64,000 nucleotides of DNA, taken from the NCBI GenBank assembly GCA_029531755.1, contig CM055977.1, positions 30,430,229-30,494,228 on the forward strand, in the 5' to 3' direction. Positions within the stretch are counted from its first letter, which is position 1. Each line of letters starts with the position of its first letter. Positions 1-64,000 of the stretch are shown here, piece by piece. The notes beneath the pieces are model-generated. The model ran no database searches, was not told the DNA's origin, and saw only the letters and a list, made by a program, of their open reading frames with translations. The stretch is from Holothuria leucospilota. Lineage: Eukaryota. Made by a program: the position numbers and the translations under genes.

Positions 1-3000
1 GTGTCTCCAAAGAGTCATAAAATGTAGTAGTCTCATCGCTCCAGTTGGAAGACATGGAAAATACTGTAAAAAGCAGAAAAAAACTGAGAAAGAAGAACAA
101 GAGACCTGAGAGCATAGAATTCACTGGTGAACAGGAGGGAGGGGGAAGGGGATCAGGCCATTTGGCGATGCCCCCTTAACGTACCTATAGCATAAGTAAA
201 CATAGCGTCACACGGGCGTGACTTTTTTGGCTACCGATGGATGGATGCCCCCTCCTCAGGGCTTAATATGGGAATTGCCTTGCACTAAGCTTAATCCTGC
301 GTGTGCTACTGAGCAGAGAACTCCATTTTAGGTTGCATTACATACTACATACATCTGTACTACTGCTAGGTAAAACAAGGGGCCAGATAAGATGAGAGAT
401 TTACAATCACAAAAATTAAATCTCAGTAAGAAAGTCTTAAATTTGTTCCAATTTCCCTCTTAGTCTCAATTTTCTGACAATCATAATTTTTTTAAATACA
501 CAACCACAAGTCGCAGAAGGGTAATCTATCTCGGGTATCTTAATGGAACGGTATGTTAATATTACTTTGCTTTATTAGGGCACATATTATACTCGCAGTT
601 ATGCCAATTTCGGAGCCAAGGAGGACCTCTCCAAGAAGAATTTCCCCTATGAAAATTAATTTCTACCCAGCGATGGCGGTCAATCAATTTTTTTCCCAGT
701 ACAGTTATCCATTGGTTAAAAGTAAAAAAAAGAGAATGCTGCGTTAGAATTTAACCCTATGGGAAAATGTCTAAATTCTCTATGCAGAATTTCTAACCGA
801 GATACCTTTATTGTTAGCAAGGAAAATGTCAATTTTATAATACCCCTTATCTTTCTTCCCGGTAACTTTCTTAACCAGTTGAAAATTGTGTATGGAAAAC
901 TATTGGCCCTAGGATCCTAGTTAAATTTAACCCAAGATGAGTTCTTTAGTACGTGATAGATCGTGGTTTGATGTGCGATGGGATGGGGGGGGGAAAACAT
1001 TTTCCGACAACTCCTAATTTATCAATAGAAAATGTAATAAATAGTTAGGCTGAAGTTTTGGAAACATTATTCATATGTGTATATCCGGCGATAATGTCTA
1101 GTTAATGTTGAAAGGGGGTTAGATGGGAAGATTCAACATTAATACAGACCTTTTAATTATAGGCTGGCAAAAATTTGGCGTTTTCCTCTGAGCCATAAAG
1201 TCATCCCGGATGCTACACCAAAATATATCGTACTTTTTTGTTTTAAGTGCTGCCTGAATTATCTTTGGGTGGGGCCGGGGGGCTAAATAACGAATATGTT
1301 TGGCCACTCCCCCGAAAATATTGTTCTTTAGGATGGGGCAATGGCTGATGCACCACCCTGCCCGTTGCTTCACTAGGATCTACGCCCGCCACCTTCTATG
1401 GGCCCGTGTCAGAAGGCGTTACACAGGAAGGGAATAAAAAATGGTGCCAGATAGAGCGGTACTCTTAGAGGGCGCACCAAATGTTTATGTAAATAATTTT
1501 TCGTACATGCTGTGGTCCTCAACTGTTTTGATGAATAACCCAAAATTGGGACCTACCATTGATAAGATAATTACAAATCCAAGCAATAGAATGCATATAA
1601 ACACGTACATTTTCATTTTTTAAGTTGACATATTGGCTAAAATAAAGCGTGGTGGACTTAGAATCAGTGGTTAAAGGCTTTAGATGAGAAGTCCAAAATC
1701 GCCAGCAGATAGAAAATCATATAACGAAACATTCATTTTAAGTTACACAATATGTGGCTTAAAAAGTAGGGTGACTGGAGAATAGTGGGTTAAAAGCCAG
1801 ATGAGAATGTCGCCTAAAAAATCAATATATAGAAGAAGAAGAATAGAAGTTATACACCCAACATATTGTGTGTAAAATTCTAAGTGTGTGGAATTAGGAA
1901 ACTTTTTTTCAAGACTGTACTAGAATAAGCATCATCAGTACTTCGCTTTTGGTTCCTGTAGGCAAACTGGGTCAATTTGGATCATAGTATGCCGGAAACA
2001 TATGTCGCTGCTTTGGATAATGTTGCAGTGGGCCAATGCGGCTCACTTTTATGATAGGCAATACAATATATGTGCTCTTATGATCGAATACCGGAGGGGG
2101 GAAGGTCAAATGTCACGGGGGCTCATTGGAAGTTGATATCGGGGATTAAAGTTTTGTGGGAGACGGGAAAAGTTTTGAAGGAAATTATTGCGTATGTACA
2201 ATGTTCTGTAATTACGTCCATCAATTAGCTCAATATACCTCACTTCCTATAGGTTTACCGAAAAATCATGAGAAATTGTAGTTTGTTTTTGTGTGGCCGC
2301 ATAAGGAGAATTCATGGCACCACGGATATCGGATCTGAATACCTAATTGTTAAAAAGTGGTTAGATCTGGGTGGCGGAAATGCCTTTGTTAATATAATAG
2401 AATTTGTGTTTAATCATCTTTAATTATAATTCATTAATTTACGTCTGATGCATTGGCCATTTTCCAAATTGTGTGTAAGATGTTCGTGGCAATAATATCT
2501 CTCCTCAGTGTGTGGTACTAATGGAGCTATACCATCATTCAGATGTGAGGGTATAAATACATGATTTGTACATACAGGTGGATTGATGGACTTAAGTAAC
2601 GAGACACGTCATGTCAAACAAATTTGTTGGGGAATGTATCTCAATTCAATAAGCCCCCTTTTTTACATAAAAAATCATTATCGAGTCTCATTTTCCGAAC
2701 GGTTTTTTATTTAAGTCTTCCTTGTCCCCCTGACAAATTGGGAATCTTGCCGCTTGCTTCTTCTCACTTATGATTGAGTATTGAGCTAGGCCTTTACGTG
2801 TCAATTCCTGAGGCGTTTTTATCCCCTATAGAATAGCGCTTTATCTTTGCTTTGAGGGCATTACGACAATCAACACAAAACATTTGCAATAATCGCGCGT
2901 ATCGTCTGAGCTCTAAGTTCATCGATGCGTTAGTGCATATGGGCTTGCAATTTGGAACCACGTCCCAATATCCCAAAGTTCTATAAAGAGCGCTTGTTTA

Positions 3001-3184
3001 CGCTACACAACTATGGCTTCCAGAACTCCAATATTTTAAAACGGTAAAAGTAGTTTAGGTATTTGCCTCTGGACAATGGGGTCGTATTTTGGCTGTTCAA
3101 GTAAGTATCCGATATCGTGATCCAGATCATGAAGCCTAGGTAGAAGACTCTAACTTGGATTAATGCAGACTTTATTGGTGGCAC

Positions 3185-3600
3185 GTTTAGGCCGTTGTTG
3201 CGCTTCCTTTACATTAGTGTTAGTTATTTAGTGTAGTTATTGTTAGTTAGTTATTGTTAGAGTTAGTTCGGTTTAGTTAGTTAGTTAGTTAGTCTAGTTA
3301 GTTGTTTAGTAGTTAGTTAGTTTTGTACGTTAGTTAGTTAGTTAGGATTAGTTAAGTTAGTTAGTTAGTTAGTTTAAGGTTTTGAGTTTTCAGTTATGTT
3401 GTAGTTAGTTTAATGATTGTAGTTATGGTTTCTAGTTAGTTAGTTATGGTTTAGTTTTACTGTGTAGTTTTACTATTTAAGTTAGTTTGAGGGGTTAAGT
3501 TAGGTTAGTTTTTAGCATTTAGTTAGAAAGTTTATGTTTAGTTTTCGGATTTTAGATTAGTTAGTTATGTTTAGTTAGTTAGGATGAGGTTTTAGACGTC
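3185..3600. repeat. Degenerate (TTAG)n minisatellite/microsatellite tract
   Basis: Visible runs of ttagttagttag with interspersed variants over ~400 bp; directly abuts SINE-like copy at 3560-3830. Confidence 0.85.
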
Positions 3601-3830
3601 CTCCACGTTTCTCAACCAATTGGTTCAAGTCGAGACGACCACGGCCTTGTTATTACCAGTTGTGGCATCACTGGCTTGTTTTCCCTACATGCCCAGTTAC
3701 TTTCATGCCACTCCTTTACGATTAAGGCGTATGCATAAAGTCCAGGGATTACCTGGCGCCTCAGCGCGGGTGCGGCTGACGGACCTTATGTTTTTTGGCC
3801 GCCACTGCCCCACGAGGTTTATGGGCTAAA
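3560..3830 (+). mobile_element. SINE-like interspersed repeat copy (family sharing the 'ttagttagatgaggtttaacg...caaccaattggttcaagtcgagacgaccacggcc' core)
   Basis: Core 3589-3680 nearly identical to 11545-11640; related starts also at 32725 (+) and 45100-45195 (-). Confidence 0.45.
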
Positions 3831-4307
3831 TCTGAGTTTCAAAAATTTTTTCAAATTTGTTTCAAAATTATGGTTAGGCGTCACAAACTTTTAGGTTGAC
3901 GTGTGGATTGGGGGTTATTTGTGCCTGTTCTTTTATAATCTTTAGTGATACAAGAATTACAATAAAAAGAGGTCGAAAAGTCATTATTGGAACTAGGTTG
4001 TGTGGCCTATTTCGCAAGGAAGCCTGATTGGTGCGCATTGGCGATGTATTGTTGCCCATGCTAACCGTGCGTGACTGACACAAAAAATGGGTGCGTATGC
4101 CAGCACTGTACATGTTTTATAACTAGTTAACGATATTCAAATATTCAAATAAATTCTCCAGTGTACAGTGTGATTCAACAGTCACCATTAATAACAGTGT
4201 GTAGAAAACGCCATTATGAACTGGATGCAATTCTCGTCTTAGATCCTTGAAGAGTTGAACATAATTCATCTGCCGCAGCATTGGCTAACATTACGGTTGG
4301 GAACATA

Positions 4308-4338
4308 CACTGTTCAGTTCAGTTCAGTTCAGTTCTAC
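4308..4338. repeat. (TTCAG)n microsatellite
   Basis: ttcagttcagttcagttcagttcag seen directly. Confidence 0.8.
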
Positions 4339-5005
4339 TTTATTTCGGCCTTCCATGGAATATAAAAAACATTACAAGATCACAGTAAGTTGTACAGTAA
4401 TACAAAGAACAAAGAAGTAGGAAAAAAGCCGGGGAGATTTCACAGAAAGCTACTTAAAGCTTGTAGAAGTGAATCCCCTTTTAGACAATATATATAAAAG
4501 TATCTGTATATATATAAAGAGATCAAGAATAATCACATAAAGGCATCCAAAAACAATGCAAGCAAAACATGAGAAAAAAACAGGCAACAACAACGAGAAT
4601 AAGTTACCAAGGGACAATGGAAACAGGCTAGAGACAGTTGGTATGTGAATATACTTAACTATAATGGGTAAGTAGGTACAGTTTGTGACGTCGCTTAAAT
4701 GTAGGAAGGGTGGGAGAATTTTTTATTTCGCCAGGGAGTGGCGTTCAGGTGAGAGGCCCTAAATACCTAATGTGACGTTTGGCTGATTGAGATTCTACAC
4801 AATGGGATTACAAAATCTAAAGAATTCCTAGTGTCGTAAGGGTGAACGTGGTGGTTGAAAAGGTTGATAAAAGAATTTGGTAATAAGTTATGGAAAGACT
4901 GAACATAAATACAGAAATGTGATGTTTTATGATATCAGGCAATGACAACAAAAAAATTATATTTCTTAAAGATTGGCTTAGTATGTTCGAGAGGTGACTT
5001 TCTTA

Positions 5006-6850
5006 TCAATTGCACGAAATATACGCTTTTGGATAACAAATAGTTTGTTTACATGAACATCGGCAGTATTTCCCCAGATGATGGCACAATAGGATAGCAA
5101 CGGTAAAATAAGAGAATTTGTAAATTGTAAGAAGAATTTTGATAGGTAGTAGATTATGCAACTTAAAAATAATACTGGAGCCTTTAGAGAGTTTCTTGCA
5201 AAGGTTTTTCAATATGGGGTATCCAGTTTAGGTGAGGGATCAATGGTTACTCCTAGAAAGTTGGCAGAATCAGAGAAAGGGTACAAAGTTGTTTTGAATT
5301 AAGATACCGGCAGTGTTACCAACAAAATTGATTCTTTTCTGGTATAGCCTAAAGAGAATAGCTATTGATTTCTTTGCATTTAAGAGGAGCTTGTTTGTAG
5401 CAAACCAGTTTGTTACTTTAATCATTTCGCTGTTAAGATAATGTAAAAGTAAATCAATGTCAGTATGTTCATAGGAAATATTGGTATCATCCGCATACAG
5501 GGTAAACTTTAAACGAGAACTTACGGGACGGTAAGTCATTTATATAAATTAAGTACAATAGAGGACCAAGTATGAACCTTGCGGAACGCCTGTTGTAATA
5601 CTACACATGTGAGAATTAACGGTTGATATATTAACATACTGAGACCTGTTACTAAGATAGTCATTAAACCAGTGATAAGCAATACCGCGAATACCATAGT
5701 GATGTAACTTATACATAAGAATATTATGATCCAGGGTGTCGAAGGCCTTTGAAAGATCAAGAAAAATACCACAGGATAACTTATTATTTTCAAAGGCGTC
5801 GATTATTTTGTTGGCAAAATTGATCAAAGCATGAGATGTTGACTTTTAAGGGAGAAATCCGTACTGGTGTTCGTAAATTATACCGTGCTTTTCAAGGAAA
5901 TTTAGAGACGAGTATAAACAATTCTTTCAAGAATTTGCGTGGGAAAACACCGGAAGAACAGAAATTGGCCTATAATTACTTTTCAAAAATTTGTCACCGG
6001 ATTTATAGATTGGAATGACTCTTGCTAGTTTTAAATCTGTTGGAATAGTACCATTTCGTAGGGAGAGATTAATAATATGACATAGGGGTACAGAAATGAA
6101 ACAACCCACAGATTTAATAACTTTACAATGAAGATTGTCATGGCCGGGGCTAACATTTTTCAGATTCTGGATACAGTTGTAAAATTTCATTTTCATCAGT
6201 CGGGTGTAAGTACATTACATAATCATTCTCAGTGGGCAAATAGTCCGTATAAGAGAAATGAGAATCATTTACAATGCTACTAGATAAGGTATGACCAACA
6301 CTGACAAAATAATTGTTAAAAGTATTGCAAACCTCCTTAGGCTCGGAAACTTTCTTTCCATTTTCAACAAGCTCGTTTACGGAATTACCTTGGGCCTTAC
6401 AGCCGCGTAAGATAGTATTGATAGCATTCCAAGTGCCTTTTATACTCTTTGTATCAAATTCATTCTGGTAAAAGTTGAACTTGGCTACCCGAATAACAGT
6501 CGTTAATTTATTCCTGAATCTGCTGTAGGCTGCCTTGTTTTCCAGAGTAGGGTGATTAATACATTTGCGATATAGCTTATTTTTAGTACGACACGAGTTT
6601 AATATACCTTGTGTACACCATAGTTTCTTTGCCCCGGAAGGCTTAACAGTTACAAAAGGAAAGCAATTATTGTAACACTTGTTAAATACATCAATAAACG
6701 TATTATACGCAGAATCTGAGTCTGTGCAATCTAAAACGTCTGACCAATCAATTTGAGAAACACAGTTTGTAAAATCAATTATAGTTGACTGGGTTATCAA
6801 ACGTTTGGATCCATTATTTTGCTGAGTGCTGGGAACAAATTTTGTACATG
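5006..6850 (-). mobile_element. CR1-like non-LTR retrotransposon (LINE) fragment, frameshifted RT
   Basis: Minus-strand ORFs 5270-5539 (YADDTNI motif), 5549-5827 (FLDLSKAFDTLDHNIL...WFNDYLSNRSQYV...GVPQGS RT motifs), 5927-6196 (RT N-terminal), and 6150-6800 (upstream region) lie in different frames, so the copy is degraded. Confidence 0.8.
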
Positions 6851-8371
6851 AACAACGTGAGAAGCTGAAAATTGGATAATGGTCGGAAAGGTGTTGGGTG
6901 GATTACATGCGAAACAGTGTCGGGGAAGGTCTCAATCCAGGTCTTAATCCAACTGATGGAATTTCCACATTTTCAGTAGCCTACGTGAATAATGTTTTAA
7001 GGTATTATTTTGTATGGCACCATTGTTCGTTCCCTCCCCCCCCCCTTTCTACTTTTCTGCAAGACCCAGGTCTCTGTCTACCTCGTAACAATTTTAAAAC
7101 CATCAATACTAATTATCAGCCAAGGAGTCATCGAGTCGGCAAAGGTAGCTCACCACTAATTATTCCATCATTGACTTACACACTAATAAGCTACCCCTCA
7201 TATGAAAGCTCACAGACCTTTCACAACAATTTCAAATTTTTGTACTCTGACCATTGAAATTTTGGAGTGAGCTAGGAGAGCTTGTATAATAAGATGGTAG
7301 TTCCTAGGTTCCTACTTTTTTACTTCATTCAAGATGCCATTTTGCATCGAGGAAGGGTATATTGCAAAAATAAAAGGGCCCGGCTGAAATACCTTCAATT
7401 TTCTTCATTTTTGCAGGATGAGTACTTCAATTCCTTTCCTATCAGATACACACCACAGATTAAACACATCACTTCATCAACATGGTCCAAACTGTCCCCA
7501 AAATTTTTCTAGGGTGTTAAATTCGTAGGGTAATATTCTCAGCCGGGATTCCCCTTGAATTAGTGGTACGTGTGTTACCAAAGGACATTATGCTTATATT
7601 GTTTCAAAGCCGGTTAACTCCTGAACTACTGTCCACCCTCCTCATCAACAAGTCCCCTCAATTACCAAATCGACTGACCACCATATTTATATCAGTCCTA
7701 CTACAAGTTACCTTTTTATGGACGGAGACCTTTACCACCATTTACATGTTGAAGTGGGAAGGTAGACCCGTTCCGGCCCCTAGGGCGAACCACATGTATA
7801 CCCAAAGTCAATCGGGACAACCGCGTCAAGTCTGGTCCCAGCTAACTGGGCTGGCTAAGCGCCTAGGTGAATTGGTAGATTGTGGCCCACACGTTACCAA
7901 ATGGTGCGAGGCGAAGCGTCCCCTTGAAAAATTTTCGACTAATAGGAAACATTTCTAGGGGCAAACATTTCGGTAGTCTCAAAACATCTTAACCGTCCGC
8001 TCACCTCCTGAACTTCTCGCATAAACACTGTCTATACTATCCTCACAACCTGAGACTAAACCCTTAGCCAAAGGGGAGGGGGAGCAGAGTCCCCTCGAGA
8101 AATTTTCTCCTCCTAGAAAAATGAAAAAGTTCCCATTGCCATAATGCATTCTAGTATATGTCACCCCCTTAAAAAGTTCGCTCGATACCGCCGTGGAAAG
8201 CTATCTCGCCCTGGTTGCAGGCCTGCTTGAGACCCACAAGACAAAATCACTGGCACCGGTCACAGCCTGCTTACTCCCTCAGAGAATTCCATACAATGTT
8301 CCAGCCTTCAATCTTCTGTGCGTTACCCCCCCCCCGAAAAATAAAAAAGTCCTAAATACTGTAAGCTATTG

Positions 8372-8801
8372 CAAGGGTGGCGCCAGCGGGGGGGGGGGGG
8401 GGGGCAGGGGGGGGGCATGCCCCCCCCCGTCGGGGAAGGCTGGCCCCCCGTCGGGGGAATTTTTCGGTTTCGTCGGGGAGCTGTTATGTATACGATAAAA
8501 TATGTAGTCCCCGACAACGCCCAGTCGCCCCGACGATTTACTTAATTTTGGTCTAAATTAGGGCAAATTCTTCAATAAAAACCCCAATTTTCAAATTTTC
8601 TTCTTCAAAGCCCCATTTTTTTCAAATTTTCCATGGAAAATGCCGGCATTTTTTTCAAATTTTCTCCAAAAAGAGCCCAAAATTTTCCTTCAAACATCGT
8701 TTCGGCACTTTATTTCCTTCGTTGAGACTTTGGGTTGCTGGTCCCCCCCCCCCGTCGGGGAGCTTGGCCCCCCTGTCGGGGAAATCCTGGCGCCACCCCT
8801 G
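8372..8801 (+). mobile_element. hAT-like MITE, copy A (TIR CAAGGGTGGCGCC...GGCGCCACCCCTG), intact with 8-bp TSD
   Basis: Perfect inverted termini; identical 8-bp flanks agctattg at 8364-8371 and 8802-8809; internal G/C homopolymers and palindromic ccccgacgggg motifs; ~430 bp; near-identical inverted copy at 16119-16546. Confidence 0.75.
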
Positions 8802-9823
8802 AGCTATTGTTGCCATTATCTTGACTTGGAATGCTCTTGCAGACTTGTCAACTTGTCTTACGCATTGTCAACCCCCTGACAACAGTCTATCTGTTGCGAC
8901 CTTTTTTCTTTTATTAGGAGCAATGGTTAGAAGTCACTGTCAAGGACGCATTAGTGATTATTATCTCTGGAAAACATTTCACTAGCGGTAGTGTATTCTT
9001 TATATCATGTCATCTATCATCTTTGCCGCTATCTTTGCTAACCATGACACCAGCCAAGTGGGTGAGGGTTATTGAACCACTTATTGTACCCGCTTTCTTT
9101 CAAATCGATCGAACGATCGCGTTGCTATGGTGTGACGTAGTTTTGTGACTTAACCCATACACGGCTTTAGAGAGAGAGTTCGTACGTAGCTTTGTTCATT
9201 TTGCATGTCACGGTGTGATGTATATATGGCTACTTACTTTCACGTAGTGCCATGCAAACAAGCCTTGCGACTTCGGATGACAGAAGATAAAGCTACGTAC
9301 TGAAGTGATGACCAAGCCGTTTAGGTGAGGACTTAGCAAAGTGGGACCTCGGTCTGTATAATCCCTTTCGCTAAGTAGGCTACAGCCTTTTGACTAAGAT
9401 TATCTGTTCTTTTCATCATGGGAGTTGATATCCGAATGACAACTCCCTATTTTCATGTAGACTAAAATGGGGCCGTGCATGCAGTCCCACGATGCAGGTC
9501 TCAATATAGGCGGAATTACGGGGGGTGTCAATATAGGCGGAATAACGCGGGGGGGGGGGGGGGAGCAAAGCGGTACTTGAGTACTTGCCTCACACTTTTT
9601 TCCAGACCTTATAAAAATAAGAAAAATAATTCTAAAAAGAGCGATCGGAAGTGAGAACAGAAAAATTATGAAGGGATTTTCAAAATTATGGTAAATTTTG
9701 CAATATTTTCTTAGTGCTCTTGTCTTAGACCATCAACAAAAATGATACATAAAAGAGAGAGACCAAAGGTAGATGGGACACATACCGGCATGAGAACCTT
9801 TCATACTATTGCATAGAAAAACA

Positions 9824-9827
<4 letters not shown>

Positions 9828-9858
<31 letters not shown>

Positions 9859-9869
9859 AACACACATAC
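9828..9869. repeat. (TA)n-(CA)n compound microsatellite
   Basis: atatatatat...acacacacaaacacacatac read directly; serves as insertion site of the adjacent TIR element. Confidence 0.85.
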
Positions 9870-10912
9870 CAGGGGCGGATTTAGGGGGGCCCAGGGGGCC
9901 CGGGCCCTCCCTTCCAAAAATTTTTAAAGTTTTTTTCAACTTCATAAAACAAATGACTAGGCCCTATTCCAATTAAATAGGCCTTTGTGATGTGTCAGAG
10001 TGAAATTCAAATTTGTTCATTATTTAAATTTCTACCTCAGAAAATAAGCCTTGTGTTAATAATTCTGTTACTGACCTCTGGCTGATAACATTTTGGCTTA
10101 TATTGGTCACAGTAACTTTTTCCGGGCATTGCAAGGGGTTACACATGAGCGCTGTATTAGATTACTAACTTCAGTCTAACACCGGCCGGGCCCACAGCAT
10201 TGGGAACACTGCTTCTACTTTCAAGGGAATTTCAGAGTTCTTTAATATTTAGAGGAATATTTTCAACAACCTCAGGCTTTTAACTATAACTTGCTGCAAC
10301 ATTAGCGTGTAATTTACTTTAATGAAATGTACTTCGAATTTAGGGTAATATAAGGAAAAAGAAGACTTCAATTCGGAAAACTGCCATCCTAATATGTGGA
10401 CAACAAAGGCTACTCTCCTCTTTCATCCAACCAAAATTTAAATTTCACTAAATAATGAGCATTTTCCAGCCATATATGATCAGTTTCAAAACTATACTAA
10501 AGACATCACCATTTTGCATCTAAGCAATCTTAAATTAACAAAAATTTTCTCAAAGGAGAGACCCCTCCCCAGAGAAGCATGTTTCACCAAACCAAAATTT
10601 AAATTCACTAAATTATAAGTATTTTCCAGCCATATATGATCAGTTTCAAAAATATACTAAAGACATCACCATTTTGCATCTGAGCAGCCTTAAATTAACA
10701 AAAATTTCCCAAAGGGGAGGGGGACACCCCCTCCCCTTAGACCCTTCCCCCAGGACGGCGATCACTCATCACATACTTTACCCCCTATCAAAATACCCCT
10801 GGCACCACCCCTAGTGCACCGCCTCCCTGTTAGATCCCTCCCCCAGATCGGACTTTTATACAAGCCGCTATGACCTGGGTCCCCCTTCTGCCAAATCCTG
10901 GATCCCCCACTG
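9870..10912 (+). mobile_element. Non-autonomous hAT-like TIR element, copy 1 (termini CAGGGGCGGATTTAGGGGGG ... CCTGGATCCCCCACTG), contains ~130-bp internal tandem units
   Basis: Three-part architecture (540-bp unique part, two ~130-bp tandem units with GGGGAGGGGTGTCCCCTCCCC hairpin, 180-bp tail). Full-length inverted copy at 30391-31600; imperfect TIRs; inserted in (CA)n with near-duplicated flanks acacatac/catacaca. Confidence 0.6.
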
Positions 10913-11479
10913 CATACACACAATGGCGACAATAAAATGTCTTAACGCTGTTTCCTTTGGCGCGCTCAGTCGCGAGCACCGGTAATATACTTCCTGTAGA
11001 AAACCTTGCGTGTTCATAGCTTCGTAAAAAATTAGTCCATGATCACTGTAACCACCTTCAATTCAAACCCCCTTCATTATCTGTTATTCTGAGTAAAGCT
11101 ATTATTAAAATGGTCGAAATGTAATTTTTGTGATCCTTTTAGTGCACATCCAGGGTCTTCCAGGGACGCTGCGCCCTTCAGTCCGCGCCTGGGTTTGTCC
11201 CCCTCCCTAGTTTCAGACATCGAATCCTGCCCCTGGGTCAGAAGTTCGAGGGGTTGGTAAAGTATACGTTAGAAAATAAGTACCGAGGGGAAATATCACG
11301 TTCGGGGAGTATAGAACCCCCTAGTAACTAGCCTATTGGTTTTTGAACTTCTGTATCCCGCAGAAGTGACTTTTATATAATAAGTGTATTTGACGTGCCG
11401 TGTCTGCTTGAGTGTGCAGTTGTGTATTTTTAACTACAATGTTAGGCTTGTTGTCCCCAAAAAGGAGAGCCTCAGGGAA

Positions 11480-11800
11480 GGCTACTAAAGTTTTACTTGC
11501 AAGAACGGATACATAATTTCAGGAACGGGTAGGTTAGGTTAGATGAGGTTTAACGTCCCAGTTTCCAACCAATTGGTTCAAGTCGAGACGACCACGGCCT
11601 TTTTCCAGTTGTGGCTCGCGGGTTTGTTTTCCCTACTCCATTGTTTATGCTGAGCACCAAGCACAAAGGCAATTGGTTCCATTTTTAATGTCTTTGGTAT
11701 GGCCCGGCCAGGATTTGAACCCTAGACCTTCCGGCTGCAAGTCGGATGCTCTAACCACTTGAACGGGTAGGAGAGGGGATCAGGTCTCTTTAGAAGAGTG
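11480..11800 (-). mobile_element. tRNA-derived SINE-like element (tRNA-like head at 11695-11775 on minus strand)
   Basis: Minus strand reads ...GTGGTTAGAGCATCCGACTTGCAGCCGGAAGGTCTAGGGTTCAAATCCTGGCCGGGCCA (D-loop, anticodon-arm, T-loop GGTTCAAATCC). The 5' acceptor strand is not intact, so this is not a functional tRNA. Body 11545-11640 is shared with the 3589-3680 copy. Confidence 0.5.
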
Positions 11801-11842
11801 GTGAGGGTAATGTCAGGCCAAAATGTCAACGAAAAACAACAT

Positions 11843-12116
<274 letters not shown>

Positions 12117-13170
12117 ACTTTGAAAACAGGGTTGAGAAACTCGGTTGGCTAAAGAGCTAATCTAACCCGAGGCCCTGATTACAAACATGCAAAAGTAAGA
12201 AGTAAAAAGTAAAGGTGTAAAACATATAGAAGTTCACAAAAATTAAAAGGGAGATGAAAATAAAATAAGATCAAACATATAAAATGATGTAAAGCATAAG
12301 ATAGAAAAATGAAACAAATTATAAACATAATTCAAACCAAAAGTAAAATAAAATAAAAGGGATTAACTGATTTCATGAATAAGACGTTTAAAACAACTCA
12401 GAGTTTTAGCATCCCTACATTCTGGTGTGAGTAGTACATTCCAATCCCTTGCAGCCAGATAGGAAAATCGTCTTTTGTGATATTCTGTTTTACCACCTTT
12501 TATAAAGAGACCGTTTGAGGTTGCGGATCGTAACCTATATGAATGTGTATCCCTTGTGAACTGGAAAAGCTCTCTCAAATAATCAGGTGCCAGAGCATTC
12601 AAGCATTTGTATAAGATTGTTAATCGCTTTTCTTGAATACGTCTGTCCATTGTTTGCCATTTCAATGCGTCAAGAAAATGATGAGAATTTTGCAGGGTGT
12701 GTACATCATTAAAAATTGCCTTCGCTGCTTGTTTTTGTAGACAAATTACTTTTCCCATGTTTCCCTTACTACAGTTACCCCATATAGCACTACAATAATC
12801 CAAAATTGGTAGGATGTAACCTGTATAGTATAGTATACATGTATCTTTATCAATAAAAGGCTTAATTCTCCTTAACAGAGCTATCCTGCTACTGATCAAT
12901 GAATAAATATAATTAATGTGAGAATTCCATGATAGCGTTGGATCTATATATACACCCAGAAGTTTTTCAGATTCAACATTTTCAAGTAAACAACCATTTA
13001 CCTCAACAGAGAGTGTTCCATTTTCTATGAACTTTGACAGCCTCTGGTGTGATCCTAGCAACATGGTTTTAGTTTTATGGGCGGGTGTTCATAATCATTT
13101 TGTTCACCTCACACATTTACTTATAGCACACATGTCAGCAGTTAATTTTTCATTGATATCATTAATATTT

Positions 13171-14148
13171 CTACCCATTACGTACGTAAAAGGTGGTATC
13201 ATCAGCATACATGTCGTACATGCAACGTCTTAGCGAGAGACCCATATCATTAATGTATATTAAAAATAACAATGGTTCTAGAATCGAACCTTGTGGTACT
13301 CCATATACAACCTTCACTGGAGGATTTGAGAGAACGCCATTTATTTGACAGCGTTGGGTTCTCTCTGACATATATGACCGAAACCACTGTAAGGAACTTC
13401 CTGATATACCATAAATATGTAGCTTTTGAATCAACACATCATGGTTAACTAGGTCGAAAGCCTTTCTCAAATCCAGGAAAACAGTACCCACACAGAACCC
13501 TGAATCAATTGCTTCCATCCATTTATCCGTAATTTTAAGAAGGGCAGTCTCACAGGAATGTCTTTTCCTAAATCCTGACTGGGCCACTTTAAGTAGATTA
13601 AATTCATTCAAATAACTAAATAATGCATCATGCACATGTTGCTCTAAAATTTTTGATAGTACTGGTAATATGGATATCGGTCGATAGTTTGAAACATCAA
13701 GAGCAGATCCACTTTTAAAAATTGGTGTAACTCTAGCTTGTTTCCAACTTTTAGGGAAAACCTTATATTTGATACTTAAATTTATGATACTTGTTATACT
13801 CGCAGCAATAACATCCGCACTACTCTTCAAAAGGCGAGCACTGATCTTATCAAGACCCGTTGCTTTAGTTAAGTCCAGCGATTTTAAGAACTTCAATACA
13901 AAATGTTGCGAGATTTCCGGGATGTCAAAGAATTTTCCATTTGGTACATTCTTAGAAACGTATTGCTGCAATGCAGTTAAATCAAGGTCATGGAAAACAT
14001 TATTAGGTGATGCGTACTGAGCCGAAACCGAAGTAAAGAAGTCATTGAAAGCATTTGCAACCTCCACGGTGCCTTCAATTTCCTTTCCTTGTACTATTAC
14101 AAGGTTTGGTGACTTGATTTTTCGTATTTGTATTATTCGATTGAACAT
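13171..14148 (-). CDS. LINE ORF2 segment: reverse transcriptase domain
   Basis: RT motifs 1-7 including FLDLRKAFD, GVPQGS, YADD. Confidence 0.8.
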   Translation of the reverse strand: MFNRIIQIRKIKSPNLVIVQGKEIEGTVEVANAFNDFFTSVSAQYASPNNVFHDLDLTALQQYVSKNVPNGKFFDIPEISQHFVLKFLKSLDLTKATGLDKISARLLKSSADVIAASITSIINLSIKYKVFPKSWKQARVTPIFKSGSALDVSNYRPISILPVLSKILEQHVHDALFSYLNEFNLLKVAQSGFRKRHSCETALLKITDKWMEAIDSGFCVGTVFLDLRKAFDLVNHDVLIQKLHIYGISGSSLQWFRSYMSERTQRCQINGVLSNPPVKVVYGVPQGSILEPLLFLIYINDMGLSLRRCMYDMYADDTTFYVRNG

Positions 14149-14193
14149 TCCGTAGAATATGCCAAATTGCTTTGGAATTGCCCTTGTTTTTGG

Positions 14194-15152
14194 TTATTGC
14201 ATTATCTGATTATGAAAATAATTCCGTTTTGCATTCCTTAAAAGTCTGGTTACTTTATTCCTGGCCTGTCGATACATACTGGGCTCAGAAAATTTTGCCT
14301 TGTTTCTCTGTCTTATTGCCTCAGTAATTTCACTATTAAACCAGTCAGGTTGGAATCTTTTCCTGACTCGTTTTTCCTTGTTTGGAGCATGCTTACTCAA
14401 AACACCCATAAAAATACATTCCCATGCTTGTAAGACTTCATTTGGGTCATTTCCTTTGGGTGAGTCTGGCGAAATATTCAACTGCCAGTCTAAATCTTCG
14501 TTAAAATTACATATATCTATTTTATCAATATTTCTGTATTCAATTGATTTGTGTGCATTAGTCTTGATTTTCATGCTAGAATGCTTCCAAGTAAAGAAAA
14601 TTGGGAAGTGGTCACTAATCGTTATGTCGGAGACTGTTAAATTAACAACACGTCTCCCGTTAGTAGTATAAACGTGGTCTATTAACGTAGAAGTACATTC
14701 GGTGTTACGGGTTGGCAATTTGACTACTTGTGTTAATCCAAGAGACTCAATATCATGTAACCATTTCTTGTTTTCACCATTGAGCAGATTGAGGTTAAAA
14801 TCCCCAATGACAATAATATCTAAATTTGAGTTGCATGGGTTAGTCATCATTTCAAGGAATATATTTGACCATTCAGTTTTAGAGTCAGGCGGTCGATACA
14901 GTACGCACAAAAGAACATTTTTTAAATTACGTAGAGGAATTTCTATCCATAGGGCTTCAATATCATCTTTTCATAATCATTCCTTCTAACACAAGGTACA
15001 CTGCTTTTAACGTAAATGGCTACACCTCCTCCTTGCTTTCCCTTCCTGTCTCTACGAAATATATTATATCCGGGAATGTTTACCTCATAATCCATATAAG
15101 TCTCGTTTAAAAAAGTTTCATTAAGGCAAAAAAATATGGAAATCAGAGTCAT
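14194..15152 (-). CDS. LINE ORF2 segment: apurinic-like endonuclease domain (two frame pieces)
   Basis: DNase-I-like EEP motifs in the translations of 14943-15152 and 14194-14910. Confidence 0.7.
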
Positions 15153-16118
15153 TTTGATATAACAATGCCTGAAGTTGATCTAATTTGTAATAAAGACGAT
15201 TAATATTGAGAAAACCTATTTTTAGTTTATTTTCACATTCTGTTGTGTTTACAGCAAGCTCATTCCGCATAGAAATGTTACTTCAGTTCTTGGAGGGGCG
15301 GGGAGGTGAAAACCCCCATAACCCCTATGGCAATGTTGGAAGTCTCGAGCCCAGGCCTAGCCTCGAGACTTCCCTCGAGGCGGCCATTTTTGAGACCTTC
15401 ATCTCGTACCTCTGGCCTCTGATTTTTTCAGCCGAGGCCTCAATGAGGCCACTGAGCTGTTCAGTGATGCGTAGTAATTGCCCAACGAATAGTTTTTCAT
15501 GCAGTGCTAAATGTATAAGAGTGTTTAATCAGGGGGTTGCTATTTAGAAGGAGATCCATCGGAAACTTTAATTTGTGGTAATCTATTAGATCCACCTCAT
15601 CGTTTACATAGTTTCAATTCATGAGTCAGATTACACACCTCTTTTGTCTGATCCTTTTCAATTGATACGTGATACCCAAGTAAACCTTTTATACACCTGC
15701 TTATACCGTAGCCTATGAATAAGATAAGGAGCAACAATGCTTTGATCCGAAGGTCTTTACCGACAGACAAGTAAGAAACACTGTCTAATAAATCAAAACG
15801 ACTGCTAATTCCCTAAGGAGTCTAGAAAGACTAGCTTATAAGAAGGTCCGTTACACTGGCACAATGCGTAAATGACTGAAGAGAGGTGTGAGACTATAAT
15901 TTGCTTTAAGATTATATTACTTTCCGCAAACTTTCGCAATTTCCGAATGGTAAGTGCATGATCAAAATGTTACATAAAATTTAACTTACCTATCGTGATA
16001 AGCGATGCATCGCGTTGGAAGCTCTGCAAATTAATTTTGAAGGAAAGCGACTGGCAATGCTATAGCATATAGACAAAATTTGTTGACATTTCTTTTCAAC
16101 GTAGCAGACGACATGAAC

Positions 16119-16546
16119 CAGGGGTGGCGCCAGGATTTCCCCGACAGGGGGGCCAAGCTCCCCGACGGGGGGGGGGGGGCCAGCAACCCAAACTCTCAAC
16201 GAAGGAAATAAAGTGCCGAAAGTTTGGTGCGCGAAGCGCGCCGAAAATTTTGGGCTCTTTTTGGAGAAAATTTGAAAAAATTGCTGGCATTTTCCATGGA
16301 AAATCTGAAAAAATGGGGCTTTGAAGAAGAAAATTGGAAAATTTGGGGCTTTTATTGAAGAATTTGCCCTAATTTAGACCAAAATTTAGTAAATCGTCGG
16401 GGCGACTGGGCGTTGTCGGGGACTACATATTTTATCGTATACATAACAGCTCCCCGACGAAACCGAAAAATTTCCCCGACGGGGGGGGGGCAGCCTTCCC
16501 CGACGGGGGGCCATGGCCCCCTGGCCCCCCTCTGGCGCCACCCTTG
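16119..16546 (-). mobile_element. hAT-like MITE, copy B (same family as 8372-8801), intact with 8-bp TSD
   Basis: Reverse complement of copy A along its whole length; termini CAGGGGTGGCGCC / GGCGCCACCCTTG; identical flanks acatgaac at 16111-16118 and 16547-16554. Confidence 0.75.
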
Positions 16547-16737
16547 ACATGAACTTTTTGTTAAATTCTAAAAATAGCTTTAAGCCCATTGTATCTTCAA
16601 GTGCTATGCAAAGCAAGTGACTTTGGCGGCGACTAGGGGGGTACAAAGGGGAGAGCTGCCGTTTTATCTCCTTCTAAATTGCAACTCCCTGGTTTAATTA
16701 TCACCAAGTCTGATATCTAATCGTAATACAGAAGGGG

Positions 16738-16800
16738 TTGCACCAAAGGTGGACAGGGTTCGAGGAGGAGGAGGAGGAGGAGGTCGAGGAGGAGGAGGAC
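16738..16800. repeat. (GAG)n trinucleotide repeat
   Basis: gaggaggaggaggaggaggaggtcgaggaggaggagga; the poly-E/poly-G ORFs at 16738-16970 are artefacts. Confidence 0.85.
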
Positions 16801-19800
16801 AGGGCGGCACAGCCCACTCCCGTCTGGGAGGTCAAGCACACCGTTGGGAAAAATGGAAATTCGTTGGGACTCGGGAGCCAAAATTTGATATCACTAATAA
16901 GGCAAGCTCATCAAAACTGGATGCCAAATTTTCTATTATAGCCTACTGGCATGCAGACTGGCTTTCCTAGCTCGCATATTTTAGCAGAATTGTTGTGGGC
17001 TATTTGTGCTTTTGAGTCGGGTCGGGGTCGAATCTGAAAGACCCGTTGCCCGTTAACGTGCCCATGGGGTTTCGATGAATGTCTTAATCAATGAGATGAT
17101 ACGTACTGAGAGTTATGAGGGTACAGGAAAGGGAAGCAAAATCTAGATGGCAATGTCATGAACACCTCATTTACTGCTTATTTACCTTTAAATCTCTATT
17201 TCTATTGTTTTTCTCTGATTTGTTTCCCTTTCTTTTGTATTCTACCGTGCATTCATTTTTGTGTATGCCTGCGTAGCAGACTGTACTACATATTCCTCGT
17301 TCTGTCATATTATTGAAAGCCTCCAAGAGGAGTTAAAATTAGTATTTATAGGTAAGTTAATTTTACTCGTATTTTATTAGCATATATGTATGTTTATTTT
17401 GAGAATACCGTAATATTACATATATTTTTCCTCAACAATTCACATTTCAGTGAGACTCAGATCACTGACCTTACATGGGTTCAGAAAATCCCAAGCTTCG
17501 TTCTAGCAACCTTGTTTTATAAGCTGCCAATATCGAACCATTTTATGATAGAATTAAATCACTCAATACAAAACTCATTCTCGAACTTCTCCCTATTGAT
17601 ATAACAGTTCAGAATACAACCCTTTCTTATCTAACTACAAACACAAGCCAGGCAGAACAAAGTTAAATTGCCCCTTGATATTATTAGCATTAGAGACTGT
17701 GGAGAATTAGACTTGCTAATTGAGGGAGGGGGTTCCCATAGAATAGGCCTAAGAACTTCCATTCAGAACCCCTGTGAGTAGTCTCATAGCTGATTAAGCG
17801 TGAAAACGAGAGGCTGAAAGGGGGTTCTTGTTCTTATAAGGCTTTATTTGTAGGTTTCGTTGTTTTACATCGATGAGCTGGCTCTATAACTCCCCCGCTT
17901 CTTCAGTTTGTTATAAATTCCACAAACTGTTACCTGCTAACTCTTCACACACATCTGCTCGGCCTCCAGGATACCGCCAATTGTTAGTGCTCTCCTTTTC
18001 AACTGGTTCTCTAGTCCTACGATTAATCTGCCTCTTCATAGTAAGCCCCCCCCCCCTTTTTTTGTATACACGGAGTCCTACACGATTGGTGCTTTCACTT
18101 ATTTTCGTCTCCGTTTGTCATCTCTCTCACTACCTGCACTCTCTCCTTTGACTGATGTATTGTAACACAACTGGCTCTTCTGTCTTGTTCTTACTTTGAT
18201 CACAAGTTTTTCTCTTCAGTTGATCATTATAATATTCCAAATTTGGCAATTTGGCACCTCTGCCACTGAGATGCCTGTAGTATTGGCCTACTGTTGTAAA
18301 ATACTCATAAGTAGGTTATTATTCAACAGTTTACAGCTGCTGTGGTATAGAAATCCTACACCAGTTTTGACATCATTATAGGAATTGCAACTCCATTCAG
18401 AGTTGCAACTAACAGGGCCATGAATACCACTGGAATAAAAAAAGAATGGAGTTGCTCCCTCATAGTGCTTATTAACCTTTAGTGAACAGTACTGCTGACC
18501 ACATAGCTTTAGCCAGAGAACCATCCAGCTGTCAAATGGCCAGCTAACCCCCCACCCCCACCCCCATTGTTTTCTTTTTCGACAAATTACAAAGGTAGCA
18601 TGTAAAGTACAATATGTTTACCTTGATTGTAAGCATCATAGGTGTGGGTGCTAACTGAAACAAATTTTTGTGCCATTTTGGAAAGTTCCAAATTGAAAAA
18701 TCTGAACAGGGTAAGACCCTACTCCCTCCCCCAGTACTACAACCCTCCCACCTGCTGCCAAATGTAAGCTCCTTGATCTGAAAATCCTGGCTAAAGTCTA
18801 TGCAGACCATGCCAACAAGTTTCACCCAATGATTTCCAGCCAAGTATGCTCATCAGCTGCCCCAGAGTTACAACATCACAGATATTGGGAAGACAGCTGT
18901 ACAGCCAGGACCTTTTTCCTGGATCCAACCAACGTATGTCCAGAGAAATACAGTAACAACTTGCTGGTACTTTAGATAATATTCTACATATTTGTTAAGA
19001 ATCATACTGTAATTATCCTACATTGCAATTTTACATTTCTTTCTTGAAATACAATTTCTTTTTACATAGTTTTCATACACAAAAGAACTTTCATTTTAAT
19101 TACATCTTTTAATACCATTTTTTTTGTCTTTGGTGAGACTCTGAATTAAGAGTATTCCTGTAAGTAACTTATCCACCTATTAAGGTCTATGGGGTATTTA
19201 AAGCTAAGAAAACAAAATGTACAGTTTGCCACAATCAAAAGGGGGGGGAGGGGGGGGGAAGGGGGGGAAGAGCTAAGCTTTGTGACCGAAAATTTGACTT
19301 TCAAGAGTCAACAAGCATATTAGCAAGCAAATTATAAACAGCCCTGTTTCAACCTCTACCAAAAAAAATAGGGTACATCTTCTGATTATAAAGCATCCAC
19401 ATGCCAAGTACGTAAAGTGTGCATGCCTCCTGCCTTGAAATATCGTGTTTACAGGGTTTTTATTTTAGACCTCTGGTGACCTCACATGACCTCTGACCTC
19501 CACCAAAAACAACAGGGTTCTTCTTCTCAATATGATAAATCCATATACCAAGAATAAAAGTGTCCATCATTCCTGTCTTGAGATATCGTGTTTACAAGCT
19601 AAGCATCACAAACACATAAATCTGCACACACATACACAAGCCATCATGGCTGCATAGATTCCTTTTGCATTTGGCAAGAATCAACAAAGTGGTTATTTTG
19701 CATAAATTTAATACTTCAATTAAAGATTGTTTTCACATGATTTAAAAGATCTATTCATGAATCAGGATACCCAGGTATCCTACTTAAATTTGGTCTGACT

Positions 19801-20018
19801 ACATTTTCCCTTTGAGCTACATTAAGGACTAAGCCTTTGTCAAGTGGCGTAGTCACCAAAGACTGATTAGTTTTGAAACTAGTGGAGGCTAAATTTCAAT
19901 TCAGCTGGGAGATTGTTTCCTCTCTGGAATGAGCATATTAGGCCTTAAAGTGGAGAGAGATGAAAAGGGTGGTATCAGTTTGTCACAAAGACTAAAAACT
20001 TTGCCAAGTCCACTTACC

Positions 20019-20134
20019 AAAAAGAGTGTAATCTACATCCAACACAAGTAACTTCTTTCCAGGTCTTGGTTCATTCAATACTTCAATTTTGTATTCTTTC
20101 ACTCTCTTTTCTACTTTCTTCAGAAATTCTTCTC
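20019..20134 (-). CDS. UBLCP1: UBLCP1 coding exon 3 (…[39 protein letters not shown]|)
   Basis: Minus-strand translation aligns with human UBLCP1 [41 protein letters not shown]. Acceptor ttttaaatag| and donor |gtaagtgg are present, and the phase is consistent with exon 2. Confidence 0.8.
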
Positions 20135-21777
20135 TATTTAAAATGAAATAACAAAAATTCATTTCATTATCTGATTCATTTCAAATGATAGATCATCTTA
20201 ACAAAGTTTATTACATGCAATAATTTGGATATTCCAAACAAGTCTTCGAAATCTGGAACAATAGGTAACCAAAATAAGATATACACTTAAAGAGAAAAAT
20301 GCTGTGATGGTGGTTTCGCAAATTTTTATGGCTTTAAATTAAAAGAATACATACAGTTTAAAGGTCGTGTGACATGCCACCATAAAGGGCTGTTTCACTT
20401 GTCACTTAAAGAATTAAGTCCTCCAATCAAAGATCCGTTGGAATTATTTTAATATCTTTTACCGTTCTCAAAATATACGTCTTCAAAGTTTGATGGTTTC
20501 TGAAGAAACTAATTACCTATGCAAAAATAATTATGTGGAGTGTTGCACAGTGTTACAATTTCTTTTGTTAACCCTATATAAATTATCTCTTAATTACTGA
20601 TCATATAGATTACAGTTTGGTGAGTGATATCAATATTTTTCAAGGAAAAAATTTTAAGTGTTATAATAAACTCCTCAGGGAATAACAATGCTACCAGTGT
20701 CCTTGAAATTAAGGTTGAAAAAATAAAGGCTAACATGTGCCATATATGGTATGTCCCTCTTTCGATGTCACATATTTGCATATTTAGCTCATATTTATTC
20801 ATGATACAAGTGTGAAATGGAAATTTACCTGTAAAATGGTCAATATTTGATGGATTTTAATGGAAACTGTGGCTATTTTCTGGATTTTTAATGCTTTTTA
20901 CATCAAATATCCAACTATTTTATTTTCATGTCATACGACCTTCAAGCACAAAGAATGAGAACATATTTTTAATGCAAGAGAAAGCAGTTTTAAAGGAATT
21001 TACTCCTTACAAACAAGAGGGAACATTCTTGCTTCATGCAGAGACCTAGCACGTTTAATGCTCACTGGTTTTATTTACATCATGCACAGTGGCTTATCCA
21101 ACTTATGAGCAGAGTGCATGTGCAGCTTCTATAGCGATGGCATTTACACTGTAGGGCCTGCAGATTGGGTATGGGAGGTCAAGCTCTCTCAAAGTGTGAT
21201 GTAGTATTGATGGTGTGAAGCAATATGACCAATCATTAAATAAAAGATTCTTCGCTGACAGAGACCTGCAACCAGTGAACTACACAATTTTACTTTTGCC
21301 CTAAAAATTCGGGGGGGGGGGGGGTTGAAAGGGGCAAATGCCTCTTATGCCACCACCTGGATCAACCAGTGGCTGGGTAACTTTATTTTCAAGATATCAG
21401 ATTCTTTAAGAAAGAAATTCATTGTTTTGTAGCTCATGAATAATTGTTTCACCTTGACTTTTCCATTTTCAAATAATACACATTTAACTGTTGTAAATGT
21501 GTTATAAATACTTCCAAAAGGTAAAGCTATTGCAAGAGTTCATTGCTGGGACTGAATGGTTAAATAATGGTTAACTTTTATGAGTTGAGGAAATTCCAAA
21601 TTTATGTTGGCTGCACACATGGCAGTAAATGAACTTCAAGACCTACATACAACCAGTAAGAATACTTTTCACTTTGAGGAATGGGCTGTGGGGTGGGGTA
21701 TTAGGACCACAAAAGTTGGTATGAATGTCTTGAGACTCAGAGATATCCTAGATACTTGGAGAACTGGCATACTGTAC

Positions 21778-21955
21778 CTTTGATTTGTTTGTATTTCTGT
21801 TTCTTCAAAGTCAAAGTCATCTATAACCTCTCCTATGTCTGCTGGTTTCTCATTTGCTGCGGCAATTGTTTCTTCACATGTACCCATCATCATAATCTTG
21901 GTATTTGGTTTGATCTTTAACTCAGATAACTGCACATCATCAGCTGGAACTTTTC
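21778..21955 (-). CDS. UBLCP1: UBLCP1 coding exon 2 (G [28 protein letters not shown]...DDFDFEETEIQTNQ)
   Basis: Matches human [28 protein letters not shown]...DFDIEDEVVEVEN. Acceptor tttatgttttcag| and donor |gtacagt are present; the split Gly codon joins cleanly with exon 1. Confidence 0.8.
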
Positions 21956-22807
21956 CTGAAAACATAAAAATACCAAGATGCCAGACACAGCACAAGAATG
22001 GAAATCCTGCTTTAATTCCTTTACAATATTTAAATTAATTGTGTATTTCTTTTGCAGAAAGAGTGAAAGATACAGTTACAGTATTATCATGATTATAATC
22101 ATAATATCCCACCTAGCAAAGCCCTTTAAGTCAGCAATAGAACTTAAAAGCACTTTACAAACTTCTGTCTCATTCATTTGAAGTAAAGTGTATAAAATAC
22201 ACCTTCTATTCCAAAGAGTATTACGACACTTAAATAGAGTGTTCGGACACTTGCAGGAAGTAAAAGCCTTCTAAATTTTGCAAACTTTTTGAGCTTTGTT
22301 CACAAGTGTACCTCTTGACCGCCACCTTATGTACAGTAGAATCTGACTTATAAAATCAAAGCTGCTTATCCATCACCCTAAACATGCAGTAAACTGATTA
22401 ACTACATTTCCATTCACAATTGGTGACTGCACTTTAATTGACACAAATTCACACAATAGTTTGAAATATAAGGCACTCTGATTAGTCAATGATAACTTAT
22501 GCAGAACAATGAAATGTGATGTAATGTAGTCCATTGCATAGACAGTTCAACTGTGGAAACATTGTTAGGGAAACAAAGTAGGTATACAACAGTATATATT
22601 CAGCAGAATAGCATAAATGGGCAGTTACACTCACTAAAGGAAAGCTTTGTCTGGAAGGTGTAGTAGACAGATATTGTTTTAAATTGGAGTTCTAGAAATT
22701 GGAAGTAACTTTAGTTGGGAGAATTTTTGACTGCTGGGGATGAATTGGCCCTTAACAATCTGAACAAAACTTTTTTTCAAATCCCATCAGTATCAATGTG
22801 TACTTTC

Positions 22808-23045
22808 TATAGACCCTTTTCTAAATAGTGATTACAAAGGATTGTGGGATACAGTTTTGGTGTGCGTCGTTTTTCGCCACAGTAGATTGCCACTGTCAAA
22901 ACTACCTATAGCAAAACTCTATCCCACAATCCTTTGTAATTGCTATTTGTAAAAGGGTCTATGGCATTTTGCTGTGGCAAAAAATGATGCACACCAAAAT
23001 TCTATCCCACAATCCTTTGTAATTCCTATTGGGAAAAGAGTCTAT
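22808..23045. repeat. Foldback (hairpin) element: inverted arms tagacccttttctaaatagtgattacaaaggattgtgggatac / ctatcccacaatcctttgtaattgctatttgtaaaagggtctatgg, plus third tandem arm
   Basis: Arms 22808-22855 and 22918-22965 are reverse complements; the inner segments gtgtgcgtcgtttttcgccacag/ctgtggcaaaaaatgatgcacac are also inverted; an extra arm copy lies at 23000-23045. Confidence 0.6.
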
Positions 23046-23169
23046 TTGCCGGGCAAGGAAATTACAAATATGAAGTCACCCGTCCTTCTGTTACACAAGA
23101 GTTCCAGTTTGCCACACACTGGTAACTAGTGATCCCCAAGAAAACAGTACATTCAATCTTTTAACCATG

Positions 23170-23590
23170 ACAAGGCCCCCTGGACAATTTCCATCTGGCT
23201 AAATTATCCCTGGGGAACGTCTCCAGACTTCCGGGCAATTCTCACCACATCAATAGACCTTATGCATATGACATCACTGAACAGAAAGTGCACCCTCCAA
23301 TGGAGGCAAGTGCATATTATTGCAACTTTCACCAACAAATCCAGACAGCTGATCTGTGCACTGGTCGGATACACGCATAGACTTCTAACAGTGCAAGCTA
23401 AGTCTACTTCCTGCGTGCAGTGTTCTTCATTGTTTTGCTGCCAAAATGATGTGGCATAACATCAATGCATAAGGTCTATTCCAAATTTTCAGATGGGGAA
23501 GTTGCCTGAGGGTGAATTGTCATAGTTGGGAACTTTCCCAGGAGAAATTGTCGGGGGCGGGGGAATTGTCCCAAAAGGAGTTATTGGGGA
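23170..23590. repeat. Foldback/MITE-like structure with inverted arms (aatagaccttatgcat / atgcataaggtctatt, gacaatttcc / ggaattgtc)
   Basis: 23250-23270 vs 23463-23486 are reverse complements; flanking G-rich inverted segments; ORF 23262-23459 inside is probably spurious. Confidence 0.4.
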
Positions 23591-24739
23591 GGACTGTCAA
23601 GGGAAGGGGAGCTATCTGGGAATCCTCTTTCTTAACATCATAACGTGTCTTCAATGTATTTATTAGGGTCAAAAATATATTTATGAGGAAGACAGAAAGA
23701 TCTTTCATTCTTTCTATTATTTTACTTTTTGTTTTTGCCAAATATACTTCAAATATTTTGGGTAGGCCTTTTACTTTGGTCAAATATTTTGGGTGGATGC
23801 AGCAAACTGGGGCCACTTCAATGATACTTGATAAAGCTCATATTTTAAGTCTACACTTAGTTGTCAACCTCTGTTTTGTTTTAAAAAGAAAAGAATGAAC
23901 TCATATGTGATGAAAAATGGAGTTCATGTGTAATACTTGAACTTCCACAATTCCACTGGCAAATTTTTAGGACAAAGGGCAAACTGGTAAGATGTACAGT
24001 GGTAACTATGTTACGTCACGTCGAACTACATGTAAGATCCACGTGTCAGTATTCACGCTAAGGTGCGTGACTGCGCAATTCCTGCACTGACTTTCTAAGA
24101 CCCGCAACAAAAATAAAATTCCCGCACCTCGTGGCCCACACTTTTTTATTTTCATGCATACTTCATATTAATTTGGAAATGTTGAACAGTTAAGTCATAC
24201 ACTGATCTAAGTTGATCTTAGTATTATTATAGTAAACACTTCGAGGAGTAAAGTATACTGTCTGGTATCTCTGTGAACCTGTTGAGAAGAAGAAAAAATA
24301 ACTGATTTGCTCATTTCGTCGATTTATAAATCCTGGAACCACCCCTAGAATTGGAAATCCTGCCAAAAAAAAAATGGGGAGGGGGACATCCCCCCCCCCC
24401 AGTTTATGGCCCTAGTGTAAACACTGCCATGTGTACATAACAATTGATCTTACGTATGTATCCACATGGCAAATTGATAGCAAGTAAACACTCCGTCCAT
24501 ATATGGATCTACAACATGGGTCATTGATAACCTTGCTACATGAACCATGTCATTTATCTGTACATCTATCGCATGTAGCACAGTAAAGACGATGACTTTA
24601 TTTTAAATATTCCAACCATTTCCATAACATTTGGAAACCAGAATGCAAAAATGCATTGAGGTTTTGATATGTTCTATTCCAAATAATGCCATGATGTCCC
24701 ATATCTTTCAGTCACTGGTCAAGTGCTATCTTAACATGT

Positions 24740-26029
24740 TGGAAAAATAATTTTAGGTTCATATTTGATCTTGGGAATTCTTGGGAAAATTTGCATTTTG
24801 ACTTCTGCTGAACCCATGAGACAATCTTGGGAATTCTTAAAATTTTGCTTTTTGACCCCTGTGACCCCAGATGACCTTTGACCTCCACCAAAAACGAAAG
24901 CATTCATCTTTTCACTATAACGCATCCACATACTGAGTATGAAATCTATCCAAGCTTCCTACCTGGCGATATCATGCTAACAAGGTTTTCAGTCTTTGAC
25001 CCTAGTGACCTCTGATGACCTTTGACCTCCACCAAAAAATGATAGGGTTCATCTTCTTACCAAAACGCATCCACATACTGTACCACGTATGAACTCTATC
25101 CAAGCTTCCTACCTGGTGATATCGTGTTATCATGATTTTCAGTGTTTGACCCCTGTGACCCCAGATGACCTTTGACCTCCACCAGAAATGATAAGGTTCA
25201 TTTTCTCACCATAAAGCATCTACATACTACATATGAATCAATCCAAGCTTTCTAGCTTGAAATATCATTTTAACAAATGTTTTCAAGGTTTGATCCCGGT
25301 GACCCCAAATGACCTTTGACCTCCATCAAAAACAACAGGGTTCTTTCCCTTACCATAACGCATCTACATACTACATATGAAATCTATCCAAGCATCCTAT
25401 CTTGAGATATCATGTTAAAAAGGTTTTCAGGGTTTGACCCCCAGTGACCCCTGATGACCTTTGACCTCCACCAAAAACAATAGGGTTCTTCCTCGTACCA
25501 TAACGAATCTACATTCTAAGTATGAAATTTATCCAAGCTGCCTACCTTGAGATATTGTGTTAACAAGGTTTTCAGCATTTGACCCTTGGTGACCCCAGAT
25601 GACCTTTGACCTCCATCAAAAACAATAGGGTTCTTTCCCTTACCATAACGCATCTACATACTACGTATGAAATTTAACCAAGCTTCCTTTCTTGAGATAT
25701 CATGTTAACTACATTTTCAGGGTTTGACCCCAGTGACCCCAGATGACCTTTGACCTCCACCAAAAACAATAGGGTTCTTTCTTTTACCATAACGCATCTA
25801 CATGCTAAGTATCAAATTCATCCAAGCTTCCTACCTTGAGATATCATGCACACAGGGTTTTCAGATTTTGACCCCCAGTGACCCCAGATGACCTCTGACT
25901 CCCACCAAAAACAATAGGTTCATTCTCTTACCATAACGCATCTACATACTACGTATGAAATTCATCCAAGCTTCCTACCTTGAGATATCATGCACACAAG
26001 GTTTCAGGTTTGCCCCCCAGTGACCCAGA
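24740..26029 (+). repeat. ~148-bp satellite tandem array (~8.5 units), each unit containing GATGACCTTTGACCTCC (perfect DR1 on minus)
   Basis: Clear head-to-tail periodicity of ...gaccccagatgacctttgacctccaccaaaaacaatagggttctt...ccataacgcatctacatactacgtatgaaat.tatccaagcttcctaccttgagatatcatgttaacaaggttttcag.gtttgacccc.gtgacc. The array is cut at 26029 by a TIR-element insertion and resumes at 29963-30075. Diverged units at 19360-19640 and 31600-33150; inverted unit at 46380-46450. Confidence 0.9.
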
Positions 26030-29000
26030 CAGGGGCGGATGCAGGTTTTGACTAAAGGGGGGGTTTTGCGATATAGTTACTATCTAAGCGGAGCGCCACC
26101 ATGAGTTGGCGTGAAGCGTACAGAGAAAATTTTTGGTCCAGAAGACCCCCAGATTACAGGAAATGGCATTTCACACGCGTTTCCTAGGCTCTTTGATCCG
26201 TATAAAAACTCGAGTCACTTGCAGTACCGCACGACAGACACAAGAGAACATTAACTAGGTTTAGCAAAATAAGATGAAATGACCGGCATTTACATAAATC
26301 CATGTATTCTACTTATATTAAGTTACTTGAAAAGGTGGAAAGGGTTTGTAATATATTTAGCTATTAGTAACGGAACTGAGGAAGAGTGGGTAAAGTGGAC
26401 CGAAAATTTTGGATTTTATCGCAGAAATGACCCTTTTGAAAGCCAAAATAAGTAAACCGACCAGGTCGGTAGCGACAGCATTTTCCCGACAGGGGGCCGG
26501 ATCATGCAGTGACCCGAAGTTCCGACAGCCCCTATGTCGAAGGGTTGGTAAGGAGGGGATATGAAGGAGCCTAAACATTCCAAGTCATTGCAGGGCATAT
26601 TTTGCATAATATCACTGAATACTTCATGAGCCGAGTTGCGCACTGATAGTGTACTTTTGAATTTGAAACGTAAAATTGCAAAGCGCGCGAAGCACGCGAT
26701 TTTTTTTTTTGGGGGGGGGGTTTACACAAAAAATATATGTAATCATTAAAAACAAAAACAAAAAAAAAAAACTGTAGGGGTTGTAGACCATATCAGGGAT
26801 AACATACATTTTATCGAAACCACCTGGACTACCCTATGAAATACCCAAACTTTTCTCCTTGAGTCGCTCACCAACTGACCGTACCGCATGACACACACAA
26901 GACAACAGCAAGTATTTGCGATATGGGATGGAATTAAGGACCTCTACATAAACTGCGTACTCTACCTACATGTTACTTGTTAAGTTTGACAGGTCTTGTG
27001 CTATCTAGCAATGTAGAATGGAAGTACTGAAGAAACTGGAGTGACTCTACTGCGCGCCTAGCGTGCCGAAAATTTTGGGTTCTTTTAAGGGAAATTGTCC
27101 TCTTGAGCAGTGTCACCGCCAGGGTTTGGTGATTGGGGGGGGGGTGGACCACAGATGACGTCCAAATGCCACCTCAGTTTTCCCCCAGGTCTGCATAAAT
27201 TGTACCTATTTATGGGTACCAGCGATAGTATACAGCAGTGATAATCTTTCCTTTGTCACTTCATAAAGGTGCTGACCTGGGTGAGGGGTCTAAGGGGAGG
27301 GGGTGTACCTTCTTCTTTGAGAAAATTTTTTTTAATTTAAGGTTGCTTAGATGCAAAATGGTGATATCTTTGGAATATTTTTTGAACTGATCATATATGG
27401 CAGGAAAATATCCATAATTTAAATGAATTCTAAGTTTTGGTTAAGCAAAAGAGGAGAGTATGATTAGGTGAAAAAGGAGAGTATGCATCCCTGCGATAGT
27501 ATACAGCAGTGATAATCTTTCCTTTGTCACTTCATGAAGGTGCTGACCTGGGTGAGGGGTCTAAGGGGAGGGGTGTCCCTCTCCCCTTTGAGAAAATTTT
27601 GTTAATTTAAGGTTGCTTAGATGCAAAATGGTGCTATCTTTGGGATACGTTTGGAACTGATCATATATGGCTGGAAAATATCCAGACATTAGTGAATTCT
27701 ATTTTTTTGGTAAGGTGAAAGAGGAGAGTATGTTGTCCAACAGAAGGGTATGTTGTCAGCAAACCTCCTGAAGTCCCACTTTTGGCTACTTTAATTAATG
27801 CCTTCTATTCGGGGTAAGATTTTACTTAAAAATACGTGCGTTGAGTCCACGGAAACATTCTTGGACTGTTACGAAAATTTTCCTTTGCTTCATTGTGCAT
27901 TATGAAAGGGTATTTCTAAGTCTGGCAGGCAGCGGTATAGGGCCTCCTGGAAGCTCTGGATTAATTATATAAAATGGGGCACTGACATGATGCTTATTAC
28001 CTGACATCCAAATGATACTACAGAGTATGATGCCGAGCACTTTGCAACTGTCGTATGTTTACAAAGTTTGAACGAAAACCCAGACAAACACCTTCTAGGT
28101 ATAGCAAAAGGGGTGTAGGACTAAAAAGCGCATTTCAAAATGCTTTTTCGTTGTAAGTGTATTAACAATCGCCATCTATAGGCCTACCGGTAATGGCTGC
28201 ATTTGAAAAAAATGTATAACCGACGGCAAATACGTACTTTCAACCTTCCAGATCATGCTACAAATTAGACTGAAAGATCCCATAGGCCTACAGATGTTGG
28301 AGATATACTTATGTTTCTCGGAAAAGTGTGATCAGAATAGTTGCATGTATTATAGCCTTAATAATGGCCATAAGATGGGATGCAAACCGTGACGAATGCG
28401 CGCGAAGCGCGCCGAAATTTTTCATTTAATAAGATTACAATGACAAAACCTGCATTCATGATCCTCTGCATCGAAACACTTTCAATTCCTCAACAAACCT
28501 ATATGCCAATCACAAAGCCAATCTTTTACTGAGAATTCCTAAACAGCCTTCAACTTTTGTTACTGTGCTTCTACGGGAGTTGGTACAGGAAATTATTGAC
28601 AACAAGGATATCACTGAGGTAAGGTTTGGAGCGCGCGAAGCGCGCGAAAATTTTGATAGTTTGCGAAAGATTTGGGATAATTCTGATAGTTTGAGAACCA
28701 TTTGTGATTGAAAATGATAACCACAGATCCATCACACGGCTGAAAACACACCTCACCCTACCCCCTACGGAAATCTATAGCTTAAACGCCTCTTGAGATC
28801 ATTTTAAAATTTTCAAAAAAAATTTCTGATATCGTTTGGGGGGGGCACGCGCACCCCCATGCCCCCCCCCGTGCCGGCGCCACTGCTCTTGAGAGCAAAA
28901 AACAGGTAAACCGTCGGGGCGACTTGTCGCTGTTGGGGACTACACACTTTACCGTATCGACTAAGACTCCCCGACTGTAAAAAACTAAAAAAGTGTAAAA

Positions 29001-29962
29001 ACTTCCCCGACGGGGGGCCATGGCCCCCTGTCCCCCACCTTGCGCCATCACTGCGCGGCGTGAACCAAGAAAAATTGACCCTTCTCAGACCTTAAAATCT
29101 ATACTTAGGCCATCTTCATGTTTCATGCTTTGTATGTTTGTCATTTCCATGGAAACATTATGTTTTTTTTTTTTTTTTTTTTGATAACCTCCCTTGCTGT
29201 ACATACAACCATGTCGTCTAGAGGCACGAAGGAAAATATGCTAAAATACCGCCTACAGGTCACTGGCACTTCCCATATGCAAGAAACTCCAGGCAAACAC
29301 TCACTCTTTGGCATGGAATAATGTTTAAACGTGATCTTGGTCATAACGTACTCTTGGATAAAAAGGAATTTATCTTGTGTAACAAATGAAAAGGATTCAG
29401 TATATAAGCTAATTTTGGATTATGATACCTTCCAGAACAATGGTAACTTCTTTAGATGTATGTTCCAACTGAACAGTCTAATTTTCCCTGAATGTCTTTA
29501 CATCCAACGGATGTCCAGAGTATGATTAGCCTTCTCCATTTCTGATTATATTAAGTGATTCCAATTCAACGACAACCACTTTCAGTCAACACAATATCTG
29601 AATTTTTCAGCGAGAGTACAAGTGAAAAGGTGGAGGCGCGTTCCCATTTTTTAAAACAGAGTTAGGCACTACTGGATGCGATTTCATTGCATATGGGAAC
29701 CAAGATTAGAGCTGGACCTCCTCTTGAAGGACTCACTGACTCTATAAGGATTTTGAATGAGAGAAAATCGGGACGATAGAAGGAAAATACGCTGTCAGCA
29801 CACTTATAATTATGGCATGTTAATTGCATTGTTGTAACTGAAAATAACCTTCAAAACATACCGGGGAAAATAAACAATATATTATATAAAATGAAAAAAA
29901 AAAATCCTCGAAAATCAAAGGGGGGGTTTAAACCCCTAAAACCCCCCTTGGATCCGCCCCTG
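26030..29962. mobile_element. Non-autonomous hAT-like TIR element (3.9 kb) inserted into satellite unit; TIRs CAGGGGCGGATGCAGG...GGGGGGG / rc CAGGGGCGGATCCAAGGGGGG
   Basis: Terminal inverted repeats share the CAGGGGCGGAT start with the 9870 and 31600 elements. The flanks reconstitute one satellite unit with ~6-8 bp duplicated cccaga(t). Interior lacks long ORFs and holds nested MITE fragments (gcgcgaagcgcgccgaaaatttt motif x4), ~130-bp tandem units at 27270-27740, and two diverged ~700-bp tandem copies at 26100-27060. Confidence 0.55.
27270..27740. repeat. ~130-150-bp tandem repeat (GGGGTCTAAGGGGAGGGGTGTCCCCTCCCC hairpin-containing unit), also present inside the CAGGGGCGGAT elements
   Basis: Units at 27270-27480 and 27500-27740; same unit at 10430-10750 and 30530-31080. 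Confidence 0.7.
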
Positions 29963-30390
29963 CCCAGATGACCTTTGACCCCCACCAAAAATGATAGGGT
30001 TCTTCCTCTTAATATGGGGCATCTATGTACCAAGTTTGAAAACTGTCTGAGTTTCTCTTCTTGAGATATCGTGCACATAAGCTAAGCATCACAAACACAC
30101 ACATACACACCCATACACACATACATACACACATACGCCATCATGACCGCATAGGTTTCTCTTTCATTGAAACCAAAAAGCTAGATGCAAGTTAGTTTAT
30201 GGCAAATCAATTTTGACTGTTTAAATGGTCCTTCACTTTACTTTTTAAAAACCAGAGTGCAAAAATGCATTGAGGTTTTGATGAAATCATTTCGGTAGAT
30301 TTAAAAGCTTCATCCAGAATACAAAGGTGCAACAATGTTAATGTTCTGGACCAATACCCCCACCATGTATGAGAAGTTGACATGTTATTA

Positions 30391-31600
30391 CAGTGGCGGA
30401 TCCAGGATTTGGCAGAAGGGGGGGCCCAGGTCAGAGTGGTTTGTATAAAAGTCCGATCGGGGGGGAGGACCTAAGGGGTGGTGCCAGGGTATTTTGATAG
30501 GAGGTAAAGTATGTGATGAGTGATCACAGTCCTGGGGGAGCGGTCTAAGGGGAGGGGTGTCCCCCTCCCCCTTTGAGAAATTTTTGTTAATTTAAGGTTG
30601 CTCAGATGCAAAATGGTGATGTCTTTGGTATATTTTTTGGACTGATGGCTGGAAAGTGTTCATAATTCAGTCAATTTTGGTTGGGTGGAAGATGCTTTTC
30701 TGGGGAGGGGTCTAAGGGAAGGGGTGTTCCTGCCCCTTTAAGAAAATTTTTGTTAATTTAAGATTGCTTAGATGCAAAATGGTGATGTCTTTAGTAAATT
30801 TTTTGAAACTGATCATATGTGGCTGGAAAATGCTCATAATTTAGTGAAATTTAAATTTTTGGTTGGGTGAAACATGCTTCTCTGCAGAGGGGTCTAAGGG
30901 GAGGGGTGTCCCCTCCCCTTTGAAAAAATTTTAGTTAATTTAAGATTGCTTATACGCAAAATGGTGATGTCTTTAGCATATTTTTGAAACTGATCATATG
31001 GCTGGAAAATGCTCATAATTTAGTGAAATTTAAATTTTGGTTGGTTGAAAGAGGAGAGTAAGCAGCCTTTGTTGTCCACATATTAGGATGGCAGTTTCCC
31101 GAAGTGAAGTCTTCTTTTCCTTTATATTACCCTAAATTCGAAGTACATTTCATTACAGTAAATTACAAAGCTTAAAGAAGATGCTAATGTTGCAGCAAGT
31201 TATAGTTAAATGCCTGAGGTTGTTGAAAATATTCCTCTAAATATTAAAGAATTCTGAAATTTCCTTGAAAATAAAAGCAGTGTTCCCAATGATGAAGTTA
31301 GCAGTCCAATACAGGGCTCATGGGTAACCCCTTGCAATGCCCGGAAAAAAGTTATTGTGACCAGTGTAAGCCAAAATGTTATCAGCCTGAGGTCAGTAAC
31401 AGAATTATTAACATAAGACTGATTTTCTGATGTAGACATTTAAATAATGAACAAATTTGAATTTCACTCTGACACATCACAAAGGCCTATATAATTGGAA
31501 GAGGGCCTAGTCATTTGTTTTATGACGTTGAAAAAAACTTCAAAATTTTTTGGAAGGGGGGCCCGGGCCCCCTGGGCCCCCCTAAATCCGCTCATGTATT
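30391..31600 (-). mobile_element. Non-autonomous hAT-like TIR element, copy 2 (inverted relative to 9870-10912; 4 internal tandem units)
   Basis: Reverse complement of copy 1 across all three parts; terminus CAGTGGCGGATCCAGG at 30391; the other terminus is degenerate (…CCCCTAAATCCGCTCATG). Confidence 0.6.
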
Positions 31601-33392
31601 AACCTTGAAATATCATACTGACAGGGTTTTCAGATACTGATCTCTGGTGACCTGAATTGACCCTTCACTGAACACAAAAGCACCAACAAGAGCATTTTTG
31701 TAATAAATAGGGTAAACAACCACCAATGTATAAAATTTCTTTGAGTTTCAAATCATAAAATATCTTGTAATGCAAGTTCTTCAGATGACTGATGTTGACA
31801 TTAAGACATTTAGTGACCTCGGATGACCTCTACCAAATACAGTAGGGCAATTTCAATCAATATAATGCATCTACATGGCTAAGTATGCTACTGTAATTAT
31901 ACATGCTTCCTTTCTGAAAATACTCGTGTTTACAAGCTTTTCAGTTCAACCTGTGACAGTGGTGACCTAAAGTGACCTTTGAACCGCATCATACATGATA
32001 GCATACTTTCTCCAAGTTATACAATGCATCTACATACTACGTAAGGAGAGTATCCATACTTCCTACCTTGAGATATGGTACTGTGTTGTTATACAAGATT
32101 TTCAGAGTTTGACATCTGATGACCCCAGATGACCCTTGACCTCTATCAAAATTAATCGGATCCTTCCTTATAGTATGATGCATCTCTATGAAGAGCATCC
32201 ATGCTTCAAATCTGAAGATATCCTGTTGACAAGGTTTTCAGAATTTGAGCTCTGGTGACCCTGGATGACATTTTACCTCTGCCAAAAACAATTCAATTCT
32301 TCCTCCTCATATAGAGTAATGCATCTGCAAGGTAAGTATGGAGAGTATCTATGCTTCCTACCTTGAGATATAGTATTAACAATGTTTTCAGAGTTTGTTC
32401 CCTGGTGAACTCAGATGACTTTTGTCCTCTACCAAAATCTTCCTCTTCATAAAATGCATCTATGTGCTAAGTATGAGGAGATTCCATGCTTCCTGTCTGG
32501 AGACATCATGTTATGAAGATTTAAAGAGTTTGACCTCTGATGACCCCTGATGACCTTTGACCTCTACCAAAAACTATATGGTGCTATCCTTAGATGCAAT
32601 GCATCCACATGCTACGTGTGGAGAGTAAATCATGTTAACAAAATTTTCTGAGTTTGACCTCTTTTGACATCAGATAACCCCTGAGCTCCACCAAAATTAA
32701 TAGGGTCCTTCCTCTTGGTATAGTCAGTTAGTTAGATGAGATTTAACGACACAACACAACATGAATGTGTTACATAGTGTCAACTAGATAAATAAGGTTC
32801 AAGTTCGGTTTCACATATTGTTCAAATACAGTGCAAGTCCTCCCCTTGGAGGAAGGGGGTTCCTCTTGGTATAATGTGTCTACATGCTAGGTACAATGAG
32901 TATCCAGGTTTTCATTTGTATCTGAAGATATCCTGTTGACAAGGTTTTCAAAATTTGAGCTCTGAAGCCCCAGATGACCTTTGACCTCCACCAAAATGAT
33001 GACATTCTTCCTCTTCAACTAATGCACTTACCTGTACATGCTAAGTATACAAAGTATCCACGCTTCCTATCTTGAGATATCAGTGTTCACAATGTTTCCA
33101 GAGTTTGACCTCTGGTGACTTCAGATGACCTTTGACCTCCACGAAAATAAAACAACAAGATCTAGCAGGTAAAATATTGAAAAAAAAAACCTGGGCTGCT
33201 TGTAAACAATGTTGGATATTGATAAGCAGTTACACCTCTTTCCTATGTTTGGACATCTTTTTGTTCTGACTACAACACCTTTACACTCACCTTTAGCTAC
33301 CCCTAACCCATCCCCTATCTTAATACTGACCATCATGTTGAAAGTTGTCATAATATTAGATAACATAACATAACATAACATAACATAAGCAG

Positions 33393-33970
33393 TTGGTAAG
33401 ACCCCACCTCGACTATGCAGCCCAGGCTTGGAGTCCCTTCTATGAAAAGGACAAGCTTCTTTTAGAGCAGGTTCAGAGGAGAGCCACTCGCCTTATACCC
33501 GAGGTGAGACACCTACCTTATCATGTTAGACTTAAGCATCTTAGGCTTACCACCCTGGAGTTGAGAAGGATAAGGGGGGACATGCTTCAGGTGTACAAAT
33601 TTCTCTCTGAAAGGAATCCTTTGTCCTCTTGCAATTATTTAAAGGTTCAATGTAATTCTTGGGTTCGAGGCCATTGTAAGAAGCTAGTTAAGAATTTTGC
33701 AAAGCTCGACATTAGGAAGTTCAGCTTTTCTCATAGAGTTGTTAACGAGTGGAATAGTCTGCCTGAGTGGGTAGTTAACTCCACATCTGTGCACTGCTTT
33801 AAGGTTAACATTGACAAGTTCTTCCATAAGTGTGGTAGAATCTAATTGTGCTGGGCTCGTTTGGTGTTGGCTGGTTCTTTGTTTTCAGTTAAGGTTGTAT
33901 GGACTTCAGGGCATCTTATGGGGCCGTAGCCCTCCTTTGCCCTTTAACCTGTTATGTTATGTTATGTTAA
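33393..33970 (+). mobile_element. LINE 3' fragment (ORF2 C-terminal tail) ending in (GTTAT)n
   Basis: ORF 33393-33845 has an RPHLDYA...LE.VQRRATR...LTTLELRRIRGDMLQVYK-type LINE C-terminal tail; 3' (gttat)4 at 33945-33965; inverted (aacat)n at 33363-33390. Confidence 0.6.
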
Positions 33971-34319
33971 TTAAACTTTGGGGTAGCAGTATAGCCTAAC
34001 TTTAATACAGTGACAATTGTTCCTGACCTTGTATGGAAAGCCAGGAGTAGGCCTAATTATAGAAAAAAGCCATAAAATTACCAAAATGGGCCAGTAGACT
34101 GGATCAAAGGCAACTGTGTGAGGAACATGTAATGCCTAAGCTACAGTACAGAGTACTGTACAAGAGTACTGTACAAGAGTACGGCTACAGTCACACAATG
34201 CAATACAGCGTAGCTTATTGTATCATGTATGGTTGCCAACTGGACTGTAACACACTACACAGAACAGCCGGGACTGTTCGCCAGTAGGCTAAGGAAAGAA
34301 TAAAGATAATACAATTCAC

Positions 34320-34482
34320 CTTTCAGTTTTAATCCTAGCAGCTTCTGCCGTTCAGGTAGAACTCCCGTTTTCATTTTGATTACATCCTTCAAATCCTTGA
34401 CAGTATCTGTACCCAGAAGATCGGTAATTTCGTACTCTTGTCCGCTCCATTTTACAACAAGTTTTATCATGGACGCAGCCAT
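34320..34482 (-). CDS. UBLCP1: UBLCP1 coding exon 1 ([54 protein letters not shown]|G), ubiquitin-like domain; ATG at 34480-34482
   Basis: Strong match to human UBLCP1 [48 protein letters not shown]; donor AAAG|GTGAAT at 34314-34319; the ORF continues into the intron, which gives it away as an exon. Confidence 0.85.
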
Positions 34483-35075
34483 TTTAGATTCATTGCCAAG
34501 TGGTAAATAAAAGCGGTAATTTGTTCATAAATTTTGGCCTTACTTCATCAACTCTTATGAATATAAAATTAAGCGATAATTCAAAAAATACTTTGATGTT
34601 AATGATACTACAATATATCAATGGTAGTCCTCTAAAACGAGTTTACTATAAAATTTGCTGTCATTAACTGAACAAAGAAAAGTCGTCTATTATCCAGTGA
34701 ACATGAAAATACAAATTGATACTTCCCTTCTCAAGACAAAGTTGACATGCATGGTGCATACTGAACTGAGTTTTAATTGCTTCTCTTTCTGATCATGACG
34801 ACGATTTATTCTGGTTGTTAGCCTGTTTTAGAAGTACAGAAGTGTTGTATCGTCCAACTTTCATTGCAATGTCGGGGGATAAAGAGAAAGATCGCTATGC
34901 AGTAAGTATTTTTGGGCGTAGGCTCAGTTCCCCCACAGAGTACAAGGCTACGTAAGTAACGTATTGCTGGCTAATCCACAATCTAGTATTCTGTAACTGT
35001 GTTTAATACAAGTTAGGCTTGTCATTTAAGTTAGTGAGTTGGCCTAAGTACGAGTACGATATGTATATGTAGCAG

Positions 35076-35323
35076 TGTTCGCGCTAAGGAATTGAACCTG
35101 GGAGGGAATTCCCTCTCTAGAAATTTTTTGGGGAGGGATTTTCAAAATCAAGGAGGGGGTTATCACTTGGTAAAGATACTGATTGTAATTTAATGTGTGT
35201 ATTATAATTGTAGTTACGATCTCAGCTGCAGAAAAGTGTGCGGGATTTTCCCACATAAAATTTATTTTTGTGCGGGATTCCAAAGACAAAAGCGGGATTC
35301 ACGCAATCCCGCACCTTAGCGCG
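35076..35323. repeat. MITE-like element with 17-bp TIRs CAGTGTTCGCGCTAAGG
   Basis: 35076-35092 and 35307-35323 are exact reverse complements; there is an internal palindrome gtgcgggatt…aatcccgcac; a second inverted pair gtcccagatcttgcc/ggcaagatctgggac lies at 35345-35362 and 35616-35633. Confidence 0.5.
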
Positions 35324-36229
35324 AACACTGATATGTAGGGACCTTGTCCCAGATCTTGCCGATTTGTACAAACTGGCCTCAACTATTATATCAGTAGGGG
35401 TGGTTATTTTAATTATGATTATTTTCATTGTGAATGATGTTCTCAAAATAATTCTTTTAGAATTATTTGTCAACACATGTAAAACAAGAAGATAGGCTAA
35501 CAACATTTTGAGAACGGCTCTCTTTCAATAAGCATCCTCTCTTTCTATTCTTACAAAAAATAGTAAAAAGTAAGTTATTCCTTAGTATGTAATGAACTAG
35601 GCGCTTAAATGCAAACTGGCAAGATCTGGGACAAGATCCGTATGTAGTCCTACACCAAGTGACTGTAGACTAAAGGCCTGTATGCGAACTTGCTCATGTA
35701 TGTCTGTGCAGTGTTAGTGTTTGTACTAGGTGTGTTTTTCTCATTGGCAAGGGCAAACAAGTTCGGACTGAACCCAGGTATTGATGTCAAAACCTCAGTG
35801 CCCAACCATGGGACGTCACATACTATATACTAGCTTAGGTATTAGAATCAAGATAGGCTGTGCGGAAAAGTGGCATGTGCTGAAGGCGTGACGATCGGGG
35901 GGTGGGCTGGTCTGGTGTTATTTGCTCCCCCCTAAAATTTTGACACATAGCCTATGCACACCTGTCAACTGTCCTGATTTTACTAGGACTCACCCAGTTT
36001 TTCCTTACACCCATTCTCATACCATGGCATCCCAGCCTCATGGCAGTATTGTTCAAATCTCCTGTTTTATCATCAGTCAAAATGAATTTAGTGATAACTA
36101 GTCTAGTTGGTTTCCCTTTTGAAAGTAGGTCTGCCTCCAAAAACAGAGAGAGTTTTTCTTACTAACTATAAGTTTGCTGAGAAAAACATCAAATTACAGT
36201 ATTGATATGACACCATAATTATGTGCAAG

Positions 36230-36600
36230 AGGGTTTCTCTCTGAAAGGAATCCTTTGTCATCTTGCAATTATTTAAAGGTTCAATGTGATTCTCGGGTTC
36301 GAGGCCATTGTAAGAAGTTAGTTAAGTGTTTTGCAAGGCTCGACATTAGGAAGTTCAGCTTTTCTCATAGAGTTGTTAATGAGTGGAACAGTCTGCCTGA
36401 GTGGATAGTTAACTCCACATCTGTGCACTGTTACCATTGACAAGTTCTTCCATAAGTGTGGTAGAATCTAATTGTGCTGGGCTCGTTTGGTGTTGGTTGG
36501 TTCTTTGGTTTCAGGTAAGGTTGTATGGCCTTCAGGGCATCTTATGGGGCCTTGGCCCTCCTTTGCCCTTTAACCTGTTATGTTATGTTATGTTTATCAA
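36230..36600 (+). mobile_element. Second LINE 3' tail fragment (same family as 33393-33970), ending in (GTTAT)n
   Basis: 36255-36440 and 36437-36628 translate to the same C-terminal tail as the 33393 copy (SSCNYLKVQC.S.VRGHCKKLVK.FA.LDIRKFSFSHRVVNEWNSLPEW); gttatgttatgtt at 36577-36597. Confidence 0.6.
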
Positions 36601-36939
36601 TTATACCATCAGTAAGATGGTAGCATAAGCCTAGTCAGCTGTGGGCTGGGTACCAATGCAAAGTTCTCACATACACTTTGTTCCCTGAACTAGGCCTAGG
36701 CAATGAAGTATCCAAATTTTGACTGCCCATTTCTGGGAGAAACCATATTTCATAACCCAGCTGAAGTTAGCATTATATTTTGCCAGCACGATATTTGTCT
36801 TGAAGTTAGCAACATATTTTACAGCACGATATTTCTGTTGAACGAGGATTTACAGGGTAAGTTGGCGAGTTGTATCTGCTGTAACAGCGACACGAGCAGT
36901 GCAGTGACGCTAGTGCAAACAAAGACATTATCCTTATAA

Positions 36940-38230
36940 TGTCTTTGAATGCGAACAGAACAACAATAGGGCCTTGGTGCCGGGCATGGGACATCGCATT
37001 ATATAGAGAAGGAAATTAACAATCGTATGGGGTAACTTTCAGCCCCCCTCCTAACAGTTTGGGATACTCCAAACCAGATATCTTGGCAGGACCCGTTATA
37101 CTTAGTTCTTTAAATACCCTTAACACGTATTAAATGTAACAGGGCCATGGACACCAATAGGGCCGCGTGGTGCCGGGTTCGTGACATCACCATTGTATAG
37201 AAAAATTTTTTAAAATCGTGTCCGGTACTTTTCAGACCACTGCGAACACAGTTTGGGATACTGAGACAAGATATTTTGGAAGGTCCCGTTATACTTAGTT
37301 CTTCGAATACCCTTGACACGTATTTAATGTAACAGGGCTACGGACACCAATAGGGTCTTGGTGCCGGGCACTGGACATCACCATTGTGTACTGAAGGATT
37401 TTAAATATGATTTGGGGTACTTTTCAGCCCTCTCCTTACAGTTTAGGATACCTCAAACCAGACATCATCAAAGCACCCTTTATATTTAGTTCTTAAAATA
37501 CTTATTAACACGTATTTAATGTAACAGGGCCATGGACACCAAAAGGGCCACGGTGCCGAGCATGGGACATCACCATTGTATATGGAAGAATTTTAAAAAT
37601 CATGTGCGGTACTTTTCAGCCCCCTCTCAACACAGTTTTGGATACTCCAGACAACATATTTTGGAAGCACCTGTTATACTTAGTTCTTCAAATACCCTTA
37701 ACACGTATTTTATGTAACAGGGCTACGGACACCAATAGGGTCTTGGTGCCGGGCACGGGACATCACCATTGTATAGAATAAAATTTCAAAAATGATGTAT
37801 GGTACTTTTCAGCCCACTCCTAACACAGTTTGGATACTCCAGACAAGATATTTTTGGAAGGACCCGTTTTACTTAGTTCGTCAAATACCCTTAACAGGTA
37901 TTTAATGTAACAGGACTACGGAAACCACTAGGGCCCGGTGCCGGGCACGGGACATCACCATTTTGTAATGAAGGATTTTAAAAATCATGTACGGTACTTT
38001 TCAGCCCACTCCTAACACAGTTTGGGGTAGATATTTTTGGAAGGACCCGTTATACTTAGTTCGTCAAATACCCTTAACACGTATTTAATGTAACAGGACT
38101 ACGGAAGCCACTAGGGCCCGGTGCCAGGATGGGACATCACCATTGTGTAATGAAGGATTTTAAATATGATTTGGGGGTCTTTTCAGCCCTCTCCTAACAG
38201 TTTAGGATACCTCAAACCAGATATCATCAA
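36940..38230. repeat. ~190-bp satellite tandem array (~6.5 units)
   Basis: Repeating unit aacagggc(c/t)a(t/c)ggacaccaatagggcc...ggacatcaccattgta...tacttttcagcc...gtttgggatac...ttatacttagttcttc.aatacccttaacacgtatttaatgta with clear periodicity. Confidence 0.9.
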
Positions 38231-38596
38231 AACACTTATGTGTATGTGCATGGTGCATGTACTGTATGAACCTAACCCAGCATTTAACTATGTTGCAATT
38301 GGACAACACTGTGTTCTTATTAGCAGACATTGGTGTGAACGTCCTATTTACAAGATTTATCAGCGTGGTAGAATATTAAAAAAAAAAAAAACTGGGATCG
38401 CTTGAAGTATAAATCATATTTTTGGACGTATTTAGGAAACTAAATGTGAGTATAAAATTTTTAGAGTACAGATATCCTGAACATTTGGATCTGTACAGAT
38501 GAGTTATTTAGGGGTATATGTGAAATTGTTAATCTGAGAAGACTGTGACCAGCCAAAATTTTAAATGTGCGGTAGCCCAATTTTACAATGACTTAA

Positions 38597-38667
38597 AATG
38601 TCATTTTAAGACTGTAGAGTGGGGGCTACAAGCCCATACGAAACAAATTTGTATCTTGAAAATGTCA
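38597..38667 (+). ncRNA. Degenerate hammerhead ribozyme motif copy (core CUGUAGA: A6→U; one helix II mismatch)
   Basis: Same scaffold as the other two copies but with a mutation at conserved core position A6 and a G·A mismatch in helix II, so it is likely inactive. Confidence 0.5.
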
Positions 38668-38847
38668 CAGAGTTTACTTATTATTTGGATTTATACTCGC
38701 TCCCATCGGTTGAGCACTATTTCCAGTGTTGTTTCACAACTATGTATTCTATATATATATATAGAATACATAGTTGTGAAACATCACTGGAAATAGTGCT
38801 CAACCGATGGGAGCGAGTATAAATCCAAATAATAAGTAAACTCCTAT

Positions 38848-38916
38848 GACATTTTCAAGATACAAATTTGTTTCGTATGGGCTTGTAGCCCACACTCTTC
38901 AGTCTTAAAATGTGAT
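38848..38916 (-). ncRNA. Type I hammerhead ribozyme motif (minimal helix III with palindromic AAAUUU loop), in PLE left inverted repeat
   Basis: Minus strand reads AUCACAUUUUAAGA-CUGAAGA-G-UGUGGGC-UACAA-GCCCAUA-C-GAAA-C-AAAUUU-G-UA|UCUUGAAAAUGUC. Core CUGANGA and GAAA are present; helix II is 8 bp with one G·U; the cleavage triplet is GUA; helix I strands are complementary with a 1-nt bulge. Confidence 0.7.
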
Positions 38917-39431
38917 ATCCTAACCGTTACACAATAATAATAACAATATGAAAATCTGAAAGCGCGCCTGGATGCGTCATCAACAAGAGCAAAGCGTCTT
39001 TTATGTATTCAGCAGATTATTATCGGCGTCGCATGCAAACAGTATACGTGCAAGATAGCGGTAGTATAATAAAAGCAAAGCGTCTTATATGAAAATATAT
39101 GTAGGTTACAGAGCAACGGCGTCGCGTGCGAACGGTGTACGCACAAGATAGCAGCTGTATAGTAATAGATTTTTGTGACGTCAGTGCGTTAAAATTTGGC
39201 AAACTGGACGTCATTGCTCATGCGCAAAGGACGAAAGGACCTTAGTTACCACTGTTGTACAAAGGACACCTCACCGTTAAAATAAAGAGGCGCGCAGCGC
39301 AGTGACGTCGATGCACCTATAGAGAAACAGTTTCATATATGAAGAAGCTACAACGGCGTCACAAGCAAACGATATATGCGCAAGATATTGGCAGTATAAA
39401 CATAATAGAAATGTAGAAGCGACTTTTTACG

Positions 39432-41105
39432 TCATTGCAAATCACGAAAGTTATTAAAAGATAATAGATTCTTTTTACGGTGTCTACAGCTGCTTGCCAG
39501 TTCATTCCTATTATTCAAGGAAGACATATGTGGTCTGTAGATGATAAAATATTTCTCGGTTATACAAAGGTTGCACCTTTTACTAGATGTTGAATATGGT
39601 TTACCATATGCAAGGATTCTCCATTTGATCGAGTACGGTACGTTACTGTCTTTTAATGACCAGATATATCGGCTCAGAGTAGTAACGTTCCTCTGGTTTT
39701 CATTTCTGAAACTGCTGCTGTGACCGTTGAATCTTGTTTTGAAGGAATTTTCAGTTAATCCGACGTATGTTTCCACCTTAAGGTTATCATGTCTTGTTAC
39801 TAAGGCTTGATATATTACACCAGATGCTAGGCAGTTACCTTCTAGAGGGCATGGGTTGTCTTTCCGGCAGTTACAGCTTGGAGTATTTCGTGCACGATCT
39901 GCAGTTTTCTCAGCTCTTAAGATCGATTTATTGTGTGAAGTGATGATTTGATGCACATTTGGCATACAACTGTAACTTATTTTGACGGTATTTGGGTTCA
40001 GTATTTTACATAGCTGATGTCCTGGGGGAAAACATTTCTCGAGCAAATTCAAGAACTTCTTACCGACGTTGGTAGCAACGTTTGCACTGTATGGCGGGTT
40101 AAACCATGTTATGTTGCGTTTCCTTTTACGTTTTTCGTTGTTGTTGTTACGGGATGGTGGCTCATATCTCAGTTGGTGCTGATACCCGCTCTTTGTGAGT
40201 GCTTCCTGATATGGCGGTGCCGCTGCGTCAAATACTGCATCATTAGATGATATGGTGGAGAGGCGTCTGTTGACGGCTTTTGGGATATTCTTAATGATAG
40301 ATGGTGGGTGATTGCTTTCCCTATGTACATATAAAGGTGTATTGTTCTGTTTCATGTAAGGCTTGTAGGTGCCGGTTCTCAGGTCTAGCGTCACATCAAG
40401 AAAATCAACAGTTTTCTTATTAGCCTCGATCGTGATCTTCAGAATGTTGCTCGTGAAGACCTTGCATATATCTTTCTTGATAATTTCCGTTTGTCTTGGA
40501 GATTTGCTGCAGAGTGCTAGACCATCGTCTCTATATAGTCCTACATTGATGTCTAAATGCTGAAGTTGAGACAGGATATATAGTCCTATTAGCTCACAAG
40601 TTTCAGCTCCATCATAGCTTCCCATAGTGACATCGAAATTGGAGTTTTCGTGTTTGCACCATGGTAATTCATTATCGTATAATAGGGACCTTTTGGCGTG
40701 GAGTATGATGGTCTTATCTTGTTCGGAGATATTAACATACTCGGAGGCAAAATCGAGAGCTTTTAGAAGAAGTTTTTCCGTGATAGATGGGTAAAACTCG
40801 CAAATATCAAAACAGATGAAAGAATTTCCGGTCACATCGTCAATTTGATTGTACCATTCGATCACCTCGTTAGTATTCCTCCACTGGTTGAGGTTAGTTG
40901 AACTTACAATTTTGGAGTTGATTCTGTCGATGATTTGCTTGCTTATGATTCCAATTTCAGATTTCCTGGGATTGATTAATCTACACGAGGGTTTGTTTAC
41001 GAAGTTTGGTTTATGGTCTTTCAGTGTCACAAAAGCTTGGGCTTTGGCGGTGGTATCAATGCGGTCATCTAGTTCTAGGTCAGTTGCTATTTTCTTGTCT
41101 TTCAT
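39432..41105 (-). CDS. PLE ORF: reverse transcriptase fused to C-terminal GIY-YIG endonuclease (possibly N-terminally truncated)
   Basis: Longest ORF in the window (557 aa); domain order RT then GIY-YIG is diagnostic of endonuclease-positive Penelope-like elements. Confidence 0.8.
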   Translation of the reverse strand: MKDKKIATDLELDDRIDTTAKAQAFVTLKDHKPNFVNKPSCRLINPRKSEIGIISKQIIDRINSKIVSSTNLNQWRNTNEVIEWYNQIDDVTGNSFICFDICEFYPSITEKLLLKALDFASEYVNISEQDKTIILHAKRSLLYDNELPWCKHENSNFDVTMGSYDGAETCELIGLYILSQLQHLDINVGLYRDDGLALCSKSPRQTEIIKKDICKVFTSNILKITIEANKKTVDFLDVTLDLRTGTYKPYMKQNNTPLYVHRESNHPPSIIKNIPKAVNRRLSTISSNDAVFDAAAPPYQEALTKSGYQHQLRYEPPSRNNNNEKRKRKRNITWFNPPYSANVATNVGKKFLNLLEKCFPPGHQLCKILNPNTVKISYSCMPNVHQIITSHNKSILRAEKTADRARNTPSCNCRKDNPCPLEGNCLASGVIYQALVTRHDNLKVETYVGLTENSFKTRFNGHSSSFRNENQRNVTTLSRYIWSLKDSNVPYSIKWRILAYGKPYSTSSKRCNLCITEKYFIIYRPHMSSLNNRNELASSCRHRKKNLLSFNNFRDLQ

Positions 41106-41407
41106 GTTGATGTGATTCTCAGTAGCTTTCGGTGCTTTTTTGTAGGATTTAGTGATATTGTCTGCAAGGAGTTTGTTGTACTGATCGGGTACAACAACGC
41201 GACGCCGTTGCTCTGTAACCTACATATATTTTCATATAAGACGCTTTGCTTTTATTATACTACCGCTATTTTGCGCGTATACTGTTTGCATGCGACGCCG
41301 ATAATAATCTGTTGAAAACATAAAAGACGCTTTGCTCTTGTTGATGACGCATCCAGGCGCGCTTTCAGATTTTCATATTGTTATTATTATTGTGTAACGG
41401 TTAGGAT

Positions 41408-41477
41408 ATCACATTTTAAGACTGAAGAGTGTGGGCTACAAGCCCATACGAAACAAATTTGTATCTTGAAAATGTCA
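41408..41477 (+). ncRNA. Type I hammerhead ribozyme motif, copy in PLE right inverted repeat
   Basis: Plus strand has the identical architecture: atcacattttaaga CTGAAGA g tgtgggc tacaa gcccata c GAAA c aaattt g ta|tcttgaaaatgtca. Confidence 0.7.
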
Positions 41478-41495
41478 TAGGAGTTTACTTATTAT

Positions 41496-41499
41496 TTGG

Positions 41500-41542
<43 letters not shown>

Positions 41543-41598
41543 TATATACATTAATGTATACATATATATATATGTATATATATATGTATATATATATG

Positions 41599-41646
<48 letters not shown>

Positions 41647-41650
41647 TAAT
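41496..41650. repeat. (TA)n / (TATATG)n microsatellite
   Basis: Long atatatat run with interspersed gtatatatat; abuts the PLE right end. Confidence 0.9.
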
Positions 41651-41989
41651 TTGTGATTTAGGCGAAAAACCGTATGAAAAAACGCGACTGTTGGAAGAAC
41701 TCGACCCTTAGGCGAAAAAATCGTTTCGCCTTAACGTTTTACACACTGTTTTATATAGGAATGCGTAACTCTATACGCAAGTCCAATTTACCACATAATG
41801 TTTATGCAATTACTTAGCTGCACACCAACTTACGTGCATGTATCCGTTAACACTAAGGACTTACGGGCCATTGAAATAACGTGCATATATATCTCAGAAC
41901 CAAAAGGGGAAATATAATCTTATGTATTGTATTGTTTTTTTTCTTCACCGGTTGTATTGGTGGCGGTATACCGATTTCGCCTAACAGGT

Positions 41990-41999
41990 CGATCTAGCG

Positions 42000-42074
<75 letters not shown>

Positions 42075-42180
42075 AAATATATATATATATATACATATAA
42101 TCTATGTATATATAGATATATATATATATATCTATATCTATGTGTATATATATATACATATATATATATATATAGATATA
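41990..42180. repeat. (TA)n microsatellite
   Basis: tatatatata… over ~190 bp; the Y/I-rich ORFs across it are artefacts. Confidence 0.9.
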
Positions 42181-42415
42181 TAACGAGAATAAGAAAGTTC
42201 AACGTACCCAAACAATGTACTCCCAACAAAAGGATCCAAATAGGATGCCAGGGTGTTTCTCTCATGATAATATAGAAAGTATAAGCAAAAAAAATAGCAA
42301 GAAACACAACTTTTGCTGCTCCACTATAATAAGTATAATTCAATATGTTTCAGTCATTCGACCTTCCTCAGTTGAACAAATACAGTACACTGGTGATAAA
42401 CACACACCAGAGGGC

Positions 42416-42790
42416 CTACGGGGCAAAATTGATACGCTTTTTGGAATTAAGTTCATTTCTTTTGTTAAGGCCATAGGGGAAAATAGTACGCAATTGGGCA
42501 GTCCAGTAGATTTCATGGCTGAGGAATTTCTTGTTGGTTTCTATGGTATCGGTGATGCGTTCAATCGGGAGAAAAGCTAAGTCAGTTAATTCATGGGGAG
42601 TGTGATTGAAATGGGTGGCTACAACGCAAGTTTTCTTATTAGTAAGCATGTGGGATTTGTGATTACGAAATCTAACTTTAAATTCAGTAGAGGTAGAACC
42701 AATATACTTGACATTACATTTCAGACAAGTTAACAGATAAATAACATTCTTAGTAGTACAAGTGATGTACTGCTTAAAGTGGCCATGACA
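42416..42790 (-). mobile_element. Orphan GIY-YIG endonuclease domain fragment (second, diverged PLE-type EN; no adjacent RT)
   Basis: Minus translation KNVIYLLTCLKCNVKYIGSTSTEFKVRFRNHKSH…KFLSHEIYWTAQLRTIFPYGLNKRNE has the GIY…YIG…R…H…E…N motif order; family differs from the 39432-41105 ORF. Confidence 0.55.
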
Positions 42791-44721
42791 CGTAAATTGG
42801 AGTAACGGGAGACTAATTTAGGCTAAAGTACACAAAAAGCTCTTTCTAAAACTGTTTTCATCACCCTTACAGCCTTGAGCATTAAAAAGAAATTAATGTT
42901 TCAAAAAATTGCACCAAAAAATAGACTGTTGAAAATGAGATTTCAAGCCAACACAATAATGACGTCATTTTAGGAACACCATCCTCCGCATACTGAACCT
43001 GGCGTACAGCATAGCCTATACATAAGTAAGAGATGGTAATGATTGTAATTCGTGGCATGTCTTGAATTTGAACTTTTATTCTGTCTGTTTGGAGAGTGGT
43101 GTCGGTCTGTTATATTTTGGGGCTGCAATAGGCTATTACTAATAATTACAAAAACTCTTGATTCATAACCGAAAAACGAAAAAACTCGGCAGTATACTGT
43201 TCGGTTTGGTCTGCGTACAGTGAGTGGACTGGCAGCAGCCAGTGAATAATACTGTGCACACGCAATCATAGCCTAGGCTACTAGTTCCACGATTTCCACT
43301 GACACTTGCACGAAAGTAACCAAAAGTTCATATTTTGACTGCCTACATAAAACTTTCCAAGCTAAAGTCCCTTTCAATTACTCCAAATGCTTCTAGTGCT
43401 CAAATTGTTGTGGTGTTGTACTTTTACCTCACCTAACACTGTCACAAATCGATACGGTCCTGTGCGCCGTAACGAATTACTCACCCCATCTGCCCCACTG
43501 ACGTCTTGTTCAGCATCGCCTTCGCCTTTCTGATTTCAAATCCAAGAAAACTCACTTTACCGACAGTCCACTGACAATTCCTGTCCGATCAGGGAGTTGC
43601 CATTAGAGGACAACTCCCTGGCTCAGATCCGCCATTCCAAAGAAAGTATTAAATTTGATTTCACATGGTACCTACTACGAAACAGTGCTGGTGATACATT
43701 GTGTAGTAACAGGTATGTTGTGTACGGTACCCATGGAAGTAGTACTTCCATGCTGTACCTATGCTGTTGTGTTGTGAATGTTTGTACATGCAGCTACTCA
43801 TCATGACACCAAGACAAAAAACCTGCATGAAATGCATTTAATTGACTGAAACAAGTGGTAAGCACGAGAAAAGGGATAACAATTCCAAAATTTACAACCT
43901 TTCACGCAGGTTTTACATTGTATTGACCTTGGTAACCAGTACAATGGAATGCAAACACTGTATCAAATGTCCGAAGGATACCACACCAAACAACGATCAG
44001 TTCCTAAAGTGACATCACATGACGTAACAAGATTTTGAGAATTTTTGGAAAGACTAACTTTTCAGGGCTGGAAGAGGGTGTATTTTTTCTCAATTTTCGA
44101 GCGGAAAAACAAGTTGTAAATAAACAGAATGGTTGATTTTCGTTGTAGGAAACGTATTCCTAAGGATACAAAAGGGTTTAAACCGTTAATTTACACGTGG
44201 CATAGCCACTTTAATGTAGTATGAGCGACCTGTGGCGGCACAGTAGAAAATACGAGAAGTAGATGAGTAATTTTGACAGAGGTCACATTTGTTGTTACAA
44301 GTAAAAAAACCGGGGGAGGTAAGATCAGGAATGGGGCACTTATTCTTAAATTTTGAGGGCGCCACTAATTCTTTCAAATTTTTAGTTCTTCTGAGGCTTT
44401 GTTGCATGATATTTGTTGAAAGTCCCAACTTTTTGCTGAACCTCAGAATGTTTGTACATACCAATCTAGTAGCCCTTGAACAGCACTTTGTCTTTCTGCT
44501 TCCAAACCTTCATCTCAGAACTTGTAATTAGTTTACAAATTTTTACATTTACCTTTTTATGGTACTGTATCAGGGGTCCAGGTATCACTCATATTAAACA
44601 TTACCATTTTTTTTTTTTATCAACCTTAGTCTAAAACTAACTTTCAGGCATAGGTTTTTTAGTACCTACTGTGATTACTGTCATACTCATACTTTGACCA
44701 GCCTGTTTGTAAAGCTGTGAT

Positions 44722-45054
44722 TTGATGACAAACAATGGTCATGTACAACTGTATCAAAAGCAGGGTTTGATGCTACCTGGATTGCCAGATATGACACTTT
44801 TGACTTGCAGTATATACCTCAGAAACACTCACTTAGACACCCATGCTTATTTGCTCCACGGGGAAGAGAGACCATATTGTATCCCCTGTGATTGCGATGT
44901 CACTGTCAGTCACATTCTCGTCGACTGCTATGAATACTCCCATATTCGTCAGAAGTATTACACTGTGCCAGACCTGAAGACATTGTTTGAGCACGTAGAC
45001 CCCTCTCTCATTTTGGACTTTCTCAAAGAAAGTAACCTTTACAGAAAGTTTTGA
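44722..45054 (+). mobile_element. LINE ORF2 3'-terminal fragment with CCHC zinc-knuckle (CIPCDCDVTVSHILVDC)
   Basis: 110-aa ORF with a C-x2-C-x7-H-x4-C motif typical of the extreme C-terminus of non-LTR ORF2; no RT upstream. Confidence 0.5.
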
Positions 45055-45742
45055 CATGACTCCCGCATTTGCTTTTGTCTAGACATTTTAGGATTTCCCC
45101 AACGTTTTTACTTTTTAGTTTTACCGTTTTTATCTACAGTAGATGACACTGCATAACACACTAGTGTTGATGTGTCGTTAAGTCCCATCTAACTAACTAA
45201 CTAGATGTTGTAGGAACTGACACTTCCAAAAGGTGTTGAAGAGAAGGAATGCTGGAAATTTATGCATGAATCAGTTGCAACTATGGTGGGTGGTACTGAG
45301 TAGGACTGTCCTGGACTGCTCTCAAATGCCTGGGACTCACTCACATTAATCCTGATACTGCCATGTACTAACTTCATTACCAACTGTAGTTAAATGTGAT
45401 GTTTTTGTGGTACTGTATTGTCCAAGTTTTGTTCACTTAGAATGTCCACATTGGACCAACAAATCAACAGTATACCCCACTCTTTTCAACAATAAGATGT
45501 TTGACTAGCTATGCTCTATTAATACTCTTTACCTGGTGCCCACCAAATTGGTCCAGCTGCAACCCTGGTGTGAATTTATTTTTAGGTTTGTGCTGTCATT
45601 ACATTTTTTTTCTGTTTTTTTTTCTTTATCTGGTATAAAAATATAGACAATTTGTTAAAGAATATTCTTAAATTTGTATGTCTTTAAAATAGCCAATGAA
45701 CTTTCTCTTACCTTTCAGGCACAAGCAAGGACTGGAAAGCTT

Positions 45743-45771
45743 ATGTCTGTCATAAGAGTGGTAGCTGTCAG
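45743..45771 (+). CDS. EXOC4: EXOC4 (Sec8) first coding exon: MSVIRVVAV|S (exon begins at 45719 after acceptor cctttcag)
   Basis: In-frame ATG at 45743; MSVIRVVAVS aligns to human EXOC4 LLISVIRTLSTS; donor CAG|GTAATT at 45772; the phase joins the next exon to give Ser. Confidence 0.55.
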
Positions 45772-46254
45772 GTAATTGTAGTAAGGCTTTTGTAAACATT
45801 CTCTTTATTTAGAAAAACCAGCGACCATGCAACTGTTATTCTTTTAGGCAATGAAGTATAGGATATGAGAAGAACAACCACAGCCACTTTGACATATATA
45901 GTGCATTTGTCAAAGTTGTGTGTATTGATTAACTGACCATAATGTAGAAGGCCTATTTGCTAGCTGCAGTGTAGTGAAAAAGGTTGTGGGATTTTGGGAA
46001 TATATCATGGTTGTGTCAGAGTAAAAAAAAAAGGAAGCTGTTCATGAATTCTTTGGAATCCTGCTATGTGTACATTCAAAGGAAAATATTTAGTTTACAG
46101 CAGCTACAGTATTGTCTGGAAATTTCAGGAAGTGTAGAGTTCAAAAAAATGAGCAGATGTGTTATTATTTTAAAGTTTTGCGATATTGACATCAGTACTT
46201 TTGTTGCTATTACTTTTGCAGATTATTGATTCCTTGCCGAAGGCAGGCAAGGAA

Positions 46255-46335
46255 TCTGTGCGATGGTGATGGCGTGTGTGTGTATGTGTGTGTGTATGTG
46301 TGTGTGTGCGTATGTATGTGTGTGTGTGACGCTGC
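46255..46335. repeat. (TG)n / (GTGTGTATG)n microsatellite
   Basis: gtgtgtgtatgtgtgtgtgtatgtgtgtgtgtgcgtatgtatgtgtgtgtg. Confidence 0.85.
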
Positions 46336-46599
46336 TTGTAAACACTCTATCTCAAGTGCGGTAACCCCAGGTAATCTCATACTTGGCATGTAGATTGCCC
46401 ATATGGAGTAGATGAACCCTATTGTTTTTGGTGCAGGTCAAAGGTCATTTGGGGTCACCAGAGGCAATTTAGTGAATTTCTTTTAGCAGCTGTAACTCGG
46501 TGTGCATTGTTCCAATTGAGTCATAACTTCAGGATAAGATAGACTGGTAAGAGGTGGAAATATTGTAATATGATCCGCATTAATCTGAAAGGGTCAAAA

Positions 46600-47440
46600 G
46601 GTCAGAAAGTGATGTTTTGTTGATATCTCGCCAACGAAACATTTTAGGGGGATGGTGTAATGGAAAGTTGTGTTCGTCTATGTGAAATGCATGTGATGAC
46701 CTACTTTGACCTCAGTTGACCTCATTTGACCTTTTGACCTTTGTGGCTTTTTTGTGACCCCTGGATTCATCTTGTTGAGACAAACCAAAAAGGCAACTAT
46801 AGTACCCTCCTACGATGTTCCTAACTCTAGTTATTGACATTTAAGTGAAATGTTAGGAGTGTATGTGTTATATGCATTGGAATGCAAGGTATGCAGTGCG
46901 ATAACTCAATAACCAAGTGACATAGGGGGATGGCATAATGGAAAGTTGTGTTTGTCTATGTGAAATGCACGTGATGACCTACTTTGACCCCAGTTGACCT
47001 CATTTGACCTTTGTGCTTTTTTTGTGGAGCCTGGGTTTGTCTTGTTGAGATGAACCAAAAAGGCAATTAAACTACCCTACCATGATGCTCCTAACTCAAG
47101 TTACAGACATTTTAGTGAAATGTTGTGATTGTGTGTGCATAATGCATTGGAATGTGAGGTGTGGTGTGATAACTAATAACCAAGTGATAAAGGAGGATGG
47201 CATAATGGAAAGTTGTGTTCGTCTATGTGAAGCACACGTGATGACCTACTTTGACCTCATTTGATCTTTTGACTTCTGTGGCTTTTTTGTGATGCCTGGG
47301 TTTGTCTTGTTTAGACAAACCAAAAAGGCAACGATGCTACTCTTCTATAATGCTCCCAACTCAAGTTATTGACATTTTAGTGGAAGCTAGGTCATGACTG
47401 TGTGTGCATGTTACTCATTGGAATCCGATGTATGACAGGG
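46600..47440. repeat. ~300-bp tandem repeat (≈2.8 units) containing multiple TGACCT half-sites (tgacctactttgacctcagttgacctcatttgacc)
   Basis: Units start 46612, 46921 and 47212 with gggggatgg(c/t)ataatggaaagttgtgtt(c/t)gtctatgtgaaatgca(c/t)gtgatgacctactttgacc…. Confidence 0.85.
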
Positions 47441-47446
47441 GTCGAA

Positions 47447-48095
47447 ATAAGCCTTCAACCTTTGTGGGCCTGCCGGGCCCCTAGCCTATGGAATCTAGGG
47501 GCCAAATGAGAAATCAAGGGGCCCAAAACTTACAAATAAAAAAGGACTGATAAAGTGTATGGGTGCTTTTTACGTGCTTAAAAATGTTTGGTATTGGTAT
47601 AATTAAGGCAAGTTGAGGCTGAAACTAGCCTGAAACCAATCTGTCCACACCCTCTTAGACCATGTTGCATGTAGGCTAGTATACATTTTCAAAATTTTCT
47701 CGTAACTCCAGAAGATATTACCCGGTAAAATGAAGGGCACTGTTCAATTCCCACTTACCGTCTTCGTCAGTTGATCTTGTGAGGCTCCACCTACATTACT
47801 TGTGACTGACATTGGTGTATGTCTGTGTGAGTGATGTGATAAAGCAGACTCTATTAATGATGTGAACTGATTTCAGAAATAATGTGTGTTTTGCAGGTTT
47901 TTAGTGACTGTTAGCATAGGAATGCACAGGCTGTGCGAGATATAAGATCGTTGAGTTGTGGATGGAGAGGTTCATGTGCAGACTGTACAATTAGACTTGA
48001 AATATTTAGGAGCCAACCGGGCCCCTTTCCCTGTAGATGTTACGGGCCCAAGCGAATTTCTAGGAGCATCAGGCCCACGGGCCCCCTTTATTTCG
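47447..48095. repeat. MITE-like element with ~70-100-bp imperfect terminal inverted repeats (GGGTCGAAATAAGCC…GGGCCCC)
   Basis: 47447-47520 vs the reverse complement of 47990-48095 share ggtcgaaataa…gggcc…gggcccc blocks; ~650 bp overall; no ORF of note. Confidence 0.45.
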
Positions 48096-49215
48096 AGCCC
48101 TGTATGAGGGTGCGATTTCTAGAACTGAGTAATCAATTTTTTATTTGAGTCACAAAAGGTTGACCTTATTAACATGATGATATCTTAAGTATGATAACTG
48201 TGAGGGATCTCATGCTTGTCATGTAGGTGATTCATGTTTGTAACAATATATTATATGGCAAGGGATCACTAAGCCCTTTGGCTTTCTGGTTTCTGTCTTT
48301 GGCATTTTGTAGTTATTGTGGTACAGTTTTGCATTGAGATGAAGCATTTCCGCTCAGGAAAGTTGAAACCAGGTTATCAACAGTTTAAAGGCCTGAAGCA
48401 TTGCCCCAGCCAGGGAACTGCCACGCAGAATTGCAGTTTCCTGCCCCAAATGGGGCGGAGCTAGGAAAACTTGCAGTGTCTGTAGGCCTAGCAAAGGTGT
48501 AGGACATACGTGTAGCAAACACACTGCACTGACATGAATGTTCTACATTAAACACAGCTTGTATTTACACTCTTAAATCATCTCCAAATGTGAAAGTTTA
48601 TTTCTTTTAAATGTTCTCGTGAGATGCAAGACTTGTCCCAGTAGTTGAGGACAGTTAAACTGTAGTGTGTGCAGTTTGACCCAATATGAAGTAAGATATC
48701 ATATTCTTGTAAAATTGGTGATAAATGGTACAGTACGTAGGTCATCATAAACACTGTGCTTGCTCCCAAGGTTCATAATGCACAAGACCCCAGTTGTTTC
48801 TGTTGCACAATCTAACAAGTGACAACAATGTGAACACTGCCCTCATCCCAAACAAGCAGCCCTTCACCTATACCAATCACCAGATTGAACTGTCTCTAGT
48901 GCCCTATCCATGTTTTGTATGTTAAGTTTTCAATTTTTGCTGCTTAACATTTAAGTTCTACAAACATATGAAAAATGAATTTGAAATTGAAGTTAAATTA
49001 GGTTGTAGGTCTTGTTTTAGTGGACTTATCACTTTGATGCTATGAGTTGAAAATCTTGACCAGGACTACTTCCAAATGGAGCATTGAGGGAAAGTTTGAA
49101 GTTAAGGTGGGCGAGTGCCTGGTTTTCATAGCCTAGCTAGAGCCCTGGATAAGCTAACTAAGGCATTATAGTAGATTTTGTGTAACTGATTTTGTGTCAT
49201 TTTGTTATTTTTCAG

Positions 49216-49304
49216 TGACAATGATGAGCAACGCAATGTTGAAAAGTCAAAGCTTGAGAGTGCTTTCCAAGAGTGTGATGAAAGACTGGATAAATTAATA
49301 TCAG
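49216..49304 (+). CDS. EXOC4: EXOC4 coding exon 2 (DNDEQRNVEKSKLESAFQECDERLDKLIS)
   Basis: Aligns to human EXOC4 [29 protein letters not shown]; acceptor ttatttttcag| and donor CAG|GTAAAT are present. Confidence 0.8.
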
Positions 49305-49849
49305 GTAAATTATGTTAGAACTAACTTGAAATGTATGAATTGTTAAACATGTTCATAAAAGTTCTGAAATGAAGACCCTGCTCTTCCCCAGCAAAGTTTA
49401 GCTCTTTTGACACGTAAATCTATAGTGTATCATATTAGTACATACTGTACTCTATTGTACCTGGGAGTCCCTTACATCAATGTGATAATCTTGTTTGTTA
49501 AGTTTCTTTTAAATTAAGATTTTCTTTTCTTATTCTTTGCATTTGTTTGGAGATAAGAAACAAACACTTGAGGCAATTAGAGCTTGTCATTATGGAATAA
49601 TTGGTTGTGCAACGACTTGCATAAATCAGTGCATGGGTAGAAGAAAAAATCAGGAATCTGGGAAGCTCCTTGGTGGGAAATTTTGGAATTAGGAGGGAAA
49701 ATTTTCTTTTTTGTACAGGAAAATATTAAAGAAATTGTGAGAAATTTGAATTGCTTCCTGGGAACTATACATTTTCCTGCCCTGCATGATATACTTGTAT
49801 TTTGTTATGTATTCATCTTACACTATCAGCTTTACTGATCTTTTCCTAG

Positions 49850-50051
49850 AAAATTACGAGATTTTGACCAAAACAATCCAAGCATACAGTAGCATATCTG
49901 GAAGAATCAAAACATCACGTGAACGAATCAAACAAGTCAAGGGAGACCTCAACTCCTGTAAAGAACTTTTACATTGCCGACGTGATGAGTTGAAGAAGCT
50001 GTGGTTAGAAGGAATAGAACAGAAGCAAGTGCTTTCACTTCTAGACCAAAT
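49850..50051 (+). CDS. EXOC4: EXOC4 coding exon 3 (ENYEILTKTIQAYSSISGRIKTSRERIKQVKGDLNSCKELLHCRRDELKKLWLEGIEQKQVLSLLDQ)
   Basis: Aligns to human [67 protein letters not shown]; acceptor ttttcctag| and donor AT|GTAAGA are present; phases are consistent. Confidence 0.85.
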
Positions 50052-50808
50052 GTAAGATCATATTATCTTCATCTTCAGGTGCAGTTCATGAGGTTTCCAT
50101 TTTTTCATACTATAAGTTGGATTGTCAAATTGTGAAATAGTTTTCTTTGTAGAATTTCAGCACTGAGTGCTTTGATCCCTTTCAGAATGCAGAATGCATG
50201 AATAAAAACAGCTTTATAATTGATTGCTGTGTTTGGTCTTGTCTGCCATAGGAATGTGAGGGGTGGTGGAGGGAGCCAGGAATCATACACAATGCATTGA
50301 AGTCAGCAGTTGGGAAGTTAGGTCAGGAACTTGTGGTACAATTTTTTCACAGGTGAAAAAATTAGTTCGTTTATTGAGCAGTGCATATGAAAAATTTTAG
50401 GGGGCACTTACTGTACAAGAGCGAGGATGTTTAATAGAGTACTTATGGTATTATTTATCAAAGTAGAAACAGTGTCTACAACTAGGAGTACCACACCCAC
50501 AATGTGACATGCTAAATTTTGTGGTGGAGAATTAGATTGCTGACACCTTTCTGAAGCCACCAGAGATTTCACTGATTGGCAGACTGGCAGAGTACCCAGC
50601 TGAAGAGGTTATTAACACCTTGCTACAGGCTGATTTTGTGCAATAGTAAAGATAGGTTCACCCACATCTTATACTGTAGCTAAGTTTAAAGATCCCTAGA
50701 ATTTTAATTAAATTTTAGAAAGCATAGTGTTTAAATTCAAAGTAAATGTTCTTCCATCAAATTTTATATGTATTACTACAAGTGGCAACATTTATTTTTA
50801 TACCATAG

Positions 50809-50974
50809 AGAAGAAGTCAAAGGTGCTCCTCAAAAAATGAACCAATACATCACAGAGAAGAGATACCTCCATGCAACTGAGCTTTTGACCAAGACAGTGG
50901 CTCACCTGGAAGGTGACCTGAAGGGAGTGGAGGCTTTGACAGAGATTGGTTTGGAGATGAAAAGTAGGAAAGAG
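50809..50974 (+). CDS. EXOC4: EXOC4 coding exon 4 (I EEVKGAPQKMNQYITEKRYLHATELLTKTVAHLEGDLKGVEALTEIGLEMKSRKE)
   Basis: Aligns to human [55 protein letters not shown]; acceptor tataccatag| and donor GAG|GTAGGT are present. Confidence 0.85.
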
Positions 50975-51532
50975 GTAGGTGTTACAAGTCCGCTTGCATG
51001 ACAGGAAAACACTGTGAGGTTGTTGGGGTGGGGGGGGGGGGGGATCCATTGGAGGTTTTGGTGGTTTGAAGCGGGACACATGCCCTCTCTTTTCTTAAAA
51101 TGTAAGATGCCCCGGTTTGAAAATGAAAGATATAGGCCTTTAAGAGTGCCCTTCAGATGTTGTGCTTCCACTTTTTGACATGTCTACGCACACAGTCTAG
51201 TTATGATTATTTTTTACATATAAGAGGTTTCAGTCTACCCAGGGATCTGTTAGGTCTACCCGTGTCAAGCTTGATAGAAGGACTATTTATTTCAGGTCTC
51301 GATCGACATATATTAATGTTAAGTCAACGCTAGTCGTTACTTTGATCGATAATTCATGATCTCTTTATTCCAGCATTCACTGTAATATTTAAAGAAAAGA
51401 ATTGTACCTAACCTGACGAAAAGATTATTAAATCAGCCAGGTAGGATTTTGTAACGTGATTTAGTTACACTTTTCAAGTAGGTTTTTTCAAGTGACTCAT
51501 TTGAAAGTTTTAACTTTCTACACCCCTTTCAG

Positions 51533-51741
51533 ATATTTGTACCACGAATTAACAAAGTACACCCCTGCATCAGACAACAGCATGTTTTGCATCAGCGATG
51601 TATCAGACGGGAAACTTTGCTTAAAAGACAAATACAAGATACATCTATATATCAGTACTACACCGTGCGGATGTGCCTCTTTCTTCTCTTCCCACGCAAG
51701 ACACAATACAACAGCAAAACTCTCTACCAGAAAGGAACGAT
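51533..51741 (+). CDS. ADAR-family deaminase-domain exon (…RYLYHELTKY…KIHLYISTTPCGCASFFSSHARH…STRKER), zinc-ligand motif II
   Basis: Aligns to ADAR2 RFLYTQLELY…[20 protein letters not shown]. Acceptor cccctttcag| is present and the donor T|GTAAAA gives a phase consistent with the next exon. An upstream in-frame stop at 51462 with no ATG shows this is an internal exon. Confidence 0.6.
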
Positions 51742-52788
51742 GTAAAACGAATTTGCTAATAAAATTCCTATTTTTGTTTATTTTTGTAAGATTTCCTCAG
51801 CTGTGTCAAAAATCTTCATTTTTCATCCGACCGATTAATACTTTAAAATGTAATCTTACTTTCAAGTAGTGTCTTCTAATGTTGGTTTAGAATTTTAACT
51901 TGTTGAAATGGTTAAGACTGGAACTGTCGATACTAGGACTGTCATTGCTGAAATGGTAAAGATAAAATTAATTTAATTGACCACTCACCTTGCTGTATCT
52001 GACGCCATATCTCTAAATGTAGACATGGGAAAAGTGAAATTGAATTATTATTATTCTGTGAAACAGTAGAATAAAGGCTTTTCAATAAAGAGATAACTAG
52101 TAGAACAAAAAGGAAATGAAATAAAGAATCATATAAGTTCAGCTATTGCAGCTTAAACATGTATAACTTGGGTAATGTTAGCTCCTCGTTATCCGTATAC
52201 CGCCAGTGAATGACCATATCGAAACTATTATGATATTTGCTTTGAACTGATCACAAAATATTAACAAAATGACGTCTTTATTCCCTCAAATTTAAATTGA
52301 GATTGGTCAAACTAAAATATATTTCTCAATAGAAAGAAATATATCATTTGTCTTCCTTTTGTAAAAACAATGTGTGATATGCATATAAAAGTGTTTAGCT
52401 ATTTCCTGTTGAAAAAATAAGCATGTCTTACGGATATTAATGATTCTATACTGAATATTATTTAGCGTTTGTAAGCAAGTTACAGATTCGACATGCCAGA
52501 GAGTAACATTAATAGGAGTTGATTATATCTGTTGATTAATTGTTACGTCTGAACATTACAAAGCATTGGAAAAAGGATATTGAAGCATTAATATCATATA
52601 TTAAAGAATTTCAGTATCTATATATACCACTAGAGCTCTCTTTGAAGTTGTCGTTTAGATTTGACAACAAAAATAGAGTGTATGCAGGGAGTTTCAAATA
52701 ACAATTCCCTGGTGTATGTGACCATGCTTTTTATATTCACGTTATCGCGTACTAGCATTGTTGATTTTCTCTCGTTTTGTGTTCGCAG

Positions 52789-52983
52789 CCGATGAGTTTC
52801 TCATGACCAATTCTGAAATATCACAGATGCATCAAAGTTGGGACTATGTCACAGAGCAAGGAGAGTTGAACCTTAAAACAATGACATGTAGCGATAAGGT
52901 TTGTCAATGGAACGTCGTCGGAGTTCAAGGAGCTCTTTTAAGTCACTTCCTTGATCCAATCTACCTAACCTCAATAATTATAG
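52789..52983 (+). CDS. ADAR-family deaminase-domain exon ([65 protein letters not shown]), zinc-ligand motif III
   Basis: Aligns to ADAR2 [50 protein letters not shown]; acceptor gtgttcgcag| and donor TAG|GTAATG are present. Confidence 0.8.
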
Positions 52984-54217
52984 GTAATGTTTGTCCCCAT
53001 TCAGTTATAGTTACCCTTTAGTGGTTAGAGTTCACTGTCTTTGTTAATCAAATTGGAAGAGTAATTGAATACCCACATTAGAGGGTTGAATGCACACAAA
53101 AACTATTTAACTAAGAACAATGATGTGAAAAAAACCAAGAATAAAACGGAAAATGGCAAAACACGACAATAGTTTAGCATAAAGTACGATACGAATCATT
53201 CTAACGTTTGAAATATAGGCCATTTTCTTCACGAATATAATAAGGAGTATCCTTCATTTGTGATGGCGAATAAATGACAACCGTATCCTACCAATTCCGG
53301 TGATAACTGTTTTCTTCAAACGCATTGGACATCTTAAACTTTAGGGGCTGTTTAACTTCAATCAACCTACTTCTACTACAAAAAATATTGCACATATGTT
53401 GATGCATGTAAAAGGTCGCGTTCAAGATATTTTGAGACAAACCAAAGGAAAGTGACATCTTATTAACGGTTGGGGGGGGGGGGGGCTAGAAGCTAGTCGA
53501 CCCTCCAGAATATGGCACCATAAGGAGGGAAACAGAAATGTAAGGCGCTAAAGAGTAAAACGTGGAAAAGAAATTAGGAATGCACACCTAAGCAAAACAG
53601 AAAAAAAGTATTCAGATTTTCGCTTAAAAAATACTCGAATAATTGTAAACTAATTTAATGGACCAAAGAAAATATTTTTGAAAAGAAAATTTGGAGGAAT
53701 TAATTGTTCACTGTCGAAATTGTAGTGAACAGTCGTCAGTTCCTTAACGTTCAAGATACTTGTAAACAAAGTCAGTTATATTGTTTAAGTAAAAATTAAT
53801 ATCATCAACTGATATCAAACCCAGCGGAGTATTACCTTCTTTCACCAAAGCCAAGGTTTCACTGTTTGATCTTGCATCCGATTCCAAAACTGGGAACTAT
53901 TTTGGTACTAAAATTGCACATCTTGGTGTTTGACCTGAAGATATTAGTACAATAGAAGCAATCAGATAGTAAGATTATAAAAGTCTACAGACCAGAAAAA
54001 TGTCACGAAAACGTTCATTTCGAGTAACTTATTGTCCACGAGTGGAATTTAGTCCAGCTAAAAGTAGAGGAATCGAACAAAAAAGATAAAAACATTAACT
54101 TTAGAAACGTAGCTTAAACATGCATGCCCCGAATATTAAGAAAGAGATTACGGAATAAAATTTGTCAGCACTGAAAGTTTTCTCTCAACAATCAGTTTGA
54201 ATGCTGTTCATTCAAAG

Positions 54218-54434
54218 GGTCCAATTTTATGGAAGATCGAGTTCAGCTTGCCCTAAATCGTCGTCTGGAGTCCTTCAGTAGAGAGATTTACAACTTGCCG
54301 GAACCATTTCGTGTTTATCTTCCCAAGATAACTGGCAAGACGAGTCCCCAAGTCATCGAGGGGAATAAAACTAGTCTTAACTGGTTTGAAGAATTGGGTT
54401 GCCAAGTTGAAGTCAACAATGGATTTTTAGGAAG
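54218..54434 (+). CDS. ADAR-family deaminase-domain exon (GSNFMEDRVQLALNRRLESFSREIYNLPEPFRVYLPKITGKTSPQVIEGNKTSLNWFEELGCQVEVNNGFLG)
   Basis: Aligns to ADAR2 GSLYHGDHLSRAMYQRISNIEDLPPLYTLNKPLLSGISNAEARQPGKAPNFSVNWTVGDSAIEVINATTG; acceptor ttcaaag| and donor GAAG|GTAGAG are present. Confidence 0.75.
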
Positions 54435-54943
54435 GTAGAGTAAATTTCAGATATCATTGTTACCATAAATAATCATATGATTAATGTATGATTAGCATCC
54501 TTATTCATACTACAAGGTCATTGCTTCATAGATTAAAGAAAATATTCTGGAACAAGTTTGTCTATCCGTGTAATGCCTTGAGCCACATAAGAGATTTTTT
54601 ACTCCCTCAAAAAAACTATTACGTCACATAGAAGTTACTTCTCCAAAGTAACGAATACAAGTCCTTAGAAACAAGTACTCGCTTGCAATTGCCATAGTCT
54701 TTAAACCCCTCCCCCTTATGAAAGTACTAGAAATAAGTGATATGTTAGAGTTAACTTTTACAAATTTATAGGTGTAAAATTTGCCTTTCACCGACGTGAC
54801 ATTAAAGGTTGTAGAAAAAATTTTCGGTAAATATCATTAGAAATGTCAAACTTTGGCAGCAAAACAAGTTAAGACTTTTAAAGTAAACTTCTCCGCACTA
54901 ATAATATTTCTAACAAGAAATATATTTCCACCTTTTGTTTTAG

Positions 54944-55193
54944 AACTTTTTTCGAGGAAACGTCGTCTCGTTTATGCAAAAAGGAACTTTTCACAGCTTT
55001 TTCAGAAGTATGTAATTTAGGTTTCTTCCACTGGGGCAGGCTTTTAGAAGATAATCCAACGTATCGGGAACTTAAAGAGAATGCTTCAAGTTATAAAGAG
55101 GCGAAGACTGCATTAAGTAATTATTTTGAAAGTTCAGGCTTCGGACATTGGATTCGTAAGCCCAGTGAGGTCGATACTTTTCGTTTGGGATAG
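54944..55193 (+). CDS. ADAR-family terminal coding exon (…TSSRLCKKELFTAFSEVCNLGF…YKEAKTALSNYFESSGFGHWIRKPSEVDTFRLG*), stop TAG 55191-55193
   Basis: Aligns to the ADAR1/2 C-terminus RASRLCKHALYCRWMRV…[34 protein letters not shown]; acceptor ccttttgttttag| is present; the phase gives AGA with exon 3. Confidence 0.75.
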
Positions 55194-58100
55194 ACAATAC
55201 TAGCGCAGGACGAAAGTTGAGTGCGACGACGGTGTGAAAAAGTTCGAAGGAGTCGATTATTTTGGAATAGCGACACCTTCATTTACGCGGACTGTGATGT
55301 TGTTGTTATTGCATATGCACACTGTTCCTTGTTCACAAGCGCCATCGTACAAACTAATAGGGTACAACTTGCTGTTGAAAAGTGTTGCATCAATTCAAGG
55401 GTAACCCCAGGTGGGAGTAGGGGCATGACATCCGTCGGAGAAACTTTTTAGTCCTCGGGGAACGTTTTGGTACGATCAAATGTATTTTCGACTGCCCGTC
55501 GCCCCAAGGCTTTACTTCGTTTTCGCTTTTCAAATCTTTGGTGTTTCATTTCTTTTAAATTTGAGATAAGTTTACTGTGTACAACACTATTGCCAAAGGT
55601 CAGATTTCAAATGTGAAAATTATCTGCACAGCTTCTTTTCTACTACAGTATGCCTCACCAAAAGGGTAAGATTAACATGTACTTAGTGCAAATTACAATG
55701 CTAAGACTGAATATAAAAAGAGAACGGCTTAAACTTTTTAGGCCTAAACAAGTGTACAGAATTGTGCAGGGCGACAACCTGAGTGTAACGTCAGTGTTTT
55801 TATATATCAAGGATAATTTAAATTATATCCGTGTTGTTGGCACTCCAGACTGCTTGAGACTGCTATTATGAGGGTTGAATACAATCAACCGGTTGTCAGG
55901 GAAACAACCCAAACCACAGTATTTCTAGTGAGAGTTCATCAATTAAAGTACTTACAAAGCACAGATAGCGTACCTACCTGTAGCTCTAAGACGGGCTTTA
56001 TACTGCTAATCAGCAAGACAAACCAGCTGCAGGCTGTAGCCATAATGATCGATGGGAGTAAAAACACATCATCTGACGTTCTGAACACGCTTACACACAT
56101 GGTGTTCCTCATGGCGTTTACATGATAGCTAACGAAGTAAAGGTAGCTTGCTTATACGCTAAGTTTCCGTTATGCATTTCAAAACTACAAACTCGTCTTG
56201 TTCGACGTCTTTTGTGGTAAATTTTCAACGGTGGGCAAAAATTCCCGCTCGGTAAAAACGTTAAAAATTTGTTAAACTAACATATTGCCATACGTTTATG
56301 GACCCTACTGATCTAAATTTTCCCTTTTGCGGTTTTGATTTTGCCCCACACGGTCTAGGTAAAAGGACGGTGAAATGCTTTGAGGGTAGCCTAAAGGCGG
56401 CCCTCATGTGCACAGAAAACCCTCGAAGATAGATTTTTTGTGCAGCCTCGTTCGAGGGTTTCTCCCGGACTGCTTAGGTGCATGCATTCCGTGGTCCAAA
56501 TCCTGCAAGAAAAGTAATTTTGCCTACTCTTAAAAGTATGTATACAATCCATTTTTTAATAGGAAGATTCTTACTTGCAGGGAACAGCTAAGAATATAGA
56601 TATGTTTTTAGACAGTGTTTTTACGTATGTATGGTCATGATATGTTGTTTTTTAACATAAAAGTTTTGTCATCTGCGCTATCAATGTTTTATAGCTGATG
56701 AAACCAGGTATCGCACCCGTCGATGAGGCATTGTTAAGTTATAGTTCATCTTTGGTAAAGGCCTATATGCTATTGTTTAAAAATTACTCTCTTATTTTTT
56801 CAAATCTTCACTGTAAGTAACGAGTTTAGCATTTCAGCACTTAGTGTGCCCCACTGAATAAACATGTTTACACTGTTTTCGTATTTAGCGATTAACACCT
56901 CATATTAAGCTACTAAATGAGTTTTTAAAGCGAACGTTTAGAAATATGAGGATTTAGGAGGTGAATATGTTTGGCTGGGGCAAAAAAAAAAAGGGTTCAA
57001 ATTCTAAACGTTGTATAAGAGTGTTGCGTATTAGTTTCAGTGATGGAAGTATATAATTGTTTTGATATTACATGACCTTGCAGTGAAGATGAAATTGTTA
57101 GCTAAGGTAATGATTGCATCTTTAAAAAGATCGCAAGAAGTGCAATATCATTTCTGTTGTCCAAACTAATGTAAATCTACGGAGTCGGACGAGACACCCG
57201 CTTTTTTAAGAGAGCGCTAAAGTCATATTGCCGAGTCTTAGAATGTCATTTGATTCTTGACACGGTATTTAGTTGATTGCAGAATTTAAACAACAGTGCA
57301 TCATTCCTGCTCCAGAAGACCTCAGTTTTACCTCTTTGGGTGCTTTAAGATCTGCGGTATCATTAAGTGAAGTAAAACCATGTGACTCGGTGTACTATAA
57401 GAAGTGCTTTGTTGTCCCTTACTTGGCGATCTTCGTTTTGAGAATAAAAATACATTGAAAGGTATCTTGGTTGCAGTTCTTTGAGTAAATAAGAAGTAGG
57501 TTTATTAACCTCTCAAACATAGTCACACCACACATCGCTGGGTTGTCGTCAGCCTTTAATTTCACTCAGGCGAATTACAAACAATTGTAGTTGTTCTCTA
57601 CACCTGAATAGATAATTATAACGCTTAAGAAAGCATATAGCGTCTTACCAAACTTTAAAAGAAAAATTAACTAATGTTTTTATCGCAAATTGTATCATTC
57701 TATTAACCTTTTCTGTAAATATTAAAGGATGCAAGTTTTCATTTTAGAAGTTTTCTGGTTGGTAGGGAAGAGGTCTGATGGCGAGAGGCTTCTGCTTGCG
57801 TGTGTGTGTGCATTTGATGGTGCGTACCATTTTAATATTCAGATTGATGACGTTATATTAATTTTAGATAAATGTATTCAAATTCAGTAAATATGTAATA
57901 TGTATATATATATATAAATATATATATATGGTACTGTGTTACTGTAAATGGTACTATAAATGGTACTATATTCAAGTAAATGTAACGGTTTCAATTACAG
58001 ATCAATAGTTAGCCATGCGTTAGAGGCTAGTCGGATAGCTTATGTTTTTTATACATGTAAGACAGAGACAAATGATATTATCACTTCAGAAAAGGTTGAT

Positions 58101-61100
58101 AAAGTTGATATAATAGGTATCAGTTAAACCAATGCCGACTTTATGACCAGTTTGATGATGTCAGCTAGAAAGCACATGCAACAATGGTTCTTGACAACAG
58201 GACCTGTAGACAATACTGCTGTTAGCCGGGCGGTATGAACTATTTATTCATACAGACCTTATGCACCTTTGGCACATGCTGATCTTTTAGAATTGGGGTA
58301 GTGGAGAAGGACATCGAAGAGTCACATGAGGGGGGGGGGGGAGGGTGATATTACTAAACATATGAGCTTAAGAAACTTTTTAACTATCACAAACTTAGTT
58401 TCATGTAAATGATTGACCCTGAAAGAATGTGAAACCACTTTTACTTTCTGTTCGTGCTATGGAGTGGACATGCAGCTGCTAAAGACATGGCAGAAGCTAA
58501 TATGTTGGTTAAGAAAGCAGGAAAAGTACGTCGGTACGTAGACTTAGTCAAGTTGTAGACTAGCTAGTTAGTGTCACAGAAAAATTTCTTCGTTGTCGTC
58601 CTCTGACCATCGTTTTAACAATCGTTATAACATCCAGGCCCGAAGGAAAGTGGAAGATATTTCTAATCTCGAGCCTCATTAGATGTTACAAATAATGCAC
58701 TAAGAAATGATGGATACAGATAAGTGGTAGTTGAACATGACTGTATTATACTTTTGCATTTTAAGTATTCGTACATGATACGTTATTTTTAAAACTGATT
58801 GATGAATTGTAGAGATACCCAATTATGGTCTATAAAGATTGCTTTATCTTTTTGGTCAAGTCAGACTGCCTACCCATGGTACAAAAAGTTTTCACTGTCT
58901 GTCTTTCATTCCACAAGTATATTTCTGTACTTTATATGAGAAAAGGATATTGACTTTTATAATAATCGTGGCTGTCTTCATTTTGTTCGTGTTTGAGGTT
59001 TGTCATTCTTTAGCTTGAGGTAAATCTTTTGCTTTTTATTTCGATTAGATCAGGAGCTCTCACCGATGGAAATTGAACAATCTTTTCTCTTTTGAAACTA
59101 GATGTTTTGCCTACAATAAGCTTCCTAACCTGCTTGTAAGCACGATATTTCTAGAAGAGTAATACCGAGGGATCTCATAGTTTATACACATTTGTCATAT
59201 TAAGAACCCCAATCTTTTTGATGAGCGTCAAGGATTTGAGGGCACCAGAGGGAAAATAAAAAAGCCTTGTAAGCACGATATCTCAAGATAGGAATGATGG
59301 AGACTTCTTAAGCTATTTTATATACTTATAATATTAAAGAGATGCCGTGAGTTTGCAAAAAGGAAAAAAAAACATAAGATTTTGCTTCTTGTTTTGTCTT
59401 TCTTTATTCTTCACAATGCCAGGAGTGTCAAGCAATGTTGCAGAATACAATCTGAAAGCTCAAACTAATAGTGATAGTCTCTGGAAGTAACCTAAACAGC
59501 AAAAAATCTGTAAATGTTTGACGCCATTTTTTTCAAAAACGGTCCTCATTATTTAGAGCTAAACCACTCCTACAACGAACCCGTTGTTGAATATGCAATA
59601 TTATTGAGGTGTCAGCTGTTTACACCTAGTGAATATGCATTTTAGTACTTCGATCTCATTGGTCTGCTGAACAGATTTTCGGAGGGAGACTGTTTGCCCG
59701 CAGCACATTTTTTTATTTCCTCGAGTTTAGTCGTTATTTTTACGAAAAGTTTAAGGCTGTTGAGGAAATTCGCACAACAGGTCTTATTTTTTCTCCCTTA
59801 CTGTTCATATGGTCCACTCCAAAGAATAAAGTTGTAAACTCGATTTTGTAATGTATTTTTCCGTTTTGCAAACTCACGGCATCCCTTTAAGAGAAATAAC
59901 TCTAATGTTTCGTTCTAGATTAAATGTAATCTTAGGCTACCAGAGATGAAATAACGAAAACTCGTGAATGCCCCATATTGAGTACCAGGCCTCTGTTGTT
60001 TTGGTGAAGCTCGGTGAAAACCGCGTATACATGATATTTCATGAACGGTGGCCTTGATAGATCTAACAGTAAGTACGTAGCTGATCCAAGCACAATTCAA
60101 GAATTCTCTTTTTTCAAGGAGATGAAATGTTATCTGAGGTCACCAGGTATCAAATTGCCATGGCTAAAATTAGCACATATTCCACATTGAGTTCAAGGAG
60201 AATAGTGTTGTGGTAGAGGACAAGGGTCACTGACGTTATAAGAGAAAAATCTGAGAACATCTTCAGAAAGATGAGTCTTCCTCAAGAAAGATAAGATTGA
60301 AGAAATTTTTACTTTCCATGTAAATGTTACAAATTAGTAAAAGCATGTAAATGTAGTGAGTGGAGCTCAAAAGTTACCCGCCCGGGGGACGTGTATTACT
60401 CCTGCACCTATACTGGATGCACTCGTAGTACCAACGTCCGCGAACTTTGGCAAGAGTTCTTCGTCAAACTGCGTAAAAACTGTACGCTATTAACTATTCA
60501 TATATACGATCACAAAAAACAGAATTATAAATATTCAACAAAAAAACGACTAAAGCGAGTCTTGATTATCATGCTTTTTCGAACGACAAATGTCAATGGG
60601 GTTTTAGTGTGTGCTTCAAGCTCACACAGTGACGTACCATTGGCTTACTGTGTAAAAGTGAACGTTGCAGCAGAAGCCTTTTCGTGCAATACGAACATTC
60701 ATATATTGAAACCAATTAACAGTCGAGAGAGTAAAATCGTATTGGGCTCATGAATATAACTAAACTGGATGATCTCTGACACTGTTCGCAGGTGTTAGAG
60801 TATGTACGCCAAAGAGGAGTACATATTCGACACCTGCTATGAAGGTAAGCTCAAAAGTCGCATTACGACAACCTGAGAATGGCATGTGGATCCCACTCTC
60901 ATAGGAAGGGCTCTGATGTTCTGCAGTATGTCGGGCGACATTGCGTAGCTTTGTCCCCACCACCAAATTAAGGCTACCCCCTGTCCTAACGTTAAAGTAT
61001 TACTTTCTACTCTGCTGAGGAGAAGGTAACGGACTCGCACGTTTTCAAACCATTCGTTTAAGCGAGCAATGAGTGCATCACGAGAAGACCTAGGACGGAT

Positions 61101-61689
61101 ACGTTACATCAGGTGTGCACCCAAACAGCCTAATGCAGTAATTGACTAGGATCCGGGATTTGCCAGCAAGGGTAACATAATGTTTATGCTCGCTTTGTTT
61201 TTGGTATTTCCCAATGCCTCGAAAATATCTACGTTATGCAGTGTCAGGTGACTAGTGGACTCTCCGTACTTTGGGAATAGATTAAGAGATGGGGTGCATT
61301 TACACTAGGTCCGGATCTGATCGCCTGCCCGGGGTCAGATCCACTGCTCGAGATCAAATTTGTAGTGTAAACGCAGATCAGATCCGGAACTGATCGCCCT
61401 ATTTTGATCCTGGTAAGAGGGGAGGATCAGACCCCGCGCAGGCGATCAAAACTTGTAGTGTAAATGCTCTAGGATCAACGGTGACCCGAGATAAACGGTG
61501 ACCTCACACATGTGTTTTATTTCTTTGCTTATACATTTTGGTGCTTCTATTTCGTAATTCACTTGGAGGCCACTTCCGCTGAAGCACGGAGGAGGATCAG
61601 ACAACACCCCTTTAAACTTTCTGAAACTTCTTATACTTATAAAATTGCCATCCGTCAAGGGAAAACAATTACGACAGAGATAAACAGAG

Positions 61690-62160
61690 AGAAATGTCGT
61701 AACTAATTGATGCAGTAAACCTTCCAAAATTCTCATTTAGCTCCTTTCCACACTTTAAGTCTAGATGCATATTACGATCATCCTATGGCTGCATAATTGA
61801 TTATTTTATTTACAACCCCCAAAACAGGAACATTATGGTGCTCTAATTCACCAAACACCTCACATCGTATGTCATGGACATACTTATCTTTTGTCTGACT
61901 GTTATTTCTCATTTTGCCATCATTTTTGTCTTCATTTGCTTTCTGCTTTTCTTTTCCCGTTTGACTCTTCTATCAGCAGGAGACTATTTCACTAAAGTCA
62001 CGGAAAAATTGACACCTTTTCATAAAAAATATGCCAATCTGTACTTCTAAGCATTTTCGGTTTTCTTCAATATTTTCTCTTGATAGACTCCTTTCGGCTT
62101 TTGTCTTCTGTTTAATAGTACCGCGCTATCTCCCCTTGTACTTTGGCCGACTACGTCACG
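61690..62160 (+). repeat. ~480-bp direct repeat, copy 1 (copy 2 at 63480-64000, period ~1.8 kb)
   Basis: The two blocks align over their length (…aaccttccaaaat.ct.att.agt.cctttcca.actttaagtcta…caacccccaaaacag.aacatt…caccaaacacctcac…tttgtcttca.ttgcttt.tgcttttctt…); the minus ORFs 61446-61736 and 63220-63513 share their N-termini because of it. Confidence 0.7.
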
Positions 62161-63479
62161 AGATGGCCGATTTTGTGACGTCAATTAACCACGACCGATT
62201 GTTTGCTTGGTCAGCAAATATTCACCCAGCACGAGAGCCAGGAACTGTCCACCGTTCTGAAGCAGTTTTCATGCTAAAAATTATAGATAATTCCACCAAA
62301 CCTGGACCGATTTTTCTGTTTTAAAATTTGTTGTAATGTCAATTTATCCACAAAGTTCAGTTTCAGCGAATAATTTTGTGTAACTGCACAAATTACTTCA
62401 TAATGCTTCAAGCGGCTTGATATCCACTGCAAGTGAGTTAACCCCAAAAATGTCACATCTGGAGAATATAATTCTTGAAGCAGATGCAGGCAATTTTGTC
62501 CTTCCTTCAAGGGAACAAATTCTCTTATGATGGAGTTGATTTTATTTCTTTATGACAACTAAAGACGAAGATCACTGCTAAGTATAACATATATTTGAAG
62601 GAACGATTTACTTGGTAAAATTTGAACATAGTGAGTATTTGTTGACTTTTGATTCTACTAGTGTTATATACTTTAATAATCTGAGTTTAAGGCTTCGACG
62701 TACCTCTATCGTTATGCTCTATTTTGCTAGTCCAAGGTTTTTACTACCTTGCCCACGTGTTGCAACTTATTACCACCTGCACAATAACTTTGTCCTTTTA
62801 TCTGGACATAGTAAGTGTTGTAAAGCTTTAGACTTCATTCTGACTGCTGAAATATTACTTCCTTAGCAATTCTGATCATTCTAAACTTCAGGTATTTACA
62901 ATAGCGGAGTCTTGGAGTCGAAAACTCCATTCACTTAAAATTTAATGTAGTTTTTCTTGAGTATATTGTCCATTTTAAAATCTCTTCAAGCTAAGATTTC
63001 CTCATGAAATCACTTACTCCATAACTTCCTGAATCGTAGTGATAGTATTTTGGGTACCTGGCTTTGATGCTTGTTAAGTTTACTGATACGTACTTTGTTA
63101 GCCCCAGCTTCATTCACAGTGTGCCATCATACTACAAAACGTCAAATCACCCACATTTGCCCCTGCATGGATATGGGAGATTAACAATCCGAAAATAAAA
63201 TTTATATAATAGGAGACCTCTATTCGATTTCCAAACGAGCTGCTACTTGGACATGAAGAGGTTTGATCTCAAATCTTCCTGCACCAACATTGTGACTGCC
63301 TAGGCTGAGGTTATGTAACCATACTATTTTATATGAACATGTTTTTGTAATATATTTGAAGATTAAATGAGAATGAAAGGTGCAAGGAATTAAACACATG
63401 TCAAAAAAATTACGTGCTCGGCTACATCTAGTTGAGAAAATCCTCGAATTTCCTTCCATACTAAGATAAACAGGGAGTA

Positions 63480-64000
63480 ATGTCTTTACTAATTGATACA
63501 GTAAACCTTCCAAAATGCTAATTCAGTTCCTTTCCAAACTTTAAGTCTATAGGCATATTACGATCATCCTTTGGCTCCATATGTAATTGCAACCCCCAAA
63601 ACAGAAACATTTTGCTTCAACTCACCAAACACCTCACGTAGTATGTCATGACGTATTTTTTTTTTCTTATCTGAGTTTTATTTATCACGTTGCCATTATT
63701 TTTTGTCTTCAATTGCTTTTTGCTTTTCTTTCTATGTTTGATTCTTGTATCAGCATGAAATTCTCTTTATGATTTCTTAAACGCTCTGACACTATTTTGG
63801 AATACACATATCCCTTGCATAGCAGATAAAGCATGAGACTTACTTAAGTCAGGTAAAAATTGACAAATTGTTATAAACAATCTCCAAATCTGTAAAACTA
63901 AGCATTTTCTGTACTCTTTGAATATTATCTCTTGATTGACTTCTTTCAGCTTTTGGTTTCTTCTAAATGTACCCCGATATCTCTCCGTGTACTTTGGCTT
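63480..64000 (+). repeat. ~480-bp direct repeat, copy 2 (runs to window end)
   Basis: See copy 1. Confidence 0.7.

Follow-up and report, generated by a model that had tools for sequence, protein, structure and literature searches.

A probable composite insertion of a Hydra-clade Penelope-like element with type-I hammerhead motifs in its inverted terminal repeats

Why should an open reading frame (ORF) for a reverse transcriptase (RT) and a GIY-YIG nuclease be enclosed by inverted repeats that carry hammerhead ribozymes (HHRs), and does such an arrangement serve the element or merely record how it was inserted? The question is raised by a locus within a stretch of Holothuria leucospilota DNA that was analysed over its whole length of 64,000 nucleotides (hereafter, the window, whose positions are used throughout). 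Our data indicate that the locus is a 5'-truncated and recently inserted copy of a Penelope-like element (PLE) of the Hydra clade. There is a strong case that the insertion is composite, consisting of three parts, with a (TA)n microsatellite as its target and the HHR located in the 3' region of the element.

Layout of the insertion and its reading frame

Repeat searches and comparison of the copies yielded the following features:

41196 down to 38757, minus strand: main copy, 5'-truncated, comprising the ORF, the 3' UTR, one sense HHR and the 3' terminus
41197-41506, plus strand: copy B, a 310-nt 3'-terminal fragment placed head-to-head with the truncated main copy (repeat search)
38602-38756, plus strand: copy C, a 155-nt 3'-terminal fragment placed tail-to-tail with the main copy (repeats and base-by-base comparison)
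38914-39431, minus strand: 3' UTR of the main copy, holding three repeats of ~50 nt
38764-38817, minus strand: terminal extension of 54 nt, shared by the main copy and copy C but lacking in copy B (three 3' ends compared)
38750-38763, no strand: (TA)7 tract on which the tail-to-tail palindrome is centred (read from the sequence)
41507-41641, no strand: (TA)n microsatellite abutting the element (TRF)

The original prediction held that inverted repeats flank the ORF, and these were recovered as two arms of 310 nt (38818-39127 and 41197-41506), 99% complementary, with four mismatches, none of them within the HHR. A second palindrome, which is perfect, pairs 38670-38756 with 38757-38843 around the (TA)7 tract, probably a remnant of the microsatellite target. 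Copy C shares ~97% identity with the main copy, from which it differs at five places, including an indel. The (TA)n microsatellite at 41507-41641 is the likely insertion target, since (TA)n also flanks two related loci (L002 and L004) on both sides, and since a preference of the Hydra clade for (TA)n has been published. Moreover, comparison of the three 3' ends, together with the published concept of a PLE 'tail' (PMC8557442; PMC11167929), makes the 54-nt extension a candidate for such a tail.

The ORF that had been located at 39432-41105 on the minus strand is present there (557 aa) and uninterrupted, though N-terminally incomplete. Homology begins at residue 125 of the closest full-length relative, so that the window copy has lost ~124 residues from its N terminus and, with them, the RWK and DKT motifs; judged by sequence, the native protein does not start at the ATG at 41105. 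Public data hold 3640 protein homologs, with a full length of ~705 aa, and every full-length homolog that was aligned carries RWR/RWK and ADKTTNFY; the names given to members of the protein cluster are uninformative. The coding features are:

39432-41196, minus strand: 5'-truncated ORF with RT and GIY-YIG, homologous to full-length relatives from 41189 to the stop codon (39432-39434)
40170-41189, minus strand: RT domain, limits approximate (AlphaFold model with pLDDT 77, Foldseek and invariant columns)
39831-39875, minus strand: Cys-rich linker CNCRKDNPC...C (CxCX5C), with C8, C10, C16 and C22 invariant in the alignment
39522-39824, minus strand: GIY-YIG endonuclease core, with VIYQA...YVGLT, R, H, E and N invariant

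Structure models predict that the ORF encodes an RT and a GIY-YIG nuclease. The RT model retrieved DRT9, TERT, group II intron, retron and LINE-1 RTs in Foldseek (E 1e-8 to 1e-5, probability 1.0), with prokaryotic DRT9 ranked first and TERT third (E about 1e-8), and a GIY-YIG fold was found C-terminal to the RT fold in the predicted structure. In the family alignment, the D of FICFD and the YRDD motif are invariant in the RT domain. Furthermore, the window ORF reads CNCRKDNPC, followed by VIYQALVTRHDNLKVETYVGLT without Cys and by CNLC..E..N..CRH, all invariant in 21-26 homologs; the E and N of the GIY-YIG core are flanked by CxxC and CxH, and Cys is absent between GIY and YIG. Pfam detected no RVT_1 in the ORF, in four homologs or in any of the 26 members of the alignment, and its GIY-YIG family was matched by only 1 of the 26 members (E = 0.085). 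Neither an NCBIfam search nor a profile search of PDB sequences returned anything relevant. Consequently, the identity of the RT and the GIY-YIG domain rests on predicted structures and motifs. On these grounds the RT and GIY-YIG ORF of the original prediction was corroborated, as was its Penelope-like nature (RT-like structure, motifs and (TA)n); however, the clade found is not one of those suggested (Penelope, Poseidon or Neptune) but Hydra, an assignment supported by matching motifs, size and (TA)n target to published descriptions and not by phylogeny.

Hammerhead motifs in the terminal repeats

The window contains exactly three occurrences of a 33-nt string comprising the HHR core and helix II, where chance would yield none: at 41422-41454 (plus) and 38870-38902 (minus) with 0 mismatches each, and at 38612-38644 (plus) with two. 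The complete motifs, and the parts of the plus-strand copy, are as follows:

41411-41475, plus strand: intact type-I HHR, with cleavage predicted between 41463 and 41464
38849-38913, minus strand: intact type-I HHR in the sense of the ORF, with cleavage predicted between 38861 and 38860
38601-38665, plus strand: mutated HHR (third copy), reading CUGUAGA, i.e., A6U at 38615, and with U to G at 38622
41411-41421, plus strand: helix I, 5' strand
41422-41428, plus strand: CUGAAGA
41429-41449, plus strand: helix II with its loop
41450-41453, plus strand: GAAA
41454-41461, plus strand: CAAAUUUG
41462-41463, plus strand: UA, with cleavage predicted after 41463
41464-41475, plus strand: helix I, 3' strand

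All three copies fall within 3'-terminal fragments of the element, i.e., within PLE terminal repeats. Both complete HHRs lie where they had been predicted and are identical in sequence, the minus-strand one sitting 516 nt downstream of the ORF stop codon. Each carries the type-I core (C3 U4 G5 A6 N7 G8 A9, G12 A13 A14, A15.1-U16.1 and H17), and both fold and covariation place an open helix I and closed helices II and III around it, as type I requires. The 10 aligned family members show no variation in this core; the third window copy departs from it by the A6U change that had already been pointed out. In addition, the U to G change at 38622 creates a G.A mismatch that breaks a helix II pair, one substitution and a 1-nt deletion lie directly 3' of the motif, and the minimum free energy (MFE) fold of this copy is no longer a hammerhead junction. 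The further claim of one sense HHR per strand proved right for the minus strand, which has one, but not for the plus strand, which has two in direct orientation (one of them mutated).

Several lines of evidence support the motif. Folding, one of the checks originally proposed, returned exactly a three-way hammerhead junction as the unconstrained MFE structure of a 73-nt RNA (-18.7 kcal/mol, z = -3.3), and none of 200 shuffles folded equally well. A descriptor of the HHR, run over the 64 kb on both strands, matched only the two intact copies; on 200 dinucleotide shuffles it gave a mean of 0.02 matches with helix I of at least 5 and helix II of at least 4, and none with helix I of at least 8 and helix II of at least 6. 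Chance occurrence was rejected on this basis (2 matches observed against 0.02 expected). A covariance model built from 10 HHR motifs of related loci found further untrained copies in L003, L004, L005 and L009 and, in the window, the three known copies and no others, with 63.5 bits for the intact copies and 50.2 for the third. In the alignment of homologous elements, compensatory changes affect 10 of 16 base pairs, and pairing reaches 96.5% of cells, compared with 70% for shuffled and 22-47% for slid controls; seeding by a descriptor that demands pairing inflates this percentage, but not the compensatory changes or the untrained model matches. Given this covariation across homologous elements, a type-I HHR with a short self-complementary helix III, carried by each flanking repeat, is supported.

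Self-complementarity deserves separate consideration. The helix III segment of 10 nt, ACAAAUUUGU, reads as a perfect palindrome. Across the alignment, 96% of cells preserve this self-complementarity, inner pairs included, with GC/AU covariation; for the inner pairs alone, which a monomer cannot form, the figure is 18 of 20 cells. In the predicted homodimer, two copies are joined by an intermolecular helix III of 10 bp at -48.2 kcal/mol, compared with 2 x -18.7 kcal/mol, i.e., 10.8 kcal/mol better. At the level of sequence, the kept self-complementarity supports a dimeric ribozyme; a helix III of this length is not enough to keep a monomer stable, and two copies may pair through this palindrome as a double hammerhead. 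The original description of a minimal, dimer-forming HHR was therefore right as to type I and the self-complementary helix III, but the motif stands nearer to the 'canonical' HHR than to a strict min-HHR.

A search with Rfam (Hammerhead_1) had been proposed as a check, the lack of a match counting as a refutation. The Rfam hammerhead families gave no match at the gathering threshold on the whole window, nor at E<=10 on 3.1 kb and on 96 nt, so that, formally, the refuting outcome was obtained. As a control, Rfam detects none of ~20 well-supported HHRs in related loci; its models miss the whole class, so their silence in the window says nothing and the check was invalid. Sub-threshold Rfam 'miRNA' matches at 38694-38819 reflected only the perfect palindrome.

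Origin of the inverted repeats and role of the ribozyme

Related loci offer the context in which both repeats and ribozymes can be read. The standard HHR motif occurs at the same position and in the same sense relative to the ORF in 8 of 9 related loci (L001-L006, L008 and L009), while L007 has only a degenerate variant. The UTRs of these loci share no DNA similarity beyond the motif; likewise, when the window 3' UTR and tail are compared with the relatives, the HHR core alone aligns, with a 21-nt exact match to L001. It is conceivable that the HHR is an independent, retrozyme-like selfish RNA module that hitch-hikes in the PLE end without helping transposition. Craig et al. (PMC8557442) suggest that HHRs may 'simply parasitize PLEs', and Naiads thrive without HHRs; in one PLE the HHR is dispensable for insertion in vitro (PMC11167929); a 2026 preprint ties non-LTR retrozymes to PLE pLTRs (bioRxiv 10.64898/2026.07.22.740005); and the two sense HHRs of L002 lie 183 nt apart, a retrozyme-like spacing. 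However, retention of the motif in 8 of 9 loci amid otherwise dissimilar UTRs implies that it has long been inherited together with the element and selected within it, and we regard the selfish module as unlikely. The most likely function of the HHR RNA would be the processing of multimeric PLE transcripts, possibly with help from the PLE protein; such a role has been published for other PLEs.

The arrangement of the repeats differs among relatives. Intact ones are organized as tandems (L005/L006, period 2863 nt) or direct repeats (L008, period 2561 nt), with a sense HHR on both sides of the ORF, ~130-200 nt upstream of the next ORF in the tandems. L002, L004 and L009 resemble the window in that a 5'-truncated ORF has, on its upstream side, an HHR copy in inverted orientation, and all inverted-arm cases come with such truncation. 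Their arms vary in length (508 nt in L002, where the arm extends into ORF sequence, and 186 nt in L004, against 310 nt in the window). Since arm length varies by locus, intact relatives are direct or tandem, and an inverted 5'-truncated copy has been described as a typical integration by-product of PLEs (PMC8557442), we infer that the inverted repeats are by-products of integration, i.e., head-to-head and tail-to-tail 5'-truncated copies. The nuclease of the element would nick both DNA strands, and each end would prime reverse transcription of the RNA, leaving inverted 5'-truncated copies. In fact, the head-to-head and tail-to-tail layout in (TA)n agrees with the published nicking and extension of both strands by a PLE protein (PMC11167929).

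The same observations bear on whether the inverted layout is a functional design, in which a sense ribozyme on each strand would process both transcripts or free a defined dsRNA or circular RNA. An intact sense HHR is indeed present on each strand, and the layout recurs in L002, L004 and L009; however, no two of the arms measured (186, 310 and 508 nt) are alike, one contains ORF sequence, truncation of the ORF goes with every inverted case, intact relatives lack the inversion in favor of direct repeats or tandems, and the literature treats such copies as by-products (PMC8557442). Moreover, sense and antisense copies within one transcript would give dsRNA instead of ribozymes. Taken together, a functional design is highly improbable.

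The ribozyme is probably idle at this locus, because a sense transcript contains only one sense copy, which would be locked in dsRNA with its antisense partners; the core mutation of the third copy points the same way. The dsRNA is expected to span about 150 bp over the tail-to-tail palindrome and 310 bp over the inverted arms, with predicted folding energies of -256 kcal/mol for the palindrome and -546 kcal/mol for the arm duplex. Poor in vitro cleavage has been published for metazoan PLE hammerheads. We see very little chance that the composite of inverted HHR arm, 5'-truncated ORF and palindrome has been selected or co-opted as a source of regulatory small RNAs, or as a releaser of antisense RNA. 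If it had been, read-through transcripts would form long perfect dsRNA, its ends trimmed by the ribozymes of each strand, and small RNAs from the trimmed dsRNA would regulate the PLE family; alternatively, the two plus-strand HHRs would form a half-active double hammerhead, releasing antisense RNA of defined length.

Assembly problems caused by such structures in PLEs have been noted (Craig et al., PMC8557442), which raises the question of whether palindrome and inverted repeat are artefacts. The four differences between the arms, and the five (including an indel) between copy C and the main copy, argue against collapsed or duplicated reads, and like architecture appears in independent assemblies; an assembly artefact is accordingly very doubtful. 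Finally, although 310-nt inverted termini of 99% identity around a single ORF with a nuclease domain could suggest a DNA transposon with terminal inverted repeats (TIRs), that reading is refuted by the RT fold, with YRDD intact, in the N-terminal two thirds of the protein and by the head-to-tail tandem and direct arrangements among relatives, and it is further opposed by the variable arm length between loci and by a left 'TIR' that is the 3' UTR of the ORF-bearing copy.

In brief, the locus adds little to biology: a further young member of a PLE clade already described, it carries the ribozyme that would be expected there. Its protein family is recognised by neither Pfam, NCBIfam nor PDB and its ribozymes are missed by Rfam, so standard annotation leaves such loci blank. 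Furthermore, the intact and A6U copies, along with the covarying relatives, form a panel for testing dimeric, protein-assisted hammerheads of Hydra-clade PLEs.

Comparison with known systems

A 2014 paper described HHRs in the repeats of PLEs (PMC4209133), and one from 2021 described them for the Hydra clade (PMC8557442). [quoted passage not shown] They share with the window motif the G10.1-C11.1 closing pair, a short self-complementary helix III that implies a dimeric active form, and location in PLE terminal repeats, with many copies nearby on opposite strands. Helix I, in contrast, has 11 bp with one bulged G in the window and 4-5 bp in that study, and no unpaired nucleotide lies between A9 and G10.1 here, unlike there. 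With its fixed 8-nt CANNNNUG, helix III of the window is nearer to the 'canonical' HHR of Craig et al. than to the helix III-less min-HHR.

Metazoan non-LTR retrozymes (PMC7229834) also have type-I HHRs whose helix III is short and palindromic and which act in tandem copies, and a relationship with PLE pLTRs has been proposed (bioRxiv 10.64898/2026.07.22.740005). Retrozymes, however, are short non-coding tandem repeats, whereas the window motif lies in the end of a coding PLE and the window contains no tandem non-coding array. PAc, the Poseidon PLE of Anolis carolinensis (Frangieh et al., 2024; PMC11167929), likewise combines RT and GIY-YIG and has an AT-rich target. Its protein cleaves and extends both DNA strands, which would account for the inverted copies here, and its reverse transcription starts internally at two sites, which would account for a terminal 'tail' that is present or absent; its HHR is active only with protein. 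PAc belongs to another clade, and its HHR overlaps the start codon, while that of the window lies 516 nt past the stop of the truncated copy.

With the Hydra clade (Craig, Yushenova, Rodriguez and Arkhipova, 2021; PMC8557442), the comparison brought out no qualitative difference, the window copy having lost RWK and DKT through its 5' truncation. Full-length homologs of the window ORF bear the N-terminal RWK and the DKG to DKT change of that clade. The window family further shares the absence of Cys from GIY to YIG, and hence of CCHH, the CxCX5C linker, the CxxC and CxH that flank the catalytic E and N, and a divergent RT motif B. Elements of the clade are short (<3 kb), as are the relatives by their unit periods of 2561 and 2863 nt. 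PLE traits are evident in the 5' truncation and the head-to-head and tail-to-tail fragments of the window, and in the tandems, direct repeats and inverted arms of its relatives. Insertion into (TA)n, the presence of an HHR and inverted 5'-truncated copies are likewise common to the Hydra clade and the window family.

Inverted repeats and hammerhead motifs

The original prediction of a Penelope-like retroelement (PLE) whose inverted flanking repeats carry hammerhead ribozymes (HHRs) was confirmed as an observation; its interpretation is supported, with corrections concerning truncation, the repeats as by-products and the HHR count per strand. The four mismatches between the repeat arms all lie outside the ribozyme motif.

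Features of the PLE locus and of the plus-strand HHR
39432-41105, minus: PLE ORF, 557 aa
38818-39127 and 41197-41506: inverted repeat around the ORF, 310-nt arms, 99% complementary
41197-41506: right arm (copy B), head-to-head copy of the element's last 310 nt
38602-38756: copy C, tail-to-tail copy of the element's last 155 nt, ~97% identical
38670-38756 / 38757-38843: second palindrome, perfect, directly left of the PLE inverted repeat, centred on a (TA)7 tract
38764-38817: 54-nt extension, in the main copy and copy C, missing from copy B
41503-41641: (TA)n microsatellite adjoining the element on the right
41411-41421, plus: helix I 5' strand, ACAUUUUAAGA, followed by CUGAAGA
plus: helix II, GUGUGGGC(U)/(A)GCCCAUAC, loop of 3-5 nt, followed by GAAA, then CAAAUUUG
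plus: cleavage site UA, predicted cut 3' of A41463
plus: helix I 3' strand, UCUUGAAAAUGU, one G bulged

A 33-nt string covering the core and helix II occurs three times in the window, against a chance expectation of none: mismatch-free at 41422-41454 (plus) and 38870-38902 (minus), and with two mismatches at 38612-38644 (plus). Left unconstrained, the 73-nt HHR RNA adopts the exact three-way hammerhead junction as its MFE fold (-18.7 kcal/mol, z -3.3). Moreover, a descriptor requiring CUGANGA, a closed helix II, GAAA, a closed or absent helix III, UH and helix I returned only the two intact copies from both strands of the 64 kb; across 200 dinucleotide-preserving shuffles it gave 0.02 matches per window when set loosely, and zero when set to helix lengths still shorter than those observed.

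The third copy (38601-38665) reads CUGUAGA and thus has the A6U change anticipated for it, together with a U-to-G change that creates a G.A mismatch within helix II; in RNA folding the hammerhead is lost. Since A6 belongs to the invariant hammerhead core, this copy is predicted to be inactive.

The Rfam hammerhead families gave no match in the window, either at the gathering threshold on the whole stretch or at E<=10 on 3.1 kb and on a 96-nt slice. This null is uninformative, because the same library reported none of the ~20 HHRs of the window design held by seven related loci; over the nine related loci and the window, Rfam 15 detected 0 of ~20 covariation-supported HHRs of the PLE class. Published PLE hammerhead searches used RNAmotif descriptors, not covariance models (PMC4209133). 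At 38694-38819, matches below gathering threshold (<=81 bits) to numerous miRNA precursor families of plants and animals arise solely from the perfect palindrome in which the PLE ends meet tail to tail.

Covariation and the dimeric hammerhead

A search of the protein collection gave 3640 homologs of the ORF; the top ones share 55-72% identity with it and are typically ~705 aa long. Among nine loci encoding such homologs, eight have an HHR of the window design adjoining the ORF in sense orientation, and the ninth (L007) has only a degenerate variant; UTR DNA similarity between the window and these loci was not detectable beyond the ribozyme core. In an alignment of ten distinct ribozymes, 96.5% of cells form standard pairs (70% in column shuffles, 22-47% with slid partners), a fraction biased by descriptor selection, which leaves compensatory changes unaffected. 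Both sides change in 5/5 helix I pairs and 5/8 helix II pairs. When trained on this alignment, a covariance model recovered copies outside the training set in four loci (L003, L004, L005 and L009) and, in the window, only the three known copies (63.5, 63.5 and 50.2 bits).

The expected dimer-forming, palindromic helix III also finds support. The A-CANNNNUG-U segment is self-complementary in 96% of cells, including two inner pairs impossible in a monomeric hairpin, and its fourth pair is G-C (5), A-U (4) or G-U (1). In RNAcofold, two copies are predicted to pair through a 10-bp intermolecular helix III into a double hammerhead, with a gain of 10.8 kcal/mol over the separate monomers; this predicted dimer agrees with the published model for metazoan PLE hammerheads (PMC4209133).

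Two loci showed further arrangements. The L007 variant occurs at 5223 (plus) and 2550 (minus), as inverted copies around the ORF, and consists of CUGAUGA, a helix II with an unpaired U on either side, GAAA and then CUCAGAG, with which a normal helix III is impossible. In L002, two different sense HHRs (4974-5007 and 5157-5194, plus) lie 3' of one ORF with a retrozyme-like spacing of 183 nt; the locus also contains, at 1014-986 (minus), an unrelated HHR whose helix III has 4 nt.

Origin and state of the window copy

The inverted repeats are most likely insertion by-products. The closest relative is homologous from its residue 125 onwards (window 41189), a point seven bases away from where the right arm begins on its inner side (41196|41197). 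At the position of the ATG at 41105 the relative has a Thr, so this ATG is not the native start. Similar composites occur among the relatives: L002 and L004 combine inverted arms of 508 nt (reaching into the ORF) and 186 nt, respectively, with a 5'-truncated ORF and with (TA)n at either end, and in L009 the truncated ORF is preceded on its upstream side by an inverted HHR. Intact relatives carry the ribozyme in direct repeats or head-to-tail arrays. Inverted 5'-truncated copies are typical of PLE insertions (PMC8557442), and work on one PLE protein shows cleavage and extension of both DNA strands (PMC11167929), as may have happened at this insertion. The same protein starts reverse transcription at two internal sites, which account for an optional terminal 'tail' (PMC11167929); the 54-nt extension, a candidate tail, fits this signature. 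The start of copy C (38602) all but coincides with the 5' edge of helix I, and the 10 nt preceding copy C form a near-palindrome with its first 10 nt (ACTTAAAATG-T-CATTTTAAGA, 38586-38611), possibly left by a further, very small inverted fragment or by junction microhomology.

An ORF-sense transcript contains one sense HHR (38913-38849) and two antisense copies. The claim of one sense HHR per strand therefore stands for the minus strand and is inexact for the plus strand, where two sense copies, one of them A6U, lie 2810 nt apart. In a read-through sense transcript, the HHR motif, with its fold of just -18.7 kcal/mol, would be buried by the predicted tail-to-tail hairpin (-256 kcal/mol) and 310-bp duplex (-546 kcal/mol). 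As the N-terminal domain is missing as well, the window copy is most likely a young relic without activity. Its reading frame remains open, and divergence between the arms is as low as 1.3%. In general, the PLE ribozyme may process multimeric transcripts, possibly with protein help; PLE hammerheads have weak in vitro activity (PMC4209133), and in one PLE the HHR is dispensable for insertion in vitro (PMC11167929).

Other features were noted in the region. The element's 3' UTR has three ~50-nt repeats (39024-39075, 39117-39168 and 39354-39399; 75-80% identical) and several ACGTCA motifs (near 39178, 39207, 39303 and 39430), which may serve the pLTR as promoter or as protein-binding sites. Immediately beyond the (TA)n tracts, an ORF fragment (42416-42790, minus) exceeds the Pfam GIY-YIG threshold (E 1.8e-5, 25.4 bits, cut-off 22.6) and weakly matches, by tblastn, the endonuclease part of Hydra-type homologs; it represents a further PLE-type endonuclease remnant, distinct from the element described here, and neither descriptor nor covariance model found an adjoining HHR. 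Two short ORFs (44186-44464, minus; 44722-45054, plus) had no Pfam match; in one, ...TGRSYYIK comes after a Cys-rich stretch, resembling the beginning of a PLE-type linker and GIY, and the other has a Cys/His-rich C-terminus similar to LINE ORF2 ends. A tandem repeat (37028-38235; 193-bp unit, 385 bp also scored; ~6 copies, 80% matches) is found some hundreds of bases to the left of the PLE composite. Three adjacent ORFs at 12363-14910 (minus), matching Exo_endo_phos_2 / Exo_endo_phos and RVT_1, are a degenerate LINE-type non-LTR retrotransposon; a very weak descriptor match inside it (13205-13166, helix I of 3 bp) is probably chance.

The encoded protein and the Hydra clade

Pfam, NCBIfam and PDB-sequence profile searches recognised neither the ORF nor its family (3640 matches in public data). 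The expected reverse transcriptase (RT) plus GIY-YIG reading is nevertheless backed by structure prediction: a 585-residue model (pLDDT 77) matched in Foldseek, with probability 1.0 and E 1e-8 to 1e-5, the reverse transcriptases DRT9, Tribolium TERT, DRT2, G2L4, retron, group II intron and LINE-1 ORF2p. Furthermore, RT motifs FxD and YRDD and nuclease residues Y, YxG, R, H, E and N are invariant across the family. Useful side results are these Pfam and Rfam blind spots for an abundant PLE family, and a natural set of intact, mutant and covarying ribozymes usable for testing.

Penelope-like identity rests on the RT-like predicted structure and on agreement with published motifs, size and (TA)n target. 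Hydra-clade PLEs are short (<3 kb), with a CxCX5C linker, a C-terminal endonuclease without the CCHH motif (a motif with two cysteines placed between GIY and YIG), CxxC and CxH around the catalytic E and N, an RWK motif, DKG replaced by DKT, a divergent RT motif B, (TA)n insertion and readily detected HHRs (PMC8557442). The window ORF has CNCRKDNPC as linker, no cysteine between VIYQA and YVGLT, and CNLC...E...N...CRH; its full-length homologs read RWR/RWK and ADKTTNFY, tandem or direct relatives have unit periods of 2561 and 2863 nt, and (TA)n flanks the window element. All tested features agree, and the element fits a Hydra-clade PLE. The phenomenon itself is already in print, for PLEs generally in 2014 (PMC4209133) and for the Hydra clade in 2021 (PMC8557442).

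Follow-up and report, generated by a model that had tools for sequence, protein, structure and literature searches.

A probable 5′-truncated duplicate of an ADAR-type deaminase gene in an EXOC4 intron of Holothuria leucospilota

Exons that encode part of an ADAR-type deaminase domain lie directly downstream of EXOC4 exons in Holothuria leucospilota, which raises the question of where this fragment came from and whether it can encode an editing enzyme. We analyzed the locus in a 64-kb window (i.e., the whole stretch of DNA under study); a first-pass annotation of this window had proposed either an ADAR-like gene nested in an EXOC4 intron with distant 5′ exons, or a 5′-truncated duplicate or fusion partner. 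Our analysis indicates that the unit is probably an intron-retaining, 5′-truncated duplicate of a Holothuria-specific ADAR-type gene, located in an EXOC4 intron and most likely an inactive relic.

Structure of the ADAR-like unit and of the EXOC4 intron

The ADAR-like unit consists of four canonically spliced exons on the + strand, which together encode a product of 289 aa. Exon 1′ (51533–51741; 100% match to KAJ8025976.1) encodes YLYHEL...PCGCA...TRKER; its first base closes a codon split 2+1, and its start corresponds to human ADAR2 F406 (alignment to structure 1ZY7, chain residue 108). The PCGCA motif (51663–51677) in this exon contains the zinc-ligand cysteine equivalent to C451. Exon 2′ (52789–52983) holds TCSDK (52884–52898), which includes the equivalents of the zinc-ligand cysteine C516 and the IP6-binding K519; the R522 equivalent is Gln. 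Exon 3′ (54218–54434) encodes the divergent middle of the deaminase domain, detectable only against Holothuria paralogues, and exon 4′ (54944–55193) encodes the C-terminus, in which the equivalents of the IP6-binding residues K629, Y658, K662, Y668, K672, W687, and K690 are all kept, and ends with a TAG stop codon (55191–55193). Acceptors are ...cccctttcag/A, ...gttcgcag/C, ...ttcaaag/G, and ...tgttttag/A for exons 1′ to 4′, and donors are GAT/gtaaaa, TAG/gtaatg, and AAG/gtagag for exons 1′ to 3′. Each of the six internal splice sites is canonical, the intron phases agree across the unit (split codons T/CC for Ser, G/GG for Gly, and AG/A for Arg), and the ORF is open across 289 codons; the joined product is 100% identical to KAJ8025976.1 and aligns without a break to KAJ8050857.1 over every junction. 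The first-pass description of four well-spliced exons that carry PCG, TCSDK, and an ADAR C-terminus with a stop is thus borne out by splice sites and phases, and so are its reading of PCGCA and of a weak GTAAAA donor for exon 1′. The earliest in-frame ATG (51582–51584) is the start of the model already in GenBank (KAJ8025976.1, 273 aa), which is named "Double-stranded RNA-specific editase 1", starts at this internal Met, and covers the 273-aa product only, with no 5′ exons. The first poly(A)-like hexamer is located 750 nt beyond the stop codon.

Upstream of this unit, we identified four EXOC4 coding exons on the + strand, as previously claimed, in an order collinear with a contig from a related holothurian. 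These exons are located at 45719–45771 (AQARTGKLMSVIRVVAV; equivalent to human aa ~17–33; 88% nt identity to positions 1342–1400 of the related contig), 49216–49304 (human aa ~34–62), 49850–50051 (human aa ~63–131; ending in phase 2), and 50809–50974 (human aa 132–185; ending in phase 0). The exon at 45719–45771 has its own acceptor; therefore, at least one more EXOC4 5′ exon is located upstream. No annotated H. leucospilota EXOC4 protein with these exons was found in the protein database. Exon 1′ begins, in sense orientation, 558 bp past the exon at 50809–50974. The interval between them (50975–51532, + strand) contains the in-frame stop reported earlier at 51462 (51462–51464) and ends with a good polypyrimidine tract and AG; the upstream boundary of the inserted segment must fall within it.

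The related holothurian contig carries the same four EXOC4 exons and the next one (4503–4696), and the junction between exons 4 and 5 is backed by yeast Sec8 (PDB 5YFP), which aligns across it without interruption. Because the homologous intron in this contig is only 767 bp long and contains no ADAR-like sequence, the ADAR-like unit represents a derived insertion. Probes for EXOC4 exon 5 (the related holothurian exon and a human sequence) produced chance matches only and no homologue between 51 and 64 kb of the window; the H. leucospilota intron is therefore at least 13 kb long, and the next EXOC4 exon, if present, must lie beyond the window. One candidate for exon 5, "TLFLKLIDEL" at 58.78 kb, was rejected since it is AT-rich, is followed immediately by a stop, and lacks an acceptor. 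We infer nesting in the EXOC4 intron from host exons on the upstream side only.

The retained part of the deaminase domain and the Holothuria paralogues

The 289-aa product matches Pfam A_deamin (PF02137) at positions 37–329 of the 329-position profile (E = 4.6e-61; 207.5 bits, with a cut-off of 27 bits), which is far above chance. Both zinc-ligand cysteines are present, and PCG is followed by Cys in place of the Asp of the PCGD motif, which is >90% conserved. In the alignment to ADAR2 (1ZY7), with IP6 contacts and catalytic positions taken from Table 1 of PMC10278661, the product has the ADAR2 residue at 10 of the 12 critical positions that fall in the retained part; the IP6 contacts encoded by exons 2′ and 4′ are kept except for R522, and the S531 equivalent is Ala, as in several ADARs. 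The product starts downstream of the equivalents of H394, E396, R400, and R401. It lacks ~96 N-terminal residues, which hold the third zinc ligand and the catalytic glutamate (HAE; H394 and E396 in ADAR2) as well as the IP6-binding R400 and R401, and it keeps about three quarters of the deaminase domain. Without equivalents of H394 and E396, the window copy is predicted to be unable to act alone as an adenosine deaminase. An AlphaFold model of the 273-aa product (pLDDT 83.8) aligned to the ADAR2 and ADAR1 deaminase domains with a TM-score of 0.84 when normalized to the query and ~0.6 when normalized to the target; by this model, the product is an incomplete deaminase domain.

The missing N-terminal part was searched for in the whole window. 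Neither tblastn with KAJ8050857.1 (small word size, both strands) nor an N-terminal profile HMM built from 141 ADAR-family proteins and run against all six frames (best E = 7.4) matched it, and 12 full-length proteins of the ADAR1 and ADAR2 types, used as tblastn queries, matched the window at exons 1′, 2′, and 4′ only, with no match to a dsRBD or Z-alpha domain. The HAE and dsRBD exons that the first-pass annotation could not find in 50975–51532 are hence missing from the entire 64 kb on both strands, and the tblastn search for the dsRBD and HAE region that it had proposed, run here across the 64-kb window, found neither. A decayed HAE exon just upstream of exon 1′ was also considered; the read-through "THLKVL", as compared to "SHAEVI", consists of the polypyrimidine tract and AG, with two to three chance identities, and was rejected.

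A paralogue located on another chromosome, KAJ8050857.1 (383 aa), is 87% identical to the window product and has the whole deaminase domain, including 96 N-terminal residues with DSHAEVIARR. Its annotated model shows PF02137 only and no dsRBD, although this gene model could be incomplete, and it reads PCGCA as well. A further partial paralogue is annotated beside it. Because KAJ8050857.1 shows both characters, the lack of a dsRBD and the PCGCA motif are probably family traits, and only the loss of ~96 N-terminal residues is probably specific to the window copy. Two suggestions of the first-pass annotation are revised by this comparison: absence of dsRBDs is probably not part of the truncation, since the annotated full-length paralogue has none either, and PCGCA is probably not an oddity of the window copy or a lesion. 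An exhaustive HMMER search against 1.84 billion representatives retrieved nothing with >50% identity beyond the H. leucospilota cluster; the match at 50% (P0186), considered as a possible holothurian family member, comes from a moth and contains ADAR2 segments repeated internally. The annotated copies, one intact and two partial, document a small expansion, specific to Holothuria, of an ADAR-type gene that apparently encodes a deaminase domain only.

Origin of the copy and alternative explanations

A full-length paralogue elsewhere, absence of the N-terminal 96 residues, and an empty intron in the related holothurian favor, among the earlier proposals, a 5′-truncated duplicate in an EXOC4 intron. 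The window unit would be an unprocessed, DNA-level copy of an apparently deaminase-domain-only gene, with KAJ8050857.1 as its intact relative, that probably arose by partial segmental duplication and lodged in sense orientation in the intron following the EXOC4 exon that ends at 50974. The hallmarks of a processed (retro-) pseudogene were not found, as three introns are kept with canonical sites and no direct repeats flank the unit. Transposon-mediated capture was rejected as well; the unit is not bordered by terminal repeats, whether inverted or direct, and the segment at 50–57.8 kb occurs only once in the window. The copy is most likely non-functional or, at best, a non-catalytic relic, and its sole predictable effect on the host would be a decoy acceptor near an exon in EXOC4 pre-mRNA; use of this acceptor from the adjacent exon would lead to a frameshift and premature end.

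Relative-rate counts for the window copy and KAJ8050857.1 were 1 vs. 5 with the partial paralogue next to KAJ8050857.1 as outgroup, and 4 vs. 5, 10 vs. 2, and 6 vs. 6 with distant outgroups. These counts show no excess change in the window copy, unlike what is expected for a long-dead pseudogene beside a constrained parent. The intact ORF weakly suggests constraint or youth; it does not prove selection, as neutral simulation gave a chance of 0.09–0.56 of staying stop-free and is thus compatible with neutrality.

These observations bear on whether the truncated copy is expressed as a functional, non-catalytic protein, which we consider unlikely. Such a protein, translated from the ATG at 51582 (273 aa) or from a transcript with a novel 5′ exon, would serve as an RNA- or IP6-binding or dimerizing partner, or as an inhibitor of active ADARs. 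The intact ORF with canonical splice sites, change not accelerated relative to KAJ8050857.1, and critical residues largely as in ADAR2 are consistent with this role, and there is precedent in the inactive editing modulators proposed for ADAR3, ADADs, and squid ADAR/D-like (PMC10278661). However, the ~96 missing residues belong to the deaminase core and include two IP6-binding arginines, which makes a stable fold of the remainder doubtful, the first poly(A)-like hexamer is 750 nt away from the stop, and intactness also fits neutrality. It appears improbable, too, that the ADAR-like exons represent alternative 3′ exons of EXOC4, even though the two sets of exons are on the same strand and only 558 bp apart, and exon 1′ has a good polypyrimidine/AG acceptor. 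A splice from the phase 2 donor at 50051 to the phase 2 acceptor at 51533, skipping 50809–50974, would be in frame, and its conceptual product, a chimera of the N-terminal ~131 aa of EXOC4 and the deaminase fragment, is open to the normal stop. A phase fit of this kind has a 1-in-3 chance expectation, however; joining the adjacent exon (50974, phase 0) to 51533 breaks the reading frame, with a stop after 72 codons, and would yield a frameshifted EXOC4 isoform that ends early, the exon 1′ donor (gtaaaa) is weak, and no protein linking Sec8 N-terminal sequence and A_deamin was found in the databases searched. With regard to the earlier idea of a fusion partner, an in-frame fusion would be possible only from the 50051 donor and not from the adjacent exon.

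Little probability attaches to a complete gene whose HAE-bearing 5′ exons are located outside the window, >51 kb upstream or elsewhere; the first intron of this gene would extend over UBLCP1 as well as the 5′ part of EXOC4, and interleaved genes on the same strand are rare. Long first introns do occur in ADAR genes (e.g., ~75 kb in squid ADAR1; PMC10278661), and absence from 64 kb does not equal absence from the chromosome; however, EXOC4 exons are collinear and uninterrupted in the related species, making the unit a derived insert in one intron, co-arriving 5′ exons would have to sit in the 558 bp after 50974, where they were not found, and the annotators found no 5′ exons either. An assembly artefact, in which the 3′ part of an ADAR-like gene ended up beside EXOC4 through a collapsed or chimeric join, seems very improbable: while the region is rich in repeats, with homopolymer G runs at 51030–51046 and 53470–53486, and EXOC4 exon 5 was not seen downstream (51–64 kb), the product is 13% divergent from the other copy, indicating a distinct locus instead of a misplaced duplicate, the EXOC4 side is confirmed by an independent contig, and no break in composition was found. 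A 5′-truncated duplicate thus remains our preferred explanation. In a more far-reaching scenario, which we regard as a long shot, Holothuria has young, lineage-specific, dsRBD-less ADAR-derived deaminases (with PCGC and an altered flipping loop) whose full-length member may be active with a new substrate preference; the copy in the EXOC4 intron would have been kept as a catalytically dead derivative with a role in regulating editing or the function of the exocyst, and it would be expressed by itself or, through the 50051 donor, as a chimera in frame with the EXOC4 N-terminus.

Significance and comparison with known systems

The main value of these findings is in correct annotation. KAJ8025976.1 lacks the catalytic His and Glu as well as a dsRBD; surveys of RNA editing in echinoderms should therefore treat it neither as an ADAR2 orthologue nor as an editing enzyme. 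The locus also documents insertion of a gene fragment into a conserved host intron, a "dated" example of ordinary genome evolution with modest significance; if transcribed, the fragment would be a natural example of a headless ADAR module or would give EXOC4 a decoy or chimeric 3′ end.

The placement of the deaminase fragment relative to ADAR and ADAT1, which the first-pass annotation had raised, was addressed with NJ trees of ADAR and ADAT1/TAD1 sequences; the searches yielded no ADAD sequences. In 92% of bootstraps, the Holothuria family joins the ADARs and is separated from plant TAD1 and from the Lottia and Aphanomyces ADAT1 sequences; it forms a clade on a long branch within the ADAR group yet outside the ADAR1 and ADAR2 clades. 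The nearest non-holothurian relatives are single-dsRBD ADAR-like proteins from gastropods (Gigantopelta and Patella; 36–37% identity), which form a weak sister grouping with the Holothuria family (58% bootstrap) that may reflect long-branch attraction. Unlike the Holothuria family, these gastropod proteins have one dsRBD, PCGD, and a GEGxIP loop; HAE is present. Their single-dsRBD type corresponds to the "ADAD-like" architecture of Grice and Degnan 2015 (PMC4323055).

In both sequence (E ~1e-36 to 1e-37) and fold (TMq 0.79–0.85), the best matches are human ADAR2 (PDB 1ZY7) and ADAR1 (PDB 9B83). With them, the window copy shares the zinc cysteines in PCG and (S/T)CSDK, the QxWDxV...TMSCSDK block, most IP6-binding residues of the retained part, and the W-x-x-K-P C-terminus. 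It differs from both in lacking the HAE-bearing N-terminal quarter, in having PCGCA for PCGD, a base-flipping loop with SDE for GEG, and Gln for R522, and in that no dsRBD or Z-alpha domain is present in the window or in the annotated full-length paralogue. This paralogue resembles the tRNA A37 deaminase ADAT1/Tad1p in being deaminase-domain-only, with 31–33% identity to plant TAD1; in contrast to ADAT1, the Holothuria family falls inside the ADAR group and has an ADAR-type QSWDYV...TMTCSDK block, and the window copy lacks the HAE that ADAT1 has. A structure considered as a natural deaminase-only precedent, PDB 9DP5, was rejected since it represents a deaminase-domain construct of Hydra ADAR.

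Like vertebrate ADAR3, ADAD1/2, and squid ADAR/D-like, the window copy would encode an A_deamin-derived product that is predicted to be unable to deaminate, and inactive ADAR-family proteins can modulate active ADARs (PMC10278661). While those proteins have a full-length domain with point substitutions and dsRBDs, the window copy is missing an entire stretch at the N-terminus and carries no RNA-binding domain. Truncation is the sole ground for pseudogene status, because, unlike in unprocessed partial-duplicate pseudogenes in host introns, the retained part shows no disabling mutation and no measurable rate acceleration. The copy resembles such pseudogenes in having kept its introns, in missing one end, in its location in an unrelated host gene, and in its absence from the corresponding intron of a relative.

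Deaminase exons and their product

Four plus-strand exons encoding part of an ADAR-type deaminase domain were re-derived from this sequence of the sea cucumber Holothuria leucospilota at 51533–51741, 52789–52983, 54218–54434, and 54944–55193 (exons 1′ to 4′). Exon 1′ contains PCGCA (51663–51677), exon 2′ contains TCSDK (52884–52898), and exon 4′ ends in the stop codon TAG (55191–55193). AG is present at every acceptor and GT at every donor, the exon 1′ donor (GAT|gtaaaa) being weak; the exon phases are compatible (split codons T|CC, G|GG, and AG|A), and alignment to a paralogous protein crosses all junctions without a break. Pfam A_deamin matched the 289-aa conceptual product (E = 4.6e-61) over profile positions 37–329 of 329 only. 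Re-derivation, Pfam, and paralogue alignment thus confirm the four well-spliced exons with PCG, TCSDK, and C-terminal stop described by the first-pass annotation, which was also right about PCGCA, the weak GTAAAA donor, and an in-frame stop upstream of exon 1′ (51462–51464). The retained ORF is intact, and the spliced product is 100% identical to GenBank KAJ8025976.1 (273 aa; 49.26-Mb chromosome), named “Double-stranded RNA-specific editase 1”; the nearest poly(A)-like hexamer 3′ of the stop is 750 nt away. Because this name overstates the coding capacity of the locus, the finding is useful for annotation; the event itself is of a biologically ordinary kind. Homopolymer G runs of ~14–17 nt upstream of exon 1′ (51030–51046) and in the second intron (53470–53486) are potential assembly or sequencing trouble spots.

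The HAE and dsRBD exons, previously reported missing upstream, are absent from the whole window. Tblastn (word size 2) with the full-length paralogue KAJ8050857.1 found the four exons and nothing else in the window; a profile HMM covering 81 columns at the N-terminus (GTG...DSHAE region), derived from 141 ADAR-family proteins, reached a best E of 7.4 against the six-frame open segments; and 12 full-length ADAR1-/ADAR2-type proteins matched the window at exons 1′, 2′, and 4′ only, with no dsRBD or Z-alpha sequence found. A THLKVL string just upstream of 51533, considered as an HAE remnant for its likeness to SHAEVI, was rejected, as it represents the polypyrimidine tract and AG of an ordinary acceptor.

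The EXOC4 locus

Directly upstream on the same strand, as the first-pass annotation had it, four EXOC4 (Sec8) coding exons were located at 45719–45771, 49216–49304, 49850–50051, and 50809–50974; a human EXOC4 sequence served as probe only. The same exons occur in the same order, with 74–88% nucleotide identity, on L001, a 4.9-kb Logan contig from a related holothurian (SRR23999931). A following EXOC4 exon at 4503–4696 of L001 is authentic, since the spliced L001 exons align continuously to yeast Sec8 (PDB 5YFP) across the junction. The L001 intron after the equivalent of the 50974-ending exon is 767 bp long with no ADAR-like sequence found in it, and no homologue of the 4503–4696 exon was found in the 13 kb after 50974 in the window, which indicates, at the level of sequence comparison, that the ADAR-like unit is a derived insertion into an EXOC4 intron. 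Retroposition is excluded since introns are retained; a partial segmental duplication at the DNA level would be the simplest origin. Within the window, neither repeats nor inverted termini nor other copies were found to flank the unit. The window’s EXOC4 N-terminal exons were found in no annotated H. leucospilota protein in the protein database; annotation may have split the EXOC4 gene model, or lost it, where the ADAR-like unit sits.

UBLCP1 (ubiquitin-like domain-containing CTD phosphatase 1; minus-strand exons at 19995–20180, 21672–22034, and 34318–34485; PDB 3SHQ, E = 1.3e-10) lies head-to-head with EXOC4. About 11 kb separate its 34.3-kb exon from the first visible EXOC4 exon, versus <1 kb in L001, which marks a strong expansion of this locus in H. 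leucospilota. Minus-strand LINE-type retrotransposon ORFs (12366–15180) include RVT_1 (E = 1.5e-24) and endonuclease/exonuclease/phosphatase domains at 13.2–15.0 kb, with a second set of LINE-type RT-like open frames at 5000–6900 (minus strand). A 595-aa open frame without a Pfam match (39435–41219) and an adjoining GIY-YIG domain ORF (42419–42817; E = 2.3e-5), both on the minus strand, may together represent a Penelope-like element. Repeats include a G-rich inverted pair flanking the LINE at 12–15 kb (8372–8801 vs 16546–16119; ~430 bp, 89% identity), a 126-bp repeat (9875–10000 vs 31591–31467; 95% identity), a long microsatellite of 12-nt period translating as (LFIY)n (11800–12120), and TA/TATG-rich arrays (41480–42200 and 57850–57930).

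Holothuria paralogues and status of the probably truncated copy

The same genome encodes KAJ8050857.1 (P0002; 383 aa, 87% identical to the window copy), which holds a complete deaminase domain including DSHAEVIARR, matches PF02137 only, has no dsRBD, and also reads PCGCA. Another partial model, KAJ8050856.1 (P0003; 201 aa, 71% identical), has the adjoining accession, and both are on one 103.9-Mb chromosome. PCGD is conserved in >90% of 59 family members. P0002 shares both the lack of dsRBDs and the D-to-C change after PCG, which therefore seem to characterise a small lineage-specific family, and loss of the first ~96 residues appears to be the sole peculiarity of the window copy; the truncation proposed earlier thus holds for these residues, and not for the dsRBDs or PCGCA. 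An exhaustive HMMER scan against 1.84 billion representatives turned up no further protein with >50% identity, the next-best matches being ADAR1-like proteins of crinoids, cnidarians, and a scorpion (~40–44%). The three Holothuria sequences grouped with 100% support, on a long branch, in neighbour-joining trees. The phylogeny proposed earlier, run from P0002 with ADAR and ADAT1/TAD1 sequences, separated this clade from ADAT1/TAD1 and placed it within the ADAR group in 92% of bootstraps. The clade belonged to neither the ADAR1 nor the ADAR2 clade, and its link to single-dsRBD ADAR-like proteins of gastropods was weak (58%). Of mild interest is this dsRBD-less PCGC ADAR-type family specific to Holothuria, whose intact member lies outside the window. 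A 1286-aa “editase domain” model from the moth Phthorimaea operculella (KAI5640413.1) contains ~ten tandem repeats of an exon-sized ADAR2 segment ([31 protein letters not shown]); a local amplification of the exon, or an artefact of assembly or annotation, is the probable cause.

Among the three alternatives offered by the first-pass annotation, the 5′-truncated duplicate is the one we favour: the unit is probably an unprocessed copy, predicted to be unable to deaminate and most likely a relic. Lineage-specific substitutions in the window copy and P0002 numbered 1 vs 5 with P0003 as outgroup, and 4 vs 5, 10 vs 2, and 6 vs 6 with distant outgroups, showing that the window copy is not accelerated relative to P0002; this and the intact ORF would fit a maintained non-catalytic product, which we nevertheless consider unlikely. 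The ORF remained stop-free in 9–56% of neutral substitution simulations, according to how the 13% divergence was apportioned, and its intactness is therefore not decisive.

Slightly less likely still is use of the deaminase exons as alternative EXOC4 3′ exons, the fusion suggested earlier. The EXOC4 exon with its end at 50051 stops in phase 2, and a conceptual 50051^51533 splice would join the EXOC4 N-terminus in frame to a headless deaminase; however, such agreement is expected one-third of the time by chance, and the adjacent exon, with its phase-0 end at 50974, does not supply the two bases that 51533 requires from upstream. Conceptual 50974^51533 splicing gives a frameshift and a stop after 72 codons, at the start of exon 2′, probably a target of nonsense-mediated decay; the in-frame splice, as read from the sequence, is a possibility only. 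A complete gene with distant 5′ exons, the remaining earlier alternative, is improbable: if the unit is a derived insertion, co-inserted 5′ exons would be confined to the 558 bp that separate 50974 from 51533, which contain none. The emptiness of this interval, together with the derived insertion, is the strongest argument against distant exons. An assembly artefact is the least probable reading, and very improbable.

Retained residues and predicted structure

Alignment to human ADAR2 (PDB 1ZY7) places the start of the product at chain residue 108 (F406). Among the functional residues listed for ADAR2 (Table 1, PMC10278661), the window copy has no equivalents of H394 (zinc ligand), E396 (proton shuttle), or R400 and R401 (IP6-binding). 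AlphaFold2 modelled the annotated 273-aa product confidently (pLDDT 83.8, pTM 0.84), and superposition on ADAR2/ADAR1 deaminase domains gave a TM of ~0.84 when query-normalised and ~0.6 when target-normalised; the model thus depicts an incomplete deaminase domain. The equivalents of C451, C516, K519, K629, Y658, K662, Y668, K672, W687, and K690 of human ADAR2 are kept, R522 is replaced by Gln, and S531 by Ala, which is also found in several ADARs. In the base-flipping loop of the window copy, SDE takes the place of GEG.
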